Shown here: in pieces, positions 1-64,000 of the stretch | Layout: every line of letters starts with the position of its first letter | Position numbering within the stretch: the first letter of the stretch is position 1 | Assembly (NCBI GenBank): GCA_034003985.1 | Contig: JAVEXP010000001.1 | Coordinates: 68,924 to 132,923 of the forward strand | Source of the DNA: Patescibacteria group bacterium | GTDB lineage: Bacteria; Patescibacteriota; Patescibacteriia; Buchananbacterales; UBA6539 | Direction of reading: 5' to 3' | Length of the DNA stretch: 64,000 nucleotides | Translations under genes and position numbers: made by a program | The notes under the pieces: model-generated | Databases searched by the model: none | Seen by the model: only the letters and a program-made list of their open reading frames with translations | Told to the model about the DNA's origin: nothing

Positions 1-542
1 ATTGGTATTATTGGGATAATGACCAATGGTCGGTTGCCAGTCAGGATGATTACAATACCGCCGTGGTGGTGAACAATAATATTAATCAGTTTGCTACTTC
101 CAGTGGGGCAATTTCTTTTAAAGCTTTTTTAGTCAGTGATGGCACTCAGCAAGTCCAATTAAATAATGTCCGAATCGGCTGGGGTGAAGATTTCGGTTCG
201 GGAGGGTATCAAGATTTTGGTTATTTGATGTCATCCGCGTTTGATCTCGGCAGCCGAGCTGGTTTGGGAGTGATTGAGTGGGATCAAAACATTTCCGAAT
301 GCGAGCCAAATTGCGAAATAAAATTACAGGTAAGAACCGCGCCGGATGGCAGCGGCGGACCGGGAGCCTGGAGTGATTGGTATGGTGCCAGTGGCAGCGG
401 CAGTTATTTCACTAACGCTGACGGTACTATTCTACCAGCCATTTTAAACTTTAATCGGTGGTTGCAATATCGGGTTGAATTGATTGGCGACGGGACTCAA
501 ACACCAATTTTGGAGCAGGTTAAAATTAACTATTTACCATAA
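1..542 (+). CDS. C-terminal fragment of a larger protein of unknown function; the frame is open to the window start
   Basis: Frame 0 has no stop from nt 3 through 542, so the apparent start at 63 is internal. The segment is G/S/D-rich and lies upstream of the pilus genes. Confidence 0.45.
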   Translation, partial: WYYWDNDQWSVASQDDYNTAVVVNNNINQFATSSGAISFKAFLVSDGTQQVQLNNVRIGWGEDFGSGGYQDFGYLMSSAFDLGSRAGLGVIEWDQNISECEPNCEIKLQVRTAPDGSGGPGAWSDWYGASGSGSYFTNADGTILPAILNFNRWLQYRVELIGDGTQTPILEQVKINYLP

Positions 543-1036
543 TGAACAAAAAGCTCCAGGGGTTTACCTTGATTGAATTAATTATTTATTTGGCAATTGT
601 TGCCATTATTTTAACAACCATTTCTTATCTGATTTTGGATATTTTGGGAGGCCAGACCAAAAATTATGCCAATCAAGAAATCAATCAAAATCTAAGATTA
701 ATCACCGGCATTTTGGTTAAAGATATCAAGGCCGCTGAAGAAATAGTTAGTCTTGACAGTAAGACCTTGATATTGCGAGCCGATGGTGATGATATTACTT
801 TTAATTTCGACGATTCCAATCAAGATATTACCAAGCAAATCGGAGCGGGTCAGACGGCCAGATTAAACAGTTCGCGCGTTGAGGTCAGTGGCAGTTTTAC
901 CGATTTGTCGTATGACGACCGGACTAAAAATGTGGGAATCAGCCTCTTGTTTAATTATTATAATCCTTCGGGAATGGCAGATTACAACGCTTCAACCACC
1001 GTTGATTTTACGGTTGAATTAAGGGGGAGAAAATGA
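542..1036 (+). CDS. Prepilin-type N-terminal cleavage/methylation domain protein (pseudopilin / minor pilin)
   Basis: The N-terminus 'KLQGFTLIELIIYLAIVAIIL' matches the class III signal peptide motif G/FTLIE followed by a hydrophobic helix. Confidence 0.7.
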   Translation: MNKKLQGFTLIELIIYLAIVAIILTTISYLILDILGGQTKNYANQEINQNLRLITGILVKDIKAAEEIVSLDSKTLILRADGDDITFNFDDSNQDITKQIGAGQTARLNSSRVEVSGSFTDLSYDDRTKNVGISLLFNYYNPSGMADYNASTTVDFTVELRGRK

Positions 1037-1413
1037 ATTGTCAAAAACCAAAATCAAATGGCTATATCGCCCTGGTGGCTTTATTAATTGTGGCGGCTGT
1101 TGGTTTATCCATCGGTTTGGCCGTTAGCTTGGGAGGGATAGATGAAATTCAAGTCAGTTATGGCACCAGCCAAGCTGTTAAAGCCAAAGCGATGGCTAAT
1201 GCCTGTATTGAAGAGGGTCTGGGTCGGTTGCGCAACAATTGGGCTAATTATTCCGGATCGTTGTCAATTGCCGACAATTCTTGTATAATTATGGTAATGG
1301 TTGACGGCAACATGGCTTTATTGACTGCTACTGGCACTGTTGACATCTATGTTCAGAAATTACAAGTTGAAGTCGATGACAGTTTGAATATCATTGACTG
1401 GCAGGAAAATTAA
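1033..1413 (+). CDS. Pilus-associated minor protein with N-terminal transmembrane helix (PilX-like), hypothetical
   Basis: It has an N-terminal hydrophobic segment 'IALVALLIVAAVGLSIGLAV'. Its start overlaps the upstream pseudopilin stop by 4 nt and it sits in the pilus cluster. Confidence 0.4.
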   Translation: MNCQKPKSNGYIALVALLIVAAVGLSIGLAVSLGGIDEIQVSYGTSQAVKAKAMANACIEEGLGRLRNNWANYSGSLSIADNSCIIMVMVDGNMALLTATGTVDIYVQKLQVEVDDSLNIIDWQEN

Positions 1414-1472
1414 TTAAACCATTTGCCATTTGATTGTAAAATAAAAATAATTTTTAAGGAGGTAAAAACAAA

Positions 1473-3293
1473 ATGTTTAATAAACAAATTTTTGGTTTAG
1501 ATATTTCGGATCATTCAGTTGAGCTGGTTTTGTTGGAAAAACCATTGTTTGGTAAGGTTAAGGCCGTCGCATACAGCCGCCTGGTTTTGCGAGGAAATTT
1601 GATCAGTAACGGGGTAATTAAAGATAAGCTGAAATTGTCGGAAAGTTTGACTAAATTATTGGAGTCCGCCAAGCCTCGGTCGGTTAGGACTAGATACTGT
1701 GTTGTTTCATTGCCGGATTCGCAGGTTTTCACCACGGTTTTTAAGTTTCCGGCCGGACTAAGACATAGTGAAATTCAAAAAACTATTCCGTTTAAAGCGG
1801 AAGAAGCAATTCCGTTTAAAGCTAGCGAAGTATATTTTGATTTTAAGACAATCAGCGTCCAGGGTTCTAGCCAGGATGTTTTTTATGTTGCCGCGCCGAT
1901 TAAAATCGTTGATGACTATATTGATCTCTTGAGCTCGGCGGGATTGAAACCAATCGCTTTTGATTTGGAGTCAATCAGTCTGGCGCGGGCAGTTATCGGC
2001 CAAACCGTTCAGAAGGATCAGGCGACTTTGTTGGTGGATATCGGTTCGCGGACTACCAGCGTCAATATTTTTGACCAAAACGGCATCAGGCAAAATTTGG
2101 TCATCAAAACCGGCGGTAACCGTTTTGCCAAAGCCTTGGCAACCAAATTAAAAATGACAGTTAAGGATGCCGAAGTATTAAAAATTAAGAATGGTTTTGA
2201 TCAAAAGAAACAGTCGGCCAAGGCCCTGGCGATTTTACAGAAAGAGGCCGAAAAAATTATTTTAGAAATAAACAGCCTGATTGATTATTATCAAACTCAG
2301 ACTCAGCGTCAGGTTGGATCAATTATTTTGGTCGGCGGTTGCTCGTTGATGCCCGCCATTGATCAATATCTGGCTAACACTTTACAAAGAGAGGTAAATC
2401 TTGGCCAACCATTGATGATGGTTGCCGACCGTCAACAGCTCTTGAAGCTGAAAGATCGGGCGGTGTTTTTTGCCAATGCTATCGGTTTGGCTTTGAGGGG
2501 CTTGGCACGCGATGCGGGTGGTTCGGACATCAATTTATTGCCGATGTTGTCCCCAGCCAAGTTTGCTTTTTTCCCAAAATCGCATGATTTAAAAGTTCGG
2601 CGAAGGTTTAAAATTAGGTTGGTTGTTTTGGTGGTTTTGCTGGCGATACTGATAACTTTGGTGATTCTAAAGCAGCGCGGATTTGATTTATATAGTAAAG
2701 TTATGCCAACCTATGATTATGAAACATACTCGTCGTCTGACATCGAACTTGATATATTGAATGAATTGCGTCAGGAGCTGCTTAATGCTGACACAACGAC
2801 TACGCCGACCGTAATGCCACCGGTGGTCAAAGTTAAAATTAAGCCGACCAGCGTAGGGTTCCTTAATGTTCGAGAGGGCGCGGGTACTGATTTTGCTAAA
2901 GTCGGACAAGCCGATTCCGGGGCGGAATATCAGTTTTTGGAGGAAATTGACGGGTGGTATAAAATCACCCTTGATGACGGATTAGCCGGTTGGGTATCGG
3001 CCACCTTTGCGGAATTGCTGGAAGAGCCGGCCGTTTCAGCAGGTAACGCCTCGTCAACACCAGAAGTTTTGGGTGTTTCTAATGAGGACAGCCTGATAAT
3101 AAAAATTTCTCCAACCGAGCTTGGATATTTAAATGTCCGTCGGCGACCGGATATCGGATCGGACAAGATTGGTCAAGCGGCTGCCGGGGAAGAATTCGAA
3201 GTCTCGGCCCAAGTCGATGGCTGGTATCAAATTACGCTGACTGACGGCAATCAAGGCTGGGTGTCTTCAGTCTACGCTAAAGAAATTAATTAA
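1473..3293 (+). CDS. pilM: Type IV pilus assembly protein PilM (actin-like ATPase) fused to a PilN-like TM segment and two C-terminal SH3b-like repeats
   Basis: A strong SD 'AAGGAGG' precedes the ATG. The N-terminus 'IFGLDISDHSVELVLLEK' is PilM/FtsA-like. A TM stretch 'IRLVVLVVLLAILITLVIL' lies around residue 375. The C-terminus carries two repeats, 'GWYKITLDDGLAGWVSATFAE' and 'GWYQITLTDGNQGWVSSVYAKE', typical of bacterial SH3. Confidence 0.65.
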   Translation: MFNKQIFGLDISDHSVELVLLEKPLFGKVKAVAYSRLVLRGNLISNGVIKDKLKLSESLTKLLESAKPRSVRTRYCVVSLPDSQVFTTVFKFPAGLRHSEIQKTIPFKAEEAIPFKASEVYFDFKTISVQGSSQDVFYVAAPIKIVDDYIDLLSSAGLKPIAFDLESISLARAVIGQTVQKDQATLLVDIGSRTTSVNIFDQNGIRQNLVIKTGGNRFAKALATKLKMTVKDAEVLKIKNGFDQKKQSAKALAILQKEAEKIILEINSLIDYYQTQTQRQVGSIILVGGCSLMPAIDQYLANTLQREVNLGQPLMMVADRQQLLKLKDRAVFFANAIGLALRGLARDAGGSDINLLPMLSPAKFAFFPKSHDLKVRRRFKIRLVVLVVLLAILITLVILKQRGFDLYSKVMPTYDYETYSSSDIELDILNELRQELLNADTTTTPTVMPPVVKVKIKPTSVGFLNVREGAGTDFAKVGQADSGAEYQFLEEIDGWYKITLDDGLAGWVSATFAELLEEPAVSAGNASSTPEVLGVSNEDSLIIKISPTELGYLNVRRRPDIGSDKIGQAAAGEEFEVSAQVDGWYQITLTDGNQGWVSSVYAKEIN

Positions 3294-3322
3294 TAATTTT
3301 TAATAAAAATAACTACAAAACT

Positions 3323-3808
3323 ATGAAAAGATTTCGAGGGTTTACCCTAATCGAACTGTTGATAGTCATTGCGGTAATCGCCATTTTGGCTGCGATTATT
3401 TTTGTGGCGGTTGATCCGGCCCGGCGGCTTGCGGAAGCCCGCAACGCAGCGCGTTGGAGTTCAGTCAATTCAATTCTGAACGCTTATTTGAAGTATACAG
3501 TGGACTACAGCGGTCAAGAGCCAGTAAGCTTGACCCCTGATACCGAGTATATGATCGGCACCGGAGCAAGTGCGACTAATTGTGAATCAGTCGGTGGCGG
3601 TACCGGTACGACTACCAGCGCAGTGATTGACCTTTCACCGTTGGTTGACACTTATTTGTCGTCAATTCCTTATGATGATACTGCCGGCGGCGATGCCAGT
3701 AAGACATTCTATTGGATCAAGAAGACTATGAATGGCCGTATTACCATTGGTGCTTGCGGAGCGGAAATAGCCGGCGGTAATACGCCAACCATTACTGTTA
3801 CCCGTTAA
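3323..3808 (+). CDS. Type IV pilin (prepilin)
   Basis: The N-terminus 'RGFTLIELLIVIAVIAILAAIIFVAV' is a prepilin cleavage motif plus a conserved hydrophobic helix. Confidence 0.75.
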   Translation: MKRFRGFTLIELLIVIAVIAILAAIIFVAVDPARRLAEARNAARWSSVNSILNAYLKYTVDYSGQEPVSLTPDTEYMIGTGASATNCESVGGGTGTTTSAVIDLSPLVDTYLSSIPYDDTAGGDASKTFYWIKKTMNGRITIGACGAEIAGGNTPTITVTR

Positions 3809-3827
3809 GCCTGATTTGACTTTATTA

Positions 3828-3880
3828 AAGAGCTTCTGGACCGGATTAGCCGTCTGACCAGAAGCTCTTTTTTGATTTTT
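3828..3880 (+). terminator. Rho-independent terminator after pilin 1
   Basis: Inverted repeat 'aaagagcttctgg ... ccagaagctcttt' is followed by a T-run. Confidence 0.6.
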
Positions 3881-3927
3881 TAATTTATGGTATAATTCAA
3901 CCAGATAATAAAGGTAATTTTAAACTT

Positions 3928-4446
3928 ATGAACAAAAAACGAGGGTTAACTTTAATTGAGTTGTTGATTGTGATCGCCATTATCGCCATTCTGGCGGCGA
4001 TTATTTTTGTGGCAGTTGATCCGGCCCGGCGGCTGGCGGAAGCCCGCAATGCTGAGCGCTGGAGTTCGGTTAATTCAATTTTGAACGCCTATCTAAAATA
4101 CAGTGTTGATCATGATGGTGATTTGCCGGCCAGTAATGGTGTGGTTGATGATTATCCTGCCACGGTTCAGATTATTGGTGAGGGCGGTACGGCCTGCAGT
4201 TCGGTTGAGTGTGCCGGTGGGGAGAATTCAAGTTTGTCGGTAGTTTCATCTGGTTGCTTCGTGAACGGTTTGGATACTGATTTGGCTGGACCTTATTTGT
4301 CGGCGGTGCCAAAGGACCCGAAAACCGGTACGGATAATGACACCCGGTATTATGTCAACAAGACTACTGACGGCCGAATTGTGGTTGGCGCTTGTGATCC
4401 AGAAACCGTCGGCGGCGAAACTCCCGATATTGAAGTGAGTAGATAA
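3928..4446 (+). CDS. Type IV pilin paralog. The N-terminal roughly 58 aa are nearly identical to the upstream pilin and the C-terminal domain is divergent.
   Basis: 'RGLTLIELLIVIAIIAILAAIIFVAVDPARRLAEARNAERWSSVNSILNAYLKY' compared with the same segment in ORF 3323. The nucleotide identity is about 85% over about 160 nt. Confidence 0.75.
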   Translation: MNKKRGLTLIELLIVIAIIAILAAIIFVAVDPARRLAEARNAERWSSVNSILNAYLKYSVDHDGDLPASNGVVDDYPATVQIIGEGGTACSSVECAGGENSSLSVVSSGCFVNGLDTDLAGPYLSAVPKDPKTGTDNDTRYYVNKTTDGRIVVGACDPETVGGETPDIEVSR

Positions 4447-4463
4447 TTTAGAGTATCATTTTT

Positions 4464-4497
4464 AAAAAATCAACCCTATTTATGGGGTTGATTTTTT
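4464..4497 (+). terminator. Rho-independent terminator after pilin 2
   Basis: Hairpin 'aatcaaccc-tatttat-ggggttgatt' is followed by TTTTT. Confidence 0.6.
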
Positions 4498-4536
4498 ATG
4501 TTACAATGAAAAAAATACTTAATCTATTGAAATTAT

Positions 4537-5049
4537 ATGGCTAAGAAGGCAGTATTTATTATCGCTCAAAACAATTTTCGAGATGAAGAATTGCTGGACA
4601 CCAAGGCGGTTTTAACCGGGCGAAAAATTGAAGCTAAGGTTGCGGCCAAAACCAGAAATAAGGCTTTGGGTAAGCTGGGGACTGAAATTAAACCGGATTT
4701 GGCGATTGCTGAAATTAATCCCAATGACTTTGACGCCATTGTCTTTATTGGCGGCCGTGGAGCAGAACAATATTTTGACGACCAGGAAGTGTTTAAGTTG
4801 GCCGAGAAATTTTTCCGTGGTGGCAAACTAGTCGGGGCAATTTGTATTGCCCCGTCAATTTTGGCCAATGCTGGAGTTTTAATTGGTAAGACCGTTACCG
4901 CTTTTCCGACCGAGGAAGAGAATTTAAGAGATCGTGGAGCTGAATATACCGGGATGCAAGTTGAAGTTGATGGCAAAATCGTCACTGCCAAAGACCCGAC
5001 GGCGGCAAAGGAGTTTGGAGAGAAGTTGGCTTATCTGCTTGAAGGATAA
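4537..5049 (+). CDS. DJ-1/PfpI family protein (class I glutamine amidotransferase-like)
   Basis: Nucleophile elbow 'GAICIAP' and the 'DAIVFIGGRG' pattern are typical of DJ-1/ThiJ/PfpI. Confidence 0.8.
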   Translation: MAKKAVFIIAQNNFRDEELLDTKAVLTGRKIEAKVAAKTRNKALGKLGTEIKPDLAIAEINPNDFDAIVFIGGRGAEQYFDDQEVFKLAEKFFRGGKLVGAICIAPSILANAGVLIGKTVTAFPTEEENLRDRGAEYTGMQVEVDGKIVTAKDPTAAKEFGEKLAYLLEG

Positions 5050-5141
5050 TTTTTAATTTTGAATTTATAATTTCAAATCAATTTTTATTACTGAATTATT
5101 TAAAATTTATTAAAAACTGAAAATTAAAAAATTTGGTTTTT

Positions 5142-6092
5142 ATGTTATATGATGTCATAATTATCGGCGCGGGACCGGCCGGAGTGGCGGCTACGGTTTA
5201 TGTGGCCAGAAAAAAATTAAAAGTTTTATTGATCACTGATTCTTTTGGCGGCCAGTCGATTGTTTCCGATGATATTCAAAATTGGATTGGTGAAAAAAGC
5301 ATTTCGGGGTTTGATTTGGCCAAAAAGTTGGAAGATCATGTTAAAAATTTCAACAAGGAGATTGAAATTAAAGAAGGTCGGCAAGCGGTTGGGATAAAAA
5401 AAATAAATTGTCCGGATGGTTTGTACGAATGTAATTTTGAAGTTACTACCGACCAAAATAATAAATATATCAGTAAGACTTTGATTTTAGCCAGTGGTGC
5501 CAGGAGACGAAAACTGGGGGTTAAGGGTGAACAAGAATTTGAAGGACGGGGAGTGGCTTACTGTTCTACTTGTGATGCACCATTATTCAACGGTCGCGAT
5601 GTGGCGGTAGTTGGCGGCGGTAATTCCGGTGGCGAAGCGGTGGTTGATCTTTTGCCTTATACTAATAAAATTTATCTTTTAAATCGGTCTGATATTTTAA
5701 AAGCTGATTTAGTTACGCAGGACCAGATCAGAAATAATAAAAAGGTCAGTTTAATAATGAACGCCGAGATTTTAGAAATTTTGGGAGATCAGTTTGTTTC
5801 AGGTTTAAAATATAAAGATAATAAGACTGGTGAAGAAAAGCAAATTGAGGTCCAGGGGGTATTTGTTGAAATTGGATCAATTCCGAACTCCGAAATTGTT
5901 AAAGATTTGGTTGAGTTGGATCGTTTTGGTCAAGTTGTTATAGATTCCAAACATGCTACTACTTCACAACCCGGTATTTTTGCGGCTGGTGACATTACCG
6001 ATGATCCTTATAAACAGAACAATATTTCGGCCGGTGACGGAGTGAAGGCTGCCTTAGCAGCATACGCTTATATTTTGCAACTTCATAAATAA
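5142..6092 (+). CDS. trxB: Thioredoxin-disulfide reductase (FAD/NAD(P)-binding)
   Basis: 'YDVIIIGAGPAG' is an FAD fold. 'CSTCDAPLF' is the redox-active CxxC. 'VAVVGGGNSGGEA' is the NADPH site. The ATG at 5142 is preferred over the TTG at 5133. Confidence 0.8.
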   Translation: MLYDVIIIGAGPAGVAATVYVARKKLKVLLITDSFGGQSIVSDDIQNWIGEKSISGFDLAKKLEDHVKNFNKEIEIKEGRQAVGIKKINCPDGLYECNFEVTTDQNNKYISKTLILASGARRRKLGVKGEQEFEGRGVAYCSTCDAPLFNGRDVAVVGGGNSGGEAVVDLLPYTNKIYLLNRSDILKADLVTQDQIRNNKKVSLIMNAEILEILGDQFVSGLKYKDNKTGEEKQIEVQGVFVEIGSIPNSEIVKDLVELDRFGQVVIDSKHATTSQPGIFAAGDITDDPYKQNNISAGDGVKAALAAYAYILQLHK

Positions 6093-6105
6093 TCACTGGC
6101 AACTG

Positions 6106-6134
6106 ATTAGCGTATTGACAAATAATTAAGTAAT
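6106..6134 (+). promoter_or_regulatory. Consensus sigma70-type promoter upstream of uvrB
   Basis: TTGACA (6106-6111), a 17-nt spacer and TATAAT (6129-6134). A perfect hairpin 'aagggac-caacta-gtccctt' (about 6170-6190) follows in the 5'UTR. Confidence 0.5.
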
Positions 6135-6200
6135 TAATATAATTAATTGGCTTAATCTAGTAATTTAGTTCAAGGGACCAACTAGTCCCTTTCGCTTGTT

Positions 6201-8141
6201 ATGTCAAAATTTCAGCTAAACAACCTATACCCCCCCAAAGGTGATCAACCTCAGGCAGTTGAAAGATTGGTAGCTGGCTATGAAAAATACCGCCAGCAGA
6301 CATTGTTGGGTGTAACTGGCAGCGGTAAAACCTTTACGATTGCCAATGTTATTCAGCAGCTTCAAAAGCCAACTTTAGTTTTATCGCACAATAAAACTTT
6401 AGCCGCCCAGCTATTTCAGGAATTTCAGACTTTTTTTCCCCGCAATAAAGTTTGCTATTTCGTATCTTATTATGACTATTACCAGCCGGAAAGCTATTTA
6501 CCCCATACTGATACTTATATTGAAAAGGATTCCAGCGTTAATGAAAAAATTGAACGCTTAAGACTGGAAGCGGCGACTTCACTGTTGGCCCGAAGCGATG
6601 TGATTGTAGTGTCGTCGGTTTCCTGTATTTATTCTTTTGGCCAGCCGGCGGATTTTGAAGGTGAAAGTTTTCATTTGACCTTGGGTCAACATCTGACCAA
6701 AAAAGATTTTCTCAAGGCTTTGATTAATATTCAGTATGAGCGAAATGATACCGAACTTAGGTCCGGACGGTTTAGGGTTAGGGGCGATACAATCGACATT
6801 CTTCAGGGATCGGCCAATAGCAATATTGTCAGGATTCAGTTGTTTGGCGATGAAATCGAAGCGATTTGTGATATCGACCGGATTACTGGTCGGAAAATAA
6901 ATGATTTGCGCGATATTTTTATTTATCCGGCCAAACCGTTTGTCGTCCCTGAAGACCGGATGGGTCCGGCTTTGGAGTCAATCCGCCAGGAACTCAAAGA
7001 AACTCTGCCCAAGCTAGATACGATTGAAGCCTATCGGTTGAATCAGCGGACCAATTATGATTTGGAAATGTTGGAGCAGCTGGGCTATTGCAAAGGAATG
7101 GAAAATTATTCCAGGCATTTTGACAACCGCCAGCCCGGTCAGCCACCTTTTACTTTGCTTGACTTTTTTGAATATGCCGCCAAAGACTGGCTATTAGTGA
7201 TTGATGAAAGTCATCAGACAATTCCCCAGGTAGGTGGAATGTACCATGGCGATAAAGCCCGCAAGAAAAATTTGGTGGATTACGGTTTTCGGTTACCCAG
7301 TGCTTTTGATAACCGGCCGTTGAAATTCAGTGAATTCGAAAAATATTTGAAGCACGCAATTTATGTTTCGGCCACACCCGGTGAATACGAGCTGGAAAAC
7401 AGCTCCCAAGTCGTTGAACAGATTATTCGCCCGACGGGCTTAGTTGATCCGCCGATTGAAGTTCGGCCGGTTGACGGCCAGGTGGCTGATTTACATCAAG
7501 AAATTAGCAAGGTGGTAAACAAAGGCCATCGAGTATTGGTAACTACTTTGACCAAGCGGATGGCCGAAGATTTGGCGGCTTATTTCGTGGATCAAAAAAT
7601 TAAGGCCGTATATCTCCATTCGGAAATTGATACCCTGGAACGGACAAAAATAATCAGGGATTTGCGGCTTGGTAAATATGATGTGTTGGTGGGTATTAAT
7701 CTTTTGCGTGAAGGTTTGGATCTTCCGGAAGTGGCACTGGTGGCAATTTTGGATGCCGACAAAGAGGGATTCTTACGCAACACTACCAGCCTGATCCAGA
7801 CAATCGGCCGAGCGGCGCGAAATGTTGAATCTCGGGTAATAATGTACGCGGCTTCCCAAACGCACTCAATTAAAGAGGCGATCAGGGAAACTGATCGGCG
7901 GCGGAAAATTCAGACGGCCTACAATAAAAAGCACGGGATTACGCCCCGAAGCATTATCAAAGCGATTGCTGAGGAGGAAGTGGTGATTGAACCCGGAGAA
8001 AGGGGCAAGGAATTGGCTTTGGATAAGTTGATTGTTGATTTGGAGGGTCGAATGCAGGTGGCGGCCGAAGATCTTGATTTCGAAAAAGCCATTGAACTAA
8101 GAGATAAAATTGAAAAATTAAAGAAAAAATTAGATGACTAA
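6201..8141 (+). CDS. uvrB: Excinuclease ABC subunit B
   Basis: '[12 protein letters not shown]' is Walker A. It has the UvrB helicase motifs and the C-terminal UvrB/UvrC interaction motif '[15 protein letters not shown]'. Confidence 0.95.
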
Positions 8142-10962
8142 AAAAATAACCGATCAAATCACAATTAGGGGTGCTCGGGAGCATAATCTCAAGAATATCG
8201 ATGTGGATATTCCAATTGATAAACTCACGGTGATTACCGGTTTGTCCGGTTCGGGCAAGTCTACTTTGGCGTTTGATACTTTGTATGCCGAAGGCCAGCG
8301 CCGGTATGTGGAAAGTCTGTCGGCTTACGCGCGGCAGTTCTTGGGACTGATGAACAAGCCGGAGGTCGATAAAATCACCGGTTTGTCGCCGGCCATTTCG
8401 ATTGAACAAAAATCAATTTCCAAAAACCCGCGTTCGACGGTGGGAACAATTACGGAAATTTCCGACTATTTAAGGTTGCTTTACGCCAGGGTGGGCAAGC
8501 CTCATTGTCCAAATTGCGGCAAACCGATTATGTCGCAATCAGCTGAAAGTATCAGTGAAATTATTCAACAGGAAAGCGCTGGAACAAAAATCCAAATCCT
8601 CGCGCCGGTGATCAGGGCTAAAAAAGGAACATACGAGAAATTGTTTAAGAGTTTTTTTGACAAGGGCTTTAGTCGAGTCAGGTTGGATGGTGAAACATTG
8701 GATTTGTCGGATTGGGAAAATTTTGAACTTAATAAGCAAATCAAGCATAATATTGAGTTGGTGGTTGATCGCTTGGAGATTAAAAAAGGAGTCAGCTCCC
8801 GACTTACCGACGCGGTGGAAGTGGCTTTGTCGGAAGCCGATGGTTTGGTATTGGCGATTATTGGCGACCAAGAAAGATTGTTTTCGCAACATAATGCCTG
8901 TTTGGATTGCGGCATTTCAATTGAGGAATTGCAGCCCAGAATGTTTTCGTTTAATTCGCCGTTTGGCGCTTGCTTGGAATGTCACGGTTTAGGATTTTTA
9001 CAGCAGGTTGATGAAGATTTGGTGATTCCCGACCCCGGTTTATCACTGGCCGAAGGAGCGGTTCGGCCCTGGCAAACTTATGGCGAAGGCTGGCGCTATC
9101 AATTATTGGAAGGCTTATCAGGCCATTACAGCTTTGATTTACAAACGCCTTACAAAGATTTACCGCGGAAAATAAAAGATATCATTTTGCACGGTTCTGA
9201 TGAGGATGTCAGGTTTCATATGCATTCCAGCAAGAAGAACTCGAACTATAACTGGGTTGGCCAATTTGAGGGTATCATCCCGCAAATTGAGCGGCTTTAT
9301 CAACAAACTGATTCAGAATACCGCCGTCGGGAAATGGAAAAGTATATGCGGGTTGGATCATGTCCGGTCTGCGGCGGCAAACGGTTGAAACCCGAAACTT
9401 TGGCGGTGACGGTCGGTGGTAAAAATATTTGGGAGGTAAGCGAATTATCAGTCGATAAGGCCCTGGATTTTTTTAGAGCTTTAAACCTAAGTAAATCGGA
9501 GAGTGAAATTGCTAAATTAATTTTGCGCGAGATTGAAAATCGTTTAAAATTTTTGATTGATGTCGGATTGAATTATTTGACACTATCGCGTGAAGCCAGA
9601 ACACTGTCTGGCGGTGAAGCTCAGCGGATCCGGCTGGCAACCCAGATCGGTTCAGAACTGCGGGGGGTGTTATATATTTTGGATGAGCCGTCAATTGGTT
9701 TACATCAGCGCGATAATCAAAAATTAATCAAAACTTTGAAAAACTTGAGAGATTTAGGCAATACCGTGGTGGTGGTAGAACATGATGAAGAAACGATTTT
9801 GGAAGCCGATCAAGTAATAGATTTGGGACCTGGGGCGGGAATTCACGGCGGTCAGATTGTTTGTGCCGGGCCACCCGATAAAATCAAGAAGTGCAAGGAT
9901 TCAATCACTGCTCAATATTTGAGCGGGCATAAGAAGATTTTAACGCCAACAAAACGCCGAAAGGCATTTGATTATTTGGAAATCCTCGGTGCCGCCCAGA
10001 ATAATCTTAAAAATATCGATGTTAAAATTCCGCTTAAAGTTTTTACCTGCGTGACGGGAGTATCCGGTTCTGGTAAAAGTAGTTTAATTAATGATATTTT
10101 ATACAAAGCTTTGTATAAGATATTTTGGGCCAGCTTGGAAAAACCGGGCAAATATAAAGCGCTCAAAGGCCATGGTAATCTGGATAAGGCGATTATTGTC
10201 GATCAGTCGCCGATTGGCCGGACGCCGCGCAGCAATCCGGCAACTTATATCGGGGTATTTACGCCGATTCGCGAATTGTTTGCCCATACCGCCGAAGCCA
10301 AGGCTCGGGGCTATAAGGCCGGAAGATTCAGTTTTAATGTGGCTGGCGGACGGTGCGAGGAATGCGAAGGCGATGGCGTTAAAAGAATTGAAATGAATTT
10401 TTTGCCCGATGTCTATGTCGAATGTGAAAAGTGCAAAGGCAGTCGTTACAATAAAGAAACTTTGGAGGTTAAATATAAAAACAAAACGATTGCCGATGTT
10501 TTAAACATGACAGTCGAAGAAGCTTTGATGTTTTTTAGACATATTCCGGCAATCCAGGCTAAATTGCAGACTTTGTGTGATGTTGGACTTGGTTATATCG
10601 CTTTGGGCCAAGCCGCCACGACTTTGTCTGGCGGGGAAGCTCAGCGGATCAAATTGACTTCGGAATTATCGCGCAAGGGTGGCAACACAATGTATATTTT
10701 AGACGAACCAACCACAGGACTGCATTTTGACGATGTTAATAAATTATTGACTGTTCTGAACAGATTGGTCGACAAAGGCAATAGCGTAGTAGTGATTGAA
10801 CATAATTTGGATGTGGTTAAATCCTCGGATTGGGTGATTGATTTGGGACCGGAAGGCGGGGATAAAGGCGGCCGGATTGTGGCGGAAGGTACGCCGGAAA
10901 AAATAGCCAAATGTGCTAGATGGTCTTATACTGGTAAATATTTGGCAAAAGTTTTGAAATAG
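8134..10962 (+). CDS. uvrA: Excinuclease ABC subunit A
   Basis: There are two ABC ATPase modules ('[14 protein letters not shown]', '[13 protein letters not shown]'), two 'LSGGEAQRI' signatures and zinc-finger Cys clusters. It overlaps the uvrB stop by 8 nt. Confidence 0.95.
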
Positions 10963-11044
10963 TTTAATAAAAAAACGACCCCGAAAGCAGGAACGAACCT
11001 GTCGGAGTCGCGTTGGAGCCGTGGGCTACTGTTTCGGTACACTG

Positions 11045-11847
11045 TTATTGTCGTGGTACCAGATGAAACAGATAGGTGCCCTCGGCTCCGGGTGGCGCGG
11101 CACTCGAATAGATGTGGTCGCCATTTTGCCAGTGGCGGATGACGGTGAAGCCGTCAATGGTTGCTAGGCCTTGGTCGTTGAACGGAGTGATCAACCATGG
11201 CCATTTGGTTTCCGTTGCCTGCAAGACAGGCTGGCTGTTGTCTTTGATGACTTTGAGATTGTAATCCGTTGGTGTAAATACCCAGAAGGCCGTGCAGATC
11301 ACTACGATCATCACCAGTCCCTGAAGCCAACCATTAGCGTCGATGTGGCCGCGACCGGCGGTAAGTTTGTGAGCATACCAGCCAGGTTGCCAGACTGCGA
11401 CTGGAATGAAGCAGATCAGTAAGACGGCTACCCAGAACTTATTGGCGCTGGTATCAATGAAATAGGCCGATAGCGTTCCCAGCACTACCGTGAAGTAGGC
11501 CAGGTGATACCAACCACCAACGGTAAGCTTCCTGATGCCGATCCGCTCTGGCTCGACAATATGTCCAGGCAAATCGCACCATTGGCAGTAGGCCAGGTGC
11601 ATCAGTACACTGATGGCCAGTCCGGCGACAATGCACATCACCCAGACGGTTGTCGTGATTTCGCCCAGATAGGATCCGATCAGGTAGGCAATACCGCTCA
11701 CGATAATCAGATCGGACCACATTCCGCCGTGGACCAGCCAGGGGACAGAAAAATACCCCATCTGCCGCTTTGACAAACGGTGTTCAAATCCGGCGATTGC
11801 AGCTCCGACAAGCACCAAAATAATATTAAAGAACGCGAGTCCCGTCA
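11045..11847 (-). CDS. Hypothetical polytopic membrane protein (GC-rich gene)
   Basis: It has multiple TM helices. The preferred start is the ATG at 11847, which has SD 'AAGGAGA'. The gene is about 55% GC, well above the flanks. Confidence 0.5.
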
Positions 11848-11941
11848 TGGGAATTCTCCTTTTTTGAACCACGCCACCGCGGCGTGATAAACAAATAATT
11901 CTAACATAAAATATATAGAAAGTCAATGTTTTTGTATAATA

Positions 11942-13519
11942 ATGGCTAAATTAAAAATAAAAATTAAATCAGCACCAACTGCTCCCGGCTGTTATTTGTT
12001 TAAAAATAAAGCCGGAGAGATTATTTATATTGGCAAGGCAAAGAATATCAGGAAACGGATTGCCAATTATTTTCGGAAAAATAATCTTGACTCCAAAACC
12101 AAGGAGCTGGTAAAAAATATTTGTGAGGTGGAATTTTTTATTACCGACAATGAAACTGAAGCGCTGCTGTTGGAAGCCAGATTAATTAACAAACACCAGC
12201 CGAAATACAATATTGACTTGAAAGACGGCAAGCGTTATGCCCATTTGATGATTACCAAAGAAGATTATCCAAGGTTGGTGGTGAGTCGTAATTTTAAGCC
12301 CAGTGACGAAATTTATGGTCCGTATACTTCGGGACAGTCGCGTCAGGAGATTTTGCGGTTGGCTAATCGATTGTTTAAATTGCGAGTCAATAAGCAGTTA
12401 ACTAAAAAAGACCGTGAACGCGGACGAATTAGGTTGGCGACTTCTCCTTGGTTGGAAAATGTGACGATTCAAGAATATGCTAGACGGCTTGATAAAGTTC
12501 GATTGTTGTTGAAAGGCCAAACCGAAGAACTAATTGTTAAGTTAACTGCTGAGATGAATGGTTTTTCGGCAACCAAAAGTTTTGAATTGGCTAAAATCAG
12601 ACGCGATCAGATTTTGGCTTTGAAGAATATTTCGGAAAAGCAAAAAGTTGAATTAAAAAAGCGTTATGACCAGGATGTAATTAACTATCTGATCTTGCCG
12701 AACAAAATTGTTGTTCAGTTGTTTAATGTTAATAAGGGGGTAATCTCGGGTCGGAAGCGTTTTAGTTTTGAAGCAAAAAGTCAGGTTGATTGGCAAGAAA
12801 ATATAGCTGGTTTTATCAGTCAATATTATTTTAGCAATGATATTCCTCAGGAAATAATTTTGCCGCAAGCCTTGGAACAGCATAAGATACTGGAAAAATA
12901 CCTCGCCAGACTTAGTCGACGATCGGTTAAAATAACAATTCCAAAAAGAGGTGACAAGTTAAAACTTTTGGAATTGGTAGAAAAAAATATCGAATCGGAA
13001 TGGAGTTCTGATTTGTCGGCTTTGACCGAGCTGCAAAAAATATTTAATTTACCAATGCCGCCCGCAGTCATTGAGGCTTTTGATATTTCCAATTTGGGTA
13101 ATACCGGCGTAGTCGGAGCTTTGGTGTATTTTAAAAACGCCAAGCCTGATAAGAATAATTATCGACGATTCAAAATTAAAACTTTTTTGGGGCAATCTGA
13201 TTTTGACGCGATGAAAGAAGTAGTTTTTCGCCGTTATTATCGGTTAAAAAAGGAAGGTAGAGTTTTGCCTGATTTGATTATGGTTGACGGCGGCAAACCG
13301 CAACTGACCGCTACCTTGGATTCTTTACGGCAATTAGATTTAATTATTCCCGTAATTGCTTTAGCGAAAAAAGAAGAAGAGATTTATTTGCCGGGAGTAA
13401 AAAATCCCATCAGGCTGTCACGCCGATCAGCGGGTTTGAAATTATTGCAGCAAATCAGGGATGAAGCTCATCGATTTGCCGTTAATTATCAGCGTTTATT
13501 GCGGAACAAATCACTATAG
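11942..13519 (+). CDS. uvrC: Excinuclease ABC subunit C
   Basis: N-terminal GIY-YIG 'GCYLFKNKAGEIIYIGKAKNIRKRI'. It has a UvrC endonuclease V-like C-terminal region. Confidence 0.9.
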   Translation: MAKLKIKIKSAPTAPGCYLFKNKAGEIIYIGKAKNIRKRIANYFRKNNLDSKTKELVKNICEVEFFITDNETEALLLEARLINKHQPKYNIDLKDGKRYAHLMITKEDYPRLVVSRNFKPSDEIYGPYTSGQSRQEILRLANRLFKLRVNKQLTKKDRERGRIRLATSPWLENVTIQEYARRLDKVRLLLKGQTEELIVKLTAEMNGFSATKSFELAKIRRDQILALKNISEKQKVELKKRYDQDVINYLILPNKIVVQLFNVNKGVISGRKRFSFEAKSQVDWQENIAGFISQYYFSNDIPQEIILPQALEQHKILEKYLARLSRRSVKITIPKRGDKLKLLELVEKNIESEWSSDLSALTELQKIFNLPMPPAVIEAFDISNLGNTGVVGALVYFKNAKPDKNNYRRFKIKTFLGQSDFDAMKEVVFRRYYRLKKEGRVLPDLIMVDGGKPQLTATLDSLRQLDLIIPVIALAKKEEEIYLPGVKNPIRLSRRSAGLKLLQQIRDEAHRFAVNYQRLLRNKSL

Positions 13520-13585
13520 ATTGGTTGATAATATCGGATTTTTTTGTTATCCTTAGATTAGATAACTATTAAATATTTTTATCAT

Positions 13586-14473
13586 ATGAGTGTTGAAACC
13601 AGGGGTAAAATGCCAATGGTAAGCGGGGATTTGGACGCAATTGAAAGAATTAAGAATAGTGTTGATCGTGAATATGACCAAGCTTTAGGAGTTCCGGATT
13701 TGAATGAATTTATTGAAGAAAGTCATGGAGTTGATCCTGATGTTTCTGATATTTCCGTTCCTGGGAGGAAAATAAGTCAAGAAGTCGTTGGTTCTCGGCC
13801 CGCCGTTAAGCAGGAATTTCGTCAACCAAGCGGAATGGATAGGATTAGAAAAACCATGGCTGAAAAAGGCTGGAATCAACCACCGGAATTGGAACGAAAA
13901 GATCTGTTGACCAAAGACGGCAGGATTTTGGATTTCAGTGAGGCCGCTGATTTTCATGAGTTAGTCGAGATGATTAAAAATGAAGAATATATTACCAATC
14001 AGAATGGTGAAGATTTGTCAGCGGAAACGGTCATTAATTTGATTTATAAATTAACCTATCAGGATATTCGTAATTATCACAAAGAAGATTGGACCAATAT
14101 TACTCTCCGACATAATCTGCGGGCGACGGTGGCCGGGTTGATTGATCAATATAAACGAACGCCGGAATTCAGGGCGTCGGTGGGTTTGGATTTAAGTCAG
14201 ATTCAAACCAAACAGGAGGTTTGCAGCCTCCTGCGACAAAGAACCATGATGGTTGATGCTAATGGTAATACGGTAGACGGTGATACATTGGTCAGATATA
14301 TCAATAATGGAGATTTAACAATGCTGCCGGAGCCGATTCGCTTTAAGGTTATTGAAATTAATAAAGAAGAATCAGATCGTCATATCGAAAATAAACAACA
14401 CCAGGAAAATAGCTTGGGCGGCCGGTTAAAATCCGGGCTGGCTAAGCTGAAGTTCTGGGGCCGGAAAAAATAA
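13586..14473 (+). CDS. Hypothetical protein
   Basis: It is a 295-aa ORF with no recognisable motifs and an acidic N-terminus. Confidence 0.4.
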   Translation: MSVETRGKMPMVSGDLDAIERIKNSVDREYDQALGVPDLNEFIEESHGVDPDVSDISVPGRKISQEVVGSRPAVKQEFRQPSGMDRIRKTMAEKGWNQPPELERKDLLTKDGRILDFSEAADFHELVEMIKNEEYITNQNGEDLSAETVINLIYKLTYQDIRNYHKEDWTNITLRHNLRATVAGLIDQYKRTPEFRASVGLDLSQIQTKQEVCSLLRQRTMMVDANGNTVDGDTLVRYINNGDLTMLPEPIRFKVIEINKEESDRHIENKQHQENSLGGRLKSGLAKLKFWGRKK

Positions 14474-14498
14474 TTCTTGACATTCGTCGTAATAATTT

Positions 14499-15731
14499 AT
14501 GAGAATTTGGAAAATATTGGCCATTACTGTAGCGGCCAGCACGGGACTGGCTTTTTTAGTTTGGCATTATGGTTGGTTGAATAAATTGGATGAAAAATCA
14601 ATTGAGGAACAGACCACTAAACCGCCATTGGAAACAACTTATAAAAAATCTTTTGAAATAATTGAAGGAACGACCTTTGGGATTTTGATGGAAAGAGCCA
14701 GCGTAACCCCGGCAATTAGTCAGGCGATTTTTAGCGCCGCACAGCCGGTCTATGATTTGACAAATATTCGTTTGGGACGAATTATTGATCTGGTTTACGA
14801 TAAAACCACTGACGAATTAAAGCAGTTGGTTTACCCGATTGACAGTGAAGAAAAGTTGTATGTAACTTTACAGTCATCGATGGTGACTGCCACCACTACC
14901 GAGTTGGTTTGGCAGGCCGAGAAAAAATTGATTCCTTATGAAATTAAGATTAAAACCGTTGAGGGTGAAATTCAAACTTCAATGTGGGAGTCGGGCTTGA
15001 ATCAAGGCATAGATGAACGGGCAATTATCGCTTTCGCCGATGTTTTTCAGTGGACGGTTGACTTCGCCTGGCAGGTTAAAGCCGGCGACCGCTACAAATT
15101 TATTTTTGAGGAACGCTATCTGGACGGAGAGTATGTTATGCCGGGAAAAATTTTGGCCGGTAAATTCATCAATGAAGGTAATGACTTATTAGCTTTTTAT
15201 CATGAAGATTCAGTTGATAAAATCGGTTATTTTGATCAAGACGGCAATTCGGTTCAGAAAGTTTTTTTGAAAGCGCCGTTGGCATTTAAATATATCTCCT
15301 CTGGCTTTACCACTGGTAGTCGCTATATTTCGGCGTTCAATATTTCCACTGGCCATCGGGCCATTGATTATGCTGCGGCGGCCGGTACGCCGATTCGGTC
15401 GGTAGGTGATGGCACTATAATTTTTGCCGGCTGGGATGGCGCTTATGGTCGTAAAGTTAGCGTCCGGCATAATTCAACTTACACCACCAATTATGCCCAT
15501 ATGTCAAAAATCGCGGTTCAAGTCGGACAAAAAGTCAGCCAGGGCCAAACCATTGGTTATGTCGGTTCGACCGGACTTTCTACCGGCCCGCATCTGCATT
15601 ACGAAATGGTCAAAAATGGTGTTAAGATTAATCCCTTGCTTGAGGAATTTCCTTCGGCCGAAGGCATTGGTGAGGAAAACAAAGCGGCTTATTTGGCGGC
15701 CGTCAAGGAGTGGCAAGAGCAACTGAATTAA
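14499..15731 (+). CDS. M23 family metallopeptidase (LytM domain) with N-terminal TM anchor
   Basis: 'HRAIDYAAAAGTPIRSVGDG...GRKVSVRHNSTYTTNYAHM...GPHLHYEM' carries the M23 HxxxD and HxH motifs. Confidence 0.85.
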   Translation: MRIWKILAITVAASTGLAFLVWHYGWLNKLDEKSIEEQTTKPPLETTYKKSFEIIEGTTFGILMERASVTPAISQAIFSAAQPVYDLTNIRLGRIIDLVYDKTTDELKQLVYPIDSEEKLYVTLQSSMVTATTTELVWQAEKKLIPYEIKIKTVEGEIQTSMWESGLNQGIDERAIIAFADVFQWTVDFAWQVKAGDRYKFIFEERYLDGEYVMPGKILAGKFINEGNDLLAFYHEDSVDKIGYFDQDGNSVQKVFLKAPLAFKYISSGFTTGSRYISAFNISTGHRAIDYAAAAGTPIRSVGDGTIIFAGWDGAYGRKVSVRHNSTYTTNYAHMSKIAVQVGQKVSQGQTIGYVGSTGLSTGPHLHYEMVKNGVKINPLLEEFPSAEGIGEENKAAYLAAVKEWQEQLN

Positions 15732-15788
15732 TTTATTGGCAACAACTAAAACTTGATTTTTAGTTGTTTTTATGTTATTTTTTAATAC

Positions 15789-16454
15789 ATGGGAACACTT
15801 TTTGTGGTGGCAACACCAATTGGTAATCTGAGTGATATTAGTTTTAGAGCCGTTGAAACTTTAAAATCGGTTGATTTGATTGCTTGCGAAGATACCAGAA
15901 TTACCAAGAAGTTGCTTGAACATTATGAAATTAATAAACCAACTGTTAGCTATCATCAACACAGCAATGTCGGTAAGATTGATTTTTTGATTGATAAATT
16001 AAGACAAGGGCATAATATTGCTTTGGTTTCTGATGCCGGAACGCCAGGAATTTCTGACCCTGGTAACTTGTTGGTTCAGGCGGTTCATAATGAAGGAATA
16101 AAAGTTGAACCAATTCCCGGACCAAGCGCGGTAATTACGGCTTTATCGGTGTCTGGATTGCCAACTGACAGATTTTTATTTTTGGGATTTTTGCCTCATA
16201 AGAAGGGTCGGGAAACTTTAATTAAGGAAATCATCGCCGCCCAACAAACCGTGGTTTTTTACGAATCGGTCCATCGGATCATTAAATCATTGGAACAGTT
16301 AAGGGATGCCGGATTGCAGCGCCAAGTTATAGTTGCCAGAGAGTTGACCAAAAAATTCGAAACCATTTACCGTGGTACCGCCAGTGAGATATTAACTAAC
16401 TTAGATGCCGATCAAACTAAGGGGGAGTTTGTCGTTATTGTTTCTAAAAAATAA
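15789..16454 (+). CDS. rsmI: 16S rRNA (cytidine1402-2'-O)-methyltransferase
   Basis: 'LFVVATPIGNLSDISFRAVETLKSVDLIACEDTR' is the tetrapyrrole-methylase-fold RsmI N-terminus. Confidence 0.85.
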   Translation: MGTLFVVATPIGNLSDISFRAVETLKSVDLIACEDTRITKKLLEHYEINKPTVSYHQHSNVGKIDFLIDKLRQGHNIALVSDAGTPGISDPGNLLVQAVHNEGIKVEPIPGPSAVITALSVSGLPTDRFLFLGFLPHKKGRETLIKEIIAAQQTVVFYESVHRIIKSLEQLRDAGLQRQVIVARELTKKFETIYRGTASEILTNLDADQTKGEFVVIVSKK

Positions 16455-16455
16455 T

Positions 16456-17889
16456 ATGTCAAACAAATTTTACATTACTACGGCTATTCCCTATGTTAAT
16501 GCTAATCCACACATTGGCTTTGCTTTGGAATTGGTCCAAACCGATGCGGTCGCTCGTTGGCATCGTCAGCAGGGCGATGAGGTTTTCTTTTTGACTGGGG
16601 CGGATGAGAACAGCTTGAAGAATGTTCAGGCGGCTGAAAAAGAAGGAATTTCTACTCGCGAACTGGTTGATAAAAATACCCAGCGTTTCATTGATTTGAC
16701 TAACACCTTAAATATTTCTAATGATGATTTTATTCGAACAGTATCGGATAAACATTTTGCCGGGGCCCAAAAATTATGGTCAACCTGCAAACCCGAAGAC
16801 ATTTATAAAAAAACTTACAAAGGTTTGTACTGCGTTGGTTGTGAACAGTTCTACACTGAAAAAGAATTGATAGACGGCAAGTGCCCGGAACATCAAAAAG
16901 AACCGGAAGTGGTTGAAGAGGAAAATTATTTTTTTAAACTTTCTAATTATCAATCCAAACTGGAAAAGTTGATTGAGTCAGATGAATATAGGGTGGTTCC
17001 GGAATCCCGCAAGAATGAGGTTTTAAGTTTTGTCCGCATGGGTTTGGAAGACTTTTCGATTTCTCGTTCACAGGCGCGCGCTAAAAATTGGGGCGTGCCG
17101 GTGCCCGGTGATGAATCGCAAGTGATGTATGTTTGGTTTGACGCTTTAAGCAATTATATTACCGCTTTGGGTTATGACCAAACTGGCGAAGAATTTAAGA
17201 AATTCTGGCCAGCCGATGTTCATGTGATTGGCAAAGGGATTATCAGATTCCATGCCGTTTATTGGCCGGCGATGTTGATGTCGGCCGGAGTGGAGTTGCC
17301 AAAGAATTTATTTGTTCACGGTTATATCAATATTGATGGCGGTAAGATGTCTAAATCGCTGGGTAATGTGATTGATCCGTTTGTCTTGGTTGAAAAATAC
17401 GGGGTTGAACCGGTACGATATTATTTATTGCGCTATGTTCATCCGGTGCTGGATAGTGATTTTTCAACGAAACAGTTTGAGCAAGCTTATACAGCCGATT
17501 TGGCCAATGGCTTAGGCAATTTGGTCAACCGCGTGGCAGGGTTAATTGAACAAAATGATATCGTGATTAAATTAGATAAGGATCGTGACGCTAATGATGA
17601 ATTCGACCAATTAATGGCAGGATTTTTGTTTGATCAAGCTTTAAAATATATTTGGGACAAGATTGCTCAGGTTGATGGCTTGATTTCCGAAACTAAACCG
17701 TGGGAATTGGCCAAGACCAGCCAGACTGAAAAGCTGACTGAAATTTTGAATCAAGCGGCTAACAGTGTTTATCATATCAGTTGGTTATTGAAGCCATTTC
17801 TACCCGAGACGGCCGAAAAGATTGAACAAATATTTACAGCTGAAAAGATCATTAAGGGTACGCCATTATTTCCCAGATTAGAAAGTTAA
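16456..17889 (+). CDS. metG: Methionine--tRNA ligase (short form)
   Basis: 'PYVNANPHIGF' is a HIGH-type motif. It has the Cys knuckles 'CVGCEQF...CPEH' and the 'KMSKS' motif. The ATG at 16456 is preferred over the upstream start, which overlaps rsmI. Confidence 0.9.
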   Translation: MSNKFYITTAIPYVNANPHIGFALELVQTDAVARWHRQQGDEVFFLTGADENSLKNVQAAEKEGISTRELVDKNTQRFIDLTNTLNISNDDFIRTVSDKHFAGAQKLWSTCKPEDIYKKTYKGLYCVGCEQFYTEKELIDGKCPEHQKEPEVVEEENYFFKLSNYQSKLEKLIESDEYRVVPESRKNEVLSFVRMGLEDFSISRSQARAKNWGVPVPGDESQVMYVWFDALSNYITALGYDQTGEEFKKFWPADVHVIGKGIIRFHAVYWPAMLMSAGVELPKNLFVHGYINIDGGKMSKSLGNVIDPFVLVEKYGVEPVRYYLLRYVHPVLDSDFSTKQFEQAYTADLANGLGNLVNRVAGLIEQNDIVIKLDKDRDANDEFDQLMAGFLFDQALKYIWDKIAQVDGLISETKPWELAKTSQTEKLTEILNQAANSVYHISWLLKPFLPETAEKIEQIFTAEKIIKGTPLFPRLES

Positions 17890-17907
17890 TAATTTTTTTA
17901 TAAAACT

Positions 17908-18426
17908 ATGTATTTAACGATTTTGGATTTAGTACTAGTTTTTATCGTTTTTATTTTCGTCGCGTTTGGTTTTGCTATGGGTTTAGTTCAGACCGTTGGT
18001 GCTTTGGTCGGAGTAGTGTTGGGAGCCTGGTTGGCTGGAATTTATTACGACAGCATCGCGGTTTGGCTTAGTCCATTTATGCTGGGTAATGATATTATGG
18101 CGAAAATCGTTGCTTTCATTTTGATTTTTACGATTATTAATCGCTTGAGCGGCTTGGTTTTTTGGATTATTAATAAATTTTTTAATATCCTTTCAATCAT
18201 CCCTTTTGCTAAAAGTTTGAATCGGATTCTGGGAGCACTTCTGGCACTGGTGGAAGGAATTTTGACTTTGGGAGTGATTCTCTATTTTGCCGGTCAGTTT
18301 GAAATTTCCGAATGGTGGCAGGGGATAATTTCTGGTTCAATAGTGGCTGGCTGGTTGATTGAAATGGCCAGGATTTTAACACCATTACTGCCTCAGATTT
18401 TAGACAAAGTAACTTCAATGACTTAA
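17908..18426 (+). CDS. CvpA family membrane protein
   Basis: It has four TM helices and a size and hydropathy layout typical of CvpA. Confidence 0.55.
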   Translation: MYLTILDLVLVFIVFIFVAFGFAMGLVQTVGALVGVVLGAWLAGIYYDSIAVWLSPFMLGNDIMAKIVAFILIFTIINRLSGLVFWIINKFFNILSIIPFAKSLNRILGALLALVEGILTLGVILYFAGQFEISEWWQGIISGSIVAGWLIEMARILTPLLPQILDKVTSMT

Positions 18427-19224
18427 ATGATTATTGATACTCATGCCCATTTGAATTTTGAAGCTTTTGATGACGATTGGGACGAAGTGATAGCCGACTG
18501 CCAAGCTAAAGGGGTGTGGATGATTAATGTCGGTTCGCAATTAACTACTAGCCGTAAAGCGGTGGCTATGAGCAGTAAATACCAACAGGGGGTTTATGCC
18601 GCGGTTGGTTTGCACCCAATTCATGTTTCGGGCAGCAGTTTTAATCCCGAAGCTTTTAATATTGACGAGTATCGAGTGCTATTGCGGCATTCTGATAAGA
18701 TTGTAGCTTTGGGCGAAACCGGTATAGATTTTTTTCATGATGACAGTAATTTTGAAAATCAAATTAAAGTTTTTGTAAAACACATTAACTTGGCAAAAGA
18801 ATTTGATCGGGCAGTTATTGTTCATAGCCGAAACAGCAAAGATGGTAGTCGCAATGCTTATGAAGAAATTTTAAAGATTATTAAAGAACAGGCTTTTGGT
18901 CGAGGAGTGATCCATTGTTTTGGCGGTACCGTTGATCAGGCCAAGAGATTTATTGACCAAGGTTTTTTTGTCGGTTTCACCGGGATCGTGACTTTTGACA
19001 AAACCGGTGAGTTAGCGGAGGTAATTGTTAATTTACCGCTAGAATCAATATTAATTGAAACAGATAGCCCTTACTTAGCGCCAGTGCCGTATCGGGGTAA
19101 GCGCAATCAACCGCAATATGTTGATGAAGTAGCAAAAAAAATTGCTGAAATTAAAGGAATTGACTATAATAAAGTTGTTGAGCAGACCGTTAAAAATGCC
19201 CAACAATTGTTCAAATTTAATTAA
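18427..19224 (+). CDS. tatD: TatD family deoxyribonuclease
   Basis: 'MIIDTHAHLNFEAF', 'GETGIDF', 'HSRNS' and 'DSPYLAP' are metal-dependent hydrolase motifs. Confidence 0.85.
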   Translation: MIIDTHAHLNFEAFDDDWDEVIADCQAKGVWMINVGSQLTTSRKAVAMSSKYQQGVYAAVGLHPIHVSGSSFNPEAFNIDEYRVLLRHSDKIVALGETGIDFFHDDSNFENQIKVFVKHINLAKEFDRAVIVHSRNSKDGSRNAYEEILKIIKEQAFGRGVIHCFGGTVDQAKRFIDQGFFVGFTGIVTFDKTGELAEVIVNLPLESILIETDSPYLAPVPYRGKRNQPQYVDEVAKKIAEIKGIDYNKVVEQTVKNAQQLFKFN

Positions 19225-19235
19225 TGACCTAATTT

Positions 19236-19355
19236 ATGCCGCATTTAAGCGACGATTGCCCATGCGGTTCGGGAAAAACCTACGGCGAGTGCTGTGGGGC
19301 AGCCGAACCATGCGATTGTGGCTCAGGAAAACCAGCCGGCGAGTGCTGCTACTAG
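19236..19355 (+). CDS. 39-aa protein with two SEC-C-type zinc-binding motifs
   Basis: The translation is 'MPHLSDDCPCGSGKTYGECCGAAEPCDCGSGKPAGECCY'. 'CPCGSGKxYxxCCG' is the SecA C-terminal metal-binding (SEC-C) motif. It falls below the ORF-track cut-off and has no strong SD. Confidence 0.4.
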   Translation: MPHLSDDCPCGSGKTYGECCGAAEPCDCGSGKPAGECCY

Positions 19356-19462
19356 TTTAGAGAAAGTCCTGCCAGGTCTTGGACAAAACCTAGTATAAAA
19401 AACTCTAAGATAGTAAGAATAAGGGTGATGTTTTTTATTTGGCCGCCGAGGCTGTTTTTTTA

Positions 19463-19491
19463 TTGACTATTTTACTATTTTGTGATATTTT
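19463..19491 (+). promoter_or_regulatory. Promoter-like repeat copy P1 (TTGACT, 17-nt spacer, TATTTT)
   Basis: It is near-identical to the promoter at 48213-48241 ('ttgactatttt..tgtgatatt') and shares the upstream 'gctgttttttt' leader. Confidence 0.4.
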
Positions 19492-19845
19492 GAATAGTTG
19501 AATGGTTGGTTGTCGGTAAGTTCCGGTGACTTGACGGAGGGCAATAACGAGAGAACAGTAGATACTACAGCTCAAGGCCACTACACAGCTCACCTACCCC
19601 AGTGGGCTATGATATGCCTTTGGTATGAATCTGTTAGGGATAGTCTCGTTTAGTAGCGTGCTCAATGATTTCGGTCGAGAGTCAACGATTCCTTGTCTGA
19701 TTTCCCTGCAGCAAGCCTGTTCTTGGGTTGAGGGATCGTATTGGTAATCAGGTTGTTTTTTTATGAATAAAGCATCCTGGTGCCCTGATTAGGCCGTAAT
19801 TTTTTGGGTGAACCATTCAAGCAAGCGTTCCTCCAATCGGGTTCC

Positions 19846-19885
19846 AGGATGTCCGAGCGTCGGCAGAATCATCCTGGTTTTTTTA
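19846..19885 (+). terminator. Intrinsic terminator
   Basis: An 8-bp stem 'ccaggatg/catcctgg' with an internal 'ccga-gcg-tcgg' hairpin, followed by T7. Confidence 0.55.
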
Positions 19886-19931
19886 TTAAAAAAGAAACTA
19901 CGGGTAGTAATTTCTTTTTTAGGTAGTATGA

Positions 19932-20570
19932 TTAAACGGTTTGTTCTTCTTGGGCGATAATATCTTTGACTTTCATCAGGGTGATAATGGTCGCTCGTTC
20001 TTGTTCGTTGAGTTTAGCCGTAATGTATTTGATGGTTTCTTTCATATCGGGGATAAAAACATACTCTAGGGCATTAACCCGACGGCGAGTTTTTTCGATT
20101 TCTTCAGCTAGTAATCTGGCGGAGTGTTCAATCTCGGCCAGACGAACCATGTCTTGAAGGGCATTAGAAAAAGTTTCCAGGGCGCGGTCAAGGCTGGTGG
20201 AAGTCGTAGCTAGGTCGTAGCAGAGAAAGTCACCTTCTTCTTGATACTCAAACAATGGCACTTCTACACCCATGACATTTTTGGTTTTGGCTTCCAAGCG
20301 GACTTTTTTAGTTGGGACAGCCAGGGCTTCGTTAATAACAGAGTGTCTGATTTTGGAAGAAAAGAAAATGAAGGAGAAAAAGCCGCTACTCAAATCAGTT
20401 TCAATTTTTTGGCGCAAATCTCTGGCTTCGCGAATGATCGCCATGAAGTGTTTCATTAAGCCGTCGCGTTTTTCCTTGAGCAATTTATGGCCACGCATCG
20501 CCGTCTTAAGCTTGATTTTTAGCTTAAGTAACTCCTGACGAGTGGGATTAACATTCAGTTTGTTAGCCAT
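19932..20570 (-). CDS. atpD: V/A-type ATP synthase subunit D
   Basis: It is coiled-coil with the 'NPTRQELLKLKIKLKTAMRGHKLLKEKRD' signature of V-type subunit D. Confidence 0.9.
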   Translation of the reverse strand: MANKLNVNPTRQELLKLKIKLKTAMRGHKLLKEKRDGLMKHFMAIIREARDLRQKIETDLSSGFFSFIFFSSKIRHSVINEALAVPTKKVRLEAKTKNVMGVEVPLFEYQEEGDFLCYDLATTSTSLDRALETFSNALQDMVRLAEIEHSARLLAEEIEKTRRRVNALEYVFIPDMKETIKYITAKLNEQERATIITLMKVKDIIAQEEQTV

Positions 20571-20643
20571 AGTATTTTAATTTTGAATTTCGAGTAAATT
20601 TAAGATATTTAAGTTTGATTAGAAATCCAAAATTTAAAATTAG

Positions 20644-22041
20644 TTATTTATCCTTAGGTAGATATTTTTCGATGTGAGCTTCTTTAACGCGTTTGAGTTC
20701 TGATTTTGGCAGGATTGACATTAATTTCCAACTTAAGTCCAGCGTTTCTTTAATGGTTCGGTCTTCGTCCAAATTTTGGCGAACAAATTTATCTTCAAAC
20801 TGGTCGGCGAATTTGGCGAATTTCTTGTCGGCATCAGACAGTGCTGATTCACCAAGAATAACAGCCAATTCTTTGGCTTCTTTGCCTCGAGCGTAAGCGG
20901 CAAAGACTTGGTTTAAAACACCGGAGTGATCTTCGCGGGTTTTACCTTCACCAATTCCTTTGTCTTTTAAGCGGGATAATGACGGCAAGACATCGACTGG
21001 GGGGTAAATGCCTTTGCGGTGAAGTTCACGAGAAAGCATGATTTGGCCTTCGGTGATATAGCCGGTTAAATCAGGAATGGGATGAGTTTTGTCGTCTTCG
21101 GGCATGGTTAAAACCGGGATTTGGGTAATTGATCCGGGCTTGTCTTTAATTTTTCCGGCTCGTTCGTAAATGGTGGAAAGGTCAGTATAAAGATAACCAG
21201 GATAACCGCGTCGGCCGGGGATTTCTTTTCGGGCTGCTGAAATTTCACGCAGCGCTTCACAGTAGTTAGTTAGGTCGGTTAAGATAACCAAAACATGCAT
21301 GCCTAATTCAAAAGCCAAATATTCGGCCGTGGTTAAAGCAATCCGAGGCAGGGTAATTCGTTCAACAACCGGATCGTCGGCCAAGTTAACATACAATACC
21401 GCGCGAGAAATAGCGCCGGTCTCTTTGAACTGGTTAATAAAGAATTCCGATTCTTCAAAGGTAATTCCCATGGCGGCAAAGACGACAGCGAAGTTTCCTT
21501 CAGAGGTGCCGTCTGGTTTGGCGACTTTGGCTTGACGGGCGATCTGCGCGGCGAATTCCGAATGAGGCAGACCGGAAGCCGAGAAAATCGGCAACTTCTG
21601 GCCGCGGACCAAAGTGTTTAGACCGTCAATGGTGGAAATACCGGTTTGAATAAAGTCATTGGGATAGTCCCGGGAATAGGGGTTAAGTGGTGCGCCGTTG
21701 ATATCCAACTTTTTCTCGGCGATGATTTCTGGCAGGCCATCTTTTGGTTTGCCGGCGCCGTCGAAGATGCGGCCGAGCATGTCTTGCGAAACACCGATTT
21801 CCATGGTTTTGCCTAAGAATGTAGCCTTGGCCCCTTCGATTTCCAAACCGCGGGATTCTTCAAACATCTGTACCACGGCTTTGTCTTTGGTAATCTCCAA
21901 GACGCGGCCGCGTCGGTGACTGCCGTCAGAAAGTTCAACCTCCACCATTTCTTCGTATTTAACATCTTTAACACCTTCAACGATTAGCAGCGGTCCGGAT
22001 ATTTCTTTGATTGTTTTATATTGTTTCAGCATAGGCTTCAC
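20644..22041 (-). CDS. atpB: V/A-type ATP synthase subunit B (regulatory)
   Basis: It has alpha/beta ATPase family motifs without a canonical P-loop, and a '[18 protein letters not shown]' segment. Confidence 0.95.
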
Positions 22042-23777
22042 TATTTATTAATCTCGGTTTTAATTTCGGTTGGCAGTTTTTCCAGATTAGCCAGATTTTT
22101 TTCTTCGACCATTTTAGCTTTGCCGATTTTATCTTTGATTGGCAGATTAACTAAATCTTTCAAAGCTTTACCGTTCTCCAAGGCGGCAACTCCTTCGTGG
22201 TGGAAAGTCAGGATTGCCTTCAACATCCAGTACATCTTTTTGGAAGAAGTGTAGGTATCAATGTCGTCAAAGGCATTTTGGTGAAGGAAATCTTCTCTGA
22301 TTGATTTGGCGGTATCAAGAATCAATTGTTCTTTGACCGACAAAGATTCAACGCCGACCAAACGGACAATTTCTTCAAGTTTGGCTTCCTGCTGGAGCAA
22401 GTTCATGGCCTCGGTCTGCATTTCCGGCCAATCGCCACCGGCATTTTTTCTCATAAAGTCGGCAACATCATCCAGGTATAATGAGTAACTGGTTAGCCAG
22501 TTAATGGCCGGGAAGTGGCGCTTATAAGCCAGTTGAGCATCAAGGCCCCAGAAAACTTTGACAACCCGCAAGGTGTTTTGAGTGACCGGTTCGGACAAGT
22601 CACCGCCCGGAGGGGAGACTGCACCAATGACGGTCAGGGAACCTTCTCGTCCATCGGAGCCAAGACATTTCACAAAGCCGGCCCGTTCATAGAAAGTGGC
22701 GGTGCGGGAACCAAGGTAAGCCGGGTAGCCTTCTTCGCCAGGCATTTCTTCCAGTCGACCAGACATTTCACGCAAGGCTTCGGCCCAGCGGGAAGTGGAG
22801 TCGGCCATTAAGGCGACTTTGTAACCCATATCTCTGAAGTATTCAGCGATGGTAATCCCAGTATAAACGGAAGCTTCCCGAGCGGCTACTGGCATGTTGG
22901 AAGTATTGGCAATCAAAACCGTTCGTTCCATCAATGGTTTACCTGATTTCGGATCGTTTAATTCAGGGAATTCCTGCAAGACATCAGTCATCTCGTTACC
23001 GCGTTCGCCGCAGCCAATAAAGATGATAATGTCGGCATCGGCCCATTTGGCCAACTGATGTTGAACGACGGTTTTACCGGAACCAAACGGTCCGGGAACA
23101 CAAGCCGTACCACCTTTCACTACCGGAAAGAAGGCATCGATGACGCGCTGGCCGGATAGTAATGGTTCGGTTGGCAATAGTTTTTTACCTACCGGACGCG
23201 GTTGGCGAATCGGCCAAATTTGTTTCATGCAAACATTGCGGTTGCCGACTTTAGCGATTGCTTCTTCAATAGTGAACTCACCGGATTTAATTTCTTCAAC
23301 CTTACCTTTTATTCCCGGTGGTACCATGATTTTGTGGACAATCAAAGCTGTTTCGGCAACTTCACCCAAAATATCACCTTCGGCCACATCGGTTCCTTCG
23401 GCCACTTTGGCTTCAAATTTCCATTTTTTGGATTTATCCAAAGGTGGCACTTCAACGCCCCGGGTAATATAATCACCGGCGACATCGCGGATTAAATTTA
23501 GCGGCCGTTGGATCCCGTCGTAAATGGAAGTTAACAGGCCAGGTCCCAGCTCGACGGCCATTGGGTTGCCGGTTTGATAAACCGGTTCGCCGGGTCCTAG
23601 GCCGGAAGTTTCTTCGTAGACCTGAATGGAAGCGGTGTCGCCTTTAAGTCCAATGATTTCACCAATTAATTTTTGGTCAGAAACTTTGACGACTTCATAC
23701 ATTTTGGCATTCTTCATTCCCGAAGCAACGACCAACGGACCTGACACCTTGATAATTTTTCCGATTTGTTCACTCAT
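22041..23777 (-). CDS. atpA: V/A-type ATP synthase subunit A (catalytic)
   Basis: '[35 protein letters not shown]' carries Walker A. It has the V-type non-homologous insertion. Confidence 0.95.
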
Positions 23778-23795
23778 ATTTATTCCTAATTATTT

Positions 23796-24119
23796 TTAAT
23801 CATTAGATAAAATATCTGAACCGACTGCTTGTTCAACAATTTTTTTCAAACTGCGCAATCCAGCACCGGTTGATCCGGTTTGGGAAGGCACGGCAACAAT
23901 TGAAGGCAGAGCCTTGGGTGGCAGATCATCCATGAATTTACGGATTTTATCAGCCCAGTCTTCAGTAATAAAAATAATGGCATAATCGGAAGATTGGTGA
24001 AGTTCGCCAAGTTTGGTTTGGCATTCGGCAACTGATTTGACACCAACAGCTTCCACTCCAACGGCTTTAAAACCATTGATGGCGTCTTCATTTCCGATTA
24101 TCGCAATTTTATAGCTCAT
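23796..24119 (-). CDS. atpF: V/A-type ATP synthase subunit F
   Basis: 'MSYKIAIIGNEDAINGFKAVGVE' is a subunit F hallmark. Confidence 0.8.
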   Translation of the reverse strand: MSYKIAIIGNEDAINGFKAVGVEAVGVKSVAECQTKLGELHQSSDYAIIFITEDWADKIRKFMDDLPPKALPSIVAVPSQTGSTGAGLRSLKKIVEQAVGSDILSND

Positions 24120-24120
24120 A

Positions 24121-25158
24121 TTAATAAACTTCTCTTATAGTTTCTCTAATAGCCTGTGTCGGTAACCCGGCAAGTTTGCCAGTAAGAATTATTCGGACAT
24201 TGGTAACGGCATTAACCTTGGCCAAATAGTAAGCAAAGATAACTTCCGGACCGTAGGAAAAATGTTTGGCCATTCTGGCATAGCGGACTTTATAGTCATC
24301 AACGGCTTTTTCCAATTCCCAGAGGTTGTCATTTTCACAGAATTGTTCAAAGACTTCCAAAATTTTTAGATCAAAGTTGGCGTTGACAAATGATCGCAAG
24401 CCACGGGTTTCTTCCGGGTAAAGTTGAAGCATTCTTTGAATATCGGCATGACCGCCTTTGATTAATTTTTCTTTAAGCTTTTCTTTGGATAGTCCTAGTC
24501 GTTTGACGCGAACCCAAATTAGCAGGTTGGCGGTATCAATTTCCATTTTGATGTAATTTTTGATGAACCGACTGCCGATCATTTCGGCCAGTTGTTGTTT
24601 TAAATCAAAATATTCCTGGGTTAGTATTGCATCAAGTTCGTCGGGGCGGGTATTTTCTTTGAGGCGTTTGCTGACGCGGTAAATTACATCCTTCATTTCC
24701 TGTTCCATAACCTGGCCTTTTTGTTCGCTGATATAGGCCTGGAGAATTTCGGGGGAATGAATGTGGGTCTCATAGATAAAATCTTTCAAATGTCTTGGCG
24801 AGTATATGACATTTTCTTTAATATATTGATTGACATCAACGCCATAAAGTTTGGATTTGAAGAACAGTTTGATATTGATGAAGTCGCGATCAAGCAGGAT
24901 TAATTCAAACAATTCTTGTTTGGGGGTAATGCGTTGAAGCAAATCGTGGAGCTGGGCAAAATCTTCCCGCAGCGCGTCACGGTAATTTACCGGGTCGACT
25001 TCCAACAGGTTGTCGCCGTAATCGGTGTCGTGAAGGACTTTGAAAGCCCCCGACAAATCGGGCGCGTCAATCATTCGCTCAATGTCGGTGGCATCAAGGA
25101 TTAATTTTTCAAGCGCCCGAAGCTTGGCACTGGCGTAGATGTAATTAGTGCCTTTCAT
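24121..25158 (-). CDS. atpC: V/A-type ATP synthase subunit C (V0 d subunit)
   Basis: It is a 345-aa helical protein at the position of the C/d subunit in the operon. Confidence 0.65.
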   Translation of the reverse strand: MKGTNYIYASAKLRALEKLILDATDIERMIDAPDLSGAFKVLHDTDYGDNLLEVDPVNYRDALREDFAQLHDLLQRITPKQELFELILLDRDFINIKLFFKSKLYGVDVNQYIKENVIYSPRHLKDFIYETHIHSPEILQAYISEQKGQVMEQEMKDVIYRVSKRLKENTRPDELDAILTQEYFDLKQQLAEMIGSRFIKNYIKMEIDTANLLIWVRVKRLGLSKEKLKEKLIKGGHADIQRMLQLYPEETRGLRSFVNANFDLKILEVFEQFCENDNLWELEKAVDDYKVRYARMAKHFSYGPEVIFAYYLAKVNAVTNVRIILTGKLAGLPTQAIRETIREVY

Positions 25159-25161
25159 AGT

Positions 25162-25737
25162 TTATTGTTGATCGCGATTAAATAGCATTTTACTGACTTC
25201 GAGAACAGTCCAGTCCCTGCTGTTGTTTATTAAGCTGGTAAAAGTGTTATCGATTTCGACGGATTTGGAGCGGAAAACAAAGCCACCCGAAACATTGGCG
25301 GTTTCAGCTAAAACTTCGAATTTGCGGCCACTTTGTTTAAGCGCTTTTTTAAGCAGCGCTTCTTTGCCTTTGGCCGAAATCAATTTTCCGTCTTCTTCCG
25401 GTAGTCGGTTAATCAATTTAATCATCAAAACAACATAGTCGGAATCATTCAGGCCGTTAAGCTTATTAAGGGCTGATTTATAAACCCGGTCGATAATATT
25501 TTGTTTCTGATTGATGATTTCGGTTTGGGCCTGAGCCTGCAGCTTAAACTGGGTCTGCTGGATTTTTTGAGTGGCCTTGCGTTTGGCGGTAGCGACAATG
25601 GCTTGTTTGTGTTCTTCCAGTTTTCTATTCCAGTCAGCTTTTAGTTGGCCAATCTTCTGTTCACCCTGTTGAATCACGGTTTTGATTTCAGCGTCAGCTT
25701 CGGCCAGAATCGCTTTTTTAATGTCATCAAGAGCCAT
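25162..25737 (-). CDS. atpE: V/A-type ATP synthase subunit E
   Basis: It has an N-terminal charged coiled coil and a C-terminal globular domain, in the subunit E position. Confidence 0.65.
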   Translation of the reverse strand: MALDDIKKAILAEADAEIKTVIQQGEQKIGQLKADWNRKLEEHKQAIVATAKRKATQKIQQTQFKLQAQAQTEIINQKQNIIDRVYKSALNKLNGLNDSDYVVLMIKLINRLPEEDGKLISAKGKEALLKKALKQSGRKFEVLAETANVSGGFVFRSKSVEIDNTFTSLINNSRDWTVLEVSKMLFNRDQQ

Positions 25738-25769
25738 AGATTAGCAGTTAACTTTTAGGGTCATTAACA

Positions 25770-26294
<525 letters not shown>

Positions 26295-26298
26295 TTAA

Positions 26299-28269
26299 TT
26301 ATTGATTATCTTTATTAATTATTCGAATGTATTTAGAATCTTTACGGAACGGCTGAAACAAGACGCCGCCGCCTTCCATAAACTTTGGGAAGAATTCAAC
26401 AAACTGCAAACGACTGGAATGGATGAAAGCACCCAGGGCATTGATGCCTAGATTGAATACATGCCCGCCAATGATAATGAAAAAAGCAATCACCCAGCCC
26501 AGATAGGGAACCATATCAATTGTCAGACCGGCAATTAGATTAACTACCATGGCAATAATACCAGTGGCTAGTCCCAAGGCCAGTAATCGGGAATAGGATA
26601 AGACATCGGACAAATAACCAACTAAACCATAAAGACTGATGACACCGCTGCTTAATTTCATGATTGGATTTTTTTGATGGCGGCCTTGGGTGGCGATTAA
26701 AGCAATGACTCCCGCCCAAACTAAATATTTGGAATAGGCAAATTGAATCAAGCCCAGTTTGGCTGCACCGCCAATTAAGATGGCAAAGATGAAATAAAGC
26801 CACAAGCCGTCATCCAACAAAGCTGATTGGACATTATGATGTTTGATTTTCCACCACATACTGACAATAATGCCGATGATTACTTGAATAATTCCCAATA
26901 TCAAAGAGAAAACCAGCATGGTTAGAGGATCTTTGACCGGATCAATCAACCGAACGGAAACCAGCAGATTTCGTAAGGGAAGATATGGAATGTTGTCGAT
27001 GACAATCCCGAACCAACCGCCAACGGCGGCACCAGCGAAAAAAGTTACCAAACCGCCCCAGAATAGAACTTTGAACATCTTTTTCATCTCAGCACTTGGT
27101 TTGAGTAATTTTAAGCCCAACCAAGAAACCAAGGCCAAAACAATGCCATAACCGGCGTCAGTTAAGCACAACCCGAAAAATAAAATGAAGAAAGGGGTTA
27201 ACCAGGGGGTTGGATCCGGTTCGCCGTATTGGGGAGCGCCATAAACATTGGTGACAAATTCAAATGATTTGGCCCAGGTATTTTTAAAGATAATTGGCAC
27301 CGATTCATCTTCGTTGATTGGTAGTTCCTCAACCACAAAATTGGGACTGACTTTGTTCAATTCAGTTTCCAGTCGATTGATCAAGTTTTTGTCTATCCAG
27401 CCGATTAAAGAAAAAGTTTGGTCGGTATGAAGAGCTTTTTGTTGGTTTTCGATTTTTTCTTTTTGCCAACTTAAATAATCAAAAACGATTTTTAACTCCC
27501 GTTGGGAGTTGGCAAATGTTTGAGCTTGGGTGGTTAATATTTCAATTTGGTGCTGGGTTTGTTCTAGTTGATGATTTATTTCTTTGATGCGGTCACTAAC
27601 GCCGATTTCCAAGTTAGGAAATTCGGCAACTTTGATATTGAGTTCGTTTAAGATTTCGTTGAGCTGGCTCTCGCTGCCGGTTTTGAAAAATACAACTGCC
27701 AAAATCTCAGTTTTGACGGCATCGACTTTTTCGGCCTGGCTTAACGGTAGGCTGGATTGCAGGGCAGTTAATAAATCAGCGAAATTATTTTCGGCGGCAA
27801 TTATCAAGCGGAAATCAAAATTAGTTTCCAATTTTTGGTGATTGGGGACAAAATCAAGTTTTTGCCAAGGTTCAATTTGTCCAAGCTCAATTTGCAATTT
27901 GTCTTTGAATACATTGGCATTGTTAATCCCGGCTTCAATATCCTGAATTTTTTTAACCTCGGTCTGATAATCGAAATTTTTGATTGTGGTTTGGACTTCC
28001 GCTAGATCAAGATTGATTTTGGAATCAATTTTCTCACTTAAACTTTTCTTTTTGGTTTCGAAACCAGCCAGCCAATCCAAAGCAAAGCGCGCTCCGGCCA
28101 GCTGGTAATCAATTTGAGCCAGTTGATCATTGATGTTTTGTCGTTTAAGCGTTTGATCAGGGTTGTCAATAAGTTCAGTAAAACCGACATTCTGTAAAAC
28201 TTCCAGAATATCAGCTTGATCTTGCTGGTGACCAATAATATTAATTTTGGCAACTTGAGCAACAGCCAT
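26299..28269 (-). CDS. atpI: V/A-type ATP synthase subunit I (a subunit)
   Basis: A roughly 300-aa cytoplasmic coiled-coil N-domain is followed by 7-8 TM helices with a conserved Arg in a late helix. Confidence 0.85.
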   Translation of the reverse strand: MAVAQVAKINIIGHQQDQADILEVLQNVGFTELIDNPDQTLKRQNINDQLAQIDYQLAGARFALDWLAGFETKKKSLSEKIDSKINLDLAEVQTTIKNFDYQTEVKKIQDIEAGINNANVFKDKLQIELGQIEPWQKLDFVPNHQKLETNFDFRLIIAAENNFADLLTALQSSLPLSQAEKVDAVKTEILAVVFFKTGSESQLNEILNELNIKVAEFPNLEIGVSDRIKEINHQLEQTQHQIEILTTQAQTFANSQRELKIVFDYLSWQKEKIENQQKALHTDQTFSLIGWIDKNLINRLETELNKVSPNFVVEELPINEDESVPIIFKNTWAKSFEFVTNVYGAPQYGEPDPTPWLTPFFILFFGLCLTDAGYGIVLALVSWLGLKLLKPSAEMKKMFKVLFWGGLVTFFAGAAVGGWFGIVIDNIPYLPLRNLLVSVRLIDPVKDPLTMLVFSLILGIIQVIIGIIVSMWWKIKHHNVQSALLDDGLWLYFIFAILIGGAAKLGLIQFAYSKYLVWAGVIALIATQGRHQKNPIMKLSSGVISLYGLVGYLSDVLSYSRLLALGLATGIIAMVVNLIAGLTIDMVPYLGWVIAFFIIIGGHVFNLGINALGAFIHSSRLQFVEFFPKFMEGGGVLFQPFRKDSKYIRIINKDNQ

Positions 28270-28580
28270 TATTTGGTAACCTCCTTGAGGACCGTTTCGG
28301 CAGCACGGTTAATTTTTTGGTCATTGATTGATTGCAGAAGCTGTAATTGACCGGCCAATTCGCGTTCTTGTTTGGCTTTTAAACTGTTGATTTTGGTTTT
28401 GGCATCATTAAGAATTTCTTGGATTTCATTGGAAACCTGATTTTCAGCTTGATTAAGGCTTGATTGACCATCTTGATTCGCTTGCGAAACCAGATTTTCG
28501 ATTTTTTGTCTAGCTTCAGCGACTTTAACCTTAGCTTCGGCTTCGGCTTGCTTGATGCTATCAATAGTATTAGTTGTCAT
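28269..28580 (-). CDS. V/A-type ATP synthase subunit H/G-like (small coiled-coil stator component)
   Basis: It is a 103-aa all-helical charged protein and the first gene of the operon, overlapping atpI by 1 nt. Confidence 0.5.
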   Translation of the reverse strand: MTTNTIDSIKQAEAEAKVKVAEARQKIENLVSQANQDGQSSLNQAENQVSNEIQEILNDAKTKINSLKAKQERELAGQLQLLQSINDQKINRAAETVLKEVTK

Positions 28581-28624
28581 AAAATAAAAAAAATTTTTTT
28601 TAATATTTAGTTTTTCGAAATATT

Positions 28625-28752
28625 TTGGCTGAATTTAGCTAAATTTATAGCTTATTAAGTTACTATTTAAGTATAAGAGACAATTCTAATCTGTCAAGGG
28701 TCGGGAATTACTTATTAGGATACTTTTTATTATTTTGGCTAAATTTAGCCAA
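28625..28752. promoter_or_regulatory. Two copies of palindromic motif 'tattttggctRaatttagc' in the divergent control region
   Basis: 28625-28647 reads 'ttggctgaatttagctaaattta'. 28735-28752 reads 'ttggctaaatttagccaa', a perfect 18-bp palindrome. The two are about 105 bp apart, between the ATPase operon start and the GC-rich island. Confidence 0.35.
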
Positions 28753-28840
28753 TCGGTTCTTGACTTTCACTTAAAATTTAATTTAAAGTAATATAAATCG
28801 GCGGAAACGGGTTCCGTTTGATATATAAGGAGGATTTGCC

Positions 28841-29485
28841 TTGGGAAACGGAGAGCAGTTTTTTCTGGAACAGTTTCGGCAACGCCAAGCCTTGTGGATT
28901 TATCAAGGCGAACCGCGAGCTGAAGCGCCACATGGGTTGATGACCTCGGGGAAGCATTCCAAAGGCTATTTTAACAGCACACCGATCGTTCGCGATCCGA
29001 AGCTGTTGTCGGTAGCCTGTGGTACCCTGCTGCATTCGATAAGCGTTGACCCCAAAGATGTCGGCGAAGTCTGGGGTAGCGCAATGGGTGCGATTATGAT
29101 GGCCTATGAGTTGGCCCAACAAATTGGTGCGCTTTCGGGCTACACTGAGAAGCAGGAAGGAAACATGGTGGTTGGTCGCAATGCGATTCAGCCCGGCACT
29201 CGTGTGCTGCTGGTGGAAGATGTTATCACCACCGGCGGTACGACTTTGAAAACGGTGGCCGCGCTGGAGTCGGCGGGAGCCATCGTGATGGGAGAAATTC
29301 TGGCGTTGGTAAACCGTTCGGGCCTGACTGAACTGAACGGTCGTAAGATCGTGTCCTTGATTGAGCAGGAGTTGCCCTTGTGGAGCGCGGCTGAATGTCC
29401 GTATTGCCGGGTTGGTTCCGAGGCTTTGCGGCCCAAGGGCGAGAACTGGTTTCGACTTGTCGGAACAGGAGGTGAAACAGGATGA
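28841..29485 (+). CDS. Orotate phosphoribosyltransferase-like type I PRTase (TTG start)
   Basis: A perfect SD 'AAGGAGG' lies 6 nt before the TTG. 'VLLVEDVITTGGT' is the PRPP-binding motif. 'SGKHSKGYFN' resembles the PyrE 'SGRKSPYFFN'. GC is about 60%. Confidence 0.75.
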   Translation: MGNGEQFFLEQFRQRQALWIYQGEPRAEAPHGLMTSGKHSKGYFNSTPIVRDPKLLSVACGTLLHSISVDPKDVGEVWGSAMGAIMMAYELAQQIGALSGYTEKQEGNMVVGRNAIQPGTRVLLVEDVITTGGTTLKTVAALESAGAIVMGEILALVNRSGLTELNGRKIVSLIEQELPLWSAAECPYCRVGSEALRPKGENWFRLVGTGGETG

Positions 29486-30354
29486 ACGCTTTCTTGTCTT
29501 TGATCCGGGATGCTGGCGGTGATGAGCGAACCCGGATCTGTGTTGGGCTGGATCCTGAAATCGCGCGGCTTCCCGTCTGTGTCAGAGGGTCTAACCCAGC
29601 GGAACGAGTGATGTCGTTTTCGACTGATGTGGCCGCTGCTACAGCGCAGTTTGCTTTGGCCTTTCAAACCAAGCTGGCCATCTGGCAAGCGGTTGGCGCT
29701 GAAGAACAACTGGCAAAACTGATTGCTTATATTCAAGGGCAATTGGGTCGGCCGGTGATCTTGGACGCCAACTATGGCGATGTTCCGGCAATATCCGCGG
29801 AATATGCGAAAGCCGCTTTCGATCGTTTCGACGCTAGCGCGGTAACGCTGAATGTCTATCACGGTCGAGACAGCCTGGTTCCCTGGCTGAAGCGCGGTCC
29901 GGAAAAAGGACTGTTCGTTGTCTGCCACACCAGCAACGACATGGCCAGTGATTTTCAGGACCTGCAGGTCAACCCGGTTGGTAATGGCGGCCATTTGCCA
30001 TTGTTCGTCCATTTGGCTCATCAGGTGCTGCAGCTGCGGTCGGACGACAGCGCAACTATCGGATTCGTGATGGACGAAGCATTCCCGATGCATATTACCA
30101 GCCTTCGGCCGCAAGCTGGTGACTGGTGGTGGCAGCCATCAGAGATTCCGTTGCTGATCGGGTATTCGTCGGGGCAGCTTGAGGAGTTGGTAGGGCGGGC
30201 TTCGTTCTATCCTTTCCTGCTGAGCTGTTCGCGAGGGATAATCCACGCTTCGGAGGAGTCGGATTTTGCCCAGGCCGCCGCTAATGCCGCCGAGGGCTTG
30301 CGTAACCGAGTCAACATGGTGTTGGAAAACAAGGAGGGATGTCGTGTCGGCTAA
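29482..30354 (+). CDS. Orotidine-5'-phosphate decarboxylase-like (type 2 / HUMPS family) with a non-canonical active-site motif
   Basis: 'ICVGLDP', 'VTLNVYHG' and 'VCHTSNDM' match type-2 ODCase blocks. The DxKxxD block reads 'ILDANYGDV', so the catalytic Lys is replaced by Asn and the Arg by Tyr. The ATG overlaps the upstream stop and has SD 'GGAGGTGA'. Confidence 0.7.
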   Translation: MNAFLSLIRDAGGDERTRICVGLDPEIARLPVCVRGSNPAERVMSFSTDVAAATAQFALAFQTKLAIWQAVGAEEQLAKLIAYIQGQLGRPVILDANYGDVPAISAEYAKAAFDRFDASAVTLNVYHGRDSLVPWLKRGPEKGLFVVCHTSNDMASDFQDLQVNPVGNGGHLPLFVHLAHQVLQLRSDDSATIGFVMDEAFPMHITSLRPQAGDWWWQPSEIPLLIGYSSGQLEELVGRASFYPFLLSCSRGIIHASEESDFAQAAANAAEGLRNRVNMVLENKEGCRVG

Positions 30355-30490
30355 CTCACAATCGTACCCCGGTCGACCCAGGAAATGCAGTAATGTTCCA
30401 GGGTCGAAGGCCTGTGATAAGTGCCGGAAGAACAACGGAACTTATTGCCAGTACTGCACCGCTTGGCAGAATGCCAGCGGCAAGAAGTAG
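30344..30490 (+). CDS. 48-aa zinc-ribbon-like Cys-rich small protein (GTG start)
   Basis: SD 'AAGGAGGG' lies 5 nt upstream of the GTG. The product is 'VSANSQSYPGRPRKCSNVPGSKACDKCRKNNGTYCQYCTAWQNASGKK', with CxxC...CxxC spacing. GC3 is about 64%, matching the island. Confidence 0.4.
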   Translation: MSANSQSYPGRPRKCSNVPGSKACDKCRKNNGTYCQYCTAWQNASGKK

Positions 30491-30507
30491 TACTACTACA
30501 TATAACT

Positions 30508-30556
30508 TTGACCCCGCCTTTGGATGAAATGAGGGTGACCACTGGCGGGTCTTTTT
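30508..30556 (+). terminator. Putative terminator after the small Cys-rich ORF
   Basis: Stem 'gacccgcc/ggcgggtc' with a roughly 25-nt loop is followed by TTTTTT. It precedes a short AT-rich, promoter-like spacer. Confidence 0.35.
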
Positions 30557-30667
30557 TATTTGATTTATTGACTTTTTGTCGATTTGTTAGTAAGTTTAGG
30601 TACTCGGTTTATAAATCGAGTGACAGTGCTAAACAGGAATCTACCGCAACGGAAAGGGAGATCAGCC

Positions 30668-31774
30668 ATGCCAACATTGACAGGTGGAACATTGTTACTA
30701 GAAGAGGAAGGTCTGGCCGGAATCAAACCCGGTTTGATCAAGCATGCACTGTTTGACAGTGACGGAACCATCTCGCTCTTGCGGGCGAAATGGGATCTGG
30801 TAATGGCGCCAATGATGTGCCGGGCGATTTGCGGTGAGGGAAACACAGTGCCCCAGGAAGTGGCCGAGATCGTTTCCGACACCATTGAGGAAACAACGGG
30901 CATTCGGACAATTCGCCAGATGGAGCTGCTGGTCAATCTGGTCATGCAGTTCGGGCTGGTGCCTGACGATCAGGTCAAGGATGCTTGGGGGTACAAGGCC
31001 GACTATTTGGCGGCATTGATGGTGCCGGTCAACGAGCGGATTGCGCGCGTTCAGTCCGGCGCTTGCAAGCCGGAGCATTTTATGGTTCGGGGGATTGGGA
31101 CTCTCCTGGAACTGTTTTGCCAAGTCGGAATCGACATGCGGGTGTTCTCCGGCACCGATGAACCCGATGTGCGACGCGAACTCGAAGTGCTGGGAGTCCT
31201 TCACCATTTCACCTCAGTTCACGGGGCAGCACCGGCGCTGAAGCCCGGAGAACCTGAAATCGACAAGGAACAGGTTCTCCAATGCTTGATGGAAGAGCAG
31301 GGGCTCAAAGGCGAGGAAGTTTTGATCATCGGCGACGGTCCGGTGGAAATCAAGCTTGCGCGGCAGTTCGGCTGTTGGGCCATTGGCGTTTGTTCGAAAG
31401 AGGGCGATGATCGCAAAGGCTATGATCAGGCCAAGGTCGCGCGTCTGACCAAGGCCGGGGCCCATGTGCTTATCCCCGATTTCAGCGACGCTTGCCGCTT
31501 GGTACGCGAACTGTTCAAAGTCGCGTCAATCATCGAGCCGGCCAATTTTCCGCTGCCGGAAGATGAAGACATGCTGTCGTTGCTTGGCTTTATCCGCAAC
31601 CAGGTCAGCAACGGCGAATTCAAGCCTGGCGACTTGTTGCCCACCCCGGAAGAATTTGTCGAGCGCTTTTCCCAGATCGTCGGGCATCGGGTTTATCCTG
31701 AAACCGTGGTCGGACTGTACAACGCGTCCGAACATATCAAGCGGCGTGACTATGACGGCTATGTGATTGTCTAA
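30668..31774 (+). CDS. HAD superfamily hydrolase (subfamily IA-like phosphatase) with a roughly 150-aa C-terminal extension
   Basis: The ATG has SD 'AAGGGAG'. 'ALFDSDGTIS' is motif I (DxDGT). 'SGTD' is motif II. 'IIGDGPVE' is motif IV. Confidence 0.7.
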   Translation: MPTLTGGTLLLEEEGLAGIKPGLIKHALFDSDGTISLLRAKWDLVMAPMMCRAICGEGNTVPQEVAEIVSDTIEETTGIRTIRQMELLVNLVMQFGLVPDDQVKDAWGYKADYLAALMVPVNERIARVQSGACKPEHFMVRGIGTLLELFCQVGIDMRVFSGTDEPDVRRELEVLGVLHHFTSVHGAAPALKPGEPEIDKEQVLQCLMEEQGLKGEEVLIIGDGPVEIKLARQFGCWAIGVCSKEGDDRKGYDQAKVARLTKAGAHVLIPDFSDACRLVRELFKVASIIEPANFPLPEDEDMLSLLGFIRNQVSNGEFKPGDLLPTPEEFVERFSQIVGHRVYPETVVGLYNASEHIKRRDYDGYVIV

Positions 31775-31786
31775 GGGGGGGGCAAA

Positions 31787-31912
31787 ATGAAGCCGCTTGT
31801 TCAGCGTTCAGCGGAATTGCCGCTGACTATTCAATTTATATTCATCGCAGTAACGGTGGTTTTGTTGGCAGTAATCTTGCTGCCGGCAATTGTCCGATCG
31901 TTGGGTGACTGA
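31787..31912 (+). CDS. 41-aa hydrophobic peptide (possible small membrane protein)
   Basis: 'MKPLVQRSAELPLTIQFIFIAVTVVLLAVILLPAIVRSLGD'. It is preceded by a G8 homopolymer and has GC-rich codon usage. Confidence 0.3.
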   Translation: MKPLVQRSAELPLTIQFIFIAVTVVLLAVILLPAIVRSLGD

Positions 31913-32035
31913 TAGTAATTCAACGAACAAACCGTGACAACCCGTTATTTGCTGGGGCCTTGACCGTGCGTCGAGGCTCGTTTTTTTACATTTTGGAAAT
32001 TTTTGTTTGGGTTTAATCTGTGTTAAAATAAGTTT

Positions 32036-35000
32036 ATGGAAATAAATTTAAAAACTTTAAATTCTGAACAGAAAAAGGCCGTGACGCACGATCAGGGACC
32101 TCTTTTAATAGTCGCCGGTGCGGGTACGGGCAAGACCACGGTAATTACCCAGCGCATCGGCTGGCTGATTGAACAGGAAAAAGTGAAGCCCGATGAAATT
32201 TTGGCCTTGACTTTTACCGATAAAGCGGCCGGCGAAATGGAAGAGCGGGTGGACCAGTTGCTGCCTTATGGCTACATTGATTTGTGGATTATGACTTTTC
32301 ACGCTTTTGCCGAAAAGATTTTACAGCAGCACGCTTTGGAAATCGGTTTGCCCAATGATTTTAAATTACTAAACCAGACCGAGCAATGGCTGCTGGTGCG
32401 CCAGAATTTGGATCGGTTTGGACTTGATTTTTACAAGCCACTTGGCAATCCGACCAAATTCGTCCATGCCTTAATTAAATTATTTTCCCGCGCCAAAGAT
32501 GAATTGGTTGTACCGCAAGATTATTTAAATTATGCACAGGATTTAAAACTTAACAGCGACAGCCCTGATTTTATCGCCGACATTTTGGAGCCCGGAGCAA
32601 TTAAAAAAATGTCTAAGGCCGAGAAGAAAGAATTGGTTGCTCAAGAGATTAAAAAAGTCCAGGAGGCGGCTAATGCTTATCATATCTATCAGCAATTGTT
32701 GTTGGAAAATAATGCTTTGGATTTTGGCGATTTAATCAATTATTGTTTGGAGCTGTTTAAAAAACGCCCGGCAATTCTGGCCAAATACCGATCCAAATTT
32801 AAATACATTTTGGTTGATGAATTTCAAGATACTAACTACGCTCAATATGAACTGGTTAAATTGTTGTCCGGCGGCAACGACAATATTACGGTAGTCGGTG
32901 ATGACGATCAGTCAATTTATAAATTCCGCGGGGCATCAGTTTCTAATATTCTGGAATTTAAAAAAGATTACCCTAAGGCTACTGAAATATTTTTAACCAA
33001 GAACTATCGTTCGGGCCAAAATATTTTGGATTTGTCTTATAAATTTATTCAGCAAAACAATCCCAACCGTTTGGAAGTAAAATTGGCCAAGACTAAAAAA
33101 GCTAAAGATAAAGTTTTGACCAAGGAATTGAAGTCGCAAATTAAAGACAAGGGCGAGATTAAACATTTCCATTTTGCCGCTTACGACGATGAAATTAGGG
33201 GAGTGCTGGAGCAAGTTGACGCTTTGAAGCGTCAAGATAAAACGGCGGCTTGGTCGGATTTTGCGATTTTAGCTCGGACCAACGAGGTGGCCAATAATTT
33301 TTCTCAAGCCTTGGCCCAAACCCAAATTCCCTATCGGTTTGTGGCTTCTCGCGGCCTTTATACCAAGTCGGTGGTGTTGGATATTCTGGCTTATTTGCGG
33401 CTGCTTGACAATTACCACGAAAGCAGTGCGGTTTACCGGATTTTGAATTCACCGGTTGTGGGTTTGGACAACCGGACAATTGTTCAGCTGAATTATTGGG
33501 CGCGGCGTAAAGGCTACTCGTTGTTTGCGACTTTACAGAATGTCAGCAGTATGCGTTTTAGCGATTTTGAAGTCCAGAGCAAAATCAAGAATTTTTTGAG
33601 TTTGGTGGACAAACATACCCAGCTGGCGCGAACCAAAGGTGTCGGGGAAGTGGTGATGGCGTTTTTGGAAGACACTACTTACTTGGAGCAGCTGACGGCC
33701 AAAGAAGATGCGGCAATGCTGGAAAATACCAATTACTTAAATCAGTTTTATAAACGAATAAACGATTTTGCACAATCAACTGAAGATCCCAGTATTAAGA
33801 ATTTTTTGGAGTTGATAAATTTGGAATTGGAAGCGGGCCAAACCGGCAACCTGGAACAGAACTTGGACGAAGGGCCGGATGCTTTGAAGGTAATGACGGT
33901 TCACGCGGCCAAGGGTTTGGAATTCAAATATGTTTGGATTGTCAGTTTGGTTGACCGCCGGTTTCCGACCGATGATCGGCCGGATCCGATCAGTTTGCCG
34001 GAAAAACTGATCAAAGAAATTTTACCCGAAGGCGATATCCATACTCAGGAAGAAAGACGCTTGATGTATGTGGCAATGACGCGGGCAAAACAAGGTTTGT
34101 ATTTAACCAGCGCCGCCGACTACGGCGGAGCGCGCCATAAAAAAATTTCCAAGTTTTTAGTTGAATTCCAGGATTTAGGTTTGAAGCTTGACAAACAAGT
34201 CGCGGAATCGCAGGCGGATAAATTAAAATTAAGTATCCGGGCCGGTGAAAAAAATAGTGCCCGGCTGACCAGGGAAGACATTGAGTATCTGCTGCCGCAA
34301 AAGTTTTCGTTCAGCCAATTGAGTTCCTTTAAGCATTGCCCTTATCATTATTGGCTGGAATATATTTTAAAGATCCCTCAAAAGGGTAAAAGTTTTTTTT
34401 CGTTTGGGACTTCAATCCATAGCACCTTACAGCAGTTTTTTTTGCTGGTTTTACAGCGCAGTCAAAGCAACCAGCAGGATCTGTTTGGGCAGATTAAATA
34501 TCATCAGGCCAAGGGGCCAGTAGTTAGTTTGGAGGAGCTGCTCGCAATCTATCAGCAAAAATGGATTGATGATTGGTATCCGAGTCGCCAGAACCATGAT
34601 GATTACAAGGCCAAGGGAATTCAAATGATGAAGGACTTTTATAAAACTTACCAAGAGGAACTGCCGCTGCCGAAATATTTGGAAACCCCTTTTACTCTGG
34701 ATATCAATGCTGACGGAGAAGTATATAAAATCACCGGGAAAATTGACCGGATTGACCAGCTAAACAGCGGGGTGGAAATTATTGATTATAAAACCGGCGG
34801 TGCCAGAACCGCCAAGACTTTGGATACTGACAGCAAGGAGCAGTTGCTAATTTATCAATTGGCAGCCAGTCAGCAGTTGGGCGAAAAAGTGGAAAAATTG
34901 ACTTATTATTATCTCGAAGAAAATAGCCGAGTTTCATTTGTCGGTTCAGAAAAAGATTTGGAGAATTTAAAAAAGAAAATCGTTGATACCATCGAAGAAA

Positions 35001-35074
35001 TCAAAAACTACGATTGGCCGCCGAAGGTGACTGATTGTCAATGTCAAAATCAAAGCTTAGATACTTTATCGTAA
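32036..35074 (+). CDS. UvrD/PcrA-family helicase with C-terminal PD-(D/E)xK (RecB/Cas4-like) nuclease domain
   Basis: 'LIVAGAGTGKTTV' is Walker A. 'VDEFQDTN', 'TVHAAKGLEF' and 'YVAMTRAK' are helicase motifs. The C-terminal 'CPYHYW...IDYKTGG' is a nuclease motif. The last codons show Cys spacing 'CQCQ'. Confidence 0.85.
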   Translation: MEINLKTLNSEQKKAVTHDQGPLLIVAGAGTGKTTVITQRIGWLIEQEKVKPDEILALTFTDKAAGEMEERVDQLLPYGYIDLWIMTFHAFAEKILQQHALEIGLPNDFKLLNQTEQWLLVRQNLDRFGLDFYKPLGNPTKFVHALIKLFSRAKDELVVPQDYLNYAQDLKLNSDSPDFIADILEPGAIKKMSKAEKKELVAQEIKKVQEAANAYHIYQQLLLENNALDFGDLINYCLELFKKRPAILAKYRSKFKYILVDEFQDTNYAQYELVKLLSGGNDNITVVGDDDQSIYKFRGASVSNILEFKKDYPKATEIFLTKNYRSGQNILDLSYKFIQQNNPNRLEVKLAKTKKAKDKVLTKELKSQIKDKGEIKHFHFAAYDDEIRGVLEQVDALKRQDKTAAWSDFAILARTNEVANNFSQALAQTQIPYRFVASRGLYTKSVVLDILAYLRLLDNYHESSAVYRILNSPVVGLDNRTIVQLNYWARRKGYSLFATLQNVSSMRFSDFEVQSKIKNFLSLVDKHTQLARTKGVGEVVMAFLEDTTYLEQLTAKEDAAMLENTNYLNQFYKRINDFAQSTEDPSIKNFLELINLELEAGQTGNLEQNLDEGPDALKVMTVHAAKGLEFKYVWIVSLVDRRFPTDDRPDPISLPEKLIKEILPEGDIHTQEERRLMYVAMTRAKQGLYLTSAADYGGARHKKISKFLVEFQDLGLKLDKQVAESQADKLKLSIRAGEKNSARLTREDIEYLLPQKFSFSQLSSFKHCPYHYWLEYILKIPQKGKSFFSFGTSIHSTLQQFFLLVLQRSQSNQQDLFGQIKYHQAKGPVVSLEELLAIYQQKWIDDWYPSRQNHDDYKAKGIQMMKDFYKTYQEELPLPKYLETPFTLDINADGEVYKITGKIDRIDQLNSGVEIIDYKTGGARTAKTLDTDSKEQLLIYQLAASQQLGEKVEKLTYYYLEENSRVSFVGSEKDLENLKKKIVDTIEEIKNYDWPPKVTDCQCQNQSLDTLS

Positions 35075-36544
35075 ATGTTTAAGAAAATTGGTTTTAAATT
35101 ATTGCTTGGGGTGGCGGTAGTGATTTTAGCGGCCGTAGCTTATACCGTGATTAATAATGAAAACCAAAAAATAAGTTTTAATGATATGTCTAGTCAACAA
35201 ATCAGGCCGGCGGCAGTCAGCGGGAGTTTTTATCCGTCAACTCCGGCGGAATTAACAACGATGATTGAAGATTTTTTGTCGAAAGTCCAAGTTGACGAGA
35301 CGATTGCCAATCCGCGGATAATTATCGTACCTCATGCTGGGTATCAGTATTCCGGCGCGGTGGCCGCCAAAGCATTTAAGCAATTGATAAATAAGGATAT
35401 TACGCGCGCGGTGATTATCGGTCCGTCGCACCATTTCCCGCTTGCCGGTTTGGTTTTGGCGAAGGCCGATATTTGGCAAACCCCGTTGGGCGAGGTAAAA
35501 GTTTCTTTATTGAATAAAGATTTGGCGCGCCAGCCCAATTTTAAAATTGACGACAAAGTTCATGAGCCCGAGCATGCTTTGGAAATGCAGTTGCCTTGGT
35601 TGCAGATAGTTTTACCTCAGGCCGAAATCATTCCAATTATCGTCGGTCAGTTGAGTTTGGAAGAACAACAACAGTTTGCTGAATCATTGAGCGAAATTTT
35701 AGACGATCAGACAGTTTTGATTGCCAGCGTTGATTTGTCCCATTATCACCAGGCCAATCAGGCCGAACAGCTTGATCGTCAATCGCTAGATGACATTTTA
35801 AATTTTGATTATCAGAGTATTTTGGAAGACGAAGTTGACGCACCTTGGGCGCTGGGTGCGGTTTTACAGCTGGCCAAAGAACAAAACTGGCAGCCTAAAT
35901 TATTAAGTTATCAAAACTCCGGAGATGTTACGGGCGACGATAGCGCGGTGGTTGGTTATGGCGCGGTAGTATTTAATGAAATTAGTTCAGCAGATCAATA
36001 TACCTTAGAAGAAAAGCGCGAAATGCTTCAGGCGGCGCGGGCGGCGATTAGCAATTATTTGACTAATCGGAATAAAATTTTGCCATTGACCGGCAACCAG
36101 AAATATTTGGAACATCAAGGAGCATTTGTAACTTTAATTAAAGACGGCAAACTGCGCGGGTGTATTGGCTATATTGAGCCAGTTGCGCCTTTGGGTCAAG
36201 CAATTATTGACAATGCCATTGCGGCCGCGGTTTCGGACCACCGGTTTGAACCAGTAGAATTTGCCGAACTGGCGGCAATTGAAATTGAGATATCAATTTT
36301 AACCGAACCGCAGCCTGATTCCATGGAAGCTATCGCCACCGCGCACAAAGGAGTGGTTTTGGAACAGGGAAATCAGGCGGCAACTTATTTGCCGCAAGTC
36401 TGGGAGTCATTTGATAGTCCCCAGGAATTTTTTGGCAGTTTATGCCTGAAAGCCGGGTTGGCAGGCAACTGCTATTTGGACCCAAAAACCAAACTGTTTT
36501 CGTATCAAGCAATTGTTTTTAATGAGTCGGAATTGGTTGATTAA
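35075..36544 (+). CDS. MEMO1-family (AmmeMemoRadiSam protein B-like) fused to an AMMECR1 domain, with N-terminal TM anchor
   Basis: 'IIVPHAGYQYSG' and 'IIGPSHH' are Memo/dioxygenase-class III motifs. The C-terminal 'GAFVTLIKDGKLRGCIGYIEP' is AMMECR1. Confidence 0.75.
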   Translation: MFKKIGFKLLLGVAVVILAAVAYTVINNENQKISFNDMSSQQIRPAAVSGSFYPSTPAELTTMIEDFLSKVQVDETIANPRIIIVPHAGYQYSGAVAAKAFKQLINKDITRAVIIGPSHHFPLAGLVLAKADIWQTPLGEVKVSLLNKDLARQPNFKIDDKVHEPEHALEMQLPWLQIVLPQAEIIPIIVGQLSLEEQQQFAESLSEILDDQTVLIASVDLSHYHQANQAEQLDRQSLDDILNFDYQSILEDEVDAPWALGAVLQLAKEQNWQPKLLSYQNSGDVTGDDSAVVGYGAVVFNEISSADQYTLEEKREMLQAARAAISNYLTNRNKILPLTGNQKYLEHQGAFVTLIKDGKLRGCIGYIEPVAPLGQAIIDNAIAAAVSDHRFEPVEFAELAAIEIEISILTEPQPDSMEAIATAHKGVVLEQGNQAATYLPQVWESFDSPQEFFGSLCLKAGLAGNCYLDPKTKLFSYQAIVFNESELVD

Positions 36545-36588
36545 TTAGATTGCCAATTGGTCGATAAATTGTTATACTAAAATATATT

Positions 36589-36990
36589 ATGAGCTTTCGT
36601 TTTTTTCTGATTTTGTTAATTTTAGGAACCATTATTGCCTGGGCCGGCTGGCTGCTGGTAATTTTTTATCTTGACCCCACTCAACTTAGTTGGTTGGGTT
36701 TTTTGTTTTTCTATGCCGCCTTAGCCTTAGCTTTAAGCGGTACGATTTTTTTAGCTGGTGATCTTATTAAGTCAAAAATCATCAGGAATAAGTTACTTTA
36801 TTACCGGGTTCGGTCATCAGTCCGTCAATCAATTTTGTTTGCGATGTTGATTTTGGGCTGGCTGCTGCTCAAAAGTCTTGGTGTGCTGCGTTGGTGGAAT
36901 TTGCTGATATTAATTTTATTTTTGGCGGCAGTGGAATTTTTCTTTATTTCTTCGCAAAAACATAAGGATTCATACGAACGGGGACTTTAA
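36589..36990 (+). CDS. Hypothetical small membrane protein
   Basis: It has 3-4 TM helices. Confidence 0.4.
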   Translation: MSFRFFLILLILGTIIAWAGWLLVIFYLDPTQLSWLGFLFFYAALALALSGTIFLAGDLIKSKIIRNKLLYYRVRSSVRQSILFAMLILGWLLLKSLGVLRWWNLLILILFLAAVEFFFISSQKHKDSYERGL

Positions 36991-38018
36991 TGAAGGAACA
37001 ATTAGCACAACTTAAAAATCAATTTAATCAAGAAATTGCTAAAGCCTCCAGCGAACAAGAGCTGGCTGAATTGGATACCAAATATTTGGGTCGTAAAGCC
37101 GGGGTGCTTACTAATATTTTGCGCGGATTAAAAGATTTAGGTGCCGAAGAAAAAAAGATTGTTGGTCCATTGGCTAATCAGTTGAAGGCGGAGCTGGAAG
37201 CAATGATTAAAGATCGGCGTTCAAGATTAAAGGGATTGGCCGATAATCAGACGATTGATGTTACTCTGCCTGGTCGGGAATGGCCGCAGGGCAGTTTGCA
37301 TTTGGTAACCAAAGCTATTGGGGAAATTTCTGAAATTTTTGAACATATCGGATTTGTCCGTCGCAGATATCCGGAAGTGGAATGGGATTGGTATGCTTTT
37401 GAATCATTGAATATGCCGCCCGATCATCCGGCCAGGGACGAATGGGAAACTTTTTTTATCGATCGTGAACCGGTTGGGCCAAAAGGCCAGCGGGTGTTGA
37501 CCCCTCATACTTCGTCGGGCCAGGCTAGGGAAATGGAACGCCAGCAAATGCCGATTCGAATGATTAATATTTCCAAATGTTATCGGCGTCAGATTGATGT
37601 TTCGCACGCGCCGATGTTCCATCAGTTTGAAGGATTATTAATTGACAAAGAAGTAAACATTGCCGACTTGAAGGGTACGCTGGATTATTTTGCTAAGCAA
37701 TTTTTTGGTTCCGATCGTCAGGCGCGAATTCGGCCGTTTCATTTTCAATTTACTGAACCAAGTTTTGAAGTCGATATTTCTTGTGGTTTGTGCCACGGTG
37801 AAGGCTGTAAGATGTGTAAGAGCGGCTGGTTGGAATTGGGTGGGGCGGGAATGGTTCATCCCAATGTTTTGCAAGCCGGGGGAATTGATCCTAAAAAATA
37901 TTCCGGATTTGCGTTTGGCTGGGGCGTGGAACGGACTTACATGATGAAATCCGGTTTGAGCATCCCCGACATCAGAATGATTTATCAAAATGATTTAAGA
38001 TTCTTAAAACAGTTTTAG
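36990..38018 (+). CDS. pheS: Phenylalanine--tRNA ligase alpha subunit
   Basis: It has class II aaRS motifs and 'FEGLLIDKEVNIADLKGTL...GWLELGGAGMVHPNVL'. Confidence 0.95.
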   Translation: MKEQLAQLKNQFNQEIAKASSEQELAELDTKYLGRKAGVLTNILRGLKDLGAEEKKIVGPLANQLKAELEAMIKDRRSRLKGLADNQTIDVTLPGREWPQGSLHLVTKAIGEISEIFEHIGFVRRRYPEVEWDWYAFESLNMPPDHPARDEWETFFIDREPVGPKGQRVLTPHTSSGQAREMERQQMPIRMINISKCYRRQIDVSHAPMFHQFEGLLIDKEVNIADLKGTLDYFAKQFFGSDRQARIRPFHFQFTEPSFEVDISCGLCHGEGCKMCKSGWLELGGAGMVHPNVLQAGGIDPKKYSGFAFGWGVERTYMMKSGLSIPDIRMIYQNDLRFLKQF

Positions 38019-38060
38019 TAAATTTTTATTTTTTCCAAATCAAAAATTCAAGATTAATCT

Positions 38061-40436
38061 ATGAATCTCCAAGTTTCATACAATTGGCTCAAGGAATATG
38101 TCAAAATTGACGAATCGGTTCAGGATTTTGTCAAAGAGTTTTCATTGCGCAGCCAGACAATTGATCGGATTCATGACCAAAAACCGAAATTTAAAAAAGT
38201 GGTGACTGCCAAAATTTTAGAAATTAATCCCCATCCCAATGCCGACCGCTTGCGTTTAGCGACGGTTGATGCCGGCAATGGCCAACAGACAGTGGTTTGT
38301 GGTGCGTCCAATATTGAAGTGGGTCAAATTGTTCCGCTGGCTTTGGAAGGCGGAGAGGTGATTGACGATCAAGGTAATACTTTTACGATTAAAAAAGCCA
38401 AGATCCGAGATTTTGAAAGTAGTGGCATGTTGTGTTCCCAGCGTGAACTCGGTTTGGGAGTTGACCATACTGGTATTATGATTTTGCCACCGGACACCAA
38501 AATTGGTCAGGATTTGGCCTTGGCCTTGGGTTTGGAAGATGATTATTTGCTGGATATTGAGATTACTTCCAATCGGTCGGATGCGATGTCGGTGGTTGGT
38601 TTGGCGCGTGATGCGGCTGCTGTGTTGGACAAGAAATCTAAAATTACTTTACCTCAGCCGGATTTAAAGTCGGTTGAGGAATTGCCCTTGGGAGTGGAAA
38701 TTAAGGAATCGACGCTGTGTCCGCGCTATCAGGCCGTAGTGATGACTGATGTCAAAGTTGGTCCTTCGCCGTTATGGATGCAGCTGCGCCTGTTTCAATC
38801 CGGGATGCGGCCGATTAATAATCTGGTGGATATTACCAATTATTTGATTTTGGAATATGGCCGACCAATGCATGTTTTTGACTACGATAAAATCAATGGT
38901 CATAAGATAATTGTCCGGCTGGCCAAACGGGGAGAAAAAATTTTGGCTTTGGACGGCAAGACTTACGAACTTCAACCGCATCAATTGCTGATTGCCGATG
39001 AAAAAGAGCCTCTGGCGATCGGCGGAGTGATGGGGGGTGAACTTTCGGCGGCTACTACCGAAACCAAGACCATTGTTTTTGAATGTGCGGCGTTTGATCC
39101 GGTAATGATTCGCAAGACCGCGCGCGAGCTCAATTTACATTCCGATTCATCGGATTTATTTGAAAAGAACCTCCATCCTGAAACAACTTTTGTCGGTATA
39201 TTGCGGGCCATAGAATTAACTCAACAGTTGGCGGGTGGTAAAGTGGCTTCGCCGATTATTGATATTTACGCCAAGGGGTACAAGCCTAATAGAATCAAGT
39301 TTGACATCGCCAGCGTCAAGCGCTATTTGGGAGTTGAAGTCCCCGAGGTTAAGATTAAGAAAATTTTAGAGGCTTTGGGTTTTGAAATTTCAGGCAGTAA
39401 GGTTATGGAAGTTACCGCCCCATATTGGCGGGCCAATGATGTTAACGGTGAGCATGATTTGATTGAAGAAATCGCCAGAACCTATGGCTATCATAATTTA
39501 CCAACCAGATTACCCAGCGGCGAAATTCCCTTGGAAGCCCGCGATCACTCTTTTGACTGGGAGGATCAAATCAAAAATTTGTTGGTCGGTTTGGGCTTTA
39601 ATGAGGTTTATAACTATTCAATGATTTCGGCTCAGCTGTTGGAAAAAATAAGTTTTAAACCAGAGCAGTGTTTGAAGATTGACAATCCTTTGAACGAAGA
39701 TTTAGTTTACCTGAGACCAACATTGATTTCCCATTTGCTTTGGGATATTAGTAACAATTTGAAAAATTTTTCAACTCAACAGATTTTTGAATTGAGCAAT
39801 ATTTATTTGCCAACTAAGGCCAAAGAATTGCCCGAGGAGAAACAGCGTTTAACACTAGCAATGGTTGGCGATGATGAAATATTTTTGGCGGCCAAAGGTT
39901 TAGCCGAACTAATGTTAAAGAAATTAGGAATCAATGATTATCAATTAATGTTGACTGATAGCCAATGTCCGATTTGGCAAAAGGGTTTAGGATTGGATAT
40001 CAAGGTTGGCAAGCAATTAATTGGTCAGGTGGGAATTATCAATGAAGCCATAACCAATAGATTCGACATTGATAAGCCTGTCGGAGTGGTTGATTTTGAT
40101 TTCAATTCGGTGGTGCAACTGGCTTCGACCGAAGTGTCATACCAAGATTTGCCGGAATTTCCGGCGGTTGAACGCGATTTGTCGTTGGTTTTAGACAGCC
40201 ATGTGAGCTGGGGAGAAATTAAAGAAGTGCTGGTTGGTATTGATGAACTGGTGGTTGATTCAGAATTCATCAGTCAGTATCAAAATGAAGAAGTGCTGGG
40301 AAAGCATAAAAAGAATTATGTTTTTCGGATAGTATTTAGATCAAACAAGCGGACCTTGAAATCCCAGGAAGTAGATGAGATAATGAAGAAGGTTATTACC
40401 AGGTTGGCTGACAATTTTGCAGCAATTTTAAGATAA
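38061..40436 (+). CDS. pheT: Phenylalanine--tRNA ligase beta subunit
   Basis: It has the N-terminal tRNA-binding domain, B3/B4, B5 and a C-terminal anticodon-binding domain. Confidence 0.95.
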   Translation: MNLQVSYNWLKEYVKIDESVQDFVKEFSLRSQTIDRIHDQKPKFKKVVTAKILEINPHPNADRLRLATVDAGNGQQTVVCGASNIEVGQIVPLALEGGEVIDDQGNTFTIKKAKIRDFESSGMLCSQRELGLGVDHTGIMILPPDTKIGQDLALALGLEDDYLLDIEITSNRSDAMSVVGLARDAAAVLDKKSKITLPQPDLKSVEELPLGVEIKESTLCPRYQAVVMTDVKVGPSPLWMQLRLFQSGMRPINNLVDITNYLILEYGRPMHVFDYDKINGHKIIVRLAKRGEKILALDGKTYELQPHQLLIADEKEPLAIGGVMGGELSAATTETKTIVFECAAFDPVMIRKTARELNLHSDSSDLFEKNLHPETTFVGILRAIELTQQLAGGKVASPIIDIYAKGYKPNRIKFDIASVKRYLGVEVPEVKIKKILEALGFEISGSKVMEVTAPYWRANDVNGEHDLIEEIARTYGYHNLPTRLPSGEIPLEARDHSFDWEDQIKNLLVGLGFNEVYNYSMISAQLLEKISFKPEQCLKIDNPLNEDLVYLRPTLISHLLWDISNNLKNFSTQQIFELSNIYLPTKAKELPEEKQRLTLAMVGDDEIFLAAKGLAELMLKKLGINDYQLMLTDSQCPIWQKGLGLDIKVGKQLIGQVGIINEAITNRFDIDKPVGVVDFDFNSVVQLASTEVSYQDLPEFPAVERDLSLVLDSHVSWGEIKEVLVGIDELVVDSEFISQYQNEEVLGKHKKNYVFRIVFRSNKRTLKSQEVDEIMKKVITRLADNFAAILR

Positions 40437-40467
40437 AAAATTAAAAAATAATTGATAAAACAAAAAT

Positions 40468-40776
40468 ATGCTAGAAACTTCCAGAGATTTACTAAATTTA
40501 GTAATCGCCTTTTCAATCTTGTGGTTTACCATTTTTGTTTGCTGGGGGATGTATCATGTCATTGTAATGTTGCGTAACGCCAGTAAAATGACAATCAGCA
40601 TCAGGGAAAAATTGGAACTGGTTGATAAGATTTTAAAATTAATCAAAGACAAACTGGAAAAAGGTTCAAACCACATGGCGCTGGTGTCCGATTCGATCAT
40701 CAAGCTAGTGGGATTTTTGATGGAAAAACAAAGAACCGCTTCGTCTAAGACCACCAAACGAAAAACCAAAAAATAA
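40468..40776 (+). CDS. Hypothetical small membrane-anchored protein
   Basis: One TM helix and a Lys-rich tail. Confidence 0.35.
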   Translation: MLETSRDLLNLVIAFSILWFTIFVCWGMYHVIVMLRNASKMTISIREKLELVDKILKLIKDKLEKGSNHMALVSDSIIKLVGFLMEKQRTASSKTTKRKTKK

Positions 40777-40858
40777 TTTTAGTAAGCAGTTGTTTAGTAA
40801 TTAGGGGAAGTTTACTTTCCCGGAAAGCTTTAGATGAGTCTGGCTTTCCAAAGAAAAT

Positions 40859-43800
40859 ATGTCTTTTGTCCATCTTCACACCCATTCGCATTATTCGCTG
40901 TTGGATGGTTTGGCTAAAATTGACGGTTTAGTTGCCAAAGCCAAGGCTGATAACATGCCGGCTTTGGCCCTGACTGATCATGGCGTAATGTACGGTTTGG
41001 TCGAGTTTTATCAAAAGGCCAAACAAGCCGAGCTTAAACCAATTTTGGGAGTTGAGGCTTATGTCGCCCGCAACGGCCATCTTAACAAGCGAGCCAAAAT
41101 TGATGATAGTCCGTATCATCTTATTTTATTGGCCAAAAATTTAGAGGGTTATCGTAATTTGATCAAACTGACGACTATCGCCCACATCGATGGTTTTTAT
41201 TATAAACCACGGATTGATTTTGAACTGTTGGAACAATATCATGAAGGTTTAATTTGTTCTTCGGCTTGTTTGCAGGGCGAGATATCGCGCCAGATCATTA
41301 ATGGCGACCTTAAAGGCGCTGAAGAGACAGCCAAAAAGTATCTGGGGCTTTTTGGCGAGGGCAATTATTACTTGGAGGTTCAACACCATCCCAGCCTGGG
41401 AAAACAGGTGGAAGCCAATAGGGAAATTTTGGCCTTGGGGAAAAAATTGGGGATCCCGGTCATTGCCACTAACGATATTCATTATTTGAACAGTGAGGAC
41501 GATTATGCCCAAGATGTTTTATTGTGTATTCAGACCAAAAAAACTTTAGCCGACACCGACAGGATGAGTTATATCGGCGAAGATTTTTCGATGAAATCCA
41601 CGGCCATAATGAAAGCCGAATGGGCCGACCATCCCGAAGTAATCAGTAATACATTGGAAGTAGCCAAGAAGTGTAATTTAGAATTAGAATTAGGCAAAAC
41701 TTTACTGCCTAATTTTGAAGTGCCCAAAGGCCAGACGGACAATGAATATCTCAAGAATTTTTGTCAGGAGGGTTTAGTTAAGCGTTATGGCACGGTTAAA
41801 GTTGATCAAATAATTAGCAACCGGTTGGATTATGAATTGGATATCATTGAAAAAACCGGGTTTGCTTCTTATTTTTTGATTGTTTCGGATTTCATCAACT
41901 GGGCTAAAAATAATAACATTGTGGTCGGCCCGGGCCGTGGTTCGGCGGCCGGCAGCCTGGTGGCTTATTTAACAAACATTACCGATATTGATCCTTTGCA
42001 ATACGATTTGATTTTTGAAAGATTTTTAAATCCAGAACGAATTTCAATGCCGGACATTGACTCGGATTTCGCGGATACCAGGCGGGATGAAGTGATTGAA
42101 TATGTCGCCCAGAAATACGGGCGCGATCATGTGGCCCAAATTATCACTTTTGGAACTATGGCGGCCCGGGCGGCTATTCGCGATGTCGGCCGGGTGATGG
42201 GGCTGCCCTATGCTTACTGCGATAAGGTGGCTAAAATGATCCCGATGTTTATGACTTTGGACCAAGCAGTCAAAACCGTTCCGGAGTTTCAGGAGGTATT
42301 GATCGATCCGGACGGCAAGCGATTGATTGAAATCGCCAAGAAGCTGGAAGGCTGCGCTCGCCATTCTTCGACTCATGCCTGCGGGGTGGTTGTAACTCCC
42401 GGGTCAATGGATGATTATATACCGCGCCAGCGTTCAAGTCAGGATGAAAATGAAATCGTTACCCAATACGAGATGCACGCCTGCGAGGATTTAGGCTTAT
42501 TGAAAATTGATTTATTGGGCCTTAAAAATTTGACGATTATTGAAAATACTTTGGACATTTTAAAAAAGGCCAGGGGTCTAGATATTAACATTTCTCAAAT
42601 CAAACTTGACGACAAGAAAACTTTCAGGCTGCTACAGAAAGCCGAAACTACCGGTGTTTTCCAGCTGGAAAGTTCGGGCATGAAGCGCTATCTTAAACAG
42701 TTGATTCCCACGGAACTGGAAGACATTATTGCCATGGTTTCGCTGTATCGGCCCGGCCCAATGGAGTTTATTCCCAATTACATTGCGTCTAAGCACGGTC
42801 AGCGCGAGGTGACTTATCTTGATGAGCGCATGGAAAAAGTTTTGAAGAAAACCTATGGCATTATTGTTTATCAGGAGCAACTGATGGAAATTGCCAGAGA
42901 GTTGGGTGGTTTTTCTTACAGTCAGGCCGATGTTTTGCGCAAGGCGGTAGGCAAAAAGATTGCTTCATTGCTCAAGGAACAGAAAAATAAGTTGGTTGAC
43001 GGCATGGTCAATAACGGCATTGAGCCAAAGATCGCCAAGCTTATTTGGGATTATATTTTGCCGTTTGCCCGTTACGGCTTCAACCGTTCACATGCGGCGT
43101 GCTACGCGATGATTGCTTATCGGACGGCCTATTTAAAGGCTCATTATCCCTCGGAATTTATGGCTTCGTTATTGACCGCCGATCAGGGAAATTCCGATCG
43201 GATTGCAATTGAGGTTGAAGAATGTCGGCAAATGGGTCTAGAAGTCCTGCCGCCGGATATTAATGAAAGTTTTTCGACTTTCACCGTTGTTTATGATACT
43301 TTGGAACAGCGACTTGACAAAGAGTCGAGGAAAATCAGATTTGGACTTAACGCCGTTAAAAATTTGGGAGCCAATATTGTCAAGGAAATCATCAAGGAAC
43401 GCAAAGCCAATGGCCCGTATGTCAGCTTGGAAGATTTTTTGAGTCGGGTTAAGACTAAAGATTTGAACAAAAAATCATTAGAAGCATTAATTAAGGCCGG
43501 AGTAATCGACAGTTTGGGGGAGCGCAGCCAGCTGCTTTATAATATTGATAAATTATTAATGTTTGTTAAGAGTATCAATCAGGAAGCCGACAGTTGCCAA
43601 TCCAGTTTGTTTGGAATGATGGCCAGTGAAGCGAGTTTGCCCAAACTTACTTTGGATTTTGTCGAAAAAGCCAATGATAAACAAAAATTGAATTGGGAAA
43701 AAGAATTTTTGGGATTGTATGTATCAGCCCATCCACTGTCGGAGTTTGGTGAGCATCTGAAAAAGCAAGTAGTGCCGATTCAGGAGTTGATTAGTGAAGA

Positions 43801-44410
43801 CAACGGTTACGGCGATCAGGCTTTGAAGGTCGCTGGGGTGATTACCAAAATTAAGAAAGTTATTACCAAGAAAGGACAGCCGATGCTGTTTGTCCGGATA
43901 GAGGATATTACTAACGGCATCGAAGTTTTGGTTTTTCCAACCATTCTTCAAGAAGATCCTGATGTTTGGCAGGAAGACCGGGTGGTGGCCATAAGCTGCC
44001 GGTTGTCGGACAAGGACGGCGAAAGCAAGCTGATATGCAACAAAGCGTTTGAGATAAATTCCAGAAATGTCCAAATGGTGTTGCACGAACTTGACTACAT
44101 TGAGCAAAACGGTAACGGCAACGGTCAGGCCAAAAAATATTTTGCCAAGCCCCAGGATAAGCATCAAGAGGTGGTGGTTGGCGGCAATGCATTTATTTTG
44201 TTGCCCAACCAATTAACTCCCAAATTAACCAACGATTTAAAAAAGATTTTTGATGCCAATCCTGGTAATTATCGGGTGGTGCTGGCAATCCGCCAGACCG
44301 CCGGATTTAAAAAAATCGTTACCAACTATATGGTTGATGCTTCCACCGGCATGAAGCAAGCGATTGAAGATTTACTGGGACCAAGAACTTTCAAGGCAGA
44401 GAACTATTAA
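40859..44410 (+). CDS. dnaE: DNA polymerase III alpha subunit
   Basis: It has the PHP domain 'HLHTHSHYSLLDG' and the polymerase core 'GLLKIDLLGLKNLT', 'YGFNRSHAACYA'. Confidence 0.95.
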   Translation: MSFVHLHTHSHYSLLDGLAKIDGLVAKAKADNMPALALTDHGVMYGLVEFYQKAKQAELKPILGVEAYVARNGHLNKRAKIDDSPYHLILLAKNLEGYRNLIKLTTIAHIDGFYYKPRIDFELLEQYHEGLICSSACLQGEISRQIINGDLKGAEETAKKYLGLFGEGNYYLEVQHHPSLGKQVEANREILALGKKLGIPVIATNDIHYLNSEDDYAQDVLLCIQTKKTLADTDRMSYIGEDFSMKSTAIMKAEWADHPEVISNTLEVAKKCNLELELGKTLLPNFEVPKGQTDNEYLKNFCQEGLVKRYGTVKVDQIISNRLDYELDIIEKTGFASYFLIVSDFINWAKNNNIVVGPGRGSAAGSLVAYLTNITDIDPLQYDLIFERFLNPERISMPDIDSDFADTRRDEVIEYVAQKYGRDHVAQIITFGTMAARAAIRDVGRVMGLPYAYCDKVAKMIPMFMTLDQAVKTVPEFQEVLIDPDGKRLIEIAKKLEGCARHSSTHACGVVVTPGSMDDYIPRQRSSQDENEIVTQYEMHACEDLGLLKIDLLGLKNLTIIENTLDILKKARGLDINISQIKLDDKKTFRLLQKAETTGVFQLESSGMKRYLKQLIPTELEDIIAMVSLYRPGPMEFIPNYIASKHGQREVTYLDERMEKVLKKTYGIIVYQEQLMEIARELGGFSYSQADVLRKAVGKKIASLLKEQKNKLVDGMVNNGIEPKIAKLIWDYILPFARYGFNRSHAACYAMIAYRTAYLKAHYPSEFMASLLTADQGNSDRIAIEVEECRQMGLEVLPPDINESFSTFTVVYDTLEQRLDKESRKIRFGLNAVKNLGANIVKEIIKERKANGPYVSLEDFLSRVKTKDLNKKSLEALIKAGVIDSLGERSQLLYNIDKLLMFVKSINQEADSCQSSLFGMMASEASLPKLTLDFVEKANDKQKLNWEKEFLGLYVSAHPLSEFGEHLKKQVVPIQELISEDNGYGDQALKVAGVITKIKKVITKKGQPMLFVRIEDITNGIEVLVFPTILQEDPDVWQEDRVVAISCRLSDKDGESKLICNKAFEINSRNVQMVLHELDYIEQNGNGNGQAKKYFAKPQDKHQEVVVGGNAFILLPNQLTPKLTNDLKKIFDANPGNYRVVLAIRQTAGFKKIVTNYMVDASTGMKQAIEDLLGPRTFKAENY

Positions 44411-44441
44411 CAGCTTTGGTGTTTTGAGGTATGATATAAAT

Positions 44442-45596
44442 ATGAAGGAGCCAGGAAAAATATTGCCAAAATCCTACCGCAAGATTGGTTTAGGGTTTTT
44501 TGTTTTGTCAATTATAGTGACAGTGGCAATTGGTTATTTAATTTGGGCTAAAGTGATTGTTGTTATTCATCCAAGTTCGGAAAGAATTTCCCAGGAAATG
44601 GTTTTTGAAATTAGGGAAGGCGACAGTTTTGGGGCGATGACCGGTCAGAAAATAGTGGCTGGAGTGGTCCGTTCGGTGGAAGTGGAAGGTAGTAAAAATT
44701 TTGACGCCACCGGTCAGAAAGCGGTCGAATCAAATATTGTCGGTGAGGTGACAATCATTAATAATTACAGCAAGGAACAAAAATTGATTGCCAGCACCAG
44801 GCTGGCTGATTCGCAGTCTCCGGACCAGACTTTAGTCCGGATAAACAAGGATGTAACGGTGCCGCCGGGGGGCAAAATAAAGGTTCAAGTCTATCCGGAA
44901 GATGAAAATAATTTTTCGCAGATTAATCCAGCCCGATTGATGATTCCAGGGTTGTGGGAAGGATTGCAAGACAAGATTTACGCGGAAAACGAAGAGCCGT
45001 TGCGATTGGGCGGTAATCTGGTAACGGTCGTCAGTCAAGAAGATCTGAATCGAGCCCAGGATGAGTTGAAGCAGGAACTATTCCAGCAGGCTTTAAGTCA
45101 GGTTAACGGCCAATTGGCCGCTAATCAGGCATTGTGGCCGAAATTGATTTCTTCCGAGATACCGCAAGTAACTTTTGATGCCGGGCTTGATCAGGAGGCT
45201 TCACAATTTACGGCCAGCCTTAAAGTCAGGGCAGTGGTAGTGGTATTCGACGAAACCCAATTGATTGACGAGGCCAGAGAGATTTTAGTCGGCACTTTAA
45301 GCGCCGATAAAAAATTATTAAGCTTGGAACAAAAAAATTTCAGTTATAATGTCGAAAGATATGATCTGACCGCCGGTACCGCCAGCATTAGGGCGATTAT
45401 CCAGGGCAATACGGTTTTGACCAAAACTTCAGAAGTTTTAGACAAGAGTCAGATTGCCGGCATGACAGCCGAAGAAGTTAAATCATATTTTTCTCAATTT
45501 TCGGAAATCGGTTCAGTCGAAGTGATATTTCATCCCGCTTGGTTAAAGAAAATTCCGCACCTGAACGATAAAATCGAAATCCGAATCAGCCAATAG
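44442..45596 (+). CDS. Hypothetical membrane-anchored protein
   Basis: It has an N-terminal TM helix. The ATG at 44442 lies after the dnaE stop, and the upstream part of the ORF overlaps dnaE. Confidence 0.45.
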   Translation: MKEPGKILPKSYRKIGLGFFVLSIIVTVAIGYLIWAKVIVVIHPSSERISQEMVFEIREGDSFGAMTGQKIVAGVVRSVEVEGSKNFDATGQKAVESNIVGEVTIINNYSKEQKLIASTRLADSQSPDQTLVRINKDVTVPPGGKIKVQVYPEDENNFSQINPARLMIPGLWEGLQDKIYAENEEPLRLGGNLVTVVSQEDLNRAQDELKQELFQQALSQVNGQLAANQALWPKLISSEIPQVTFDAGLDQEASQFTASLKVRAVVVVFDETQLIDEAREILVGTLSADKKLLSLEQKNFSYNVERYDLTAGTASIRAIIQGNTVLTKTSEVLDKSQIAGMTAEEVKSYFSQFSEIGSVEVIFHPAWLKKIPHLNDKIEIRISQ

Positions 45597-45605
45597 TTAT
45601 CATCA

Positions 45606-45640
45606 AAAACCGGCATTTACTCAGTTGCCGGTTTTTTAGT
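45606..45640. terminator. Bidirectional terminator between convergent genes
   Basis: 'aaaaccggca-tttactcagt-tgccggtttttt'. Confidence 0.6.
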
Positions 45641-45925
45641 ACAGGGCTGATAATTTTTTCCTTGCAGAAAAGCGGTGCAGACATTATCAAGGCAGCGGGG
45701 CGGATTCATGGCCAGGATGTCGCAACCGCCGTCGCATTCCTGAATTTCACCAGCCTGCTGTTGGTACCATTCGGCATTAACCGCTCCTTGACTGCAGGAA
45801 TTTAGGCAATCCTGGTCGGTAACGCAGTAGTATTTGTCGGAATTTTGGGTTGTTTCAACATTTGACTGATAGCTACAGCCGCTTAGTAGCATCACGGTCA
45901 GTAGCATCAAAATTGATCTAGGCAT
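45617..45925 (-). CDS. Cys-rich secreted lipoprotein (lipobox LSGC)
   Basis: 'MLLTVMLLSGCSY' is a signal peptide with a lipobox. There are 10 Cys in the mature region. Confidence 0.5.
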   Translation of the reverse strand: MPRSILMLLTVMLLSGCSYQSNVETTQNSDKYYCVTDQDCLNSCSQGAVNAEWYQQQAGEIQECDGGCDILAMNPPRCLDNVCTAFLQGKNYQPCTKKPATE

Positions 45926-45936
45926 ATAAATTTATT

Positions 45937-46371
45937 TTATTTACCAAGAGAAATTAGTACGGCTCCAATTACCATGATAATCGCGCCTAAGCCGGAAGTC
46001 CAGTTGAGTTTTTCGCCCAGCAGGATAACGGCAAAAACAATGGCAAAAACCAAACTAAGCCGATCAAGGGGAGCAACTTGGTAGACAGTGCCGAATTTCA
46101 GGGCTAAGAAATAAAAAAGCCAGGAAATCGCGCCGGCAATGCCGCTTAGAACAATGAATAATAAGGCGCGGTGGTTGGCAAAAATGATTGGCAGTTGATT
46201 GGTTTTGCCTTGAAATACCACCACCCCGATTAAAAAAACGGCCATGACCAGCGCCCTGACAGCGGTGGCAGTGTTGGTGTCGAGGTTTTTTAGGCCGATT
46301 TTACTGAAAATAGGGATCAGTCCGCCGAACAAAGCAGCGCCCAGCGCATAAAATAGCCAGATGTTGGACAT
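45937..46371 (-). CDS. EamA-like small DMT-family transporter
   Basis: It has 4-5 TM helices and one EamA repeat. Confidence 0.6.
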   Translation of the reverse strand: MSNIWLFYALGAALFGGLIPIFSKIGLKNLDTNTATAVRALVMAVFLIGVVVFQGKTNQLPIIFANHRALLFIVLSGIAGAISWLFYFLALKFGTVYQVAPLDRLSLVFAIVFAVILLGEKLNWTSGLGAIIMVIGAVLISLGK

Positions 46372-46391
46372 AGTTTAAAAATTTTAGGTTT

Positions 46392-47204
46392 TTAAAATAT
46401 TGATAAACTTAAAGCCATAATCAACATGCCAATCACTAATCCGCCGATGGCAAAATGATGCTGGCCGTATTCTTCGGCGGTTGGCAGCAGCTCATCTAAA
46501 GAGATATACACCATTATTCCAGCTACGCCGGCAAACGCCACTCCCAGGAATAGGTCATTTAGAACGCTGCGCAGAATAAAATATCCCAGCAGCGCTCCCA
46601 ATGGTTCGGTTAAACCGGATAAGGTTGACAGTAAAAAGGCTTTAGTTTTGTTTTTGCAGGCATAATAAATTGGAATTGATACGATGATCCCTTCCGGAAT
46701 GTTATGAATGGCAATCGCGACGGCCAAGCTTATTCCCAAAACCGGTTCGGACAAAGTACCAATAAAGGTTACTAAACCTTCAGGAAAGTTGTGAATGGTC
46801 AACACTAGAGCGGAAAACAGTCCCAAGCGCATTAATTTTTTTTCTTTGGCGTTAATAATTTGGTCGGGATTATCAAGATTAATATTTTTGATTTCGTGGG
46901 GATTCTCGAAAGACGGCACCAGCCAATCAATTAAAGCAATTGTGGCAATGCCGATAAAAAAGGCGGTCATCGTGATTAAATATCCTAGGTGATTATTGTA
47001 ATAATCGCTGAGAGTTGATTGGGCGTTGGCAAACAGTTCAACAAAAGAGACATAAATCATGACGCCGGCGGAAAACCCCAATGACCCAGAGAGGAATTTG
47101 GGGCTAAGCTTTTTTGAAAAAAAAGATATCGCGCCGCCGATGCCGGTTGATAATCCGGCCAATAGCGTTAAGCCAAAAGCGAGCAGGATGTTATTGGTTA
47201 GCAT
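46392..47204 (-). CDS. zupT: ZIP family zinc transporter
   Basis: Paired 'HNFPEGL' and 'HNIPEGI' metal-binding motifs in TM4 and TM5. Confidence 0.85.
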   Translation of the reverse strand: MLTNNILLAFGLTLLAGLSTGIGGAISFFSKKLSPKFLSGSLGFSAGVMIYVSFVELFANAQSTLSDYYNNHLGYLITMTAFFIGIATIALIDWLVPSFENPHEIKNINLDNPDQIINAKEKKLMRLGLFSALVLTIHNFPEGLVTFIGTLSEPVLGISLAVAIAIHNIPEGIIVSIPIYYACKNKTKAFLLSTLSGLTEPLGALLGYFILRSVLNDLFLGVAFAGVAGIMVYISLDELLPTAEEYGQHHFAIGGLVIGMLIMALSLSIF

Positions 47205-47338
47205 TGATGGGGTAATTAATCATTTTTCTAATTGCTGTTCAACTATTTTTTTGGTCTTCCAAAATACCCATAATAATGGCTCCGGCTACGACCAGAATGA
47301 TAATGACAATGAGGGCGATTAAACCCATAAAATTTTAT

Positions 47339-48064
47339 TTAATAATTTTTTTGGTATTTTGGCGCCGGTCGCTCGTTGGGATTAATTATTTTTTGGGATT
47401 TTTGAGCAAGCTTGATTTTCTTTTGTTCCATTCGATATATCCCAATCATAAAGAATACCCCGGCCAAAACTAGGCCGATTATCAGGTAAGTGGTCGGTAG
47501 CGACCCCAAAAAAGCAATGGTTAGACAGAAGGGGATTAGTCCCAGGAGAGTGGCCCAGAAAAAAGTTTTGGTTTCCACTCTGGTTATTAATCCCAATACA
47601 TAACTTAAGCCGTCAAACGGTGTTACCATTCTTAAGAAAAAGATTGTCCAAAAGATATTTTGATTAGGAATCAGCTTTTCGATTTTTTCTATTTTTTTGA
47701 GCGGTATGATTTTGGCGATGTGCGGCCGACCAAATCGCCGAGCAATATTAAAAGCAATCAGCGCGCCGATTGTCCAACCAATGGTGGACAGCACCGTGGT
47801 CATACCAATGCCCCATAATTTTGTCCCCATGGGGATTAGGGGCATTGAACTGATGGGGATTAAAACAATCGAAAGAATGAATATCAGAATATATAGCAGC
47901 ATCCCGGTTAGCGATTTCAGGCCAATGACTTTTTGGATGTCGGTTTGATAGCTGTTGAAGATATATGACGAAATCAGGAACAAAATGGCGATAATTAGGG
48001 TTGAGGAAACAATTTTAATTTTTTCTTCTCGGTTTTTTTGCCCAAACTCATTGAGGATTTTCAT
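47339..48064 (-). CDS. TVP38/TMEM64 (DedA superfamily) membrane protein
   Basis: The topology and the 'FLRMVTPFDGLSYVLGL' re-entrant segment are typical of YdjX/TVP38. Confidence 0.55.
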   Translation of the reverse strand: MKILNEFGQKNREEKIKIVSSTLIIAILFLISSYIFNSYQTDIQKVIGLKSLTGMLLYILIFILSIVLIPISSMPLIPMGTKLWGIGMTTVLSTIGWTIGALIAFNIARRFGRPHIAKIIPLKKIEKIEKLIPNQNIFWTIFFLRMVTPFDGLSYVLGLITRVETKTFFWATLLGLIPFCLTIAFLGSLPTTYLIIGLVLAGVFFMIGIYRMEQKKIKLAQKSQKIINPNERPAPKYQKNY

Positions 48065-48212
48065 GTTTTTAAAAACAGTTCGAAATCAGATAAATAAAAT
48101 TGATGTCGCTGGTTAATATTTAGTGCTTGGCTTAATTTTAGCATAATTACAGTTCAGACGAAAGAAAATATAGTAATGGATTTTTGTTGGGTTGTTTGGG
48201 TTTTTTCTTTTC

Positions 48213-48241
48213 TTGACTATTTTGTTAAAATGTGATATTAT
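48213..48241 (+). promoter_or_regulatory. Consensus promoter P2
   Basis: TTGACT (48213-48218), a 17-nt spacer and TATTAT (48236-48241). The RBS 'GAGGAGAG' follows before the ATG at 48292. Confidence 0.55.
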
Positions 48242-48291
48242 AGGATGTTCGTCGGATTCTAGTAAATGGCAAACATGAGGAGAGAAATGCC

Positions 48292-48570
48292 ATGAACAAA
48301 CCAATCGTCGGCCACAAAATCCTTAAAGCCTTGGAAGGTTTTGAGGCCGGTTTGGGCGATGATGCCAGCATCCAGCCCGCCATTCTGGCCAATCGGAATT
48401 TTGATCCGAGCCGGGTTGTGGCAGCCTGGGGCGGATACCTCAACGATGCCTGGACCGACAAGATCCAGGCGAAAATCCAGGAGGGTTTCACGGTCGTGCG
48501 AATCCAGACCGAATGGACTGGCAAGGCACACCGGACCATGATTTACCTGGTCAAACTGAGCGCCGAATAA
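48292..48570 (+). CDS. Hypothetical 92-aa protein in a GC-rich islet
   Basis: It has a strong promoter, an RBS and a terminator. GC is about 55%. Confidence 0.45.
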   Translation: MNKPIVGHKILKALEGFEAGLGDDASIQPAILANRNFDPSRVVAAWGGYLNDAWTDKIQAKIQEGFTVVRIQTEWTGKAHRTMIYLVKLSAE

Positions 48571-48598
48571 CCATTTGGCCGACATTGCTCAGTTTTGA

Positions 48599-48633
48599 GA
48601 AGCCGCATGGTGCGCCCAGCGGCTTCTTTTCTT
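48599..48633 (+). terminator. Rho-independent terminator
   Basis: A perfect 8-bp stem 'gaagccgc/gcggcttc' with a 12-nt loop, followed by TTTTCTT. Confidence 0.65.
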
Positions 48634-48965
48634 ATCTAAAGCTAAACGGCAGTTATATTTTCCGCCAATATTTCGTGGCGTTCAAATGGTGGCATTAATA
48701 TTTATCTTTAATATATTTGATAACTTCTCGGTCGTGCTTTATTATTATTAGATTTTTTGTTTCTTCTGAGGTAAATCAACCCATCACTTGTCCTTCACCT
48801 TGGGTCAGTTTTAGGCCGGAATCATATTCTTCCATCCTACTCATAATAAGAATAAAAGTTAGGTGGAATAAAAAAATAATTAATTACCTATTAATCAAGA
48901 GTGTGTCGGGCAGTTTATATTTTGTGCAACCAGATAAAATGTGCTGGGCGCTGTTTTTTCTTTTC

Positions 48966-48994
48966 TTGACAGTCTTTTCTTGATATGATAATTT
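48966..48994 (+). promoter_or_regulatory. Promoter-like repeat copy P3
   Basis: It is TTGACA preceded by the same 'gctgttttttcttttc' leader as P2. The -10 is weak ('tatgat'/'taattt'). Confidence 0.35.
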
Positions 48995-49041
48995 GGATTG
49001 AGTTCTGGTAACATAGCTGACAACATAGGAGGAAACAGGAT

Positions 49042-49284
49042 ATGTCTACCAAGGCACTTTGGTGTATCAGTTTTAACGACGGTACTTCCGTTGAGGTACG
49101 AGGCTCAAGCAAGCGCAATGCTGACAATCAGGCTTGCGCGAAGGCTGGCAAGACTCATCGCGAGATCTGTTCTCGGGGCGTGGTTTGTGGCAAGCCTCAC
49201 AACGGAAAACGAAATCGATCAAGACATTCCGGTGTAGTACATCCTTGCGCCAGCCCCCTGTCCCGTTGGGGTTGGCACTACTAA
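49042..49284 (+). CDS. Hypothetical 80-aa basic Cys/His-containing protein in a GC-rich islet
   Basis: RBS 'TAGGAGGA' lies 8 nt before the ATG. The product begins 'MSTKALWCISFNDGTSVEVRGSSKRNADNQACAKAGKTHREICSRGVVCGKPHNGKRNRSRH'. Confidence 0.45.
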   Translation: MSTKALWCISFNDGTSVEVRGSSKRNADNQACAKAGKTHREICSRGVVCGKPHNGKRNRSRHSGVVHPCASPLSRWGWHY

Positions 49285-49314
49285 GCTTTCGCCCGTGTTC
49301 GTTTTTACCGGCCT

Positions 49315-49344
49315 TGTCTGGACTGCCCCACGATCGCGTCGCGG
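49315..49344 (+). terminator. Putative terminator
   Basis: Hairpin 'ccccacga-tcgcg-tcgcgggg' followed by a T8 run. Confidence 0.45.
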
Positions 49345-49371
49345 GGCTTTTTTTAGTAAAAAAATAACCTG

Positions 49372-49387
49372 GCACTAAAATGTGTTA
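49372..49387 (+). repeat. Core-site copy c1 ('gtgttaagtaatgtat') at the left edge of the cassette array
   Basis: It matches cores at 49867, 51088 and 52684, and their inverted copies at 50494, 52151 and 53229. Confidence 0.5.
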
Positions 49388-49864
49388 AGTAATGTATCTT
49401 TTTTCTTAAAAATTTGATTTTTTTGTTTTGAGAAATGAAAGAGGGGTTAGGGGGTGAATTTTATTTTTCAAAATTCCTTTTTAGCTTTTCTTATGAAAGT
49501 ATTTTTGGATCAAACAACCTATGAACGCGAAAAATAATCCAGAGCTGAGGAAGGTGATGATAACGACTCCCGCCACATCATCATTTGGGTTTAGATATTT
49601 CAATGCTGCTATCGCCCCACCAGCAAACACTTCGCCAAAGATAAAACCAGGTCTGTTTCGTGATTTTCAACCTCATTAAGTATAAATTCTCTTATTTTAG
49701 TGTAATTTTTATCCATATAGACATTGTAAACCCCTAAAATTTACATTGTAAACCATGTAAGTTTTAATAAAAAACAAGACCAAGGTCTTGGAGGAAAAGC
49801 ATATTTCATATAACGTTTCGGCATATACGATGTTGCGTTAGCAATATAGGCGAAGCGAAGCGTA

Positions 49865-49893
49865 GCCGTATATGCCGTGTTAAGTGATGTATG
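49865..49893 (+). repeat. Core-site copy c2 ('ccgtgttaagtgatgtatgacgagggcgg'), inverted partner of c3
   Basis: It lies directly 3' of the hydrolase cassette. About 21 of 27 positions match rc(c3). Confidence 0.55.
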
Positions 49894-49905
49894 ACGAGGG
49901 CGGTT

Positions 49906-50493
49906 TTAAGAGAGAATTGGTTTCAACTTTTCTAATAATAAATCAAATTTTGTATAACCTGCCTTGGTGTTGAAATGTCCTGCGTTCGGCACAAAATTTA
50001 GTGCCACTTTTAAGTTCTTCGCCAGCAATTCGCCATTTCCTAATGAGACATATGGATCATCGTCGGATTGGAAAACTTCAAAATGATGAGCTTTTGTAGA
50101 TATGGTTTTCCAATCAAATAAAAATCCGTTAAAACTACTGTCTCTGTCATAGTTTAAAATAGGGCGAACTCCAATAGGGGTGCCTACAAAAATAGCTGCT
50201 TTAACTGGATGTGCTAATTTTTCCAATATGCGGAGGGTAAAAATACCTCCCAAACTATGCCCGATTAAAATAGTATTTTCATCGAAATGTTGCTCGTAAT
50301 TTTTAAGAACATCAAACCACTCAGCTATTTTTGCGGGCACCACTGGTGGCGAAGGAAACTGTGGCACTAAAACATTATATCCTTTTTGTTCTAACTCTTG
50401 TTTTAACCAAGGAAACCAATTCTCTTTTGGATGGCCTTCAGTGCCGTGTATTATAAATATATTTTTCATATAGTTGTTGTTAGCCTTCGTCAT
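49906..50493 (-). CDS. Alpha/beta hydrolase, YdeN/RBBP9-like serine hydrolase
   Basis: 'IFIIHGTEGHPKENWFPWLKQELE' and the nucleophile elbow 'IGHSLGG'. Confidence 0.75.
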   Translation of the reverse strand: MTKANNNYMKNIFIIHGTEGHPKENWFPWLKQELEQKGYNVLVPQFPSPPVVPAKIAEWFDVLKNYEQHFDENTILIGHSLGGIFTLRILEKLAHPVKAAIFVGTPIGVRPILNYDRDSSFNGFLFDWKTISTKAHHFEVFQSDDDPYVSLGNGELLAKNLKVALNFVPNAGHFNTKAGYTKFDLLLEKLKPILS

Positions 50494-50607
50494 ATTTCAC
50501 TTAACGTTTTGGGCTAGCCGAAGTTTCGTTTGAACGTTGTGGTATAATTTGTGCGGAGCGCTACCATATAAGTGAAAACGAAATTTGGGTGAGCGCGCTA
50601 AATAAAA
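50494..50607. repeat. Intercassette repeat (long type, 114 bp) carrying inverted core c3
   Basis: It is homologous over about 135 bp to 52150-52293. It is internally palindromic ('tttcacttaacg...cgttttcacttat'). It contains 'ACGTTAAGTGA' on the minus strand. Confidence 0.55.
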
Positions 50608-51054
50608 TTATTCGCAACCCCAGCCATCATTATCTCGGTCAAGTCCAAAAACATCTGGACCAAGAACTTTTACTTTGCCTGTGTAATATGGGCCATTGCC
50701 GGAACCGCCAGCACAATCGTAATCGCTAGCGTTTGCTTTTAAGCATCCAGAATAGCTGGGATGGCAGTTTTGTTGCGCAACCGTGGCCGGTTTAGGAACA
50801 GGTTTGGGATCGGGTTCTATGGCAGGTTCTGGTTTTGGTTCAGGAACAACATAAGTTTTCTGAGGTTGCGGAGTTGGTTTAGGCTCGTCCTGGTTTTCTG
50901 CTATTGGTTCTGATTCTAAGGATTCTGGTGTTTGATTATATTCAACCTCAGTGCCTAAAACTTCACCATCAGTGCTAGATTGTAAGTTTGTTTGAGTTGC
51001 GCAACCGGAAAGAAAAAGAATTGAAATTAGCGCTACATTGATTAAGATTTTCAT
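50608..51054 (-). CDS. Secreted lipoprotein with C-terminal Excalibur calcium-binding domain
   Basis: 'ILFLSGCATQ' is the lipobox. There is a Pro/Glu-rich linker. The C-terminal 'DRDNDGWGCE' matches Excalibur DxDxDGxxCE. The ATG at 51054 is preferred. Confidence 0.65.
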   Translation of the reverse strand: MKILINVALISILFLSGCATQTNLQSSTDGEVLGTEVEYNQTPESLESEPIAENQDEPKPTPQPQKTYVVPEPKPEPAIEPDPKPVPKPATVAQQNCHPSYSGCLKANASDYDCAGGSGNGPYYTGKVKVLGPDVFGLDRDNDGWGCE

Positions 51055-51111
51055 AATTTTATTTAGCAAGCGCGAACCGGCTAGCCCGTGTTAGGTGATG
51101 TAAATCCGATT
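51055..51111. repeat. Intercassette repeat (short type, 57 bp) carrying core c4
   Basis: 'attttatttagcaagcgcgaaccggctagcccgtgttaggtgatgtaaatccgattc'. It is homologous to 52645-52699. Confidence 0.55.
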
Positions 51112-52149
51112 CTACAAAATTTCAAATTCATGTTCTTTGTTGTCCTCGACTATCTTAAGGAACTCATCGAATTCATTTCTTTTTTTATTGATAATATTTT
51201 CTAAAACATCGATTTTCAAATCCCTCAATCCTGTCGGCATGTTTGGGTCTAAATCATAACCTAGCAGGAAAATGTCGACGACTTTTATGTCATGATTGTG
51301 TCGTTCTATAATTCCCTTATACCCTAATATTTGACCAATATGATCAGCCTTGATTTTAACAGATGGCCGTTTTAATTCGACTAATACAACATGGTTAGAA
51401 TCTTGTAAGAACATTTTTACAATTAAGTCTGGTCTCTTACCGAGCTCGGGGTCGTCTTCTAAATTTTTGTCGAGATAATCGCTCAAGGTTTTGTCACTTC
51501 TAACTAGATCATAGTTATTATCCAAGAGCCACAAATTTTTTTCTAACAACTTATGTATCTCTCTTTCCTTCGTATCCTTTTGTTTAATAAGGTGCCCAAG
51601 TAGTTTAATAAGTGATATCTTTTTTCTTACCAACTCAGCTATTGTGCTGATCTGTCCTATTCTGAGCTCATTCAAAATTGCTACAAAATTGTCCAATTCG
51701 TCATTTTTAGCGTCTGACAATTGTTTAAGAAGAAAGTCGACATTTTCTGCCTTAATTTCATAAACTCTAACCGCTAATTTATCTAAAGCCTCGAAGCTAG
51801 CCTGAGATAAGCCAGCTACATTTTTATTTGAGAGGATCTTTTGAAGAAAATCAGGGTTACTTGCAAGTATCTCATTTAGGTTGTGAAGTACTTCTTGTTC
51901 CGTTGAATATTTAGTACTTGTTGGCCACTGATGGTATTGGTATGTTTCAGATTCGATGAGTTCCTTAAGATGATTCCAATCATCCAGGTATAAATTAAAT
52001 TTGCCAGTTTTCTCTGGATGACCGGTATGTACTCTTTCTAGGATAATATAGTTGCGATCTTGATGTTCTCCGTCACCAATTACTGCCAGCGTTGTAATGC
52101 CACTTTTCCAGGCTTTTGTGACTTTCTTTAAAAGTTTAAATTTTGTCAT
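51112..52149 (-). CDS. PD-(D/E)xK nuclease-fold protein, DUF4263/Shedu-like candidate
   Basis: 'RPDLIVKMFLQDSNHVVLVELKRP' fits PD...(D/E)xK. The upstream 'EREIHKLLEKNLWLLDNNY' resembles the helix preceding DUF4263 nuclease cores. The gene is flanked at both ends by a 26/28-identical inverted repeat. Confidence 0.5.
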   Translation of the reverse strand: MTKFKLLKKVTKAWKSGITTLAVIGDGEHQDRNYIILERVHTGHPEKTGKFNLYLDDWNHLKELIESETYQYHQWPTSTKYSTEQEVLHNLNEILASNPDFLQKILSNKNVAGLSQASFEALDKLAVRVYEIKAENVDFLLKQLSDAKNDELDNFVAILNELRIGQISTIAELVRKKISLIKLLGHLIKQKDTKEREIHKLLEKNLWLLDNNYDLVRSDKTLSDYLDKNLEDDPELGKRPDLIVKMFLQDSNHVVLVELKRPSVKIKADHIGQILGYKGIIERHNHDIKVVDIFLLGYDLDPNMPTGLRDLKIDVLENIINKKRNEFDEFLKIVEDNKEHEFEIL

Positions 52150-52293
52150 AGAATCGGATTTATGTCACCTAACGTATCGGCGTATCTGAAGTTTGGTTGG
52201 AGTAATCTGCTATAATTGCGCGAAGCGTCAGCAGATTGCGGAAACCGAATTTGGGCGAAGCGAGCGTTAAGAATAAAATATATATTTATGAAA
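52150..52293. repeat. Intercassette repeat (long type, 144 bp) carrying inverted core c5 and an internal 8-bp-stem hairpin
   Basis: 'gaatcggatttatgtcacctaacgtatcgg' is rc-homologous to c4. The hairpin 'aatctgct...agcagatt' is at 52204-52237. The tail 'cgaatttgggcgaagcgagcgttaagaataaaat' matches the 50577-50607 tail. Confidence 0.55.
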
Positions 52294-52644
52294 TTATTTA
52301 TTATCAAGAGAATCTAAAAAATTTTTAATGTTGGCTAAATGTCTTTCTTCTATCTTTTTTATTGAGTATATTTTAATTGAATCATGTTCGTATGAATAAG
52401 CGTCTGGTGGAATTTCTTTTGGCTCATATTTAGTTTTATCCTTTTCTTTAAATTTTATTTCGCCATTTTCTACGGTGTAGATTTCTCGACTAAGCCAACC
52501 TTGTTTTTGTGAACTATCTCTGTATATATAAATTTTTTTAGATTCCACGTCCAAAACACACATATTGACTTTTCGTTTTAGTTGTTGAGAAAGTGTAATC
52601 TTTTTAACTAACTCAACATTTGCAGATGTTGGGAAAGATTTCAT
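52294..52644 (-). CDS. Hypothetical 116-aa protein
   Basis: It has an ATG and is Lys-rich, with no recognisable motif. Confidence 0.4.
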   Translation of the reverse strand: MKSFPTSANVELVKKITLSQQLKRKVNMCVLDVESKKIYIYRDSSQKQGWLSREIYTVENGEIKFKEKDKTKYEPKEIPPDAYSYEHDSIKIYSIKKIEERHLANIKNFLDSLDNK

Positions 52645-52736
52645 AAATATATATTTTATTTAGCCCGCGTAGCCAGATACGCCGTGTTATATGATGTAAT
52701 AAAAAGCTATACTATTTCTAAAATAATTTTGGCAAT
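52645..52736. repeat. Intercassette repeat (short type) carrying core c6 ('gtgttatatgatgtaa')
   Basis: It aligns with 51055-51111 through 'TACATCA..TAACACGG...CGCG..GCTAAATAAAAT'. Confidence 0.5.
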
Positions 52737-53084
52737 TTATTTCAGATCCTTGTTATTTTTAGTGTTCGGATTAGGTCCATATTTATTTTGATCCGGCTCG
52801 CTGTCTGATGCCAAACGTATAATAAGCCACCATGGTGCAAATATCGACCAGCCACTTTTTCCAGTATCGTGTAATCTTCTAATTAAGACTGCTATCCATG
52901 GTGTTAGCGTTGCTAAAAAAAATAAATACCCAAGCATGCTCTCACTATCTCCGATAATGTAACCAATGAATTCAAGAGCAAAAAAAATCAAGTAATTAAA
53001 TAACGTAAAATACCAAAATTCGGCTTTCGTTGATCTCCCAGTAAATTGAGCGTATTTTTTCAAACCTAGAATGTAGTAGTTCAT
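52737..53084 (-). CDS. DUF805 family membrane protein
   Basis: 'RRLHDTGKSGWSI' is the DUF805 signature. It has 3 TM helices. Confidence 0.7.
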   Translation of the reverse strand: MNYYILGLKKYAQFTGRSTKAEFWYFTLFNYLIFFALEFIGYIIGDSESMLGYLFFLATLTPWIAVLIRRLHDTGKSGWSIFAPWWLIIRLASDSEPDQNKYGPNPNTKNNKDLK

Positions 53085-53228
53085 ATTGTTTTAAAATAAA
53101 TTACCAAAATTATTAATGAATTAAAGAGGCTTTTTGTTATGTCATATAACTACTATTATACGAACTTTGTTGATTTTTTGTTGAAATTAAGGTAAAATTT
53201 AAGCACCAACATAGCGCCTATAACCTAG

Positions 53229-53241
53229 TTACATCCTAACA
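53229..53241. repeat. Inverted core copy c7 ('gttacatcctaac'), 20 bp upstream of the recombinase start codon
   Basis: Its rc 'gttaggatgtaac' matches the 'gttaggtgatgtaa' core family. Confidence 0.4.
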
Positions 53242-53260
53242 AATAACTGGAAAAAATGCT

Positions 53261-54085
53261 ATGTTTTTTGATGCCTTAAAAAAAGAGCTAGAAATTCGCA
53301 ATTTAAGCGAAAAGACAGCCAGGGCTTATCTGTATTATAATGGTGATTTGCTTAAATTCTGCAAAAAAACACCCGAATCAATTAAGGAATTGGATATAAA
53401 AGAGTATGTTAGACATTTGGTTGTGGAAAGGCGGGCTTCGGCTTCGACTGTCAGACTGGCTTTGAATGCTTTAAAATTTTATTACTCAAATATTAAGAAA
53501 CGCCGGTTTGATTATCTTTCTAAGGCGGTGTTGCCTAAAAAACCAAAAAGGTTGCCGGTGGTTTTATCTAAATCCGAAGTGGCAAAATTGTTAAGTTGCG
53601 TTGTCAACAATAAACATCGGTTAATTTTGTCGCTGATGTATTCTTCCGGCTTGAGAGTTAGTGAAGTTGTAACTTTAAGAACTCAGGACTTTGATTTGGA
53701 AAATAAAATTTTGTGGGTTAGACAGGGTAAGGGCAGAAAGGATCGACGAACAATCATTGCTGAAAAGTTAATTGATGATTTAAATCAATTGATCAGCTGT
53801 AAAGAAGTTGGTGATTATATTTTTCCCAGCCAGGATGGGATTGGACATCTTACCGCCCGAACAGCAGAAAAGATTTTTCAATCCGCACTGGTTAAATCAG
53901 GAGTCAAGAAGGAAGCGACATGCCATAGTTTGCGCCATAGTTTTGCCACTCATCTTTTGGAAGATGGGACTGATATTCGTTATATTCAAAGTTTGTTGGG
54001 ACATCAAAGTTTAACAACTACTCAGATCTATACCAAAGTGAGCAGTGGGCATTTAAGTCAGATCAAATCACCATTTGATTGTTAG
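53261..54085 (+). CDS. Tyrosine site-specific recombinase (XerC/XerD-like integrase)
   Basis: It has an N-terminal SAM-like domain. The C-terminal 'HSLRHSFATHLLEDGTDIRYIQSLLGHQSLTTTQIYTKV' contains the catalytic R-H-R-Y residues. Confidence 0.85.
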   Translation: MFFDALKKELEIRNLSEKTARAYLYYNGDLLKFCKKTPESIKELDIKEYVRHLVVERRASASTVRLALNALKFYYSNIKKRRFDYLSKAVLPKKPKRLPVVLSKSEVAKLLSCVVNNKHRLILSLMYSSGLRVSEVVTLRTQDFDLENKILWVRQGKGRKDRRTIIAEKLIDDLNQLISCKEVGDYIFPSQDGIGHLTARTAEKIFQSALVKSGVKKEATCHSLRHSFATHLLEDGTDIRYIQSLLGHQSLTTTQIYTKVSSGHLSQIKSPFDC

Positions 54086-54094
54086 TTTATTCTT

Positions 54095-54152
54095 TTGTCA
54101 TTGCGAGGATCCGCCAATAGGCGGAGACGAAGTAATCTTCTCGCAGCGACAT
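54095..54152. repeat. Diverged palindromic element ('tgtcattgcgag...ctcgcagcgaca')
   Basis: Its terminal inverted repeats flank a 'ccgcc-aatag-gcgg' hairpin. It is related to the MITE-like family below. Confidence 0.45.
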
Positions 54153-54185
54153 GGAGAGTTTTTTTGGATTACAATTTTAAACCCC

Positions 54186-54299
54186 GTGTCATTCTGAGGC
54201 CGCAGGCCGAAGAATCTCTAGACAGAATTGATGTCCTTTACTTTGAGATCCTTCGCTTCGCTCAGGATGACAAGAAGGTGGCTCAGGATGACAATGGGG
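54186..54299. repeat. MITE-like palindromic repeat copy 1 (A+B modules) with an 18-bp tandem 'ggatgacaaRaaggtg' tail
   Basis: 'tgtcattctgaggccgcaggccgaagaatctct...gagatccttcgcttcgctcaggatgaca'. The termini 'tgtcattctgag'/'ctcaggatgaca' are inverted. The internal arms 'cgaagaatctc' and 'gagatccttcg' are complementary. Confidence 0.6.
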
Positions 54300-54323
54300 T
54301 AGGATTATAGTAATACAATATAT

Positions 54324-54620
54324 ATGCCCGGTAGAATATATTATGTTTATTTAATGGTAAACAAGACTAATACGGTAGTTTATACAGGGGTGACAAATAA
54401 CCTGAGACGACGAGTTTTTGAACATAAGAATAAGTTAGTTAAGGGGTTTACCAGTAAGTATAATGTGAATAAATTGGTTTATTTTGAAGAAACTGAAGAT
54501 GTGTCCACGGCAATTTTTCGTGAAAAACAGATTAAGGGTTGGTTAAGAATAAAGAAAATTAAGTTAATTCAAACACGAAATCAGGGGTTTAAGGATTTAA
54601 GTGAATATTGGTATGATTAA
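54324..54620 (+). CDS. Stand-alone GIY-YIG nuclease domain protein (UPF0213-like)
   Basis: 'YYVYLMVNKTNTVVYTGVTNNLRRRVFEH' carries the GIY..YIG and R..E motifs. Confidence 0.75.
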   Translation: MPGRIYYVYLMVNKTNTVVYTGVTNNLRRRVFEHKNKLVKGFTSKYNVNKLVYFEETEDVSTAIFREKQIKGWLRIKKIKLIQTRNQGFKDLSEYWYD

Positions 54621-54631
54621 TTTTTTACTTT

Positions 54632-54737
54632 GTCATTCTGAGGCCGCAGGCCGAAGAATCTCTGGACAGAATTGTTTGAGATCCTTCGCTTCACTCAGGA
54701 TGACAAAAGAAGATTTCCACGATGACAAAAGAGAGTG
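54632..54737. repeat. MITE-like palindromic repeat copy 2
   Basis: It is near-identical to copy 1 in modules A (54632-54674) and B (54678-54737). Confidence 0.6.
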
Positions 54738-54835
54738 TTTGGTATAACAAAAGAGATGACTTTGGTTCGCAACAATCTGTCTGCTGGTAATCGGTAATGA
54801 CAGATTAGCACCGCGGCAATAAAATACTATTGTTA

Positions 54836-54864
54836 TTGACATAAATTTTGGCTAGGTATACAAT
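54836..54864 (+). promoter_or_regulatory. Consensus sigma70-type promoter (TTGACA, 17 nt, TACAAT)
   Basis: TTGACA at 54836-54841, the spacer 'taaattttggctaggta' and TACAAT at 54859-54864. No ORF follows. Confidence 0.55.
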
Positions 54865-54870
54865 GTGAAT

Positions 54871-55076
54871 ACCTAAGGTGATTGGTAAGGCTACCAACTT
54901 TACAGCGAGATCCTTCGCTTCGCTCAGGATGACAAGAGCGGCTAAACTTTTTAGGCCAATAAAATAAATTGAGTGTCCCGATAAAATCGGGAAAGTTGGG
55001 TGGAACCGCCCCGATAATTTACCTGCCTCGGCAGGTCGGAGTCCCAAGCAGAAATTTTCTGGTTGGTTTTTTGTTT
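54871..55076 (+). ncRNA. Candidate small RNA (about 205 nt) of unknown family, with a 3' intrinsic terminator
   Basis: It has no ORF longer than 12 codons. It carries perfect hairpins 'tcccgat-aaa-atcggga' and 'acctgcc-tc-ggcaggt'. The terminal hairpin is 'ccaagcagaa-attt-ttctggttgg' followed by TTTTTTGTTT. It embeds one B-module repeat at 54907-54936. Confidence 0.4.
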
Positions 55077-55093
55077 GGATATCTTTCGCTTCG

Positions 55094-55150
55094 AGATCCT
55101 TCGCTTCGCTCAGACAAAAGAAGATTTCCACGATGACAAGAAGGTGGCCC
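55094..55150. repeat. MITE-like B-module half copy
   Basis: 'gagatccttcgcttcgctcagacaaaagaagatttccacgatgacaagaaggtggcccaggat'. Confidence 0.5.
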
Positions 55151-55253
55151 AGGATTATAAAGAGAGTGTTTAGGGTAATGGGTGGGGTAATTGCGACAGG
55201 ATTTAGAATGGCATTAGGGTGTTTATTTTGATTATCAACCCAATATCATGTTG

Positions 55254-55396
55254 TGTCATTCTGAGGCCGTAGGCCGAAGAATCTCTGGACAGAATTGTTT
55301 GAGATCCTTCGCTTCGCTCAGGATGACAAAAGAAGATTTCCACGATGACAAGAAGGTGTTCGGGATGACAAGAAGGTGTTCGGGATGACAGGAAGT
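55254..55396. repeat. MITE-like palindromic repeat copy 3 with 2.5 tandem copies of a 20-bp unit 'gatgacaagaaggtgttcgg'
   Basis: It has the A module (55254-55296) and the B module (55301-55340). The tandem units at 55345-55396 run up to the GNAT gene. Confidence 0.6.
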
Positions 55397-55414
55397 GATT
55401 ATCTAAGTATCAAT

Positions 55415-55981
55415 ATGTCTAAAAAAATTATTTTAAAAGGAAAAAAAGTAATTTTACGCCCATTGTCTTTGACTGACGCGCCAAGGTTTTGCCAGTGGCT
55501 AAAAGACCGCGAAGTTACCAAGTTTTTGAGCATTCATGATCAGCCGCCGCCGAGCTTGCAGGAAGAACGCGATTGGATCAGGCGAACCAAAACTCATAAA
55601 CAAAATGTGGTGTTGGCAATTGATACCATTGACGGCCAGCATATCGGGGCAATCAGTCTGCGTTTTTCGCTGGGTGAAGACAAGGTGGCAAATTACGGCA
55701 TCAGTATCGGTGATCAGCGTTATTGGGGACAGGGTTATGGAACGGAAGCGGGCGAATTGATGATTGAATATGGCTTTAAGAAATTAAGATTACACCGGAT
55801 CCATTTGGAGTGTATTGCCTATAATATTCGGGGAATAAAATCTTATCAAAAATTGGGATTCAAAATCGAAGGCAGATTGCGAGATCAGATTTGGCGCGAC
55901 GGGTATTGGCACGATCAAATTCATATGGGAATTTTGGAGCAAGAATACTTCAATAAATCAAAATCTAAGAAAAAGGAGTGA
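55415..55981 (+). CDS. GNAT family N-acetyltransferase (RimJ/RimL-like)
   Basis: 'ISIGDQRYWGQGYGTEAGELMIEYGFKKL' is the acetyl-CoA binding motif A. The ATG at 55415 is preferred, because the upstream part of the ORF is repeat sequence. Confidence 0.8.
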   Translation: MSKKIILKGKKVILRPLSLTDAPRFCQWLKDREVTKFLSIHDQPPPSLQEERDWIRRTKTHKQNVVLAIDTIDGQHIGAISLRFSLGEDKVANYGISIGDQRYWGQGYGTEAGELMIEYGFKKLRLHRIHLECIAYNIRGIKSYQKLGFKIEGRLRDQIWRDGYWHDQIHMGILEQEYFNKSKSKKKE

Positions 55982-55998
55982 TAAATAATTAAAAATAT

Positions 55999-57777
55999 AT
56001 GGATGACAAATTATTAAGAATCAGGCATTCGGCTTCACATGTTTTAGCCCAAGCGGTCTTGGAACTTTATCCGGATGCCAAGCTGGCAATTGGGCCGGCA
56101 ATTGAAGAAGGTTTTTATTATGATTTTGATTTGGGCGGCAAAACTTTTTCCGACCAGGATTTGGCTGAATTGGAAAAAAAGATGCGCCAGATCATCAAAC
56201 AAAATCAGAAATTTGAAAAATCCGATATGGATGCTGATGAGGCGGTCAAGTATATCAAATCCAAACACCAGCCATATAAATTGGAAATGGCTCAGGATTT
56301 ACAAAAAGGCGGAGAAAAGAAATTGGGATTTTATACTATGGTGGCGCAAGACGGCAAGCCCAAGTTTGTTGATCTTTGCGCTGGACCCCATGTCAAGAAT
56401 ACCAAAGAGATTGGGGCGGTTAAATTATTGAAGCTAGCCGGTGCTTATTGGCGGGGAGACGAAAAAAATAAAATGTTGCAACGGATTTATGGGACAGCAT
56501 TTGGTTCTCAGGCTGAGCTGGATGAATATTTAAAGATGGTGGCCGAGGCAGAGAAGCGGGATCATCGTAAGATTGGCAAGGAACTAAAGATTTTTTCGTT
56601 TCACGATATGGTTGGTTCGGGCTTACCATTGTGGCTGCCCAATGGCGGCGTTATGATTGAAGAAATTGAAAAATTGGCCAAAGAAATGGAAGAACAAGCC
56701 GGTTACAGCCGGGTTAAAACTCCTCATCTGGCTAAAGAAGAAATGTATCAGACTTCCGGGCATTTGCCTTATTATGAAGAGAGTATGTTTCCGCCAATGG
56801 TGGTAGACGATGACGGGCGCAAAACCAAGTATTATCTTAAGGCGATGAATTGTCCTCATCATCATTTGATTTTTGCGTCGGAAATGCGCAGTTACCGTGA
56901 TTTGCCAATTCGTTTAGCCGAATATGGTACCTGCTACCGTTATGAAAAAAGCGGTGAATTGTTTGGATTGATGAGGGTTCGTTCCATGCAAATGAACGAT
57001 GCTCATATTTATTGTACCGAAGATCAATTTGAGTCGGAATTTTTGGCAGTGATTGATTTGTATCTAAAGTATTTTGAGATATTTAATATTGAGAAATATG
57101 TGATGCGTTTCAGCACTCATAGCAAAGAAGGGCTTGGCAAGAAATATATTGATAATGAAAAATTGTGGCTGAAGACCGAAGAAATGATCAGGAAACTATT
57201 GACCAAAAACAAGGTGCCATTTGTGGAAGTGACAAATGAAGCGGCTTTTTATGGACCAAAAATTGATGTTCAGATTTGGAGTGCCATTGGCCGGGAATTT
57301 ACCCTGGCTACCAACCAAGTTGATTTTGCAGTTCCCGAGAGATTTGGTTTGGTTTATGTCGACAACGAGGGCAAAGAGAAAACCCCGATTTGCATTCACC
57401 GGGCGCCGCTTTCTACTCATGAAAGATTAATCGGATTTTTGATTGAACATTATGCCGGTGCTTTCCCAACTTGGTTAGCGCCAGTTCAAGTTCAGATTGT
57501 TTCCGTTGGTCAAGATTTTATTGAGTTTTGCCAGCAATTGGCCACTGAATTGGTCAGTCAAGGGATTAGGGTAAAGATTGATGACGCCAACGAAACCGTT
57601 GGTAATAAGATCAGAAAAGCCGAAAAACAAAAAATTCCCTATATGTTGGTGATTGGTGAAAAGGAAGTCAAAGGTAAGGAGTTAAGTGTTCGACTGCGTG
57701 GTCAGAAAGAAATGGTTGGGATGAAGAAAGAAAAATTTGTTGAAAAGGTTGTGGCAGAAATAAAAAATAGGAAGTAA
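55999..57777 (+). CDS. thrS: Threonine--tRNA ligase (lacks the N-terminal TGS/editing extension)
   Basis: It has the class II core 'CPHHHLIF' zinc site, 'FGLMRVRSMQMNDAHIY', and a C-terminal anticodon-binding domain. Confidence 0.95.
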   Translation: MDDKLLRIRHSASHVLAQAVLELYPDAKLAIGPAIEEGFYYDFDLGGKTFSDQDLAELEKKMRQIIKQNQKFEKSDMDADEAVKYIKSKHQPYKLEMAQDLQKGGEKKLGFYTMVAQDGKPKFVDLCAGPHVKNTKEIGAVKLLKLAGAYWRGDEKNKMLQRIYGTAFGSQAELDEYLKMVAEAEKRDHRKIGKELKIFSFHDMVGSGLPLWLPNGGVMIEEIEKLAKEMEEQAGYSRVKTPHLAKEEMYQTSGHLPYYEESMFPPMVVDDDGRKTKYYLKAMNCPHHHLIFASEMRSYRDLPIRLAEYGTCYRYEKSGELFGLMRVRSMQMNDAHIYCTEDQFESEFLAVIDLYLKYFEIFNIEKYVMRFSTHSKEGLGKKYIDNEKLWLKTEEMIRKLLTKNKVPFVEVTNEAAFYGPKIDVQIWSAIGREFTLATNQVDFAVPERFGLVYVDNEGKEKTPICIHRAPLSTHERLIGFLIEHYAGAFPTWLAPVQVQIVSVGQDFIEFCQQLATELVSQGIRVKIDDANETVGNKIRKAEKQKIPYMLVIGEKEVKGKELSVRLRGQKEMVGMKKEKFVEKVVAEIKNRK

Positions 57778-57781
57778 AAAT

Positions 57782-58555
57782 ATGGCAGCTGAAAACCCCG
57801 AATATATTCCAGTCGAGGCGCGGGAGCAGTTGACTAATGTTGAATATGGAGTTTTGACTCCCGATGATACAGCTAGCATAGCTGAATACTATCAATTCGA
57901 GATTAATCAAGGTTTTTCCCAGGTTCCCGAACAGTCAAGTTTAGAGGGAATGATTGCCTGGCGCCAAAAGCAGATTCAAGAAGGAAAGCTGCAGGTAGCT
58001 GTTGCCAGGCAGGAAGGTAAAATCGTTGGTACTGCGGTGATGGCTTTGGAAAATGAAATAATGGGCAAAAAATTACAGCCTAATGAAGCCTGGGCGGCTG
58101 GGACGGTGGTTGATAAAAGGTTGTCTGGCCAGGGTGTTGGGCGTGGTCTGGTAGAACAAGAAGATGAGATTGCCAGACAGGCCGGCAAGGAAGCAATCTT
58201 AACAACGATTACCCAGGACAATTTACCCAGCATGAGACTTTATTTGAAATCCGGTTATAGTTTGGAAGCTTTGGATGAACGGGAAGATGAAATTTGTTAT
58301 CGCTATCGTAAGGATTTGAAAGAGTCGGGTCGCAGTGACCAAGGCTGGGTAAAAGCAGTTGAACAAGGAGAGCTAAAACCATTGGACGCTGAAATTGATG
58401 AACAAACCCCAAATCAAATTTTGATTTCGCCGCAAGATTCGCTAAAAGTTAAAGCGGCGTTAGAAGCCGGTTATCGGGGAGTACAATTAGTTTCTCCTCG
58501 CGATTTTGAGGAACAAGAAGTCTTGGATCAGGCTTATTTGGTTTTTACTAAATAG
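57782..58555 (+). CDS. GNAT family acetyltransferase domain protein
   Basis: 'RLSGQGVGRGLVEQ' is motif A-like. The start is 5 nt after the thrS stop. Confidence 0.55.
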   Translation: MAAENPEYIPVEAREQLTNVEYGVLTPDDTASIAEYYQFEINQGFSQVPEQSSLEGMIAWRQKQIQEGKLQVAVARQEGKIVGTAVMALENEIMGKKLQPNEAWAAGTVVDKRLSGQGVGRGLVEQEDEIARQAGKEAILTTITQDNLPSMRLYLKSGYSLEALDEREDEICYRYRKDLKESGRSDQGWVKAVEQGELKPLDAEIDEQTPNQILISPQDSLKVKAALEAGYRGVQLVSPRDFEEQEVLDQAYLVFTK

Positions 58556-58571
58556 TTTTGAAAAACTAAAC

Positions 58572-58615
58572 TAAAAAAATCAGCCCTGCCTCAACTCTTG
58601 CGAGCGAGGCAGGGC
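58572..58615. terminator. Terminator hairpin, strongest for the minus-strand gene
   Basis: A 10-bp perfect stem 'gccctgcctc/gaggcagggc'. The A-run on the plus strand gives a T-run for the minus-strand transcript. Confidence 0.55.
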
Positions 58616-58631
58616 CTTGCGTTTGGGCCGG

Positions 58632-60194
58632 TTACAGGCCCAGAATAATCGGGGATGAGAACGAGGGCAGGGTGCTACCGTCGTCCATCGTCACCCGCCA
58701 GCCGCTATTGAATTGCGGTTGGCCAAAGAGCGTGGGGTCGAAAATACCCAGCGGACCGCTGCGATGCAGGTCGGTCCAGATGAAGTAAGCCTGGGAAGCT
58801 GCTTCATCGTAGGTGGCCGGCAAGGGGGCGGGGAAAGACTGGTCCCCGACCAGGTTGGTGACGATCGCGGCGTCGGCCTGGCCGGGTGGAATATTCAAAT
58901 CGGCCATCAGCCAGAGCCGTTCGCCTTGATCAATCTGACCGTCAGGAATCACTTGCGGCTCCAAATCAACGATGACCAAGCCGTCGGCATCAAGCTGGCC
59001 GGTGCCAACCACACCCTGAAATTCGCGCCAGACGCGAAAGTTGCTCGCGGTCACATGCTGCGTCTGGACCTTGAAGGTCAGGCGGCAGAGTGCCAAATCG
59101 TCCCAGCCGCCGTTGGTGACGGCGAGCGGGAAGAGGATTTGGTTGTTGATATGGCCAACAACCAGGCGCGCGCCATGCAGCGGCAAGATGCTGACTATGG
59201 GCACACTCTGAAAAACAGTGAACTGCCCTGAGGTTGCCTGGCCAATCCCACCTAAGAGCTGGTTCGAATCCAGCCCGCGTCCGACAATCTCTTCTCCGGG
59301 CACGAAAACCGTGAAACCTTGGCCGGATTCGGCGGGGCCAGTCTCGCAATCGCCCGTCTCCACCTTGATCGTGAAGTGCTCGGGTACTCCGGGCTGGAGA
59401 ACCAGCGGTTCGGCAAAGTTGACTACCGCGCTGCCAGCCGTCAAAGGTATTGGCTCTTCCCAAGAGTCGTCGGTGCTGGGGACAGCCGAACCCAGGAAGT
59501 CGGCGCCGTGATAGACACTGACTTGCCCGATTTGATCCGGCCCGCCATCGTTGACTTTACTGAAGTAGATTGGCAAGCCGCTGATTTCCACTGGTTCGCG
59601 TTCGGCATCAAGGGCGACTTCCAGGATGCTGATTCCGGAAGTGTTGGCGGGTAAAAGCCCGGATCGGGGAGAGTTGCCGCCGGTACCGACATTAATTTCA
59701 CCGCCGGCGACCACTTGAATGATCGGTCCAAACTGAATCAGCTCCGGCGATTCCTGACTCATTCCGGCGACCATTGAGGTGGACGCCTGAATAGCGCATT
59801 CCATTGCCGAGGTGGCAATATCGCCGATCAGTTGGGCAGTCATTTGCTGGTTGGCACTGAAGGCCAAGGGCTGGGCCAGCAGGAAGCGGATCTGGGCGAC
59901 GCTTTGGTCGGGGTCAAACAGTCCCGCGTTGGGATCGTTGACGGTTTGTGCCAGCTCGCCGTCAATCAGCAAGCCGACATTGGCCAGAACATTGACCCCG
60001 GCGCCATTGACATTGACTCCGAAAGTCAGTTGGGAAAGGGTTGTCGGGCTTTTGTCGCCGTTGAGCTGCAGGTCCAGCAGGACAATGCCTTGCGAGCCGG
60101 CAATCACGGTGAAACCCTGGGTGGCGGTAATGGTCACGGTCACACAACCGGCCAATACTACACTCATCAGAACCAGAATCAAAGACTTACGCAT
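58632..60194 (-). CDS. Large secreted lipoprotein of unknown function (GC-rich gene, about 60% GC)
   Basis: The ATG at 60194 has SD 'AAGGAGA'. 'MRKSLILVLMSVVLAGCVTV' is the lipobox. It is Gly/Val/Thr-rich and beta-rich in composition. Confidence 0.5.
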   Translation of the reverse strand: MRKSLILVLMSVVLAGCVTVTITATQGFTVIAGSQGIVLLDLQLNGDKSPTTLSQLTFGVNVNGAGVNVLANVGLLIDGELAQTVNDPNAGLFDPDQSVAQIRFLLAQPLAFSANQQMTAQLIGDIATSAMECAIQASTSMVAGMSQESPELIQFGPIIQVVAGGEINVGTGGNSPRSGLLPANTSGISILEVALDAEREPVEISGLPIYFSKVNDGGPDQIGQVSVYHGADFLGSAVPSTDDSWEEPIPLTAGSAVVNFAEPLVLQPGVPEHFTIKVETGDCETGPAESGQGFTVFVPGEEIVGRGLDSNQLLGGIGQATSGQFTVFQSVPIVSILPLHGARLVVGHINNQILFPLAVTNGGWDDLALCRLTFKVQTQHVTASNFRVWREFQGVVGTGQLDADGLVIVDLEPQVIPDGQIDQGERLWLMADLNIPPGQADAAIVTNLVGDQSFPAPLPATYDEAASQAYFIWTDLHRSGPLGIFDPTLFGQPQFNSGWRVTMDDGSTLPSFSSPIILGL

Positions 60195-60362
60195 GCCACT
60201 TCTCCTTCTTGTTGGCATATTCCATTGTAGGGAACACAAAATTGTACTCATTTTGAGCACCTCAAAACATACCATAAAATATGATTTTTGTCAATAATTA
60301 TGCTTGAATTAACCCGGTTTTTTTGCTATTTTTAAATAGTTGAAACTAAATAATTAGCTAAA

Positions 60363-62498
60363 ATGAAATACAAAATTATTGTTTTTGGTTGCGGTTTTAA
60401 CCAGATTGATGCTGAACGGGCCGCGGCTGTTTTGGAAAAAATTGGCTACCAGTCTACGGAGAAAGATTTTGAGACTGACTTGTTTTTGGTGCTGGCTTGC
60501 TCCGTTCGTCAGTCGGCCATTGACCGGGTGATGGGGCTGGAACACAGATTTAATCAGATTAAAAAGACCCGGCCGATAATTACTTTATTGTCCGGTTGTG
60601 TATTGCCAACTGACAAATCAAAAATGAGCAAGTTTTTTGATATTGTTTTTCCGATTAATGATTTAGTTAAACTGCCGGTAATGTTGGCTCAAAAATCTTT
60701 GGATTTACCGACTGATTATTTGAAAGTTCGGCCAAGCTATCGTTCAACTTTTCAGGCCTCGGTGCCGGTCATTAATGGCTGTAATAATTTTTGTACTTAT
60801 TGCGCCGTGCCTTATGTTCGGGGAAGGGAAAAATCCAGAAAGGCCAAAGATGTTTTGGCCGAATGCCAAGCGTTGGTGGCCCAAGGATATAAATATATTG
60901 AATTGCTCGGTCAAAATGTTAACAGCTATCAAGACGGCAGGATTAATTTTCCGAAATTATTAAAGCAAGTGGATAATATTCCCGGGGATTATTGGCTGAG
61001 CTTTGCTTCCTGTCATCCCAAAGACATGTCGGATGAATTAATCGCAGTGATGGGCAAGGCTAAACATTTGATTCCCTATTTAAATTTGCCCCTGCAGGCC
61101 GGGGATAATGAAGTGATTCAGCGGATGAATCGTAATTATATGGTTAGTCATTATAAAAATTTGATTCGTAAAATCAGAAAAGCCGTACCGGGGATTGCTG
61201 TTTCGACTGATATGATCGTTGGCTTTCCCGGCGAGACTAGGACCCAGTTCAACAATACTGCTAAGTTGATGAAAGAAGTTGAATTTGACATGGCTTTTTT
61301 GGCCCGTTATTCGCCAAGGCCGGGGACAGCGGCAGCCAAGCTGGTTGATGATGTCAAACCGGCTGAAAAGAAACGGCGCGAAGAAGCGTTAAATAAGATT
61401 TTAAAACAAACGGCCTTGAAGAAAAACCAAGTTTTTGTCGGACAAAATATTGAAGCATTAGTAACCGAATATCGCCATGGTTTTTGCTTTGGCCGGACTA
61501 AACATTTCAAGAATATTAAGTTTAAAAGCGAAGTTGATTTAACCGGCCAACTAGTGCTGGTAAAAGTTACCAGCTGTTATTCCTGGGGATTGCGTGGCGA
61601 GCTGCCTAAGGTGGTGGTAATTTTGGGCACGACTTCGGCGGGCAAGACCAGCTTGGCCGTTAAGCTAGCCCGTAAGTTTAAGGGCGAGATTATTTCGGCT
61701 GATTCGCGTCAGGTCTATACCGGCATGGATATTGGTACGGGTAAAGATTTGGAAGAATATGGTAAAATTCCTCATCATTTGATTGACGCTGAATTGCCAA
61801 AGAACCAGTATACTTTAGCCCAATGGCAGCAGGGGGCCAACGCGGCAGTTAAAGATGTTTTGCAGCGCCAGAAGCTGCCGATTGTTTGTGGCGGCACAGG
61901 TCTTTATATTTCGGCGCTGGTTGACGGTTATCAGCTAGCCCAAGCCAGTGAAGATAAACAGCTTAGAAACCGTTTGGCTAGGCTGACTTTGAAACAATTG
62001 CTGGCCAGGCTGAAAAAGGTTGATCCCAAAACCTACGAAGTCATTGATCGGCAGAATCGGCGCCGAGTTCAGCGGGCGCTGGAAATTTATTATCAAACCG
62101 GAATTACCAAGTCGCAACAGGCTAAACCCCAAAAACCGCCTTATCAATTTTTGAAGCTTGGCATTACTTTTCCTAAAGAAGTGCTGAAGGCGCGGATTGC
62201 CAAAAGATTGAAGCATCGTTTGGAAAAAGAAGGGATGATTGAAGAAATTAAAAAATTGCACCAGCAAGGAGTGAGCTATCAGCGCTTGGAGGAGTTTGGC
62301 TTGGAATATCGCTGGGTCGGCCGTTACTTAAGAAAGCAATTGAGTTATGAAGAGATGTACAATAATTTGGAAAAAGCGATTAATGATTTTGCCAAGCGCC
62401 AAATGACTTGGTTTAAACGAGATCAAGAGATTGAGTGGGTGAGTGATTATCAGCAAGCTGAGAGGAAAATTAGAAAATTTTTGAGTGATAAAGGATGA
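60363..62498 (+). CDS. miaB-miaA: Bifunctional fusion of a MiaB-like radical SAM methylthiotransferase (N-terminal) and tRNA dimethylallyltransferase MiaA (C-terminal)
   Basis: The MTTase domain has three Cys (GC, 'LACSVR', 'SGCV'). The radical SAM motif is 'CNNFCTYCAVPYVRG'. The TRAM domain runs to 'LVLVKVTSC'. From about residue 418, 'VVVILGTTSAGKTSLAVKLA...ISADSRQVYTGMDIGTGK...PIVCGGTGLYISAL' carries the MiaA P-loop and motifs. Confidence 0.8.
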   Translation: MKYKIIVFGCGFNQIDAERAAAVLEKIGYQSTEKDFETDLFLVLACSVRQSAIDRVMGLEHRFNQIKKTRPIITLLSGCVLPTDKSKMSKFFDIVFPINDLVKLPVMLAQKSLDLPTDYLKVRPSYRSTFQASVPVINGCNNFCTYCAVPYVRGREKSRKAKDVLAECQALVAQGYKYIELLGQNVNSYQDGRINFPKLLKQVDNIPGDYWLSFASCHPKDMSDELIAVMGKAKHLIPYLNLPLQAGDNEVIQRMNRNYMVSHYKNLIRKIRKAVPGIAVSTDMIVGFPGETRTQFNNTAKLMKEVEFDMAFLARYSPRPGTAAAKLVDDVKPAEKKRREEALNKILKQTALKKNQVFVGQNIEALVTEYRHGFCFGRTKHFKNIKFKSEVDLTGQLVLVKVTSCYSWGLRGELPKVVVILGTTSAGKTSLAVKLARKFKGEIISADSRQVYTGMDIGTGKDLEEYGKIPHHLIDAELPKNQYTLAQWQQGANAAVKDVLQRQKLPIVCGGTGLYISALVDGYQLAQASEDKQLRNRLARLTLKQLLARLKKVDPKTYEVIDRQNRRRVQRALEIYYQTGITKSQQAKPQKPPYQFLKLGITFPKEVLKARIAKRLKHRLEKEGMIEEIKKLHQQGVSYQRLEEFGLEYRWVGRYLRKQLSYEEMYNNLEKAINDFAKRQMTWFKRDQEIEWVSDYQQAERKIRKFLSDKG

Positions 62499-62605
62499 TT
62501 AGCATTATCATTTCCACTTTTGCGGTAACGACACAAGGTAGGAAGTTAGTATTTTTTCATCACGCTGACCAACTTAGTTAGTTTATGTTGTTTATCTCAA
62601 TATAA

Positions 62606-62634
62606 AATCCCCTCGACTAGAGGGGATTTTTTGG
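62606..62634. terminator. Bidirectional terminator
   Basis: A perfect 9-bp stem 'aatcccctc-gacta-gaggggatt' with A/T runs on both sides. Confidence 0.65.
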
Positions 62635-62643
62635 GAGTTATAA

Positions 62644-63039
62644 CTAAGCAACTTCTTTTTGAGGAGCTTCTTTAATTATTTGTTTGGCGACAGCTACCAT
62701 GGGGTCGCTGTCAATTTTAGCCTCATCGCCAAAGGCGCGTTTTTGAGTCTCGACCCAGGCTAAATAGATTTCCGCGGCTTGGGCAAAGTCATCATATTCA
62801 TCAAGGGGAATGTCGTAAGTATTGCCGCGAAATTCGGAATTGATTCGTTGTAACACTTTATAGGCTTGATCACGATTTATACCTATTTCCTGATAGTCTG
62901 ATTCACCGCTGGCTTTTGCCCGGTCGATTTGATCTGGTCCGCGGGTGCCGCGAAATTTTTGTTCTCGGTCAAAATCAGCGGCGGTTTTGCCAAATGTTTC
63001 TTGGAGCCAGGCATCGGCATTGTTTTCTTGTTCAGCCAT
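62644..63039 (-). CDS. Hypothetical acidic 131-aa protein
   Basis: It lies downstream of gatB and is probably co-transcribed with it. No motif is recognised. Confidence 0.4.
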   Translation of the reverse strand: MAEQENNADAWLQETFGKTAADFDREQKFRGTRGPDQIDRAKASGESDYQEIGINRDQAYKVLQRINSEFRGNTYDIPLDEYDDFAQAAEIYLAWVETQKRAFGDEAKIDSDPMVAVAKQIIKEAPQKEVA

Positions 63040-63040
63040 A

Positions 63041-64000
63041 TTATTGTGACAATTTATTAGTCAAAATATCCTTGGTTTGGTTGGGTTCGGCTTGACCTTT
63101 GGTCTCACGCATGACTTGGCCGACAAAGAATTGAATTAAAGTTTCCTTTCCGGCTTGGTATTGCTCAACTTGCTTGGGGTTATCGGCAATGATTTTGTCG
63201 ATTACTTTTTCCAAATCTTCCTGGCTTTGGCTGGTGCCAAAATTTTCTTCAGTCATAATTACCGAGGGGTCTTTGCCGGTGACACACATTTTTTCCAAGA
63301 TTTGTTGGGCAATATTGGAATTAATTTTATTTTGGTAGACCAGTGAAATAAATTCAGCAAAATTCTCCGGAGTAATCTCTTGGGAGCTTACCAGATCGCC
63401 ATTAGCTTTATAAATGATAGCCAGTAATTTATTAATCAGCCAGTTGGCGGTCAATTTCGCCAGCTTGCCTTTATTTTGATCCCAGATTTCTTCGTCAGTG
63501 CCTTCAGTTTCTTCCAGGGCAATTAACCAAGCCCGAAGTTCGGACATTGCCTGTTCAAAAAAGCTGGCGAGATTTTTATCGTCGGTAATAATTTTGGCAT
63601 TCTCTTTGGTCAGGTCGAATTCATCAACAAAGCGTTGCCGTTTGGTTTGCGGCAGTTCAATCAAACCATTTTTGATTTTTTGAACATCAATCGCGCCGGG
63701 AACGCCAGGAGTAAAGTTTAAGGGCGGTAAATCCGGCTCGGGGAAGTAGCGGTAGTCCGAAGCTTCTTCCTTGGTTCGTTGTGCTTCGGTGACGCCTTTG
63801 TCCTCATTCCAACCGCGAGTGGTTTGGGTGTCAGGTGGTGTACCTTTTTCCCAAAGTTCGGTTTGGCGTTTGATTTCATATTCAATTGCTTTTTCAACCG
63901 CCCGGAAAGAGTTGATATTTTTAACTTCCGTTTTTGGTTTGAGTTGGGAAAATTCAATCTGATCGGGGTTTTGATCAGTCAGGGAAATATTGGCATCGCA
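63041..64000 (-). CDS. gatB: Asp/Glu-tRNA amidotransferase subunit B (the 5' end lies beyond the window)
   Basis: The frame is open to the window edge. 'CDANISL', 'SFRAVEKAIEYEIKRQ', 'YRYFPEPDLPPL' and the C-terminal GatB/YqeY domain are present. The track's TTG start is internal. Confidence 0.85.
   Translation of the reverse strand, partial: CDANISLTDQNPDQIEFSQLKPKTEVKNINSFRAVEKAIEYEIKRQTELWEKGTPPDTQTTRGWNEDKGVTEAQRTKEEASDYRYFPEPDLPPLNFTPGVPGAIDVQKIKNGLIELPQTKRQRFVDEFDLTKENAKIITDDKNLASFFEQAMSELRAWLIALEETEGTDEEIWDQNKGKLAKLTANWLINKLLAIIYKANGDLVSSQEITPENFAEFISLVYQNKINSNIAQQILEKMCVTGKDPSVIMTEENFGTSQSQEDLEKVIDKIIADNPKQVEQYQAGKETLIQFFVGQVMRETKGQAEPNQTKDILTNKLSQ

Follow-up and report, generated by a model that had tools for sequence, protein, structure and literature searches.

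Extended promoter elements are known from outside the organisms considered here. The -16 region, with its TRTG motif, is said to have been described in Bacillus subtilis and in other Gram-positive bacteria by Voskuil and Chambliss in 1998 and by Helmann in 1995. For Patescibacteria, our search of the literature found no experimentally mapped promoter. Two further kinds of element bear on promoters that recur ahead of unrelated genes. Phage morons are often of deviant base composition. They are autonomous promoter-gene-terminator units lying between conserved genes, a description that is reportedly owed to Juhala et al. and Hendrix et al., both of 2000. The second kind is the putative mobile promoter, for which the published thresholds are a length of at least 50 nt, an identity of at least 80% and an E value below 1e-4 (Matus-Garcia, Nijveen and van Passel 2012, PMC3488235).

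The DNA that we analysed, referred to here as the window, is the whole stretch of 64 kb, which belongs to a contig of at least 331 kb; the window has a GC content of 42.8%. The nearest genomes to its source are Candidatus Buchananbacteria and other Patescibacteria MAGs; a search of 5.8 billion proteins found no close relative of the organism, and the best TatD match was 69% identical. Gene order was compared with relatives' loci L002–L008. The original prediction had placed a promoter-bearing repeat at three sites in the window and had taken it for a mobile or duplicated promoter cassette that captures or drives small foreign genes. The motif does occur at each of the three sites, and, as Table 1 shows, all three copies are promoter-like, each heading a small self-contained unit. 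The three copies are probably separate, ordinary and strong near-consensus promoters of the housekeeping sigma factor, and their likeness would reflect mainly shared functional constraint rather than mobile copying. Each promoter would be built from a T-tract at about -38 to -50, a TTGAC(T/A) hexamer, a 17-bp T-rich spacer, TRTG at -16 and TAnnnT at -10, and would fire into its own unit of ~350–385 nt, closed by an intrinsic terminator. The payloads would be an ORF-free RNA in unit 1, a 92-aa gene in unit 2 and an 80-aa gene in unit 3. The likeness of the promoters would come from functional constraint in an AT-rich intergenic background, and the units would be accessory, moron-like insertions.

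Table 1. Predicted promoters, units and terminators in the 64-kb window, numbered from its first letter.
Feature	Position	Strand	Parts	Folding
Promoter 1	19449..19491	+	T-tract 19454-19461; -35 TTGACT 19463-19468; 17-bp spacer; -16 TGTG 19481-19484; -10 TATTTT 19486-19491	
Unit 1	19497..19884	+	ORF-free transcript of ~385 nt; start predicted	
Unit 1 terminator	19844..19884		hairpin 19844-19877 and U7 19878-19884	-15.4 kcal/mol
Bidirectional terminator	19888..19920	.	A/T-flanked hairpin	-8.7 kcal/mol, z -2.8
Promoter 2	48200..48241	+	T-tract GTTTTTTCTTTTC 48200-48212; -35 TTGACT 48213-48218; -16 TGTG 48231-48234; -10 TATTAT 48236-48241	
Unit 2	48247..48635	+	leader ~45 nt; SD GAGGAGAG 48277-48284; 92-aa ORF 48292-48570	
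Unit 2 terminator	48597..48628		hairpin, then UUUUCUU	-20.3 kcal/mol, z -4.7
Promoter 3	48953..48994	+	T-tract GTTTTTTCTTTTC 48953-48965; -35 TTGACA 48966-48971; -16 TATG 48984-48987; -10 TAATTT 48989-48994	
Unit 3	49000..49354	+	SD AGGAGG 49027-49032; 80-aa ORF 49042-49284	
Unit 3 terminator	49325..49347		hairpin, then U7	-16.3 kcal/mol
Fourth promoter, like build	11898..11926	-	TTGACT-N12-TATG-T-TAGAAT; no T-tract upstream	
Fifth promoter, like build	60266..60294	-	TTGACA-N12-TATG-G-TATGTT; no T-tract upstream	

Judged from sequence only, all three sites combine the -35, the spacer and -10, and the TRTG of sigma-70/sigma-A promoters with an extended -10. The -35 hexamers agree with TTGACA at five, five and six of six positions in copies 1, 2 and 3, respectively, and the -10 hexamers agree with their consensus at four (TATTTT), five (TATTAT) and three (TAATTT) of six. 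The spacer is 17 bp in each case, and the extended -10 reads TGTG-A, TGTG-A and TATG-A. Promoter 2, which sits in a divergent intergenic region, reaches 10 of 12 matches in the consensus scan, with TG before the second hexamer; promoter 1 is listed by it too, as TTGACT-17-TATTTT and likewise with the TG. Promoter 3 was not listed by that scan, since its weak -10 falls below the 4-of-6 rule applied there; it does fit the composite pattern described below. An alternative register for this promoter, GATAAT with a 15-bp spacer, is less canonical. From these elements, transcription is predicted to start at ~19497, 48247 and 49000.

The T-tract would act in the manner of an UP element. In promoter 1 it is preceded by a weak hairpin (19441-19453, -5.7 kcal/mol), and it may have a second role as the U-tract of the TatD/SEC-C operon terminator. 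No hairpin was found ahead of the T-tract in promoters 2 and 3, and in these two the tract is therefore part of the promoter and not of an upstream terminator. Two more promoters of like build occur in the window. The fourth drives a GC-rich membrane protein (ATG at 11848) and the fifth a GC-rich putative lipoprotein of ~520 aa (ATG at 60194); neither product has a Pfam match.

How alike the three copies are can be stated closely. A repeat search places 19450-19487, 48200-48237 and 48953-48990 in one family whose members are 74–76% identical to the reference across 38 nt, and the blastn pairs match at 28–29 of 35 nt (80–83% identity, E 0.003–0.012 with a database of ~105 kb). The copies had been called near-identical, which overstates a likeness of this length and significance. 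It also falls short of the combined length, identity and E value published for putative mobile promoters, while the non-homologous flanking coding sequences expected of such promoters are present, as judged by blastn and tblastx of the three units and their flanks (PMC3488235).

That a module of ~40 nt, comprising T-tract and promoter, was copied to the three sites, or at least between units 2 and 3, is decidedly unlikely. Copying would explain the 18-mer GTTTTTTCTTTTCTTGAC, which is exact in copies 2 and 3 at a distance of 753 bp (2 of 100 shuffles reach two matches), and it fits with downstream genes that are mutually unrelated. It would also explain the identity at unconstrained positions, which we compared over all 171 pairs of 19 TTGACN-17-TAnnnT sites from the window and its relatives. 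The c1-c2 and c2-c3 pairs reach 0.62 and the third pair 0.51, as against 0.34 ± 0.09 for the other pairs. The highest score, 0.72, belongs to a true duplicate of promoter and leader in L003 (7085 and 9093), with c1-c2 and c2-c3 ranking just below it, and this duplicate shows that such duplications occur in the lineage. In addition, the over-extended N-terminus called for the only homolog of the 92-aa protein would back-translate to TTGAC-N13-TATG-A-TATHAT. Against copying stands, besides the published thresholds, the fact that the likeness ends at the edges of the promoter elements: in the three-copy alignment only the T-tract, the -35 and the -16/-10 columns are conserved. Copies 1 and 2 have TTGACTATTTT and TGTGATATT in common. 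When blocks were shuffled with their composition kept, the c2-c3 upstream block (p=0.01) and the c1-c2 spacer (p=0.04) stood out, and the remaining blocks, among them the c2-c3 and c1-c3 spacers and all sequence downstream of the -10, were at chance. The run that is shared is of low complexity and T-rich, much of the excess identity is shared T-richness, and the similarity left after elements and T-richness is marginal as evidence of homology. Homologs of the 80-aa protein elsewhere have different upstream sequences.

A search of the sequence flanking the units found neither terminal inverted repeats nor any convincing duplication of a target, only inverted repeats of 8–21 nt at chance level. 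A transposable element (IS or MITE) was rejected for want of terminal inverted repeats together with a target-site duplication, and the flanking GTTTTTTTAT runs are terminator U-tracts. A small local duplication may nevertheless lie behind the 18-mer and T-tract common to copies 2 and 3. The mobile or duplicated cassette is unsupported, as the likeness extends over ~40 nt and is almost wholly accounted for by T-tract, -35, spacing, -16 TRTG and -10. The similarity comes close to being limited to the generic hexamers, the finding that had been named as the one to overturn the cassette; what goes beyond them is the T-tract, the spacing, the -16 element and the marginal residue.

A second way to account for the common sequence is to see the T-tract, TTGACTATTTT and TGTGATAT as the operator of a common transcription factor, with the three units forming one regulon. 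Three unrelated units do share sequence beyond two hexamers, and TGTGA resembles a CRP/FNR-type operator half-site, which would count for an operator. It is nonetheless very improbable: the TGTGA is without a palindromic partner, copy 3 has TATG and not TGTG, there is no adjacent regulator gene, and the TRTG at -16 is a general element that occurs also in the two other full-consensus promoters and at other sites in the window.

The reading as separate housekeeping promoters is carried by the composite pattern TTGAC-N13-TRTG-N-TANNNT. Counted over the 64-kb window, the scope at which the version with T-tract was counted as well, it has five matches where 0.01 are expected, and 0 of 100 shuffles reach five; the pattern is ~500 times commoner than expected. 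The five are the three flagged sites and the two ahead of unrelated genes. Every one of them is intergenic and correctly oriented, and in four cases an SD and start codon follow 40–70 nt downstream; the remaining match precedes the ORF-free unit 1, which has no SD or start codon and has a terminator at its end. The shorter TRTGNTAWWWT is itself enriched in the window (10 matches, 4.2 expected). The composite pattern also occurs in relatives, and in L002, L004, L005 and L006 the genes that follow the TatD/SEC-C pair differ and are headed by TTGACT/A promoters beside T-tracts. Mere chance agreement with the consensus in AT-rich intergenic DNA, without promoter function, is scarcely credible, for while simple sigma-70 scans give about as many matches in shuffled sequence as in the real one, the excess of the composite pattern, the position and orientation of its matches and the terminator at the end of each of the three flagged units all speak against it.

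The segment behind copy 1 had been described as free of ORFs over roughly 390 nt, and this is borne out, since the ~385 nt of unit 1 hold no credible ORF; the longest in the sense direction is 51 aa with a TTG start and no SD. The unit is not GC-rich, at 46–50%, and a U-tract within it (19755-19762) has no stable hairpin. Over 10 nt, the 5' end of the unit (19498-19507) can pair perfectly with 19811-19820. The sequence CATCCTGG occurs at 19773-19780 and again at 19870-19877, and either can pair with CCAGGATG at 19844-19851; two such sequences in competition for one partner would be like a terminator/antiterminator switch. Folding of the unit is not significant relative to shuffled sequence (z +0.97 and -0.06). 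Rfam gives no match to unit 1 at the gathering score and only two spurious ones at E<=10, ARAGORN finds no tmRNA in it, and the other units likewise lack known RNA families in Rfam. Unit 1 may have a function.

The neighbors of unit 1 are TatD and the V-ATPase operon. L008 has the order MetRS-CvpA-TatD-SEC-C, followed by convergent genes with Pfam matches to V-ATPase subunits D, B and A. L007 has CvpA-TatD-SEC-C followed by a convergent gene without a Pfam call, which we assign as atpD on the basis of its conserved reverse-strand C-terminal coding sequence. The gap between SEC-C and atpD is ~120 nt in L007 and L008, and within it lie a 3' element that is conserved and a single bidirectional terminator; in the window the gap is 576 nt, and the extra ~450 nt are exactly promoter 1, unit 1 and its terminator. 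The hairpin at 19888..19920, which closes the convergent V-ATPase operon (its gene for subunit D, on the minus strand, ends at 19932), corresponds to the single SEC-C/atpD terminator of the two relatives. A homolog of unit 1 is absent from every fetched locus of the relatives. Because the unit is missing from two relatives of the same gene order, it is insertion-like; an insertion would be the simplest account, the alternative being two losses. A comparison of synteny with relatives had been proposed for the small GC-rich genes; around units 2 and 3 the flanks are unconserved, and it is unit 1 that is missing from L007 and L008.

The slot after TatD/SEC-C is occupied differently elsewhere. Promoter-terminator units are found in it in L002 and in L004/L005, a different one in each; in L003 and L006 it holds a promoter, behind which come longer, ordinary genes. 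In L004 (7185-7545) and L005 (2572-2925), an ORF-free unit of ~360 nt bounded by promoter and terminator lies downstream of TatD. It is ~85% conserved between these two Buchananbacteria-like genomes, with six predicted pairs showing compensatory changes; it has no Rfam match, its sequence is unrelated to window unit 1, and it is a candidate for a new ncRNA. Homology between this unit and unit 1 was considered and rejected, as the MAFFT alignment was unconvincing and nhmmer returned nothing with either an L004/L005 profile or unit 1 as the query.

Two other recurrent elements were seen in these loci. Directly 3' of the 39-aa ORF with a double SEC-C motif, an RNA-like element is conserved in the window (19348-19425) and in L002 (7038-7120), L006 (4920-5000), L007 (3310-3390) and L008 (4921-5005). 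UACUAG, the last codon of this ORF together with its stop, forms a pairing with an invariant CUAGUA some 40 nt further on; the hairpin between the two is variable, with compensatory changes, and is followed by an invariant UAUAAAAAA(A)CUCUAA and then by a second small hairpin. The element has no Rfam entry and is absent from L003 and L004. The other is a TTGACT promoter with a leader hairpin (GGAGG...CCTTCC, sequestering an SD-like sequence), which recurs ahead of different genes in L003 (7085-7150 and 9093-9160, near-identical), L004 (7553-7620), L005 (2936-3000) and L006 (5094-5160). A search of the window did not find this module.

Copies 2 and 3 had each been said to precede a short ORF with a strong RBS and a terminator, and indeed they do, the ORFs being of 92 aa (RB292_00535) and 80 aa (RB292_00540, MDX9892886.1); both are annotated by NCBI as hypothetical proteins. 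The SD lies 9 nt before the ATG in both. The neighbors here are genes for a VTT protein and a serine hydrolase, and in none of the three relatives fetched does the VTT gene have this neighborhood. By blastn and tblastx, there is no sequence similarity among the three units or between them and the relatives. The 92-aa ORF has a coding-like GC content by codon position (0.57/0.40/0.68). Its product has one homolog (P0002), 57% identical and in a wholly different gene neighborhood, and it has no match in Pfam or PADLOC; in PHROGs only phrog_25289, of unknown function, appears, at E 0.16. The AlphaFold model has a pLDDT of 68, and a Foldseek search of it against the PDB gave nothing better than E=0.19.

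The 80-aa protein is basic, and an exhaustive HMMER search yields five small homologs (P0172 and P0174-P0177; 64–92 aa, 43–50% identity), each in a different genomic context with different upstream sequence. The family has an N-terminal domain of ~45 aa, W-x-V-x-F-x-DGT ... SSKR-x-A ... GKPRNGKK, and its members often end in a C-terminal SRW. These proteins, small and basic, make up a sparse family that the 80-aa ORF defines. Scans of metagenome and viral data returned nothing for this family or for that of the 92-aa protein. A phage origin was rejected, since no similarity to phage DNA was found other than a 36-nt AT-rich chance match, and there was no confident PHROG match.

The surroundings of units 2 and 3 are also of note. 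The two lie where genes are sparse, in a stretch of 1.8 kb next to a Shedu-like gene, an integrase and REP-like repeats. An apparent remnant of a frameshifted small membrane-protein ORF can be read from the sequence at 49520-49715 (minus strand), and a long hairpin, CGGCATATACG...CGTATATGCCG containing GCGAAGCGAAGCG, lies at 49816-49878 in the gene-poor stretch after unit 3. A 345-aa protein (51112-52149, minus strand) has a weak match, below the Pfam cut-off, to the C-terminal nuclease domain of Shedu SduA. A cluster of REP/MITE-like repeats at 54186-55378 (TGTCATTCTGAGGCCGCAGGCCGAAGAATCTC... and CTTCGCTTCGCTCAGGATGACAA) adjoins a tyrosine recombinase gene (53261-54085). The Shedu-like gene, the integrase and the repeats together suggest that a small variable or defense island lies to the right of the two units.

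The genes after copies 2 and 3 had further been called GC-rich and foreign. Units 2 and 3 do have ~53% GC, against 42.8% for the window, and the step from GC-rich to foreign is unsafe. The pyrimidine-type PRT/OMPdc operon at 28.8–30.4 kb is just as GC-rich, in the window and in relative L006, and on the strength of this conserved operon we rejected a high GC content as proof that a gene is foreign. Even in L008, a locus of 35% GC, the SEC-C mini-ORF is rich in GC. What stands of the idea of small foreign genes is the patchy occurrence of the 92-aa and 80-aa genes, with different neighbors in other genomes; what falls is GC content as its proof. The genes of the window form two composition classes, a minority with GC3 of 0.60–0.69 and a bulk at ~0.33–0.48. 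The highest GC3 values belong to 58632-60194, the 92-aa ORF, 30668-31774, 11045-11848 and the PRT/OMP-decarboxylase pair (28841-30354), all of which lie behind near-consensus TTGAC promoters. Because C3 and G3 are both raised in this set, the codon data do not tell whether the rise reflects expression-linked bias or acquisition.

A broader proposal can be framed from these loci, and we regard it as speculative and rather unlikely. Patescibacteria chromosomes would acquire moron-like units at intergenic junctions, each with a full-consensus promoter, a payload of ~350–400 nt and a terminator; unit 1 would be a lineage-specific regulatory RNA, and the slot after TatD/SEC-C a recurrent landing site. 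The ~385-nt RNA of unit 1 would have a helix that closes its 5' part on its 3' part, together with alternative terminator/antiterminator pairings, and the unit would have come in as an insertion that separates SEC-C from the V-ATPase operon.

Descriptions of promoters from CPR/Patescibacteria are scarce, and the five sites give a testable consensus of T-tract, TTGAC(A/T), 17 bp, TRTG and TAnnnT. Such a consensus could improve the annotation of operons and small genes in CPR genomes. The results also show that promoters close to the consensus can be mistaken for repeats when they lie in AT-rich intergenic DNA. As candidates for accessory functions with high expression, the units comprise one ORF-free RNA and two orphan small proteins, and the apparent insertion of unit 1 hints at moron-like gene gain outside phages. 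Neither the promoters nor the units overturn current understanding.

Set beside the systems with which we began, the three promoters are most like sigma-A/sigma-70 extended -10 promoters, with their TTGACA-like -35, 17-bp spacer and TRTG one base before TAnnnT. They differ from these in that their -10 elements are T-rich variants (TATTTT, TATTAT, TAATTT) and in that the host belongs to the uncultivated Patescibacteria. The A/T-rich tract upstream is like an UP element; here, however, it is a T-run, unlike the canonical UP element with its phased A/T tracts. As with mobile promoters, similar promoters stand before non-homologous genes and beside non-homologous upstream neighbors, but the copies lie below the thresholds, and their likeness coincides with generic promoter elements (PMC3488235). 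Finally, the units resemble morons in that each has its own predicted promoter and terminator, in that unit 1 lies between genes that are adjacent in relatives, and in that the GC content of units 2 and 3 exceeds that of the window by ~10 points. Unlike morons, they lie in a bacterial chromosome without flanking prophage genes, unit 1 is without an ORF, and base composition is not diagnostic here.

Follow-up and report, generated by a model that had tools for sequence, protein, structure and literature searches.

The pyrE and pyrF genes encode orotate phosphoribosyltransferase (OPRT) and OMP decarboxylase (ODCase), the enzymes of the final two reactions leading to UMP, and mutation of the DxKxxD lysine abolishes ODCase activity. 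OPRT and ODCase are physically coupled in the Plasmodium OPRT-OMPDC complex, while KGPDC and HPS use the same barrel for other chemistry, with an acidic or neutral residue at the beta2 lysine position. Cassettes of pyrE-pyrF, often GC-rich, were also identified in other Patescibacteria.

A GC-rich segment of the window (the whole 64,000-nucleotide stretch of Patescibacteria DNA that was analyzed) resembles pyrE-pyrF (Thermus-type PyrE, TIGR01367, and subfamily-2 PyrF, TIGR02127) in its adjacent and translationally coupled genes, intact PRPP motif, and an ODCase barrel superposing on type-2 ODCases, with relatives at the same locus that keep all motifs. It differs in that both lysines, the loop Gln, the phosphate-loop PG, and GAT are missing from the PyrF homologue; the phosphoribosyltransferase (PRTase) falls under its family cut-off; the operon has an extra Zn-ribbon gene; and other pyrimidine genes were not found in the 64-kb window. 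In both sequence and structure, the ODCase-like protein was closest to type-2 enzymes such as the fused Leishmania UMP synthase (PDB 3qw4), and coupled OPRT-ODCase systems give a precedent for the two proteins as a physical pair; both partners are active in the Leishmania and Plasmodium systems, whereas contact within the window pair is putative. The DxKxxD lysine missing from the window protein is present in KGPDC and HPS, and the sequence showed no kinship with these enzymes, the Pfam and NCBIfam matches being to PyrF models only.

The segment is composite, with unit 1 (28841-30490) and unit 2 (30668-31912), and contains the five genes described in the initial annotation (Table 1). We favor, with moderate confidence, a remodelled orotate-salvage cassette in which the ODCase-fold partner no longer decarboxylates, next to which an independent insertion took place at a hotspot. 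On this reading the segment would be a composite insertion, and its slot, with the V-ATPase operon on one side and a UvrD/PD-(D/E)XK helicase gene on the other, a variable one. Unit 1 would be an SD-led three-gene operon derived from the two-gene orotate-to-OMP-to-UMP salvage cassette of many Patescibacteria. As predicted from sequence, its PRTase would still combine a base with PRPP into a nucleoside 5'-monophosphate, most probably OMP. The ODCase-fold protein would no longer decarboxylate OMP and may be kept as a partner that contacts the PRTase and binds a nucleotide or phosphate without being catalytic, by analogy with fused or complexed UMP synthases; second in likelihood, it may have taken on a new catalytic role. 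Unit 2 was probably gained in the window sublineage only, and would have a promoter of its own and perhaps autoregulation via the 20-bp near-palindrome, with the HAD protein acting on a phosphorylated sugar or nucleotide. Rather than a demonstrated new pathway, the locus represents an uncommon version of a known cassette: in a small Patescibacteria (CPR) genome of the symbiotic type, an orotate-salvage pair in which the decarboxylase lacks catalytic residues yet is conserved.

Table 1. Features of the GC-rich segment and its left flank (window coordinates).
Feature	Position	Strand	Basis or remark
18-bp palindrome, 2-mismatch copy	28625..28642	.	Between V-ATPase promoter-like site and first V-ATPase-operon gene
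Sigma-70-like promoter TTGACA-16-TATACT, 11/12 matches	28670..28697	-	Towards V-ATPase operon; consensus match only
Perfect 18-bp palindrome TTGGCTAAATTTAGCCAA	28735..28752	.	Directly upstream of PRTase promoter-like site
Promoter-like TTGACT-18-TAAAGT for PRTase operon	28760..28789	+	Consensus match only
Type I PRTase, Thermus-type PyrE (OPRT) lineage, Patescibacteria subfamily	28841..29485	+	PF00156; TTG start, SD AAGGAGG
Type-2 ODCase-fold protein (PyrF homologue), degenerate active site, 290 codons, intact ORF	29482..30354	+	PF00215
48-aa Cys-rich CX8CX2CX7CX2C Zn-ribbon-like peptide	30344..30490	+	Read from sequence; GTG start, SD AAGGAGG
Terminator-like hairpin (-16.3 kcal/mol) then UUUUUU	30510..30557	+	3' of Zn-ribbon gene; z-score only -1.3
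20-bp near-palindrome ACTCGGTTTATAAATCGAGT	30602..30621	.	Upstream of HAD gene; unique in window
HAD protein, whole gene with 85-aa C-terminal extension	30668-31774	+	ORF
HAD phosphatase domain, C1-cap type	30668..31516	+	PF00702/PF13419
85-aa divergent GntR-type winged-helix-like C-terminal domain of HAD protein	31517..31774	+	Pfam GntR E 0.011, below cut-off
41-aa single-pass membrane (TM) peptide	31787..31912	+	ORF
Intrinsic-terminator-like hairpin (10 bp) and T-run	31955..31986	+	Island right edge

Locus history and ancestral function

In all family-level relatives found, unit 1 occupied the identical slot, flanked by the V-ATPase operon and the helicase gene. The initial annotation had named the same genes at native GC in close relatives as an observation that would refute its proposal; unit 1 was GC-rich in these relatives too. 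A single recent acquisition of a four-gene island was contradicted by the PRTase-ODCase pair occupying this slot in relatives whose host proteins share only 64-70% identity, and by the limitation of the HAD and TM peptide genes to the window sublineage, where a terminator-like hairpin and 177 nt of spacer precede them (the HAD gene was found only in the window and the related loci L009 and L010). The relatives' ODCase retained all catalytic motifs and in four of seven loci from other Patescibacteria a PRTase of this family was directly followed by an orthodox type-1 ODCase, which indicates that the ancestral function of unit 1 was ordinary pyrE-pyrF conversion of orotate to UMP. By sequence comparison, the degenerate PyrF is limited to the window lineage. 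Rooting with outgroups placed the window ODCase at the base of its clade in 190 of 200 NJ bootstraps; its root-to-tip distance exceeded those of the others only slightly, and it could be a xenologous replacement rather than an accelerated orthologue. A second functional pyrF or upp may be present elsewhere in the genome, of which 64 kb were visible.

The PRTase maintained the PRPP motif (VLLVEDVITTGGT) and C-terminal CPYC in the family alignment, scored 110 bits with TIGR01367 (pyrE_Therm; cut-off 150), and had an OPRT entry as best PDB match (4paw, E 3e-14). Its stop codon is overlapped by the ATG of the ODCase-fold gene, and the GTG start of the Zn-ribbon gene overlaps the ODCase-like stop in turn, the Zn-ribbon gene being translationally coupled to the ODCase-like gene. 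The Zn-ribbon peptide had no match in Pfam or NCBIfam and a dN/dS of 0.31 versus L010. Relative L002 carries a PRTase-ODCase-Zn operon without HAD where a 56-aa conserved Zn-ribbon homologue overlaps the ODCase stop; this overlap was common to the window and L002 only, tying the window operon to the orthodox operon of L002.

The HAD unit and its relation to the operon

The HAD phosphatase, joined to a GntR-like C-terminal domain, appears catalytically intact from its alignment, with all four motifs conserved (FDSDGT, SGT, K200, and GDGxxE), and its domain was modeled by AF2 at pLDDT >90. Fold and motifs are shared with C1-cap HADs including AlnB alnumycin-P phosphatase (4ex6), Gph-like proteins, and beta-phosphoglucomutase, the top Foldseek matches, and BT2127 pyrophosphatase, but identity is 12-20% and the substrate class putative. 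The window HAD falls in a separate subfamily, whose members are often fused to PfkB kinases or encoded beside apt; the nearest relatives of the window HAD (43-49% identical) were from Nitrospirae, Calditrichaeota, and Anaerolineae, and the closest non-Patescibacteria HADs adjoin a PRTase gene (apt).

The GntR-like domain was unique to the window HAD within this subfamily. It resembles the first half of the GntR wHTH (xxIxxGxfKPGDxLPsxxEf and following helices), and library-wide phmmer searches matched tandem-GntR proteins (E 1e-7 to 4e-4) and 100-aa stand-alone homologues. Unlike GntR regulators, the domain is C-terminal to an enzyme rather than N-terminal to an effector domain, lies below the Pfam cut-off, and has a divergent recognition-helix region, with three helices modeled by AF2 at low confidence (10-residue block mean pLDDT 34-57). 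Omega was 0.109 for the HAD domain (vs L009), 0.18 for the C-terminal domain, and 0.39 for the TM peptide, which is kept in L009 and L010.

The near-palindrome ACTCGGTTTATAAATCGAGT (0.02 matches expected from shuffles) might be the operator bound by the HAD-wHTH protein, and a candidate HAD promoter (TTGACT-17-TAAGTT) was matched by eye only and not called by the promoter scan. The spacer (30491-30667) was 96.6% identical to L010 and contains the first hairpin, which probably acts as a terminator; z-scores of the terminator hairpins were weak. Upstream of unit 1, both reported copies of the operator-like palindrome TTGGCTAAATTTAGCCAA were recovered (0.07 matches expected from shuffles). GCTAAATTTAG-type motifs resembling the 2-mismatch copy were present in L002 and L003, and 18-bp palindromes also in relatives without HAD, a point on which the initial annotation needs revision.

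The degeneration of the ODCase and the gain of the HAD occurred in the same sublineage, which together with the apt-adjacent HADs fits a functional link of the units, which the favored reading takes as independent. In a single pathway, the PRTase would add ribose-5-phosphate to a base whose ring the lysine-less ODCase-fold protein would modify in a new way, and the HAD would remove the 5'-phosphate, giving a modified nucleoside as metabolite, signal, or toxin. This coincidence, the purifying selection on all five genes, the HAD relatives adjoining adenine PRTase, and the top structural match AlnB, which dephosphorylates a ribose-5-P adduct, favor such a pathway, as does the gain of acidic residues (G198D and A199E) with loss of both lysines, since KGPDC and HPS, Mg-dependent members of the ODCase suprafamily, rely on acidic ligands at the mouth of the barrel. 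However, the co-occurrence derives from a single evolutionary lineage, the HAD matches are generic, hairpin and spacer set the HAD apart from the operon, the L002 operon lacks HAD, no further tailoring, export, or immunity genes were present, and PADLOC returned no defense system match, making the single pathway rather unlikely. A single nucleoside-analogue or defense pathway, as in the initial annotation, was unsupported although conceivable, and no relative was phage-borne among the loci inspected.

A degenerate ODCase-fold protein under constraint

Compared to the remodelled cassette, the two remaining readings of the ODCase-fold gene were weaker. The reported substitution of the DxKxxD lysine was confirmed (ILDANYGD in the window vs LDAKRGD of orthodox enzymes); the second lysine, the loop Gln, and further residues are lost as well, the changes being K62Q, K97N, T104I, G198D/A199E/T200A (GAT to DEA), and deletion of PG with Q229S in the PGxGxQGG loop. 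Relatives carry YKPN, DAKxGD, and PGxGxQ(G/E)G against FQTK, DANYGD, and IGYSSGQ in the window; D24, D95, D100, TSN, and R251 were retained. Among the top 120 homologues, the lysine was absent in the window protein only, and 30 of 90 near-invariant columns were altered compared to 9-14 in clade members. With both lysines and the loop Gln lost, the gene set would not give orthodox UMP synthesis, in agreement with the initial annotation. The AF2 model (pLDDT 85.8; Foldseek TM 0.74-0.78 to type-2 ODCases) indicated that the (beta/alpha)8 fold is kept.

The 88%-identical L010 has identical degenerate motifs, and the ODCase-fold dN/dS of 0.171 at dS 0.31 corresponds to ~32 nonsynonymous and 52 synonymous differences (back-calculated) versus a neutral ~3:1. 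These shared changes and the low ratio indicate from sequence that the protein is maintained under purifying selection rather than decaying. Relaxed selection would instead make the cassette dispensable and the PyrF homologue an inactivated gene heading for loss, with the apparent constraint due to translational coupling or too little divergence time. Loss of biosynthetic steps is common in such reduced genomes, many near-invariant residues were substituted, and the dN/dS estimate comes from two lineages only, L010 being an indel-rich assembly; nevertheless, the intact ORF, the substitution ratio, the shared motifs, the dN/dS of 0.083 for the neighboring PRTase (vs L010), and the kept strong SD sites make decay improbable.

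That the pair is orthodox PyrE/PyrF converting orotate to UMP, the motif differences being alignment artefacts, is very unlikely: JGI annotates orotate phosphoribosyltransferase and orotidine-5'-phosphate decarboxylase and the TIGR02127 score is just over the cut-off (115.6 vs 110.6), but the L002 orthologue scores 192 bits, and three independent alignments (phmmer versus PDB, 14-sequence MAFFT, and 120-sequence MAFFT) place N at the DxKxxD lysine indispensable for decarboxylation and Q at the beta2 lysine.

Composition and borders of the segment

The segment is compositionally foreign and SD-rich. GC content was 0.545 in 28841-31912 versus 0.422 across the remaining window, in line with the island reported at 28800-31990 (measured 54.5% vs 42%), with an abrupt step on both sides. 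In 400-nt windows, GC rose from 0.29-0.38 (28400-28999) to 0.53-0.58 (28800-30399), fell to 0.47-0.50 (30200-30799), returned to 0.53-0.58, and reached 0.44 by 31800-32199. Fusion of a GC-rich block to a Patescibacteria contig by misassembly, to which the abrupt steps might point, can practically be dismissed, as L002, L003-L005, and L006 carry the PRTase-ODCase pair at this very site, and independent assemblies of other samples cross both junctions (L010, a different JGI sample, 88% nt identity) or the right, HAD-to-helicase junction (L009, NCBI assembly). GC3 was 0.60-0.66 in island genes versus 0.42-0.48 in flanking host genes, and gene GC was ~3 robust standard deviations over the median of 58 window ORFs. 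The strong SD sites, described earlier as unlike the host, were evident as matches of at least 7 nt to AAGGAGGTGA at the first three island genes versus 2 of 40 host genes.

Gene content and genomic setting

The island combines a probable pyrE-pyrF salvage cassette, whose PyrF is now a conserved, lysine-less ODCase-fold protein, with an adjacent and unusual HAD-GntR-like fusion. The surrounding genes are housekeeping genes, coding for UvrABC, MetRS, TatD, a V/A-type ATPase operon, a UvrD-PD-(D/E)XK helicase, PheRS, DnaE, and ThrRS, and no pyrimidine gene besides those of the island was found within the 64 kb window. The hallmarks of mobility (tRNA, integrase, direct repeats) were absent from the island borders. 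Scanning the whole window with Rfam returned no RNA gene and ARAGORN no tRNA or tmRNA, so tRNA-linked integration does not apply; direct repeats flanking the island were also absent, and the closest tyrosine recombinase, probably a XerC/D-type gene, lies 21 kb away. In PHROGs, the sole match was a generic phage family of PRTases. When IMG/VR was scanned with the PRTase and ODCase alignments, the PRTases retrieved were all distant (at most 33% identity along most of the aligned stretch) and relatives of the ODCase were absent, indicating that the cassette is not phage-borne.

The 18-bp palindrome described in the initial annotation was found in the window together with its second copy, which is imperfect. 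A further block upstream of the V-ATPase operon, ACTATTT(A/T)AGTATA(A/G)G...TGTCAAGGGT, is conserved in two family-level relatives carrying the same site (L002 and L003) although the proteins of the relatives are only 64-70% identical, and it overlaps a strong minus-strand promoter-like site.

Coordinates of the island genes and of other features in the window and in related Patescibacteria loci
Feature	Sequence	Position	Remarks
GC-rich island	window	28800-31990
Block upstream of V-ATPase operon	window	28650-28710
Block upstream of V-ATPase operon	L002	~4915-4960
Block upstream of V-ATPase operon	L003	~9090-9135
PRTase gene	window	28841-29485
ODCase-like gene	window	29482-30354	ATG overlaps PRTase stop codon
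Conserved N-terminal region of ODCase-like protein	window	29482-29610	includes VGLDP motif
Cys-rich Zn-ribbon peptide gene	window	30344-30490	48 aa; GTG start, SD AAGGAGG; overlaps ODCase stop codon
Hairpin followed by U-run	window	30510-30557	3' of Zn-peptide gene; -16.3 kcal/mol
HAD-wHTH gene	window	30668-31774
C-terminal extension of HAD-wHTH	window	31517-31774
TM peptide gene	window	31787-31912	41 aa
Apparent Memo-AMMECR1 fusion	window	35075-36544	489 aa
GC-rich patches	window	48300-48650; 49000-49350	~300 nt, GC 0.55-0.57; background 0.30-0.35
Tyrosine recombinase	window	53261-54085	Phage_integrase and SAM-like N-terminal domains; adjoins neither GC-rich block
Second GC island	window	58632-60275	minus strand; GC 0.576, GC3 0.68
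Apparent MiaB-MiaA-type fusion	window	60363-62498	711 aa
Non-orthologous PRTase in slot between ODCase and helicase genes	L002	5153-5848	24-27% identity
Unrelated gene in slot	L003	11020-11262	~80 aa; also in L006
CoA-transferase/FadX-like gene in slot	L006	3561-5219	552 aa
GC peak of locus (pyrE-like gene, with adjacent type-1 pyrF if present)	L011	975-2347
GC peak of locus (as for L011)	L012	5992-7412
GC peak of locus (as for L011)	L015	2289-3038
GC peak of locus (as for L011)	L017	142-1600
Further GC-rich genes adjoining cassette	L012	3285-4757	function unassigned
Further GC-rich genes adjoining cassette	L015	1764-2264	function unassigned

The PyrE-like PRTase and the pyrE-pyrF cassette in Patescibacteria

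The first gene codes for a type I PRTase with the PRPP-binding motif VLLVEDVITTGGT and a PF00156 match. TIGR01367 (Thermus-type PyrE) scored far better than any other model, at 110.3 and thus below its cut-off of 150.25, and the best solved relative was the OPRT entry 4paw. Members of the family occur widely among Patescibacteria (40-60% identity), and more distant matches (33-40%) extend to PyrE-like genes in Clostridia, Acidobacteria, Nitrospirae, and other groups. At loci of other Patescibacteria, the PRTase gene was directly followed in four of seven cases by an orthodox type-1 ODCase of ~250 aa (PF00215, E 1e-29 to 1e-39, DLKLxD present), no further pyrimidine genes were found beside pyrE-pyrF, and the relatives of the window pair their PRTase with type-2 ODCases. 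With pairs in four of seven loci and the de novo pathway genes not nearby, a two-gene pyrE-pyrF cassette is common in Patescibacteria, and its family membership and gene pairing suggest orotate-to-OMP-to-UMP salvage as the simplest reading.

A lysine-less ODCase-fold protein

OMP decarboxylase is a textbook enzyme in which catalysis depends on an Asp-Lys-Asp-Lys network, and enzymes of the family no longer decarboxylate once the DxKxxD lysine is lost. The second island gene codes for a subfamily-2 PyrF homologue. Its 290-aa reading aligned with the homologues from residue 1, VGLDP motif included; the JGI gene call (P0001, 247 aa) begins 43 codons too late and leaves out the conserved N-terminal region. 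The closest relatives (P0002-P0007) share 40-47% identity and lie at the corresponding site of the chromosome, flanked by the V-ATPase operon and the helicase gene, in genomes with host proteins 64-70% identical to those of the window. They retain all catalytic motifs, namely YKPN/YKAN/FKPN, DAKxGD (DGKWGD in P0002), HTSN, PGxGxQ(G/E)G, and SSR, where the window protein displays FQTK, DANYGD, GDVPAIS (T104I), VMDEAFP replacing VMGATFP, and LL---IGYSSGQ.

Alignment with the homologues bore out the substitution of the DxKxxD lysine read in the initial annotation: the window protein has DANYGD (N97) compared to DxKxGD in all 119 other top homologues, and is the only one of the 120 best database homologues without this lysine. 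The second active-site lysine at the end of beta2 (F/Y-K-P/A-N/Q) is also lost (FQTK, K62Q), and the PGxGxQGG loop, reading IGYSSGQ, is altered by Q229S and a 3-residue deletion that takes the conserved PG. The charge-network aspartates D24, D95, and D100, the TSN motif, and the phosphate-binding R251 are kept. Of the 90 columns with a conservation of 95% or more across the other 119 homologues, 30 are changed in the window protein compared to 9-14 in its clade-mates and a mean of 0.9 over the 119. Structure prediction recovered the expected barrel, with an AF2 model (pLDDT 85.8, pTM 0.88) of the (beta/alpha)8 ODCase fold for which the top Foldseek matches were all ODCases at TM 0.74-0.78 (T. 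gondii, Leishmania, A. prevotii). A JGI metagenome scan with this protein gave one relative at 30% identity and no more members of the degenerate lineage, and a search of the literature on ODCase pseudoenzymes and Patescibacteria pyrE/pyrF found nothing relevant.

The Zn-ribbon peptide encoded by the third gene received no family assignment, and among the loci examined a homologue (56 aa) overlaps the ODCase stop codon in L002 only.

The HAD phosphatase with its GntR-like extension (HAD-wHTH) and the TM peptide

The second unit follows a 177-nt AT-richer spacer that holds the hairpin, a 20-bp near-palindrome unique in the window, and a candidate promoter, TTGACT-17-TAAGTT, matched by eye and not called by the promoter scan. 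The spacer is 96.6% identical to that of L010, a close relative from another assembly, which is above the conservation of coding sequence. HAD motifs I-IV (DxDGT, S/T, K, GDxxxD/E) are intact as FDSDGT, SGT, K200, and GDGPVE, invariant in the HAD family alignment (A3). The HAD domain was modeled by AF2 with pLDDT >90, and the closest structures were generic C1-cap phosphatases (AlnB, Gph-like, beta-PGM, and BT2127) at 12-20% identity. Outside its own lineage, the nearest sequence relatives (43-49% identity, ~275 aa) are from Nitrospirae, Calditrichaeota, and Anaerolineae and all lack the C-terminal extension, while many more distant ones are fused to PfkB kinases. The gene order sigma70, adenine PRTase, HAD was observed around the closest relatives in three contigs, and SIS-PfkB-HAD-ROK around one more distant relative.

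The 85-aa extension matched Pfam GntR at E 0.011 (15.9 bits, below the gathering cut-off of 27). A phmmer search of 1.84 billion representatives identified two stand-alone homologues of ~100 aa and three tandem-GntR proteins, the latter at E 1e-7 to 4e-4 and with alignments confined to roughly residues 6-57 of 86; AF2 confidence for this domain was too low to confirm a winged helix. Comparison with L009, a second close relative, gave omega values of 0.11 for the HAD domain, 0.18 for the extension, and 0.39 for the TM peptide, which places all three under purifying selection. The 18-bp palindromes were considered as HAD-wHTH operators and ruled out because similar palindromes occur in relatives without the HAD gene.

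Functional interpretation

The reading we lean towards is a composite cassette with a non-decarboxylating ODCase-fold partner protein. The PRTase would be active and make OMP or a related NMP, and the ODCase-fold protein, predicted to be unable to decarboxylate OMP, may have been retained without catalysis, for example to partner the PRTase by binding a ligand or phosphate; R251 and the three aspartates are still present. HAD-wHTH would be a phosphatase under its own regulation, and it may be functionally tied to the first unit, in view of co-gain in one sublineage and the apt-linked HAD relatives.

The gene set, lysine loss, and foreign composition of the initial annotation stood, while its single nucleoside-analogue or defense pathway was not supported; PADLOC matched none of the five island proteins. 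That both units form one nucleoside-forming pathway is unlikely. The same co-gain and apt-linked relatives are compatible with it; the HAD and TM peptide genes are absent at the same site from L002, L003, and L006 (also a family-level relative). Less likely again is a lysine-less barrel that has gained another activity, possibly metal-dependent, towards the PRTase nucleotide, whose product HAD-wHTH would dephosphorylate to a novel modified (oroti)dine-type nucleoside; speculatively, a metal site would fit the loss of two lysines and the appearance of D198/E199.

Decay in progress, with a PyrF homologue on the way to loss, is improbable, as the degenerate ODCase motifs are identical in L010 and dN/dS between the window and L010 was 0.171 (dN 0.052, dS 0.306; Nei-Gojobori). 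By the same method, the PRTase gave a dN/dS of 0.083, the Zn peptide one of 0.31, and the compared host genes values of 0.03-0.18. L010 is from an indel-rich, error-rich JGI assembly (88% identity) in which genes, including essential host ones, are broken into short ORFs, and was therefore used only in codon comparisons that skip gapped codons. The composite cassette holds a candidate natural ODCase pseudoenzyme: both lysines are lost, yet the gene is under purifying selection beside its PRTase partner, so that the evolution of pseudoenzymes or of new functions within the ODCase fold could be studied on it.

An orthodox PyrE/PyrF pair is very improbable given the missing lysines, even with a TIGR02127 score of 115.6 that passes the cut-off of 110.6 marginally (the L002 orthologue scored 192). 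Since the protein clears this curated threshold and carries the name PyrF at JGI, metabolic reconstructions would wrongly credit the lineage with orotate-to-UMP conversion; the name on a lysine-less protein in a public source is an annotation trap.

Distribution and evolutionary history

The PRTase-ODCase pair was present at the same site in L002, L003, and L006. The proposal of one horizontally acquired island consequently held only in part, with HAD and TM peptide genes absent from these relatives and the pair shared by them. In these loci the place of the second unit is either empty or taken by an unrelated 80-aa gene, alone or together with a 552-aa CoA-transferase-family gene, and this differing content marks it as a variable region. 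The slot before the helicase gene behaves as a hotspot of insertion and replacement. The PRTases of the window and L003 are 59% identical while that of L002 is non-orthologous; on these identities, in-place PRTase replacement does occur at this site.

ODCase identity was 60% for L002-L003, 46.5% for window-L002, and 40.6% for window-L003, against host-protein identities of ~63%, ~70%, and ~64%, and three-taxon arithmetic on the identities made the window branch ~3x longer than the other two. In an outgroup-rooted NJ tree the ODCase clade was recovered in 200/200 bootstraps with the window protein basal in 190/200, and root-to-tip length was 0.56 for the window and 0.42-0.54 for the others. In NJ trees, the nearest outgroups of this type-2 clade were gammaproteobacterial PyrFs, and other Patescibacteria use type-1. 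The basal placement could reflect long-branch attraction, or a xenologous replacement whose donor belonged to this clade. The overlapping Zn-ribbon gene common to the window and L002 tentatively favors orthology with the orthodox ODCase of L002, which would imply an accelerated episode followed by renewed constraint. A merely accelerated orthologue is harder to reconcile with the basal position and near-normal root-to-tip length in the rooted tree, with the shared Zn-ribbon gene pulling the other way.

Composition of the island and of related cassettes

In 400-nt windows, GC rose from 0.29-0.38 just left of 28.8 kb to 0.53-0.58 over 28.8-30.4 kb, dipped to 0.47-0.50 near 30.2-30.8 kb, returned to 0.53-0.58 until ~31.8 kb, and was 0.44 by 31.8-32.2 kb, in agreement with the borders assigned initially. 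The block 28841-31912 has a GC content of 0.545 compared to 0.422 in the remainder of the window. The excess affects all codon positions including the third, with GC3 of 0.60-0.66 in the PRTase, ODCase-like, Zn-peptide, and HAD genes versus 0.42-0.48 in the flanking V-ATPase and helicase genes, and the GC of the island genes is ~3 robust SD above the median of the 58 long ORFs in the window. The island thus deviates from its host in both GC and GC3, as expected of horizontally acquired DNA.

The near-perfect Shine-Dalgarno sites noted initially were confirmed for the first three island genes, which have 7-9 nt matches to AAGGAGGTGA; at least 7 nt were matched in only 2/40 host genes and none in most. 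A recognizable Shine-Dalgarno sequence was absent from 38/40 host genes checked. The host genome appears largely SD-independent, making an SD-led operon conspicuous. An assembly chimera joining the GC-rich block to a Patescibacteria contig is practically excluded, since both junctions recur in L010, an independent assembly of another sample alignable across window positions 24001-37000 at 88% identity, and the right-hand side recurs in the independent assembly L009, which spans the HAD gene, TM peptide, and helicase gene start.

Occurrence of the island genes at native GC in close relatives, allowed for in the initial annotation, was not seen: the pair is GC-rich in every relative at this site, with 0.56 and 0.52 versus 0.40 in L002, 0.50 and 0.47 versus 0.30 in L003 (GC3 0.44-0.50 versus 0.19-0.20), and 0.49 and 0.50 versus ~0.39 in L006. 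Unrelated type-1 cassettes of other Patescibacteria are also GC-rich in L011 (0.52 and 0.51 versus 0.38), L012 (0.58 and 0.585 versus 0.40), L015 (0.55 versus 0.43), and L017 (0.52 and 0.48 versus 0.40), while L013, L014, and L016 have little or no offset. The cassette forms the GC peak of the locus in L011, L012, L015, and L017, with an excess of +8 to +18 points and GC3 up to 0.69. As host proteins are only 64-70% identical, synonymous sites should long have equilibrated under vertical descent, and a GC3 excess that has persisted suggests either that the genes were repeatedly replaced from a pool richer in GC or that some constraint acts on them; the former is consistent with the swapped PRTase of L002. 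GC-rich, SD-led pyrE-pyrF genes in several unrelated low-GC Patescibacteria, together with the PRTase swap in one sister lineage, suggest that Patescibacteria symbionts exchange their nucleotide-salvage cassettes or hold them to an unusual constraint on composition, and the GC-rich character of these cassettes is of interest in itself.

Other features of the window

The second GC island, where 300-nt windows reach 0.57-0.60, is a single 547-aa gene with an N-terminal hydrophobic segment and no Pfam or PHROG match. The two GC-rich patches hold no convincing ORF, just short overlapping frames on both strands, and gave no tRNA or tmRNA and no Rfam family at threshold (sole match JA03, E 0.0098, 23.6 bits versus a gathering value of 44); they may be unrecognized structured RNAs. 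Two apparent gene fusions were also identified, one of a MiaB-type radical-SAM enzyme with a MiaA-type P-loop isopentenyltransferase, recognized by eye, and a Memo-AMMECR1 fusion supported by Pfam.

Follow-up and report, generated by a model that had tools for sequence, protein, structure and literature searches.

Within the window, the whole stretch of 64,000 nucleotides from a Patescibacteria group bacterium that was analysed here, a homolog of type-2 orotidine-5'-phosphate (OMP) decarboxylase (PyrF) whose active site has been remodelled is encoded at 29482..30354. Like all features described below, it lies on the forward strand. Its product of 290 aa (MDX9892870.1) carries the public label 'orotidine-5'-phosphate decarboxylase' at both NCBI and JGI. 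The locus follows the order V-ATPase, phosphoribosyltransferase (PRTase), PyrF, small Cys peptide and UvrD-like helicase, and the orthologous locus in three sister lineages carries a canonical PyrF. A jump in GC content had raised the suspicion of a recent foreign insertion of the PRTase and decarboxylase-like genes. However, this idea was abandoned, since synteny and the GC excess are common to all sister lineages. A role in anti-phage defence was discarded as well, as PADLOC delivered no matches for the three proteins examined. Rfam and tRNA scans of the whole window revealed no RNA genes.

The gene directly upstream encodes a PyrE-like PRTase of 214 aa (28841..29485; MDX9892869.1) with intact motifs, namely the PRPP motif VLLVEDVITTGGT and a C-terminal CPxC. 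It reaches 110.3 bits against TIGR01367 (pyrE_Therm), compared to 107.9 bits for the protein of sister lineage L002, its closest solved structure is the OPRTase 4paw, and 6 of 57 conserved columns are changed in it, compared to 5 and 7 in the sisters. Judged by these comparisons, the partner PRTase is not degraded and gives no sign of a changed specificity. Patescibacteria commonly carry this PRTase family, elsewhere paired with a canonical type-1 pyrF. Upstream of the gene, in a divergent intergenic region with a GC content of 0.26, a sigma-70-like match (28760..28789, 9 of 12 positions) barely exceeds shuffled sequences and is at best a weak promoter candidate.

The Shine-Dalgarno sequence AGGAGGTG of the PyrF homolog is located within the 3' end of the PRTase gene (29467..29474), 7 nt 5' of the ATG, and the stop codon of the PRTase overlaps with this start as ATGA (29482-29485). 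Both features point to co-translation with the PRTase, in agreement with an earlier, sequence-only reading of this DNA that had called the two genes coupled; the overlap is absent from the sister loci. The start at 29482 assumed by that reading is likewise correct: the full 290 aa are given by NCBI, while the JGI call (P0001, 247 aa) is too short and misses 43 homologous N-terminal residues. Overlapping with the 3' end of the PyrF homolog gene, a small Cys-rich ORF of about 48 aa follows (30344..30490), presumably with a GTG start. It has the pattern SYPGRPRKC...C.KCRK..G..C..C.AWQNA, is found 3' of the decarboxylase gene in every related locus with 51-58% identity across lineages and 87% in the second strain L007 (see below), and gave no Pfam match. 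A terminator-like hairpin with a U-run (30510..30561; -17.7 kcal/mol, z -2.4) probably closes the transcript of PRTase, decarboxylase homolog and peptide.

Beyond this hairpin lies a gene for a HAD-IA hydrolase of 368 aa (30668..31774; MDX9892871.1), with its ATG at 30668 preceded by the Shine-Dalgarno sequence AAGGGAG and a second terminator-like hairpin with a T-run on its 3' side (31955..31989). The protein has the DSDGT motif, and its C-terminus is extended by a tail of about 100 aa. A derivation of this tail from the small ORF of the sister loci was tested and rejected; the Cys-rich peptide surfaced instead. The HAD gene is restricted to the variant lineage and missing from the sister loci, and its best homologs, with 45-50% identity, stem from Hydrogenedentes, Nitrospirae and Calditrichaeota. 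From this sequence comparison, the gene is regarded as horizontally acquired. In three unrelated genomes its homologs always adjoin apt, a PRTase gene. Among the closest solved folds is the phosphoribosyl-conjugate phosphatase AlnB, but beta-PGM and Gph score equally, so that these matches are generic.

By sequence model and by fold, the 290-aa protein is a type-2 PyrF homolog. It passes the TIGR02127 cutoff of 110.6 marginally, with 115.6 bits over residues 13-266, compared to 176-203 bits for the sister orthologs and 247 bits for the Lysobacter protein. PF00215 matches with 39.5 bits (cutoff 27), covering residues 18-168 only. Over its full length the protein is co-linear with, and 40-48% identical to, sister orthologs and proteobacterial PyrF, and it contains the motif blocks ICVGLDP (19-25), TKLAIWQ (63-69), ILDANYGDV (93-101), VTLNVYHG (121-128) and VCHTSNDM (147-154). 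The AlphaFold2 model (pLDDT 95.3, pTM 0.93) is a (beta/alpha)8 barrel, and in a Foldseek comparison of this model against the PDB the best 39 matches are all type-2 OMP decarboxylases (OMPDCs; TM 0.72-0.79), with an E value of 1e-16 to 4mjz. Thus the type-2 decarboxylase fold proposed from the sequence alone is well founded. Among the NCBIfam and Pfam models, those for 3-keto-L-gulonate-6-phosphate decarboxylase (KGPDC) and 3-hexulose-6-phosphate synthase (HPS) gave no match, and PyrF models alone did.

The active site of this barrel differs from that of its peers in many ways. Instead of the catalytic tetrad Lys-Asp-x-Lys-x-x-Asp', both lysines are replaced (K62Q and K97N), while D95 and D100 are kept. 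The second replacement lies in the segment D95-A-N97-Y98-G-D100-V-P102-A-I104 (29764..29793), which stands in place of DAK(R)GDIGNT. In phmmer comparisons against the PDB, 'vildanygd' pairs with 'pilldakrgd' of the Toxoplasma gondii OMPDC and 'pvvldakrgd' of the Leishmania OMPDC, and MAFFT alignments with 17 and 111 homologs place N97 (codon AAC, 29770-29772) in the Lys column of DAKRGD. No lysine near N97 is able to shift into this column, the next one downstream being K110, so that a realignment which fills the site from a neighbouring position, a possibility raised by the sequence-only reading itself, is not found. In the same segment, the change of DIGNT to DVPAI (G102P, T104I) removes the Gly and the Thr of the dimer-contributed ribose contact; the latter we take to be T79'. 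At the end of strand 2 (residues 60-64 of the AlphaFold2 model), Q62-T63-K64 (29665..29673) replaces K-P-N/Q; the first tetrad Lys is gone and a Lys now stands at +2 (FQTK). On strand 6, G-A-T, which is 95-97% conserved in homologs, is changed to D198-E199-A200 (30073..30081), bringing two acidic side chains into the barrel pocket. Loop 7 is shortened to LLIGYSS (30151..30171): an in-frame deletion of three residues takes out the Pro-Gly, and Ser replaces the Gln of GxQGG (Q229S), so that the phosphate-gripper motif PG(I/V)GxQGG, whose columns are 97-98% conserved, reads LL---IGYSSGQ. Kept are D24, T150-S151-N152, G227, G231 and the phosphate site S250-R251 of strand 8. In total, the changes in the active site amount to about a dozen, K62Q, N64K, G102P, T104I, GAT to DEA, the Pro-Gly deletion and Q229S among them, and the replacement residues include the catalytic-type K64, Y98, H127, D198, E199 and Y228. 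The roles of the K-D-K-D' tetrad and, T79' aside, of the other residues in the DAK(R)GDIGNT segment are taken from the literature (PMC12395307), where activity fell about 10^5-fold in the Mt K72A mutant, while Sc K59A, the counterpart of K42, lowered kcat 100-fold and raised Km 1000-fold.

A survey of homologs demonstrates how rare this constellation is. The Lys of DxKxxD is present in 266 of 268 proteins and absent only in the PyrF homolog and in P0122, a fragment of the same variant from a second strain and sample, L007. The strand-2 Lys is found in 266 of the 268 as well, and the +2 position is otherwise always N or Q. Consequently, phmmer, MAFFT and the survey agree with the sequence-only reading that the proton-donor Lys has become Asn, although that reading had caught just one of about a dozen changes. 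It had also stressed the neighbouring exchange of Arg for Tyr. This exchange is real but not special, because sister orthologs with an intact Lys and an otherwise canonical site carry Y, F, W or S at this position. At columns conserved to at least 85%, the PyrF homolog deviates in 12 of 47 cases; the median among other homologs is 3, and the sisters show 2-5. Furthermore, 11 of 18 changes at sites that are identical in the sister clade and proteobacterial PyrF fall into five active-site motifs. The protein sits on a long branch, with its species-tree position within the clade receiving 21% bootstrap support in the neighbour-joining tree, and shows 57-64 unique replacements relative to in-clade outgroups, its ORF of 290 codons being intact. 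A scan of GTDB species genomes with the protein yielded no further member of the variant, with the clade alignment the same genomes gave canonical PyrF alone, from proteobacteria and others, at 34-41%, one JGI metagenome gave a single match of 30%, and a HMMER search of 1.84 billion representatives added P0122 alone. In a limited literature search we came across neither natural Lys-less or dead OMPDC homologs nor OMPDC-like genes in nucleoside clusters.

Since L007 was assembled independently from another JGI sample and shares N97 together with the same dozen other changes, a read error does not explain the substitution. The new residues are identical in both strains except for I104M and G227E. 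Between them, dN/dS of the PyrF homolog is 0.18 (95% bootstrap CI 0.11-0.28, with a single comparison partner), or 0.13 if a badly aligned N-terminal patch is left out. The corresponding values are 0.09 for the PRTase, 0.12 for the HAD hydrolase and 0.03-0.05 for flanking housekeeping genes. Thus the PyrF homolog is not a dead gene, and the view of the sequence-only reading that it is functional rather than a wreck gains support. Frameshifts in L007 are equally frequent in all genes and are consequently attributed to assembly noise. The former active-site positions change between the two strains at about the average rate of the protein, although site-level conservation is weakly tested by two sequences that are about 0.3 dS apart, one of them noisy.

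Judged from these replacements, the protein almost certainly lacks useful OMP decarboxylation, and its public label is probably wrong. Tentatively, and at a little less than an even chance, we prefer to see in it a non-catalytic, ribonucleotide-binding partner of the PRTase that arose from the resident pyrF by replacement of its active site. The ancestor would be the pyrF of a patescibacterial pyrE-pyrF operon for orotate salvage. In one lineage, the residues for catalysis and for gripping the substrate would have been replaced while the barrel was kept, and the product may persist as a protein that no longer catalyses but continues to bind a ribonucleotide. We infer the latter from the retention of D24, D95, D100, TSN, S250-R251 and, on strand 2, an amide/amine pair. 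The protein would then probably act together with the co-translated PRTase as partner, buffer or sensor, and UMP might come from another route, or the HAD hydrolase might process the PRTase products (NMP or PPi). However, the structural partner role is a guess, and the sister loci lack the ATGA overlap. Furthermore, the catalytic-type replacements are as compatible with a rebuilt active site as with drift, and OMP made by the PRTase has no obvious use in a cell that lacks the decarboxylase.

Somewhat unlikely, but next in line, is a neofunctionalised enzyme. The more acidic site (D95, D100, D198, E199, accompanied by K64, Y98, H127, Y228 and R251) might be metal-dependent as in the KGPDC/HPS branch and convert a phosphoribosyl product of the PRTase, from which the HAD hydrolase would then take off the 5'-phosphate to leave a nucleoside. 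The replacements cluster in the pocket, and rather than being random most of them are polar or ionisable. L007 shares them, purifying selection acts on the gene, and the phosphate-binding S250-R251 as well as D24 on the ribose side are kept. The HAD-IA hydrolase, gained in this lineage alone, belongs to a family paired with a PRTase gene in the three genomes mentioned, and AlnB among its closest folds fits to the proposed reaction. In contrast, no candidate substrate emerges, and the PRTase gives no hint of an altered specificity. The operon linkage of the HAD gene is weak, with a hairpin in between, its own Shine-Dalgarno sequence and probably its own promoter, and its fold matches are generic. 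In addition, sites 104 and 227 differ between the two sequences, unlike what is expected of an optimised new site, and the KGPDC/HPS models do not match. One might speculate further that the acid-rich and possibly metal-binding site (D95, D100, D198, E199, K64, Y98, H127) acts in a short pathway of PRTase, decarboxylase homolog, Cys-rich peptide and HAD hydrolase toward an unusual nucleotide or nucleoside, with a phosphoribosyl product of the PRTase as substrate and a reaction other than OMP decarboxylation; this fuller version we consider rather unlikely.

Improbable in our view is that the protein is still an OMP decarboxylase in which Lys64 has taken over proton donation by migration of the catalytic residue. 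K64 replaces an otherwise invariant N/Q that points in the same direction as the canonical Lys of this strand, and D24, D95, D100, TSN and R251 are kept. Moreover, pairing and co-translation with an intact PRTase would make metabolic sense only if OMP is consumed. On the other hand, K62, K97, G102, T104 and the Gln and Pro-Gly of loop 7 are all gone and Asp-Glu stands at the GAT position, while the loss of K72 or of the K42 equivalent by itself lowers rate or affinity by 10^2 to 10^5 (PMC12395307). Carboxylates added near the carboxylate and phosphate of the substrate should repel OMP, and the arrangement is used nowhere else among the 268 homologs except in P0122, which has the same variant. 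There is an equally small chance that the gene is on its way out, orotate salvage having become dispensable, activity and function lost and constraint relaxed, with the ORF not yet broken. The long branch, the collapsed TIGR02127 score, a dN/dS above that of the flanking housekeeping genes and the average rate of change at former active-site positions would be in line with such decay. However, even the upper bound of dN/dS stays far under 1, and errors in the L007 sequence could only raise this value. The ORF has stayed intact despite its many unique replacements, no conserved motif carries an indel apart from the in-frame deletion in loop 7, the strong Shine-Dalgarno sequence and the ATGA coupling are preserved, the structural model is confident, and conservation extends to the PRTase and the small ORF on the 3' side. 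That the substitution stems from a sequencing or assembly error, or that a misalignment masks the lysine, has a negligible probability: Asn (AAC) is one base away from Lys (AAA/AAG), but N97 and the dozen other changes recur in the independent sample and assembly of L007, and three alignment methods agree with the ILDA-GD flanks as invariant anchors.

OMP decarboxylase is a textbook example of an extremely proficient catalyst, whose K-D-K-D tetrad is regarded as invariant. If the label is wrong, metabolic reconstructions would wrongly credit a patescibacterial symbiont with orotate-to-UMP salvage. The locus represents a natural experiment on the abilities of a barrel without its catalytic residues, be it binding, partnering or new chemistry, and it offers a glimpse of the rewiring of nucleotide salvage in ultra-reduced Patescibacteria. 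The sister orthologs, whose sites are canonical, can serve as ready-made controls.

Compared to known systems, the protein shares its barrel with the type-2 PyrF of the sister lineages (P0002-P0007), Xanthomonadales, T. gondii, Leishmania and Plasmodium, and with the sister orthologs also the orthologous locus and the pairing with a PyrE-like PRTase. It differs from all of them in the loss of both tetrad lysines, GAT, DIGNT and the Pro-Gly and Gln of loop 7. The barrel is common to KGPDC (UlaD/SgbH) and HPS ('HUMPS') as well, which use the OMPDC scaffold for other chemistry; in these, strand 2 ends in a residue other than Lys, and the metal ligands are acidic (Glu/Asp). The sequence-only reading had named this family as precedent for such substitutions, for which we found no support: KGPDC/HPS enzymes are known to keep the DxKxxD lysine, whereas the PyrF homolog lacks it and descends recently from a bona fide type-2 PyrF. 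In the OPRT-OMPDC complexes of Plasmodium and in the kinetoplastid fusion enzyme the two activities are physically associated, while such a contact between PyrF homolog and PRTase is putative. The protein resembles pseudoenzymes: it is homologous to an active enzyme in which the residues exchanged here are essential for catalysis, yet its fold is intact and purifying selection acts on its gene. Like pseudoenzyme partners it is encoded beside, and co-translated with, the enzyme that makes its ancestral substrate.

The open reading frame at 29482-30354 (+) encodes a 290-aa homolog of type-2 PyrF (NCBI MDX9892870.1), and all sequence blocks quoted in the sequence-only reading are present in its translation. 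The protein matches PF00215 in a profile search and scores 115.6 bits against the type-2 PyrF model TIGR02127 (cutoff 110.6), and a search of solved structures aligned 'vildanygd' to 'lldakrgd' in the enzymes of T. gondii and Leishmania. The proposed replacement of the DxKxxD lysine was confirmed by alignment and by a survey of 268 homologs (from the top 120 clusters at 90% identity and 150 representatives at 50% identity): the lysine is missing only in the window protein and in P0122, a protein fragment of the same variant on contig L007. An alignment slip is excluded as the source of the loss, and so is a read error, since L007 comes from an independent sample. The exchange of the adjacent Arg for Tyr is real as well, but it is not special, being shared by the whole local clade, which carries DAK[YFWSR]GD in an otherwise canonical active site.

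The damage to the active site extends far beyond this lysine. When the protein is aligned with its closest relatives and proteobacterial PyrF, Gln62 falls at the first lysine of the tetrad (YKPN/FKPQ in relatives), followed at +2 by a new Lys, at a position that is Asn or Gln in every other homolog. DANYGDVPAI replaces DAK(R)GDIGNT, strand 6 reads D-E-A instead of G-A-T (95-97% conserved), and loop 7 (LLIPGxGxQGG) lacks three residues, Pro-Gly among them, while its Gln became Ser. At 12 of the 47 columns conserved to at least 85% the protein departs from consensus, compared with a median of 3 departures in other homologs and 2-5 in sister orthologs. Among positions identical in the sister clade and Proteobacteria, 11 of 18 changes fall in five active-site motifs. 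Nevertheless kept are D24, D95, D100, TSN150-152, G227, G231 and S250-R251. In the M. thermautotrophicus and yeast enzymes the DxK lysine donates the proton, and K72A cuts activity ~10^5-fold; the first lysine positions the ribose and Asp, with the equivalent K59A showing a 100-fold lower kcat and a 1000-fold higher Km, and the loop-7 Gln has a role in loop closure (PMC12395307). The protein is very likely no longer an OMP decarboxylase, and as a functional assignment the label 'orotidine-5'-phosphate decarboxylase' at NCBI and JGI is probably incorrect.

The gene itself is not dead. The contig L007 (13.7 kb, from another JGI sample) shares 88% DNA identity with the window over 13 kb; its assembly is noisy, with single-base indels in every gene, and such errors can only raise the dN/dS values obtained by codon-wise comparison with the window. 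The ODC-like gene gave 0.18 (bootstrap CI 0.11-0.28), or 0.13 without a badly aligned N-terminal patch, compared with 0.09 for the upstream PRTase gene (28841-29485, +), 0.12 for the HAD gene and 0.03-0.05 for flanking housekeeping genes. Identical in both sequences are Q62, K64, N97, Y98, P102, D198, E199, A200, Y228, S229, S230 and C249, as well as the retained R251, while they differ at I104M and G227E. The case for the variant consists of two metagenomic sequences; the dN/dS of the ODC-like gene and its intact frame agree with the earlier view that it is functional.

The window is a piece of a Patescibacteria MAG chromosome with UvrABC, DnaE, tRNA synthetases and a V-type ATPase. The order V-ATPase, 103-aa ORF, PRTase, PyrF, small ORF and UvrD-like helicase recurs in three sister lineages (contigs L001, L002-L004 and L005-L006), all with canonical PyrF. 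Amino acid identity of the helicase is 70% between window and L001, 64% between window and L002 and 63% between L001 and L002; the respective values for PyrF are 46.5%, 40.6% and 60.5%. Tajima tests with in-clade outgroups counted 55-64 changes found only in the window protein vs 12-19 for its nearest sisters (p ~1e-5 or lower), whereas counts were even with distant outgroups. Shared derived sites group the protein with the local clade (13 vs 6), within which NJ did not resolve its exact position.

In all lineages, GC3 of the PRTase and PyrF genes, and in the window also of HAD, is 0.44-0.61 vs 0.19-0.48 in the flanks (window 28841-31774; L001 5153-6723; L002 7362-8843; L005 1514-3002), and dS between window and L007 is 0.30-0.43 in these genes but higher, 0.58-0.66, in the flanks. 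This patch may be an old, incompletely ameliorated transfer, or its composition may somehow be maintained. Another GC-rich patch (0.55 vs ~0.42) at 58632-60275 (-) holds a 547-aa ORF, hypothetical at NCBI and JGI and without Pfam match, which may be another acquired gene. Nearby, a 711-aa protein (60363-62498, +) contains a full MiaA (IPP transferase) domain alongside MiaB-like domains (UPF0004 and radical SAM), apparently a fusion of two consecutive tRNA A37 modification enzymes.

As a control for degradation at the locus we used the partner PRTase, which shows no degradation: it shares 59% identity with its L002 and L005 orthologs, scores 110 bits against pyrE_Therm (L002: 108) and deviates at 6 of 57 conserved columns, always conservatively, vs 5 and 7 in sisters. 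An ATGA stop/start overlap and a strong Shine-Dalgarno sequence couple the ODC-like gene to it, as had been claimed. In the JGI gene call the ODC-like protein begins at Met44, dropping 43 residues (29482-29610) that align with homologs. A 308-aa antisense ORF (29188-30114, -) over both genes was judged spurious, since it lacks supporting homology and long open frames are expected opposite GC-rich coding sequence. Members of this PRTase family are widespread in Patescibacteria, and in another genome a canonical type-1 pyrF comes next; ancestrally, the pair therefore served to convert orotate via OMP to UMP. In L001 the PRTase (5153-5848) is only 24-29% identical to those of window, L002 and L005 and appears replaced or very fast diverged, while PyrF is a normal ortholog; evolutionary unrest at the locus is not limited to one lineage.

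In every related lineage an unannotated Cys-rich ORF of ~48 aa abuts or overlaps the PyrF gene (window 30344-30490, +; L001 6720-6890; L002 ~8855-8995; L005 ~3033-3158; L007 6307-6426). The ORF (motif SYPGRPRKC...CxKCRK...CxxCxAWQNA) lacks a Pfam match and is possibly a zinc ribbon; with 51-58% identity across lineages it is conserved at least as much as the variant PyrF is against its sisters. A terminator-like hairpin follows, and the conserved unit is therefore PRTase-PyrF-peptide.

Beyond it, only the variant lineage carries a HAD-IA hydrolase (30668-31774, +). The mechanical ORF begins at TTG 30584, while NCBI and JGI use the likely start, ATG 30668, preceded by a Shine-Dalgarno sequence. 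In L005 the same slot before the helicase holds a 552-aa CoA-transferase/malonate decarboxylase alpha-like gene (3561-5219), which marks the slot as an insertion hotspot. Structural matches of HAD are generic HAD-IA proteins (AlnB, beta-PGM, Gph), and its closest homologs (45-50% identity), from Hydrogenedentes, Nitrospirae and others, are ~275 aa long. All of these homologs lack its C-terminal ~100 aa (31540-31774), which are under purifying selection (dN/dS 0.14), with three helices predicted at low confidence and a weak GntR-type HTH match (E 0.03); derivation from the small ORFs of sister loci was ruled out by comparison. In three unrelated genomes a homolog lies directly 3' of an adenine PRTase gene (apt), nearly abutting it (L009 4477-5816; L094 3470-4831; L096 3472-4831); these include Hydrogenedentes-like and Nitrospiraceae genomes, and other neighbors differ. 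The family is thus seemingly tied to PRTase chemistry, through dephosphorylation of the NMP product or removal of PPi, and the conserved pairing amounts to an uncharacterised functional link between PRTase and HAD.

What the ODC-like protein does can be proposed tentatively. The reading we prefer, though somewhat short of an even chance, is that the protein has been kept as a partner of the PyrE-like PRTase which binds a ribonucleotide but is non-catalytic. The changes look as if catalytic and gripper elements had been dismantled and phosphate and ribose anchors kept, former active-site positions change at the average rate of the protein, and the gene is co-translated with an unchanged PRTase. 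Its main rival, possible yet less probable, is that the active site was rebuilt into an acid-rich one for new chemistry, perhaps feeding the HAD hydrolase, whose link to the ODC-like gene is suggestive only, given the hairpin between them and HAD's own Shine-Dalgarno sequence. That Lys64 took over proton donation in a persisting OMP decarboxylase is improbable and fits poorly with the other active-site losses. Slow decay is equally doubtful, contradicted by the dN/dS and by an intact frame whose only motif-level indel is in-frame.

The variant is moderately interesting for enzymologists and for metabolic reconstruction of Patescibacteria. Neither our homolog sets nor a limited literature search yielded a close precedent for the variant. 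It does not belong to the KGPDC/HPS branch. Its AlphaFold2 model (111 homologs as input) is confident (pLDDT 95.3, pTM 0.93), and each of the best structural matches is a type-2 OMP decarboxylase.

Follow-up and report, generated by a model that had tools for sequence, protein, structure and literature searches.

The V. cholerae superintegron (VCR-type attC sites, IntIA) has a divergent tyrosine recombinase, an attI site and a Pc-like promoter, and sedentary chromosomal integrons have arrays in one orientation, whose cassettes are mostly promoterless and of unknown function, with imperfect attC hairpins (R''-L''...L'-R') carrying AAC/GTT. In such integrons, R'' has its complement at the start of the cassette to which it belongs, the bottom strand is preferred, unrelated genes have similar attC-core families, and the cargo includes defence genes. 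Features of all these kinds were also found at the locus described here. In pdif modules of Acinetobacter plasmids, alternating recombination sites likewise bracket gene modules and the enzyme is of the Xer family, but those are plasmid-borne 28-bp duplex sites for XerC/XerD, whereas we found hairpins with co-varying arms, one recombinase and a chromosomal array. IS1111-attC insertion sequences, which are self-mobile and have their own enzymes, and group IIC-attC introns also place extra DNA within an attC hairpin, whereas here the insert was simply a small ORF between perfect inverted repeats, which lengthen the stem. The introns are likewise self-mobile and have their own enzymes (PMC7923331). 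Archaeal integrons (Ghaly et al. 2022, PMC9668308) share the integron architecture and an origin in metagenome-assembled genomes of uncultivated lineages, but are defined by IntI proteins having the IntI-specific domain, which was absent from the recombinase here. In the integration of CTX phage and other IMEX elements at dif, the substrate of XerCD, which has no I2 domain, is single-stranded DNA folded into a hairpin that resembles a duplex core site; exchange is limited to one strand, and the junction is resolved by replication (PMC7790495). We propose a similar one-strand exchange by an I2-less Xer-type enzyme on a folded hairpin, and IMEX elements also accumulate beside their site; however, they are phages or islands that hijack the host dif site, whereas the present array has cassettes of one gene each, as well as a promoter and, beside the recombinase gene, a dedicated junction.

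The window, by which we mean the whole 64-kb stretch that was analysed, comes from a candidate-phyla (Patescibacteria, CPR) bacterium and contained a chromosomal four-cassette array at 49.38-53.26 kb, adjoining the divergent gene of a 274-aa tyrosine recombinase (Table 1). GC content was 30-38% in the array and 40-46% in its flanks. Read outward on the minus strand, the first feature beside the recombinase gene was a conserved block (~110 nt), in which a small palindrome of R-box type and a Pc-like promoter preceded an attI-like junction with GTT as its last letters. The four cassettes followed, each starting with TT-NNNN-GA[A/C]AT. Cassettes 1-3 each closed with a hairpin site, and cassette 4 with an R'' box only. 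We consider it likely that this locus represents an integron-like platform of gene cassettes, sedentary and chromosomal, which is run by a Xer/XerA-type recombinase without an I2 domain. It is not a canonical integron, because the recombinase lacked the IntI-specific domain and scored as XerA-like, nor is it a pdif system, and we found no published description of such a system in the literature. Unlike sedentary chromosomal integrons, it resided in a CPR host; its R boxes measured ~12 nt (GTT-NNNN-GAMAT) and contained a fixed C.A/G.T mismatch, the L'-R' arm was the one with extra unpaired bases, cassette ends paired over 19-57 nt and reached start and stop codons, many sites had a conserved inner hairpin bearing a -10-like motif, and a loop could accommodate an entire gene (sites of 390-600 nt). 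The array and recombinase reported in the initial annotation were real, including the five minus-strand ORFs with short gaps, although several coordinates needed correction.

Table 1. Positions of array features in the window
Feature	Position	Strand	Basis or remark
ORFs	49906-50493, 50608-51054/51069, 51112-52149, 52294-52644, 52737-53084	-	Short gaps between
Cassette 4, decayed: frameshifted small membrane ORF (49609-49716 plus 49481-49630)	49382-49813	-	
Cassette 3: serine hydrolase gene (49906-50493) and complete 78-bp attC-like hairpin (49808-49885)	49814-50504	-	
Cassette 2: Shedu-like / PD-(D/E)xK-like gene (51112-52149) and split attC-like site (50499-51096)	50505-52172	-	
Cassette 1: DUF805 gene (52737-53084) and split attC-like site (52167-52692)	52173-53149	-	Pfam DUF805; detector
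Conserved inner hairpin module (P3), attC site 2	50520-50589		Alignment of sites
Conserved inner hairpin module (P3), attC site 1	52188-52256		Has TGCTATAAT (52208-52216, + strand)
attI-like junction: R' box GTTATATGACAT, preceded by conserved TTCGTATAATAGTA	53139-53150	-	Cross-genome similarity
Pc-like promoter (TCAACA-18-TATAAT), predicted, directed into array	53155-53184	-	Consensus match
Small R-box-type palindrome (..ATAAC-NNN-GTTAT..)	53219-53235		25-45 nt upstream of recombinase start
Tyrosine recombinase, 274 aa, XerA-like / IntI-like without I2 domain	53261-54085	+	Pfam, NCBIfam, structure comparison
15-mer GTGTTARGTGATGTA	49382, 49877, 51088, 52684	+	0-2 mismatches
Half-site GTT-NNNN-GA[A/C]AT	49803-49814, 50494-50505, 52162-52173, 53139-53150	-	Reverse copies
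Inverted repeat, 23 nt, 87%	49879-49901 / 50483-50505		
Inverted repeat, 15 nt, 100%	50597-50611 / 51053-51067		
Inverted repeat, 25 nt, 92%	51090-51114 / 52149-52173		
Inverted repeat, 23 nt, 100%	52272-52294 / 52638-52660		
Inverted repeat, 57 nt, 77%	52686-52742 / 53094-53150		

The recombinase matched Phage_integrase and Phage_int_SAM_4 in Pfam. Its top-scoring model was the integron integrase (TIGR02249; 232.5 bits, under the cutoff of 265, in two stretches), and the closest solved structure was the V. cholerae integron integrase, to which it aligned with 16 aa where IntI has 58 (PDB 2a3v). The score against NCBIfam NF040815 XerA_Arch (229 bits) passed the equivalog cutoff of 220. These scores and the missing I2 stretch agreed with the earlier description of the enzyme as Xer-like and not IntI. 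The catalytic residues R, K, H, R, H and Y showed no variation in 25 homologs. The IntI-specific domain reads extrahelical bases and blocks second-strand exchange (PMC7790495), and the lack of a domain with these roles counts against an integron-like platform. Since the XerA cutoff was passed, the recombinase could be a chromosome-dimer resolvase, and the CPR 'Cand' recombinases are assumed in the literature to be such resolvases, substituting for Xer (PMC8138268). If housekeeping resolution were its only role, with dif beside the gene, the hairpins would not be recombination sites but structured intergenic elements (terminators, insulators, antisense promoters or REP-like repeats) within a variable genomic island.

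The distribution of the sites spoke against this explanation. A strict structural detector (AACA, a 10-nt L'' box, its complement with <=1 mismatch, 4-7 nt, ACGTT) found three sites in the 64-kb window against 0.26 expected (1/200 shuffles reaches 3), all within the array, on the same strand and with 0 mismatches each. In 13 Patescibacteria loci with homologous recombinases it found 38 sites, which in every locus lay solely upstream of and antisense to the recombinase, with none on the other strand or downstream of the recombinase (~72 kb per compartment). As no sites lay outside the arrays, the REP elements or terminators named as a possible refutation of the initial annotation did not explain them. 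All sites ended in AAC/GTT boxes common with the conserved junction beside the recombinase gene, which likewise counts against intergenic structures of this kind. In favour of them, many hairpins had both an extended -10-like motif and a GC mini-hairpin: P3 of attC site 2 contained an extended -10-like motif (TGTGGTATAAT; 50538-50548, + strand) and a GC mini-hairpin, and the motif was found in 13 of 21 aligned sites. In P3 of attC site 1, several stem positions changed compensatorily between the window and L179/L181 in an alignment read by eye.

The repeated cores were R boxes of attC-like hairpins with the arrangement R''(..ACATC-NNNN-AAC)-AC-L''...L'-5/6 nt-R'(GTT-NNNN-GAMAT), in which L'' was ~10 nt long (consensus ggttTAT.cG), the centre between L'' and L' was variable, and the putative crossover point lay in R'(G|TT). 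The 15-mer GTGTTARGTGATGTA had six matches in the window at <=3 mismatches, against 1.8 +/- 1.3 expected (0/100 shuffles reach 6); those outside the array, at 47597 and 63828, are probably due to chance. The first two cores had been placed 10 nt too low (49372 and 49867), and '52151' was the start of an extended repeat whose core proper was 52162-52173. The reverse copies formed a half-site type of their own, and the strict alternation of orientation held once the overlooked ones at 49803-49814 and 53139-53150 were counted. The seventh core of the initial annotation, at 53229, belonged to the separate palindrome near the recombinase start and did not mark the array junction. Every ORF was bracketed by inverted repeats (five pairs), and the long and short intergenic repeat classes were recovered as families D4 and D5. 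The site of cassette 3 was complete and unsplit, contrary to the claim that R'' and R' never occur in a single site. The halves of the other two sites were indeed split across ORFs, because an ORF occupied the hairpin loop, and the same arrangement was found in L090, L092 and L093. The size of these split sites (598 and 526 nt) counts against our reading, and we know of no tested attC that approaches it; so does the fact that R''/R' heptamers matched RYYYAAC/GTTRRRY in just about half of the sites.

The R' box before an ORF and the R'' box after it were complementary at 14-15 of 16 positions in 11/21 adjacent pairs (mean 11.6), whereas R'' and R' within one hairpin agreed at 6.7 of 16, like unrelated pairs (6.9 +/- 2.0). 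Complementarity across the ORF but not within the hairpin is the classical cassette signature, and its tracking of cassette boundaries is a further point against structured intergenic elements. The L boxes varied from site to site, yet paired within each site; double compensatory changes occurred at 10/16 consensus pairs of the L stems, a count biased by the use of pairing as a selection criterion for the sites. The strand opposite the cassettes folded better in 27/31 sites (-26.5 vs -23.1 kcal/mol, p = 6e-6), because conserved C.A mismatches turn to G.T on that strand, and this makes an mRNA structure unlikely. The gap between the R and L boxes was 2 nt on one side and 5-6 nt on the other. 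The L-box co-variation, unequal spacing and strand-biased folding suggested that the substrate is a folded single strand and not an 11-6-11 duplex, and no 11-6-11 Xer-type site existed in the core regions. Alternating duplex Xer sites that flank gene modules and move them by ordinary double-strand recombination, as in pdif systems, would agree with the box orientation around every gene, the Xer-like recombinase and the seemingly independent assortment of gene-plus-R-arms and hairpin-core modules. Given the folding data, the presence of one recombinase instead of a XerC/XerD pair, and a chromosomal array that possesses a promoter and one unique attI-like end, we regard this mechanism as very improbable. 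Of the two readings offered initially, the non-canonical integron was therefore supported, by the imperfect hairpins, the junction with promoter, the R-box complementarity and recurrence in 13 genomes, and the pdif/Xer mechanism was not.

In cassette 1, the R/L boxes of the site paired across the 116-aa ORF (52294-52644) in its hairpin loop (z = -3.65). The cassette 2 gene product showed similarity to SduA_C (E = 2e-5, below the Pfam cutoff), to the BbrUII/HgiDII restriction-enzyme family (E = 1.5e-10, partial match) and to PADLOC SduA (E = 6e-4). The loop of its site held a lipoprotein ORF (50608-51054) with an Excalibur-type C-terminus, and the same frame enclosed other ORFs in L090 and L093. 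The cassette 3 product matched Pfam Ser_hydrolase (E = 4e-22), and the + strand of its site folded at -18.8 kcal/mol (z = -3.1), compared with -12.5 for the other strand. The R'' box at 49384-49395, where cassette 4 and the array ended, represented a truncated last site, with neither an L'' nor an R' box found beyond it; the terminal site of L179 was truncated in much the same way. Across the arrays, the cargo was diverse and mostly unannotated, and included restriction-modification systems (L001, L168) besides the Shedu-like gene.

Between genomes, the only similar DNA was that of the hairpin cores and of the block proximal to the recombinase; in the latter, similarity among 12 genomes started at the recombinase start and ended at the attI-like GTT. 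The left arm of this junction had the L-box consensus CG.ATAA, at the spacing found along the short hairpin arm. Inside the block, the predicted promoter matched 10 of 12 consensus positions, the joint top score in the region. An AAC-NNN-GTT palindrome stood at the same position in 9/13 loci printed, and it is a possible operator or recombinase-binding site.

The same architecture was found in 13 related genomes. Five contexts were found for the hairpin core that encloses the 116-aa ORF, with three different upstream genes (in the four contexts with a visible upstream side) and at least four different downstream neighbours. A three-way alignment that included L179 and L181 gave 86% mean column identity for core and ORF, and the upstream ORFs were unrelated. 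Similarity around the module stopped at AAC|AC and AC|GTT, that is, at the boxes. One module in five contexts suggested that cassettes have been shuffled, and exchange was apparent at the R'' side and the second-arm apex, which a single crossover at G|TT does not account for. At strain level, no cassette gain or loss was seen, as contigs with identical recombinases all had identical arrays, and no direct evidence of excision or insertion was found in the contigs compared. This stability is in keeping with a housekeeping resolvase amid structured intergenic elements, but the module's multiple contexts and its breaks at the boxes, together with the one-sided location of the sites, make that explanation unlikely. 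The identical arrays would also fit a decayed integron, whose integrase had lost its I2 domain and is now inactive on the sites, as would the frameshift in the window's last cassette and its truncated site. We judge such a fossil slightly less probable still. Genomes with recombinases only 60-69% identical had retained the I2-less design, the catalytic residues, the attI block and well-formed hairpins, and the non-coding frames of the hairpin module were better conserved than the enclosed ORF. In a rough neighbour-joining tree with no support values, the whole I2-less clade lay outside the I2-bearing clade and did not take the form of scattered losses.

An integron-like platform that may still be active could operate as follows. 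The strand opposite the cassette genes would fold, bringing the R and L boxes together as a duplex-like core whose unpaired spacer is asymmetric, and the neighbouring recombinase would bind this core and exchange one strand at AAC/GTT. With attI as partner, exchange would give insertion; with another hairpin, excision as a circle. The junction would then be resolved by replication, as in integrons and XerCD-mediated CTX-phage integration. In the excised circle, all non-coding bases would be paired into a long stem with two loops, one always gene-bearing and the other, a 'variable terminal structure', able to carry a second gene; this would account for the 'split' sites that enclose the lipoprotein ORF and the 116-aa ORF. 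The extra domain of IntI is thought to be essential for integrons. Compared with integrons, the locus is unusual in that its recombinase lacks this domain and in that some of its hairpin loops hold a whole extra gene.

The region at 49.4–54.1 kb of the window contained five tightly packed minus-strand ORFs beside a divergent 274-aa tyrosine recombinase, as the initial annotation had described; the features are listed in the table. Inverted repeats of 15–57 nt bracketed every ORF and reached its start and stop codons. The initial annotation had read the gaps as holding seven copies of one core in alternating orientation. The copies of its 15-mer, in + orientation, were real, although two of them were located 10 nt from the positions first assigned. 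Copies in the opposite orientation were also present but represented a related, distinct half-site, two occurrences of which had been missed, and a further supposed core at 53229 proved to be a separate small palindrome. No Rfam family was matched in the window at the gathering threshold.

Features of the cassette array and its surroundings in the window
Feature	Position	Strand	Remark
VTT-domain gene	47339–48064		
Stretch with GC patches	48100–49380		1.3 kb; patches of 49–50% GC
ORF	48292–48570	+	no family match
ORF	49042–49284	+	no family match
Strong hairpin with T-run	near 49320–49350		
Last cassette	49397–49813		
Tandem repeat	49721–49764		22 nt, ACATTGTAAACC.. ×2; last cassette
Terminator-like hairpin	49775–49790		last cassette
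15-mer core copies	49382, 49877, 51088, 52684		
Half-sites in opposite orientation	49803–49814, 50494–50505, 52162–52173, 53139–53150		last one: attI-like junction
Complete unsplit site	49808–49885		78 bp
Split site	50499–51096		
Split site	52167–52692		
TGnTAnAAT motif	50538–50548, 52208–52216	+	extended −10-like
Serine hydrolase ORF		−	PF06821
Lipoprotein ORF		−	Excalibur-type C-terminus
345-aa protein		−	weak Shedu SduA_C and restriction-enzyme similarity
116-aa protein		−	no family match
DUF805 protein		−	
Small palindrome	53219–53235		AAC-NNN-GTT
Tyrosine recombinase	53261–54085	+	274 aa
Two short repeat families	54086–55300		3–5 copies
GIY-YIG nuclease gene	54324–54620		just downstream of the recombinase

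Read on the minus strand, away from the recombinase, the sites of the array had the order R'' (..ACATC-NNNN-AAC), AC, L'' of approximately 10 nt, a variable centre, the complementary L', 5–6 unpaired nt ending in AC, and R' (GTT-NNNN-GA[A/C]AT). Apart from the single unsplit site, the halves of the sites in the window were 526 nt apart, around the 116-aa ORF, and 598 nt apart, around the ORF of the lipoprotein. When the whole stretches were folded, the R and L boxes paired across the ORF, as did the perfect repeats flanking it. The long and short spacers folded singly were no better than shuffled sequence (z = −0.35 to +0.6), and they paired exclusively with one another, spanning the ORF. A fixed C·A mismatch between ACATC of R'' and GA[C/A]AT of R', like a second one inside the inner hairpin, turns into G·T on the strand opposite the genes, and that strand folded more stably in 27 of 31 sites, as was also seen in the window. 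The L stems showed many double compensatory changes, in sites for which pairing had itself been a criterion of selection. These sites share with attC the imperfect R''-L''...L'-R' palindrome, the AAC/GTT ends, the unpaired spacer and extra bases, and the favoured bottom strand. In contrast to canonical attC, only about half of them fit the RYYYAAC/GTTRRRY consensus, the extra bases are found in the opposite arm, and two sites reach 526–598 nt. An extended −10-like TGnTAnAAT beside a 4-bp GC mini-hairpin occurred inside both long hairpin sites and was kept in 13 of 21 aligned sites of related loci; it is located on the strand opposite the cassettes, antisense to them and pointing toward the recombinase gene, and might function as promoter, as melting element, or as a site for a protein.

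A degenerate regular expression for the R boxes alone (150 matches versus 126 in shuffles, uninformative) and a 9-nt L-box detector allowing one mismatch (approximately 50 matches per strand) gave way to a stricter detector consisting of AACA, a 10-nt box, its complement (≤1 mismatch), 4–7 nt, and ACGTT. On both strands of the 64 kb it found exactly the three array sites and none in the other 60 kb, whereas shuffles averaged 0.26 sites and 1 of 200 reached three. The same detector found 38 sites in 13 loci with recombinase homologs, all on the strand opposite the recombinase and upstream of it, and none downstream (approximately 72 kb) or on the wrong strand (2 × 72 kb). A terminator scan gave four matches versus 2.3 expected. 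The initial annotation had named REP elements or ordinary terminators, present at equal density elsewhere, as the competing explanation of the cores. Since the sites were confined to one locus, upstream of and antisense to the recombinase, and did not occur beyond the array in the window or in related loci, both were ruled out. Viral contigs scanned for the conserved hairpin frame gave no matches. pdif modules are bounded by 28-bp XerC/XerD duplex sites in alternating orientation, and the initial annotation had likened the array to them or to a non-canonical integron, and had named an 11-6-11 Xer-type site as one form to check for. No 11-6-11 site was found; the two arms are unequally spaced, the L boxes vary in concert, and one strand folds better than the other, and the pdif reading was rejected.

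The recombinase belongs to a family that is large in Patescibacteria (7,243 database proteins at E < 1e-20), and its closest non-identical relatives showed 60–69% identity. A scan of genome contigs with the recombinase alignment gave, among the matches listed, mostly distant relatives of ≤49% identity. The catalytic residues were invariant in 25 homologs. The integron-integrase model TIGR02249 matched the recombinase in two pieces at 232.5 bits, below its cutoff of 265, and the NCBIfam XerA model NF040815 matched at 229 bits, above its cutoff of 220 (homologs, 226–261); the two models score the protein about equally, and by sequence it is a member of the XerA type. Its best match among solved structures was the Vibrio cholerae integron integrase (PDB ID: 2a3v), split in two stretches, and at the stretch that includes the IntI-specific domain it had 16 aa versus 58 in 2a3v. 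The distance from GKGxKDR to HxLRH was 58–59 aa in the recombinase clade versus 100 aa in IntI-like loci. A canonical integron, as understood by IntegronFinder and Messier & Roy, reportedly has a tyrosine recombinase with an IntI-specific (I2) domain near patch III, and this domain is absent from the window recombinase. An I2 insertion in the longer homologs (approximately 350 aa) was rejected, as their extra length was an N-terminal extension. In a rough neighbour-joining tree without support values, the I2-bearing proteins formed one clade amid I2-less relatives from CPR, DPANN, Bacteroidota, and others, and this clade and the I2-less relatives were nearer to one another than to Pyrococcus XerA or E. 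coli XerD. The locus is integron-like, yet by the I2 domain it falls outside the definition of an integron, and it is not a pdif array. In two of the loci encoding homologs of the recombinase (designated by L numbers), L096 and L097, the match was restricted to residues 1–182 (63% identity), which suggests that the recombinase gene is truncated or interrupted there.

Every homolog examined was accompanied by a divergently oriented array of small genes, most of them unannotated. The cargo of related arrays included restriction-modification systems (L001 and L168), and at least six hairpin sites of the same type were read by eye in L001. DNA similarity between genomes was confined to the hairpin cores and to the 110–130 nt from the recombinase start to the first GTT, and when cassette proteins were compared between arrays none was shared except the 116-aa ORF. 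The recombinase-proximal block was 74–88% identical; in 12 of the 13 loci compared, among which L088 and L174 are the same locus, it ended at GTT, followed by an R' box of varying sequence. It held one of the region's three top-scoring promoter-consensus matches (10/12), pointing into the array. Its left arm carried the L-box consensus CG.ATAA, spaced as along the short arm of the hairpins, so that the block resembles the folded core in duplex form. The end of the block resembles attI in adjoining the recombinase gene, and the cassettes probably join there at G|TT. In a duplex dif site, at which chromosome dimers are resolved, a 6-bp centre separates two inverted arms of 11 bp; the only candidates seen at the locus were the small palindrome and the attI-like junction. 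The palindrome (..ATAAC-NNN-GTTAT..) has two R-box-like halves 25–45 nt upstream of the recombinase start codon, recurred there in 9 of the 13 loci, and might act as an operator in autoregulation or as a duplex site for recombination.

Many homolog contigs stopped 0–600 nt upstream of the recombinase gene (e.g. L009, L011, L012, L016, L031, L033, and L042). L007 ended right after an R' box, L185 started at an R'' box, and L184 and L185 ended shortly after an R' box. Such contig ends would fit an assembly that broke at a variable or repetitive array. I2-less homologs with attC-like hairpins also occurred in cultured Bacteroidota (Aquiflexum sp. TKW24L, L022, 12201–12334; Flavobacteriaceae S0862, L034, 12994–13126), in a Spirochaetota MAG (L008, 12755–12852 and others), and in a 43%-identical metagenome locus (L095, 11962–13976). 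At these loci the hairpins were downstream of the recombinase on the same strand, and the same kind of system may occur outside CPR in a different arrangement.

R-box complementarity is the footprint by which integron cassettes were historically defined. When the 16 positions after GTT were compared with the complemented R'' arm of the site that follows, 14–15 of 16 matched in 11 of 21 adjacent pairs; low values coincided with a missed intervening site. R'' and R' of one hairpin matched at 6.7 of 16 positions, no better than unrelated pairs (6.9 ± 2.0). The inverse core was complementary to the core at the cassette's own 5' end, as in integrons. In a circular form, both ends flanking a gene would be parts of one hairpin.

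The splitting of R'' and R' halves across ORFs, pointed out in the initial annotation, is real in the window but not unique to it, since a small ORF was also present between L'' and the inner hairpin in L090, L092, and L093. The window, L090, and L093 had a common frame, GGGCTAGCC..GCTAAATAAAAT before and ATTTTATTTAGC..CACCCAAAT after the ORF, around three different ORFs. The hairpin core with the 116-aa ORF was found in four further assemblies (67–84% protein identity); in all, this module had three different upstream and at least four different downstream neighbours. Upstream was a 28%-identical DUF805 protein in two assemblies, an unrelated lipoprotein in one, and in one a DUF805 protein of the window type, as inferred from the matching R'' arm. 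Similarity of the module began at AAC|AC and ended at AC|GTT, and its non-coding frame was better conserved than the enclosed ORF. These contexts are the best evidence here for what appears, from sequence comparison, to be shuffling at the boxes. They also show both hairpin loops apparently behaving as gene slots, and such two-loop slots are not fully explained by a single classical crossover at G|TT. The initial annotation had proposed comparing related genomes for presence or absence of individual cassettes at the cores. No strain-level differences of this kind were seen among assemblies with an identical recombinase (L005, L006, and L007, and the contig sets P0023 and P0006), and the array was identical in a second assembly of the window organism; one hairpin-plus-ORF module did occur in varied contexts, with breaks at the boxes. 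As identical recombinases came with identical arrays, activity is something we infer, and the arrays look sedentary.

The last cassette encloses a frameshifted ORF for a small membrane protein of approximately 80 aa. The GC-patched stretch between the truncated last hairpin and the VTT-domain gene could be foreign sequence that severed the end of the array. A VTT-domain gene was also present at the distal array end of L001 (27% identity). On the other side, the GIY-YIG gene lay amid the two short repeat families; it followed the same recombinase protein in L002 and was absent from L001, indicating presence/absence polymorphism of that gene.

Our literature search on integrons or gene cassettes in Patescibacteria/CPR found nothing relevant. 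Xer-related recombinases of CPR bear the group name 'Cand' in published work, which assumes that they stand in for Xer (PMC8138268). The IntI-specific domain is the basis for defining and detecting integrons (PMC9668308), and recombination of folded attC is held to have become possible when the I2 helix was acquired, an innovation also credited with preventing lethal second-strand exchange. A proposed origin of integrons is a Xer-like ancestor hijacked by hairpin elements (PMC7790495). Tentatively, and with low confidence, we propose a 'Xer-type integron': a recombinase without I2, near the integron-integrase root, would in many Patescibacteria (and perhaps also in some DPANN, Bacteroidota, and Spirochaetota) capture single-gene hairpin cassettes beside its own gene, at a site that may double as dif. 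If true, this would be a living version of the proposed Xer-plus-hairpin-element stage and a natural test of the Xer-to-IntI transition, and the I2 domain would be dispensable for cassette recombination. Each of the two hairpin loops would be a slot in which genes can be exchanged, with implications for how cassettes are made, and fully paired cassette ends and loop genes would offer new leads on the unsolved origin of cassettes. Because it bears on both the origin and the detection of integrons, the locus is of high interest: an I2-less platform would be missed by today's integron finders or recorded as an orphan attC cluster. Integron-like gene capture would extend to the CPR radiation, organisms whose genomes are very small and whose arrays nevertheless hold genes for defence (restriction-modification, Shedu-like) and many small unknown proteins.
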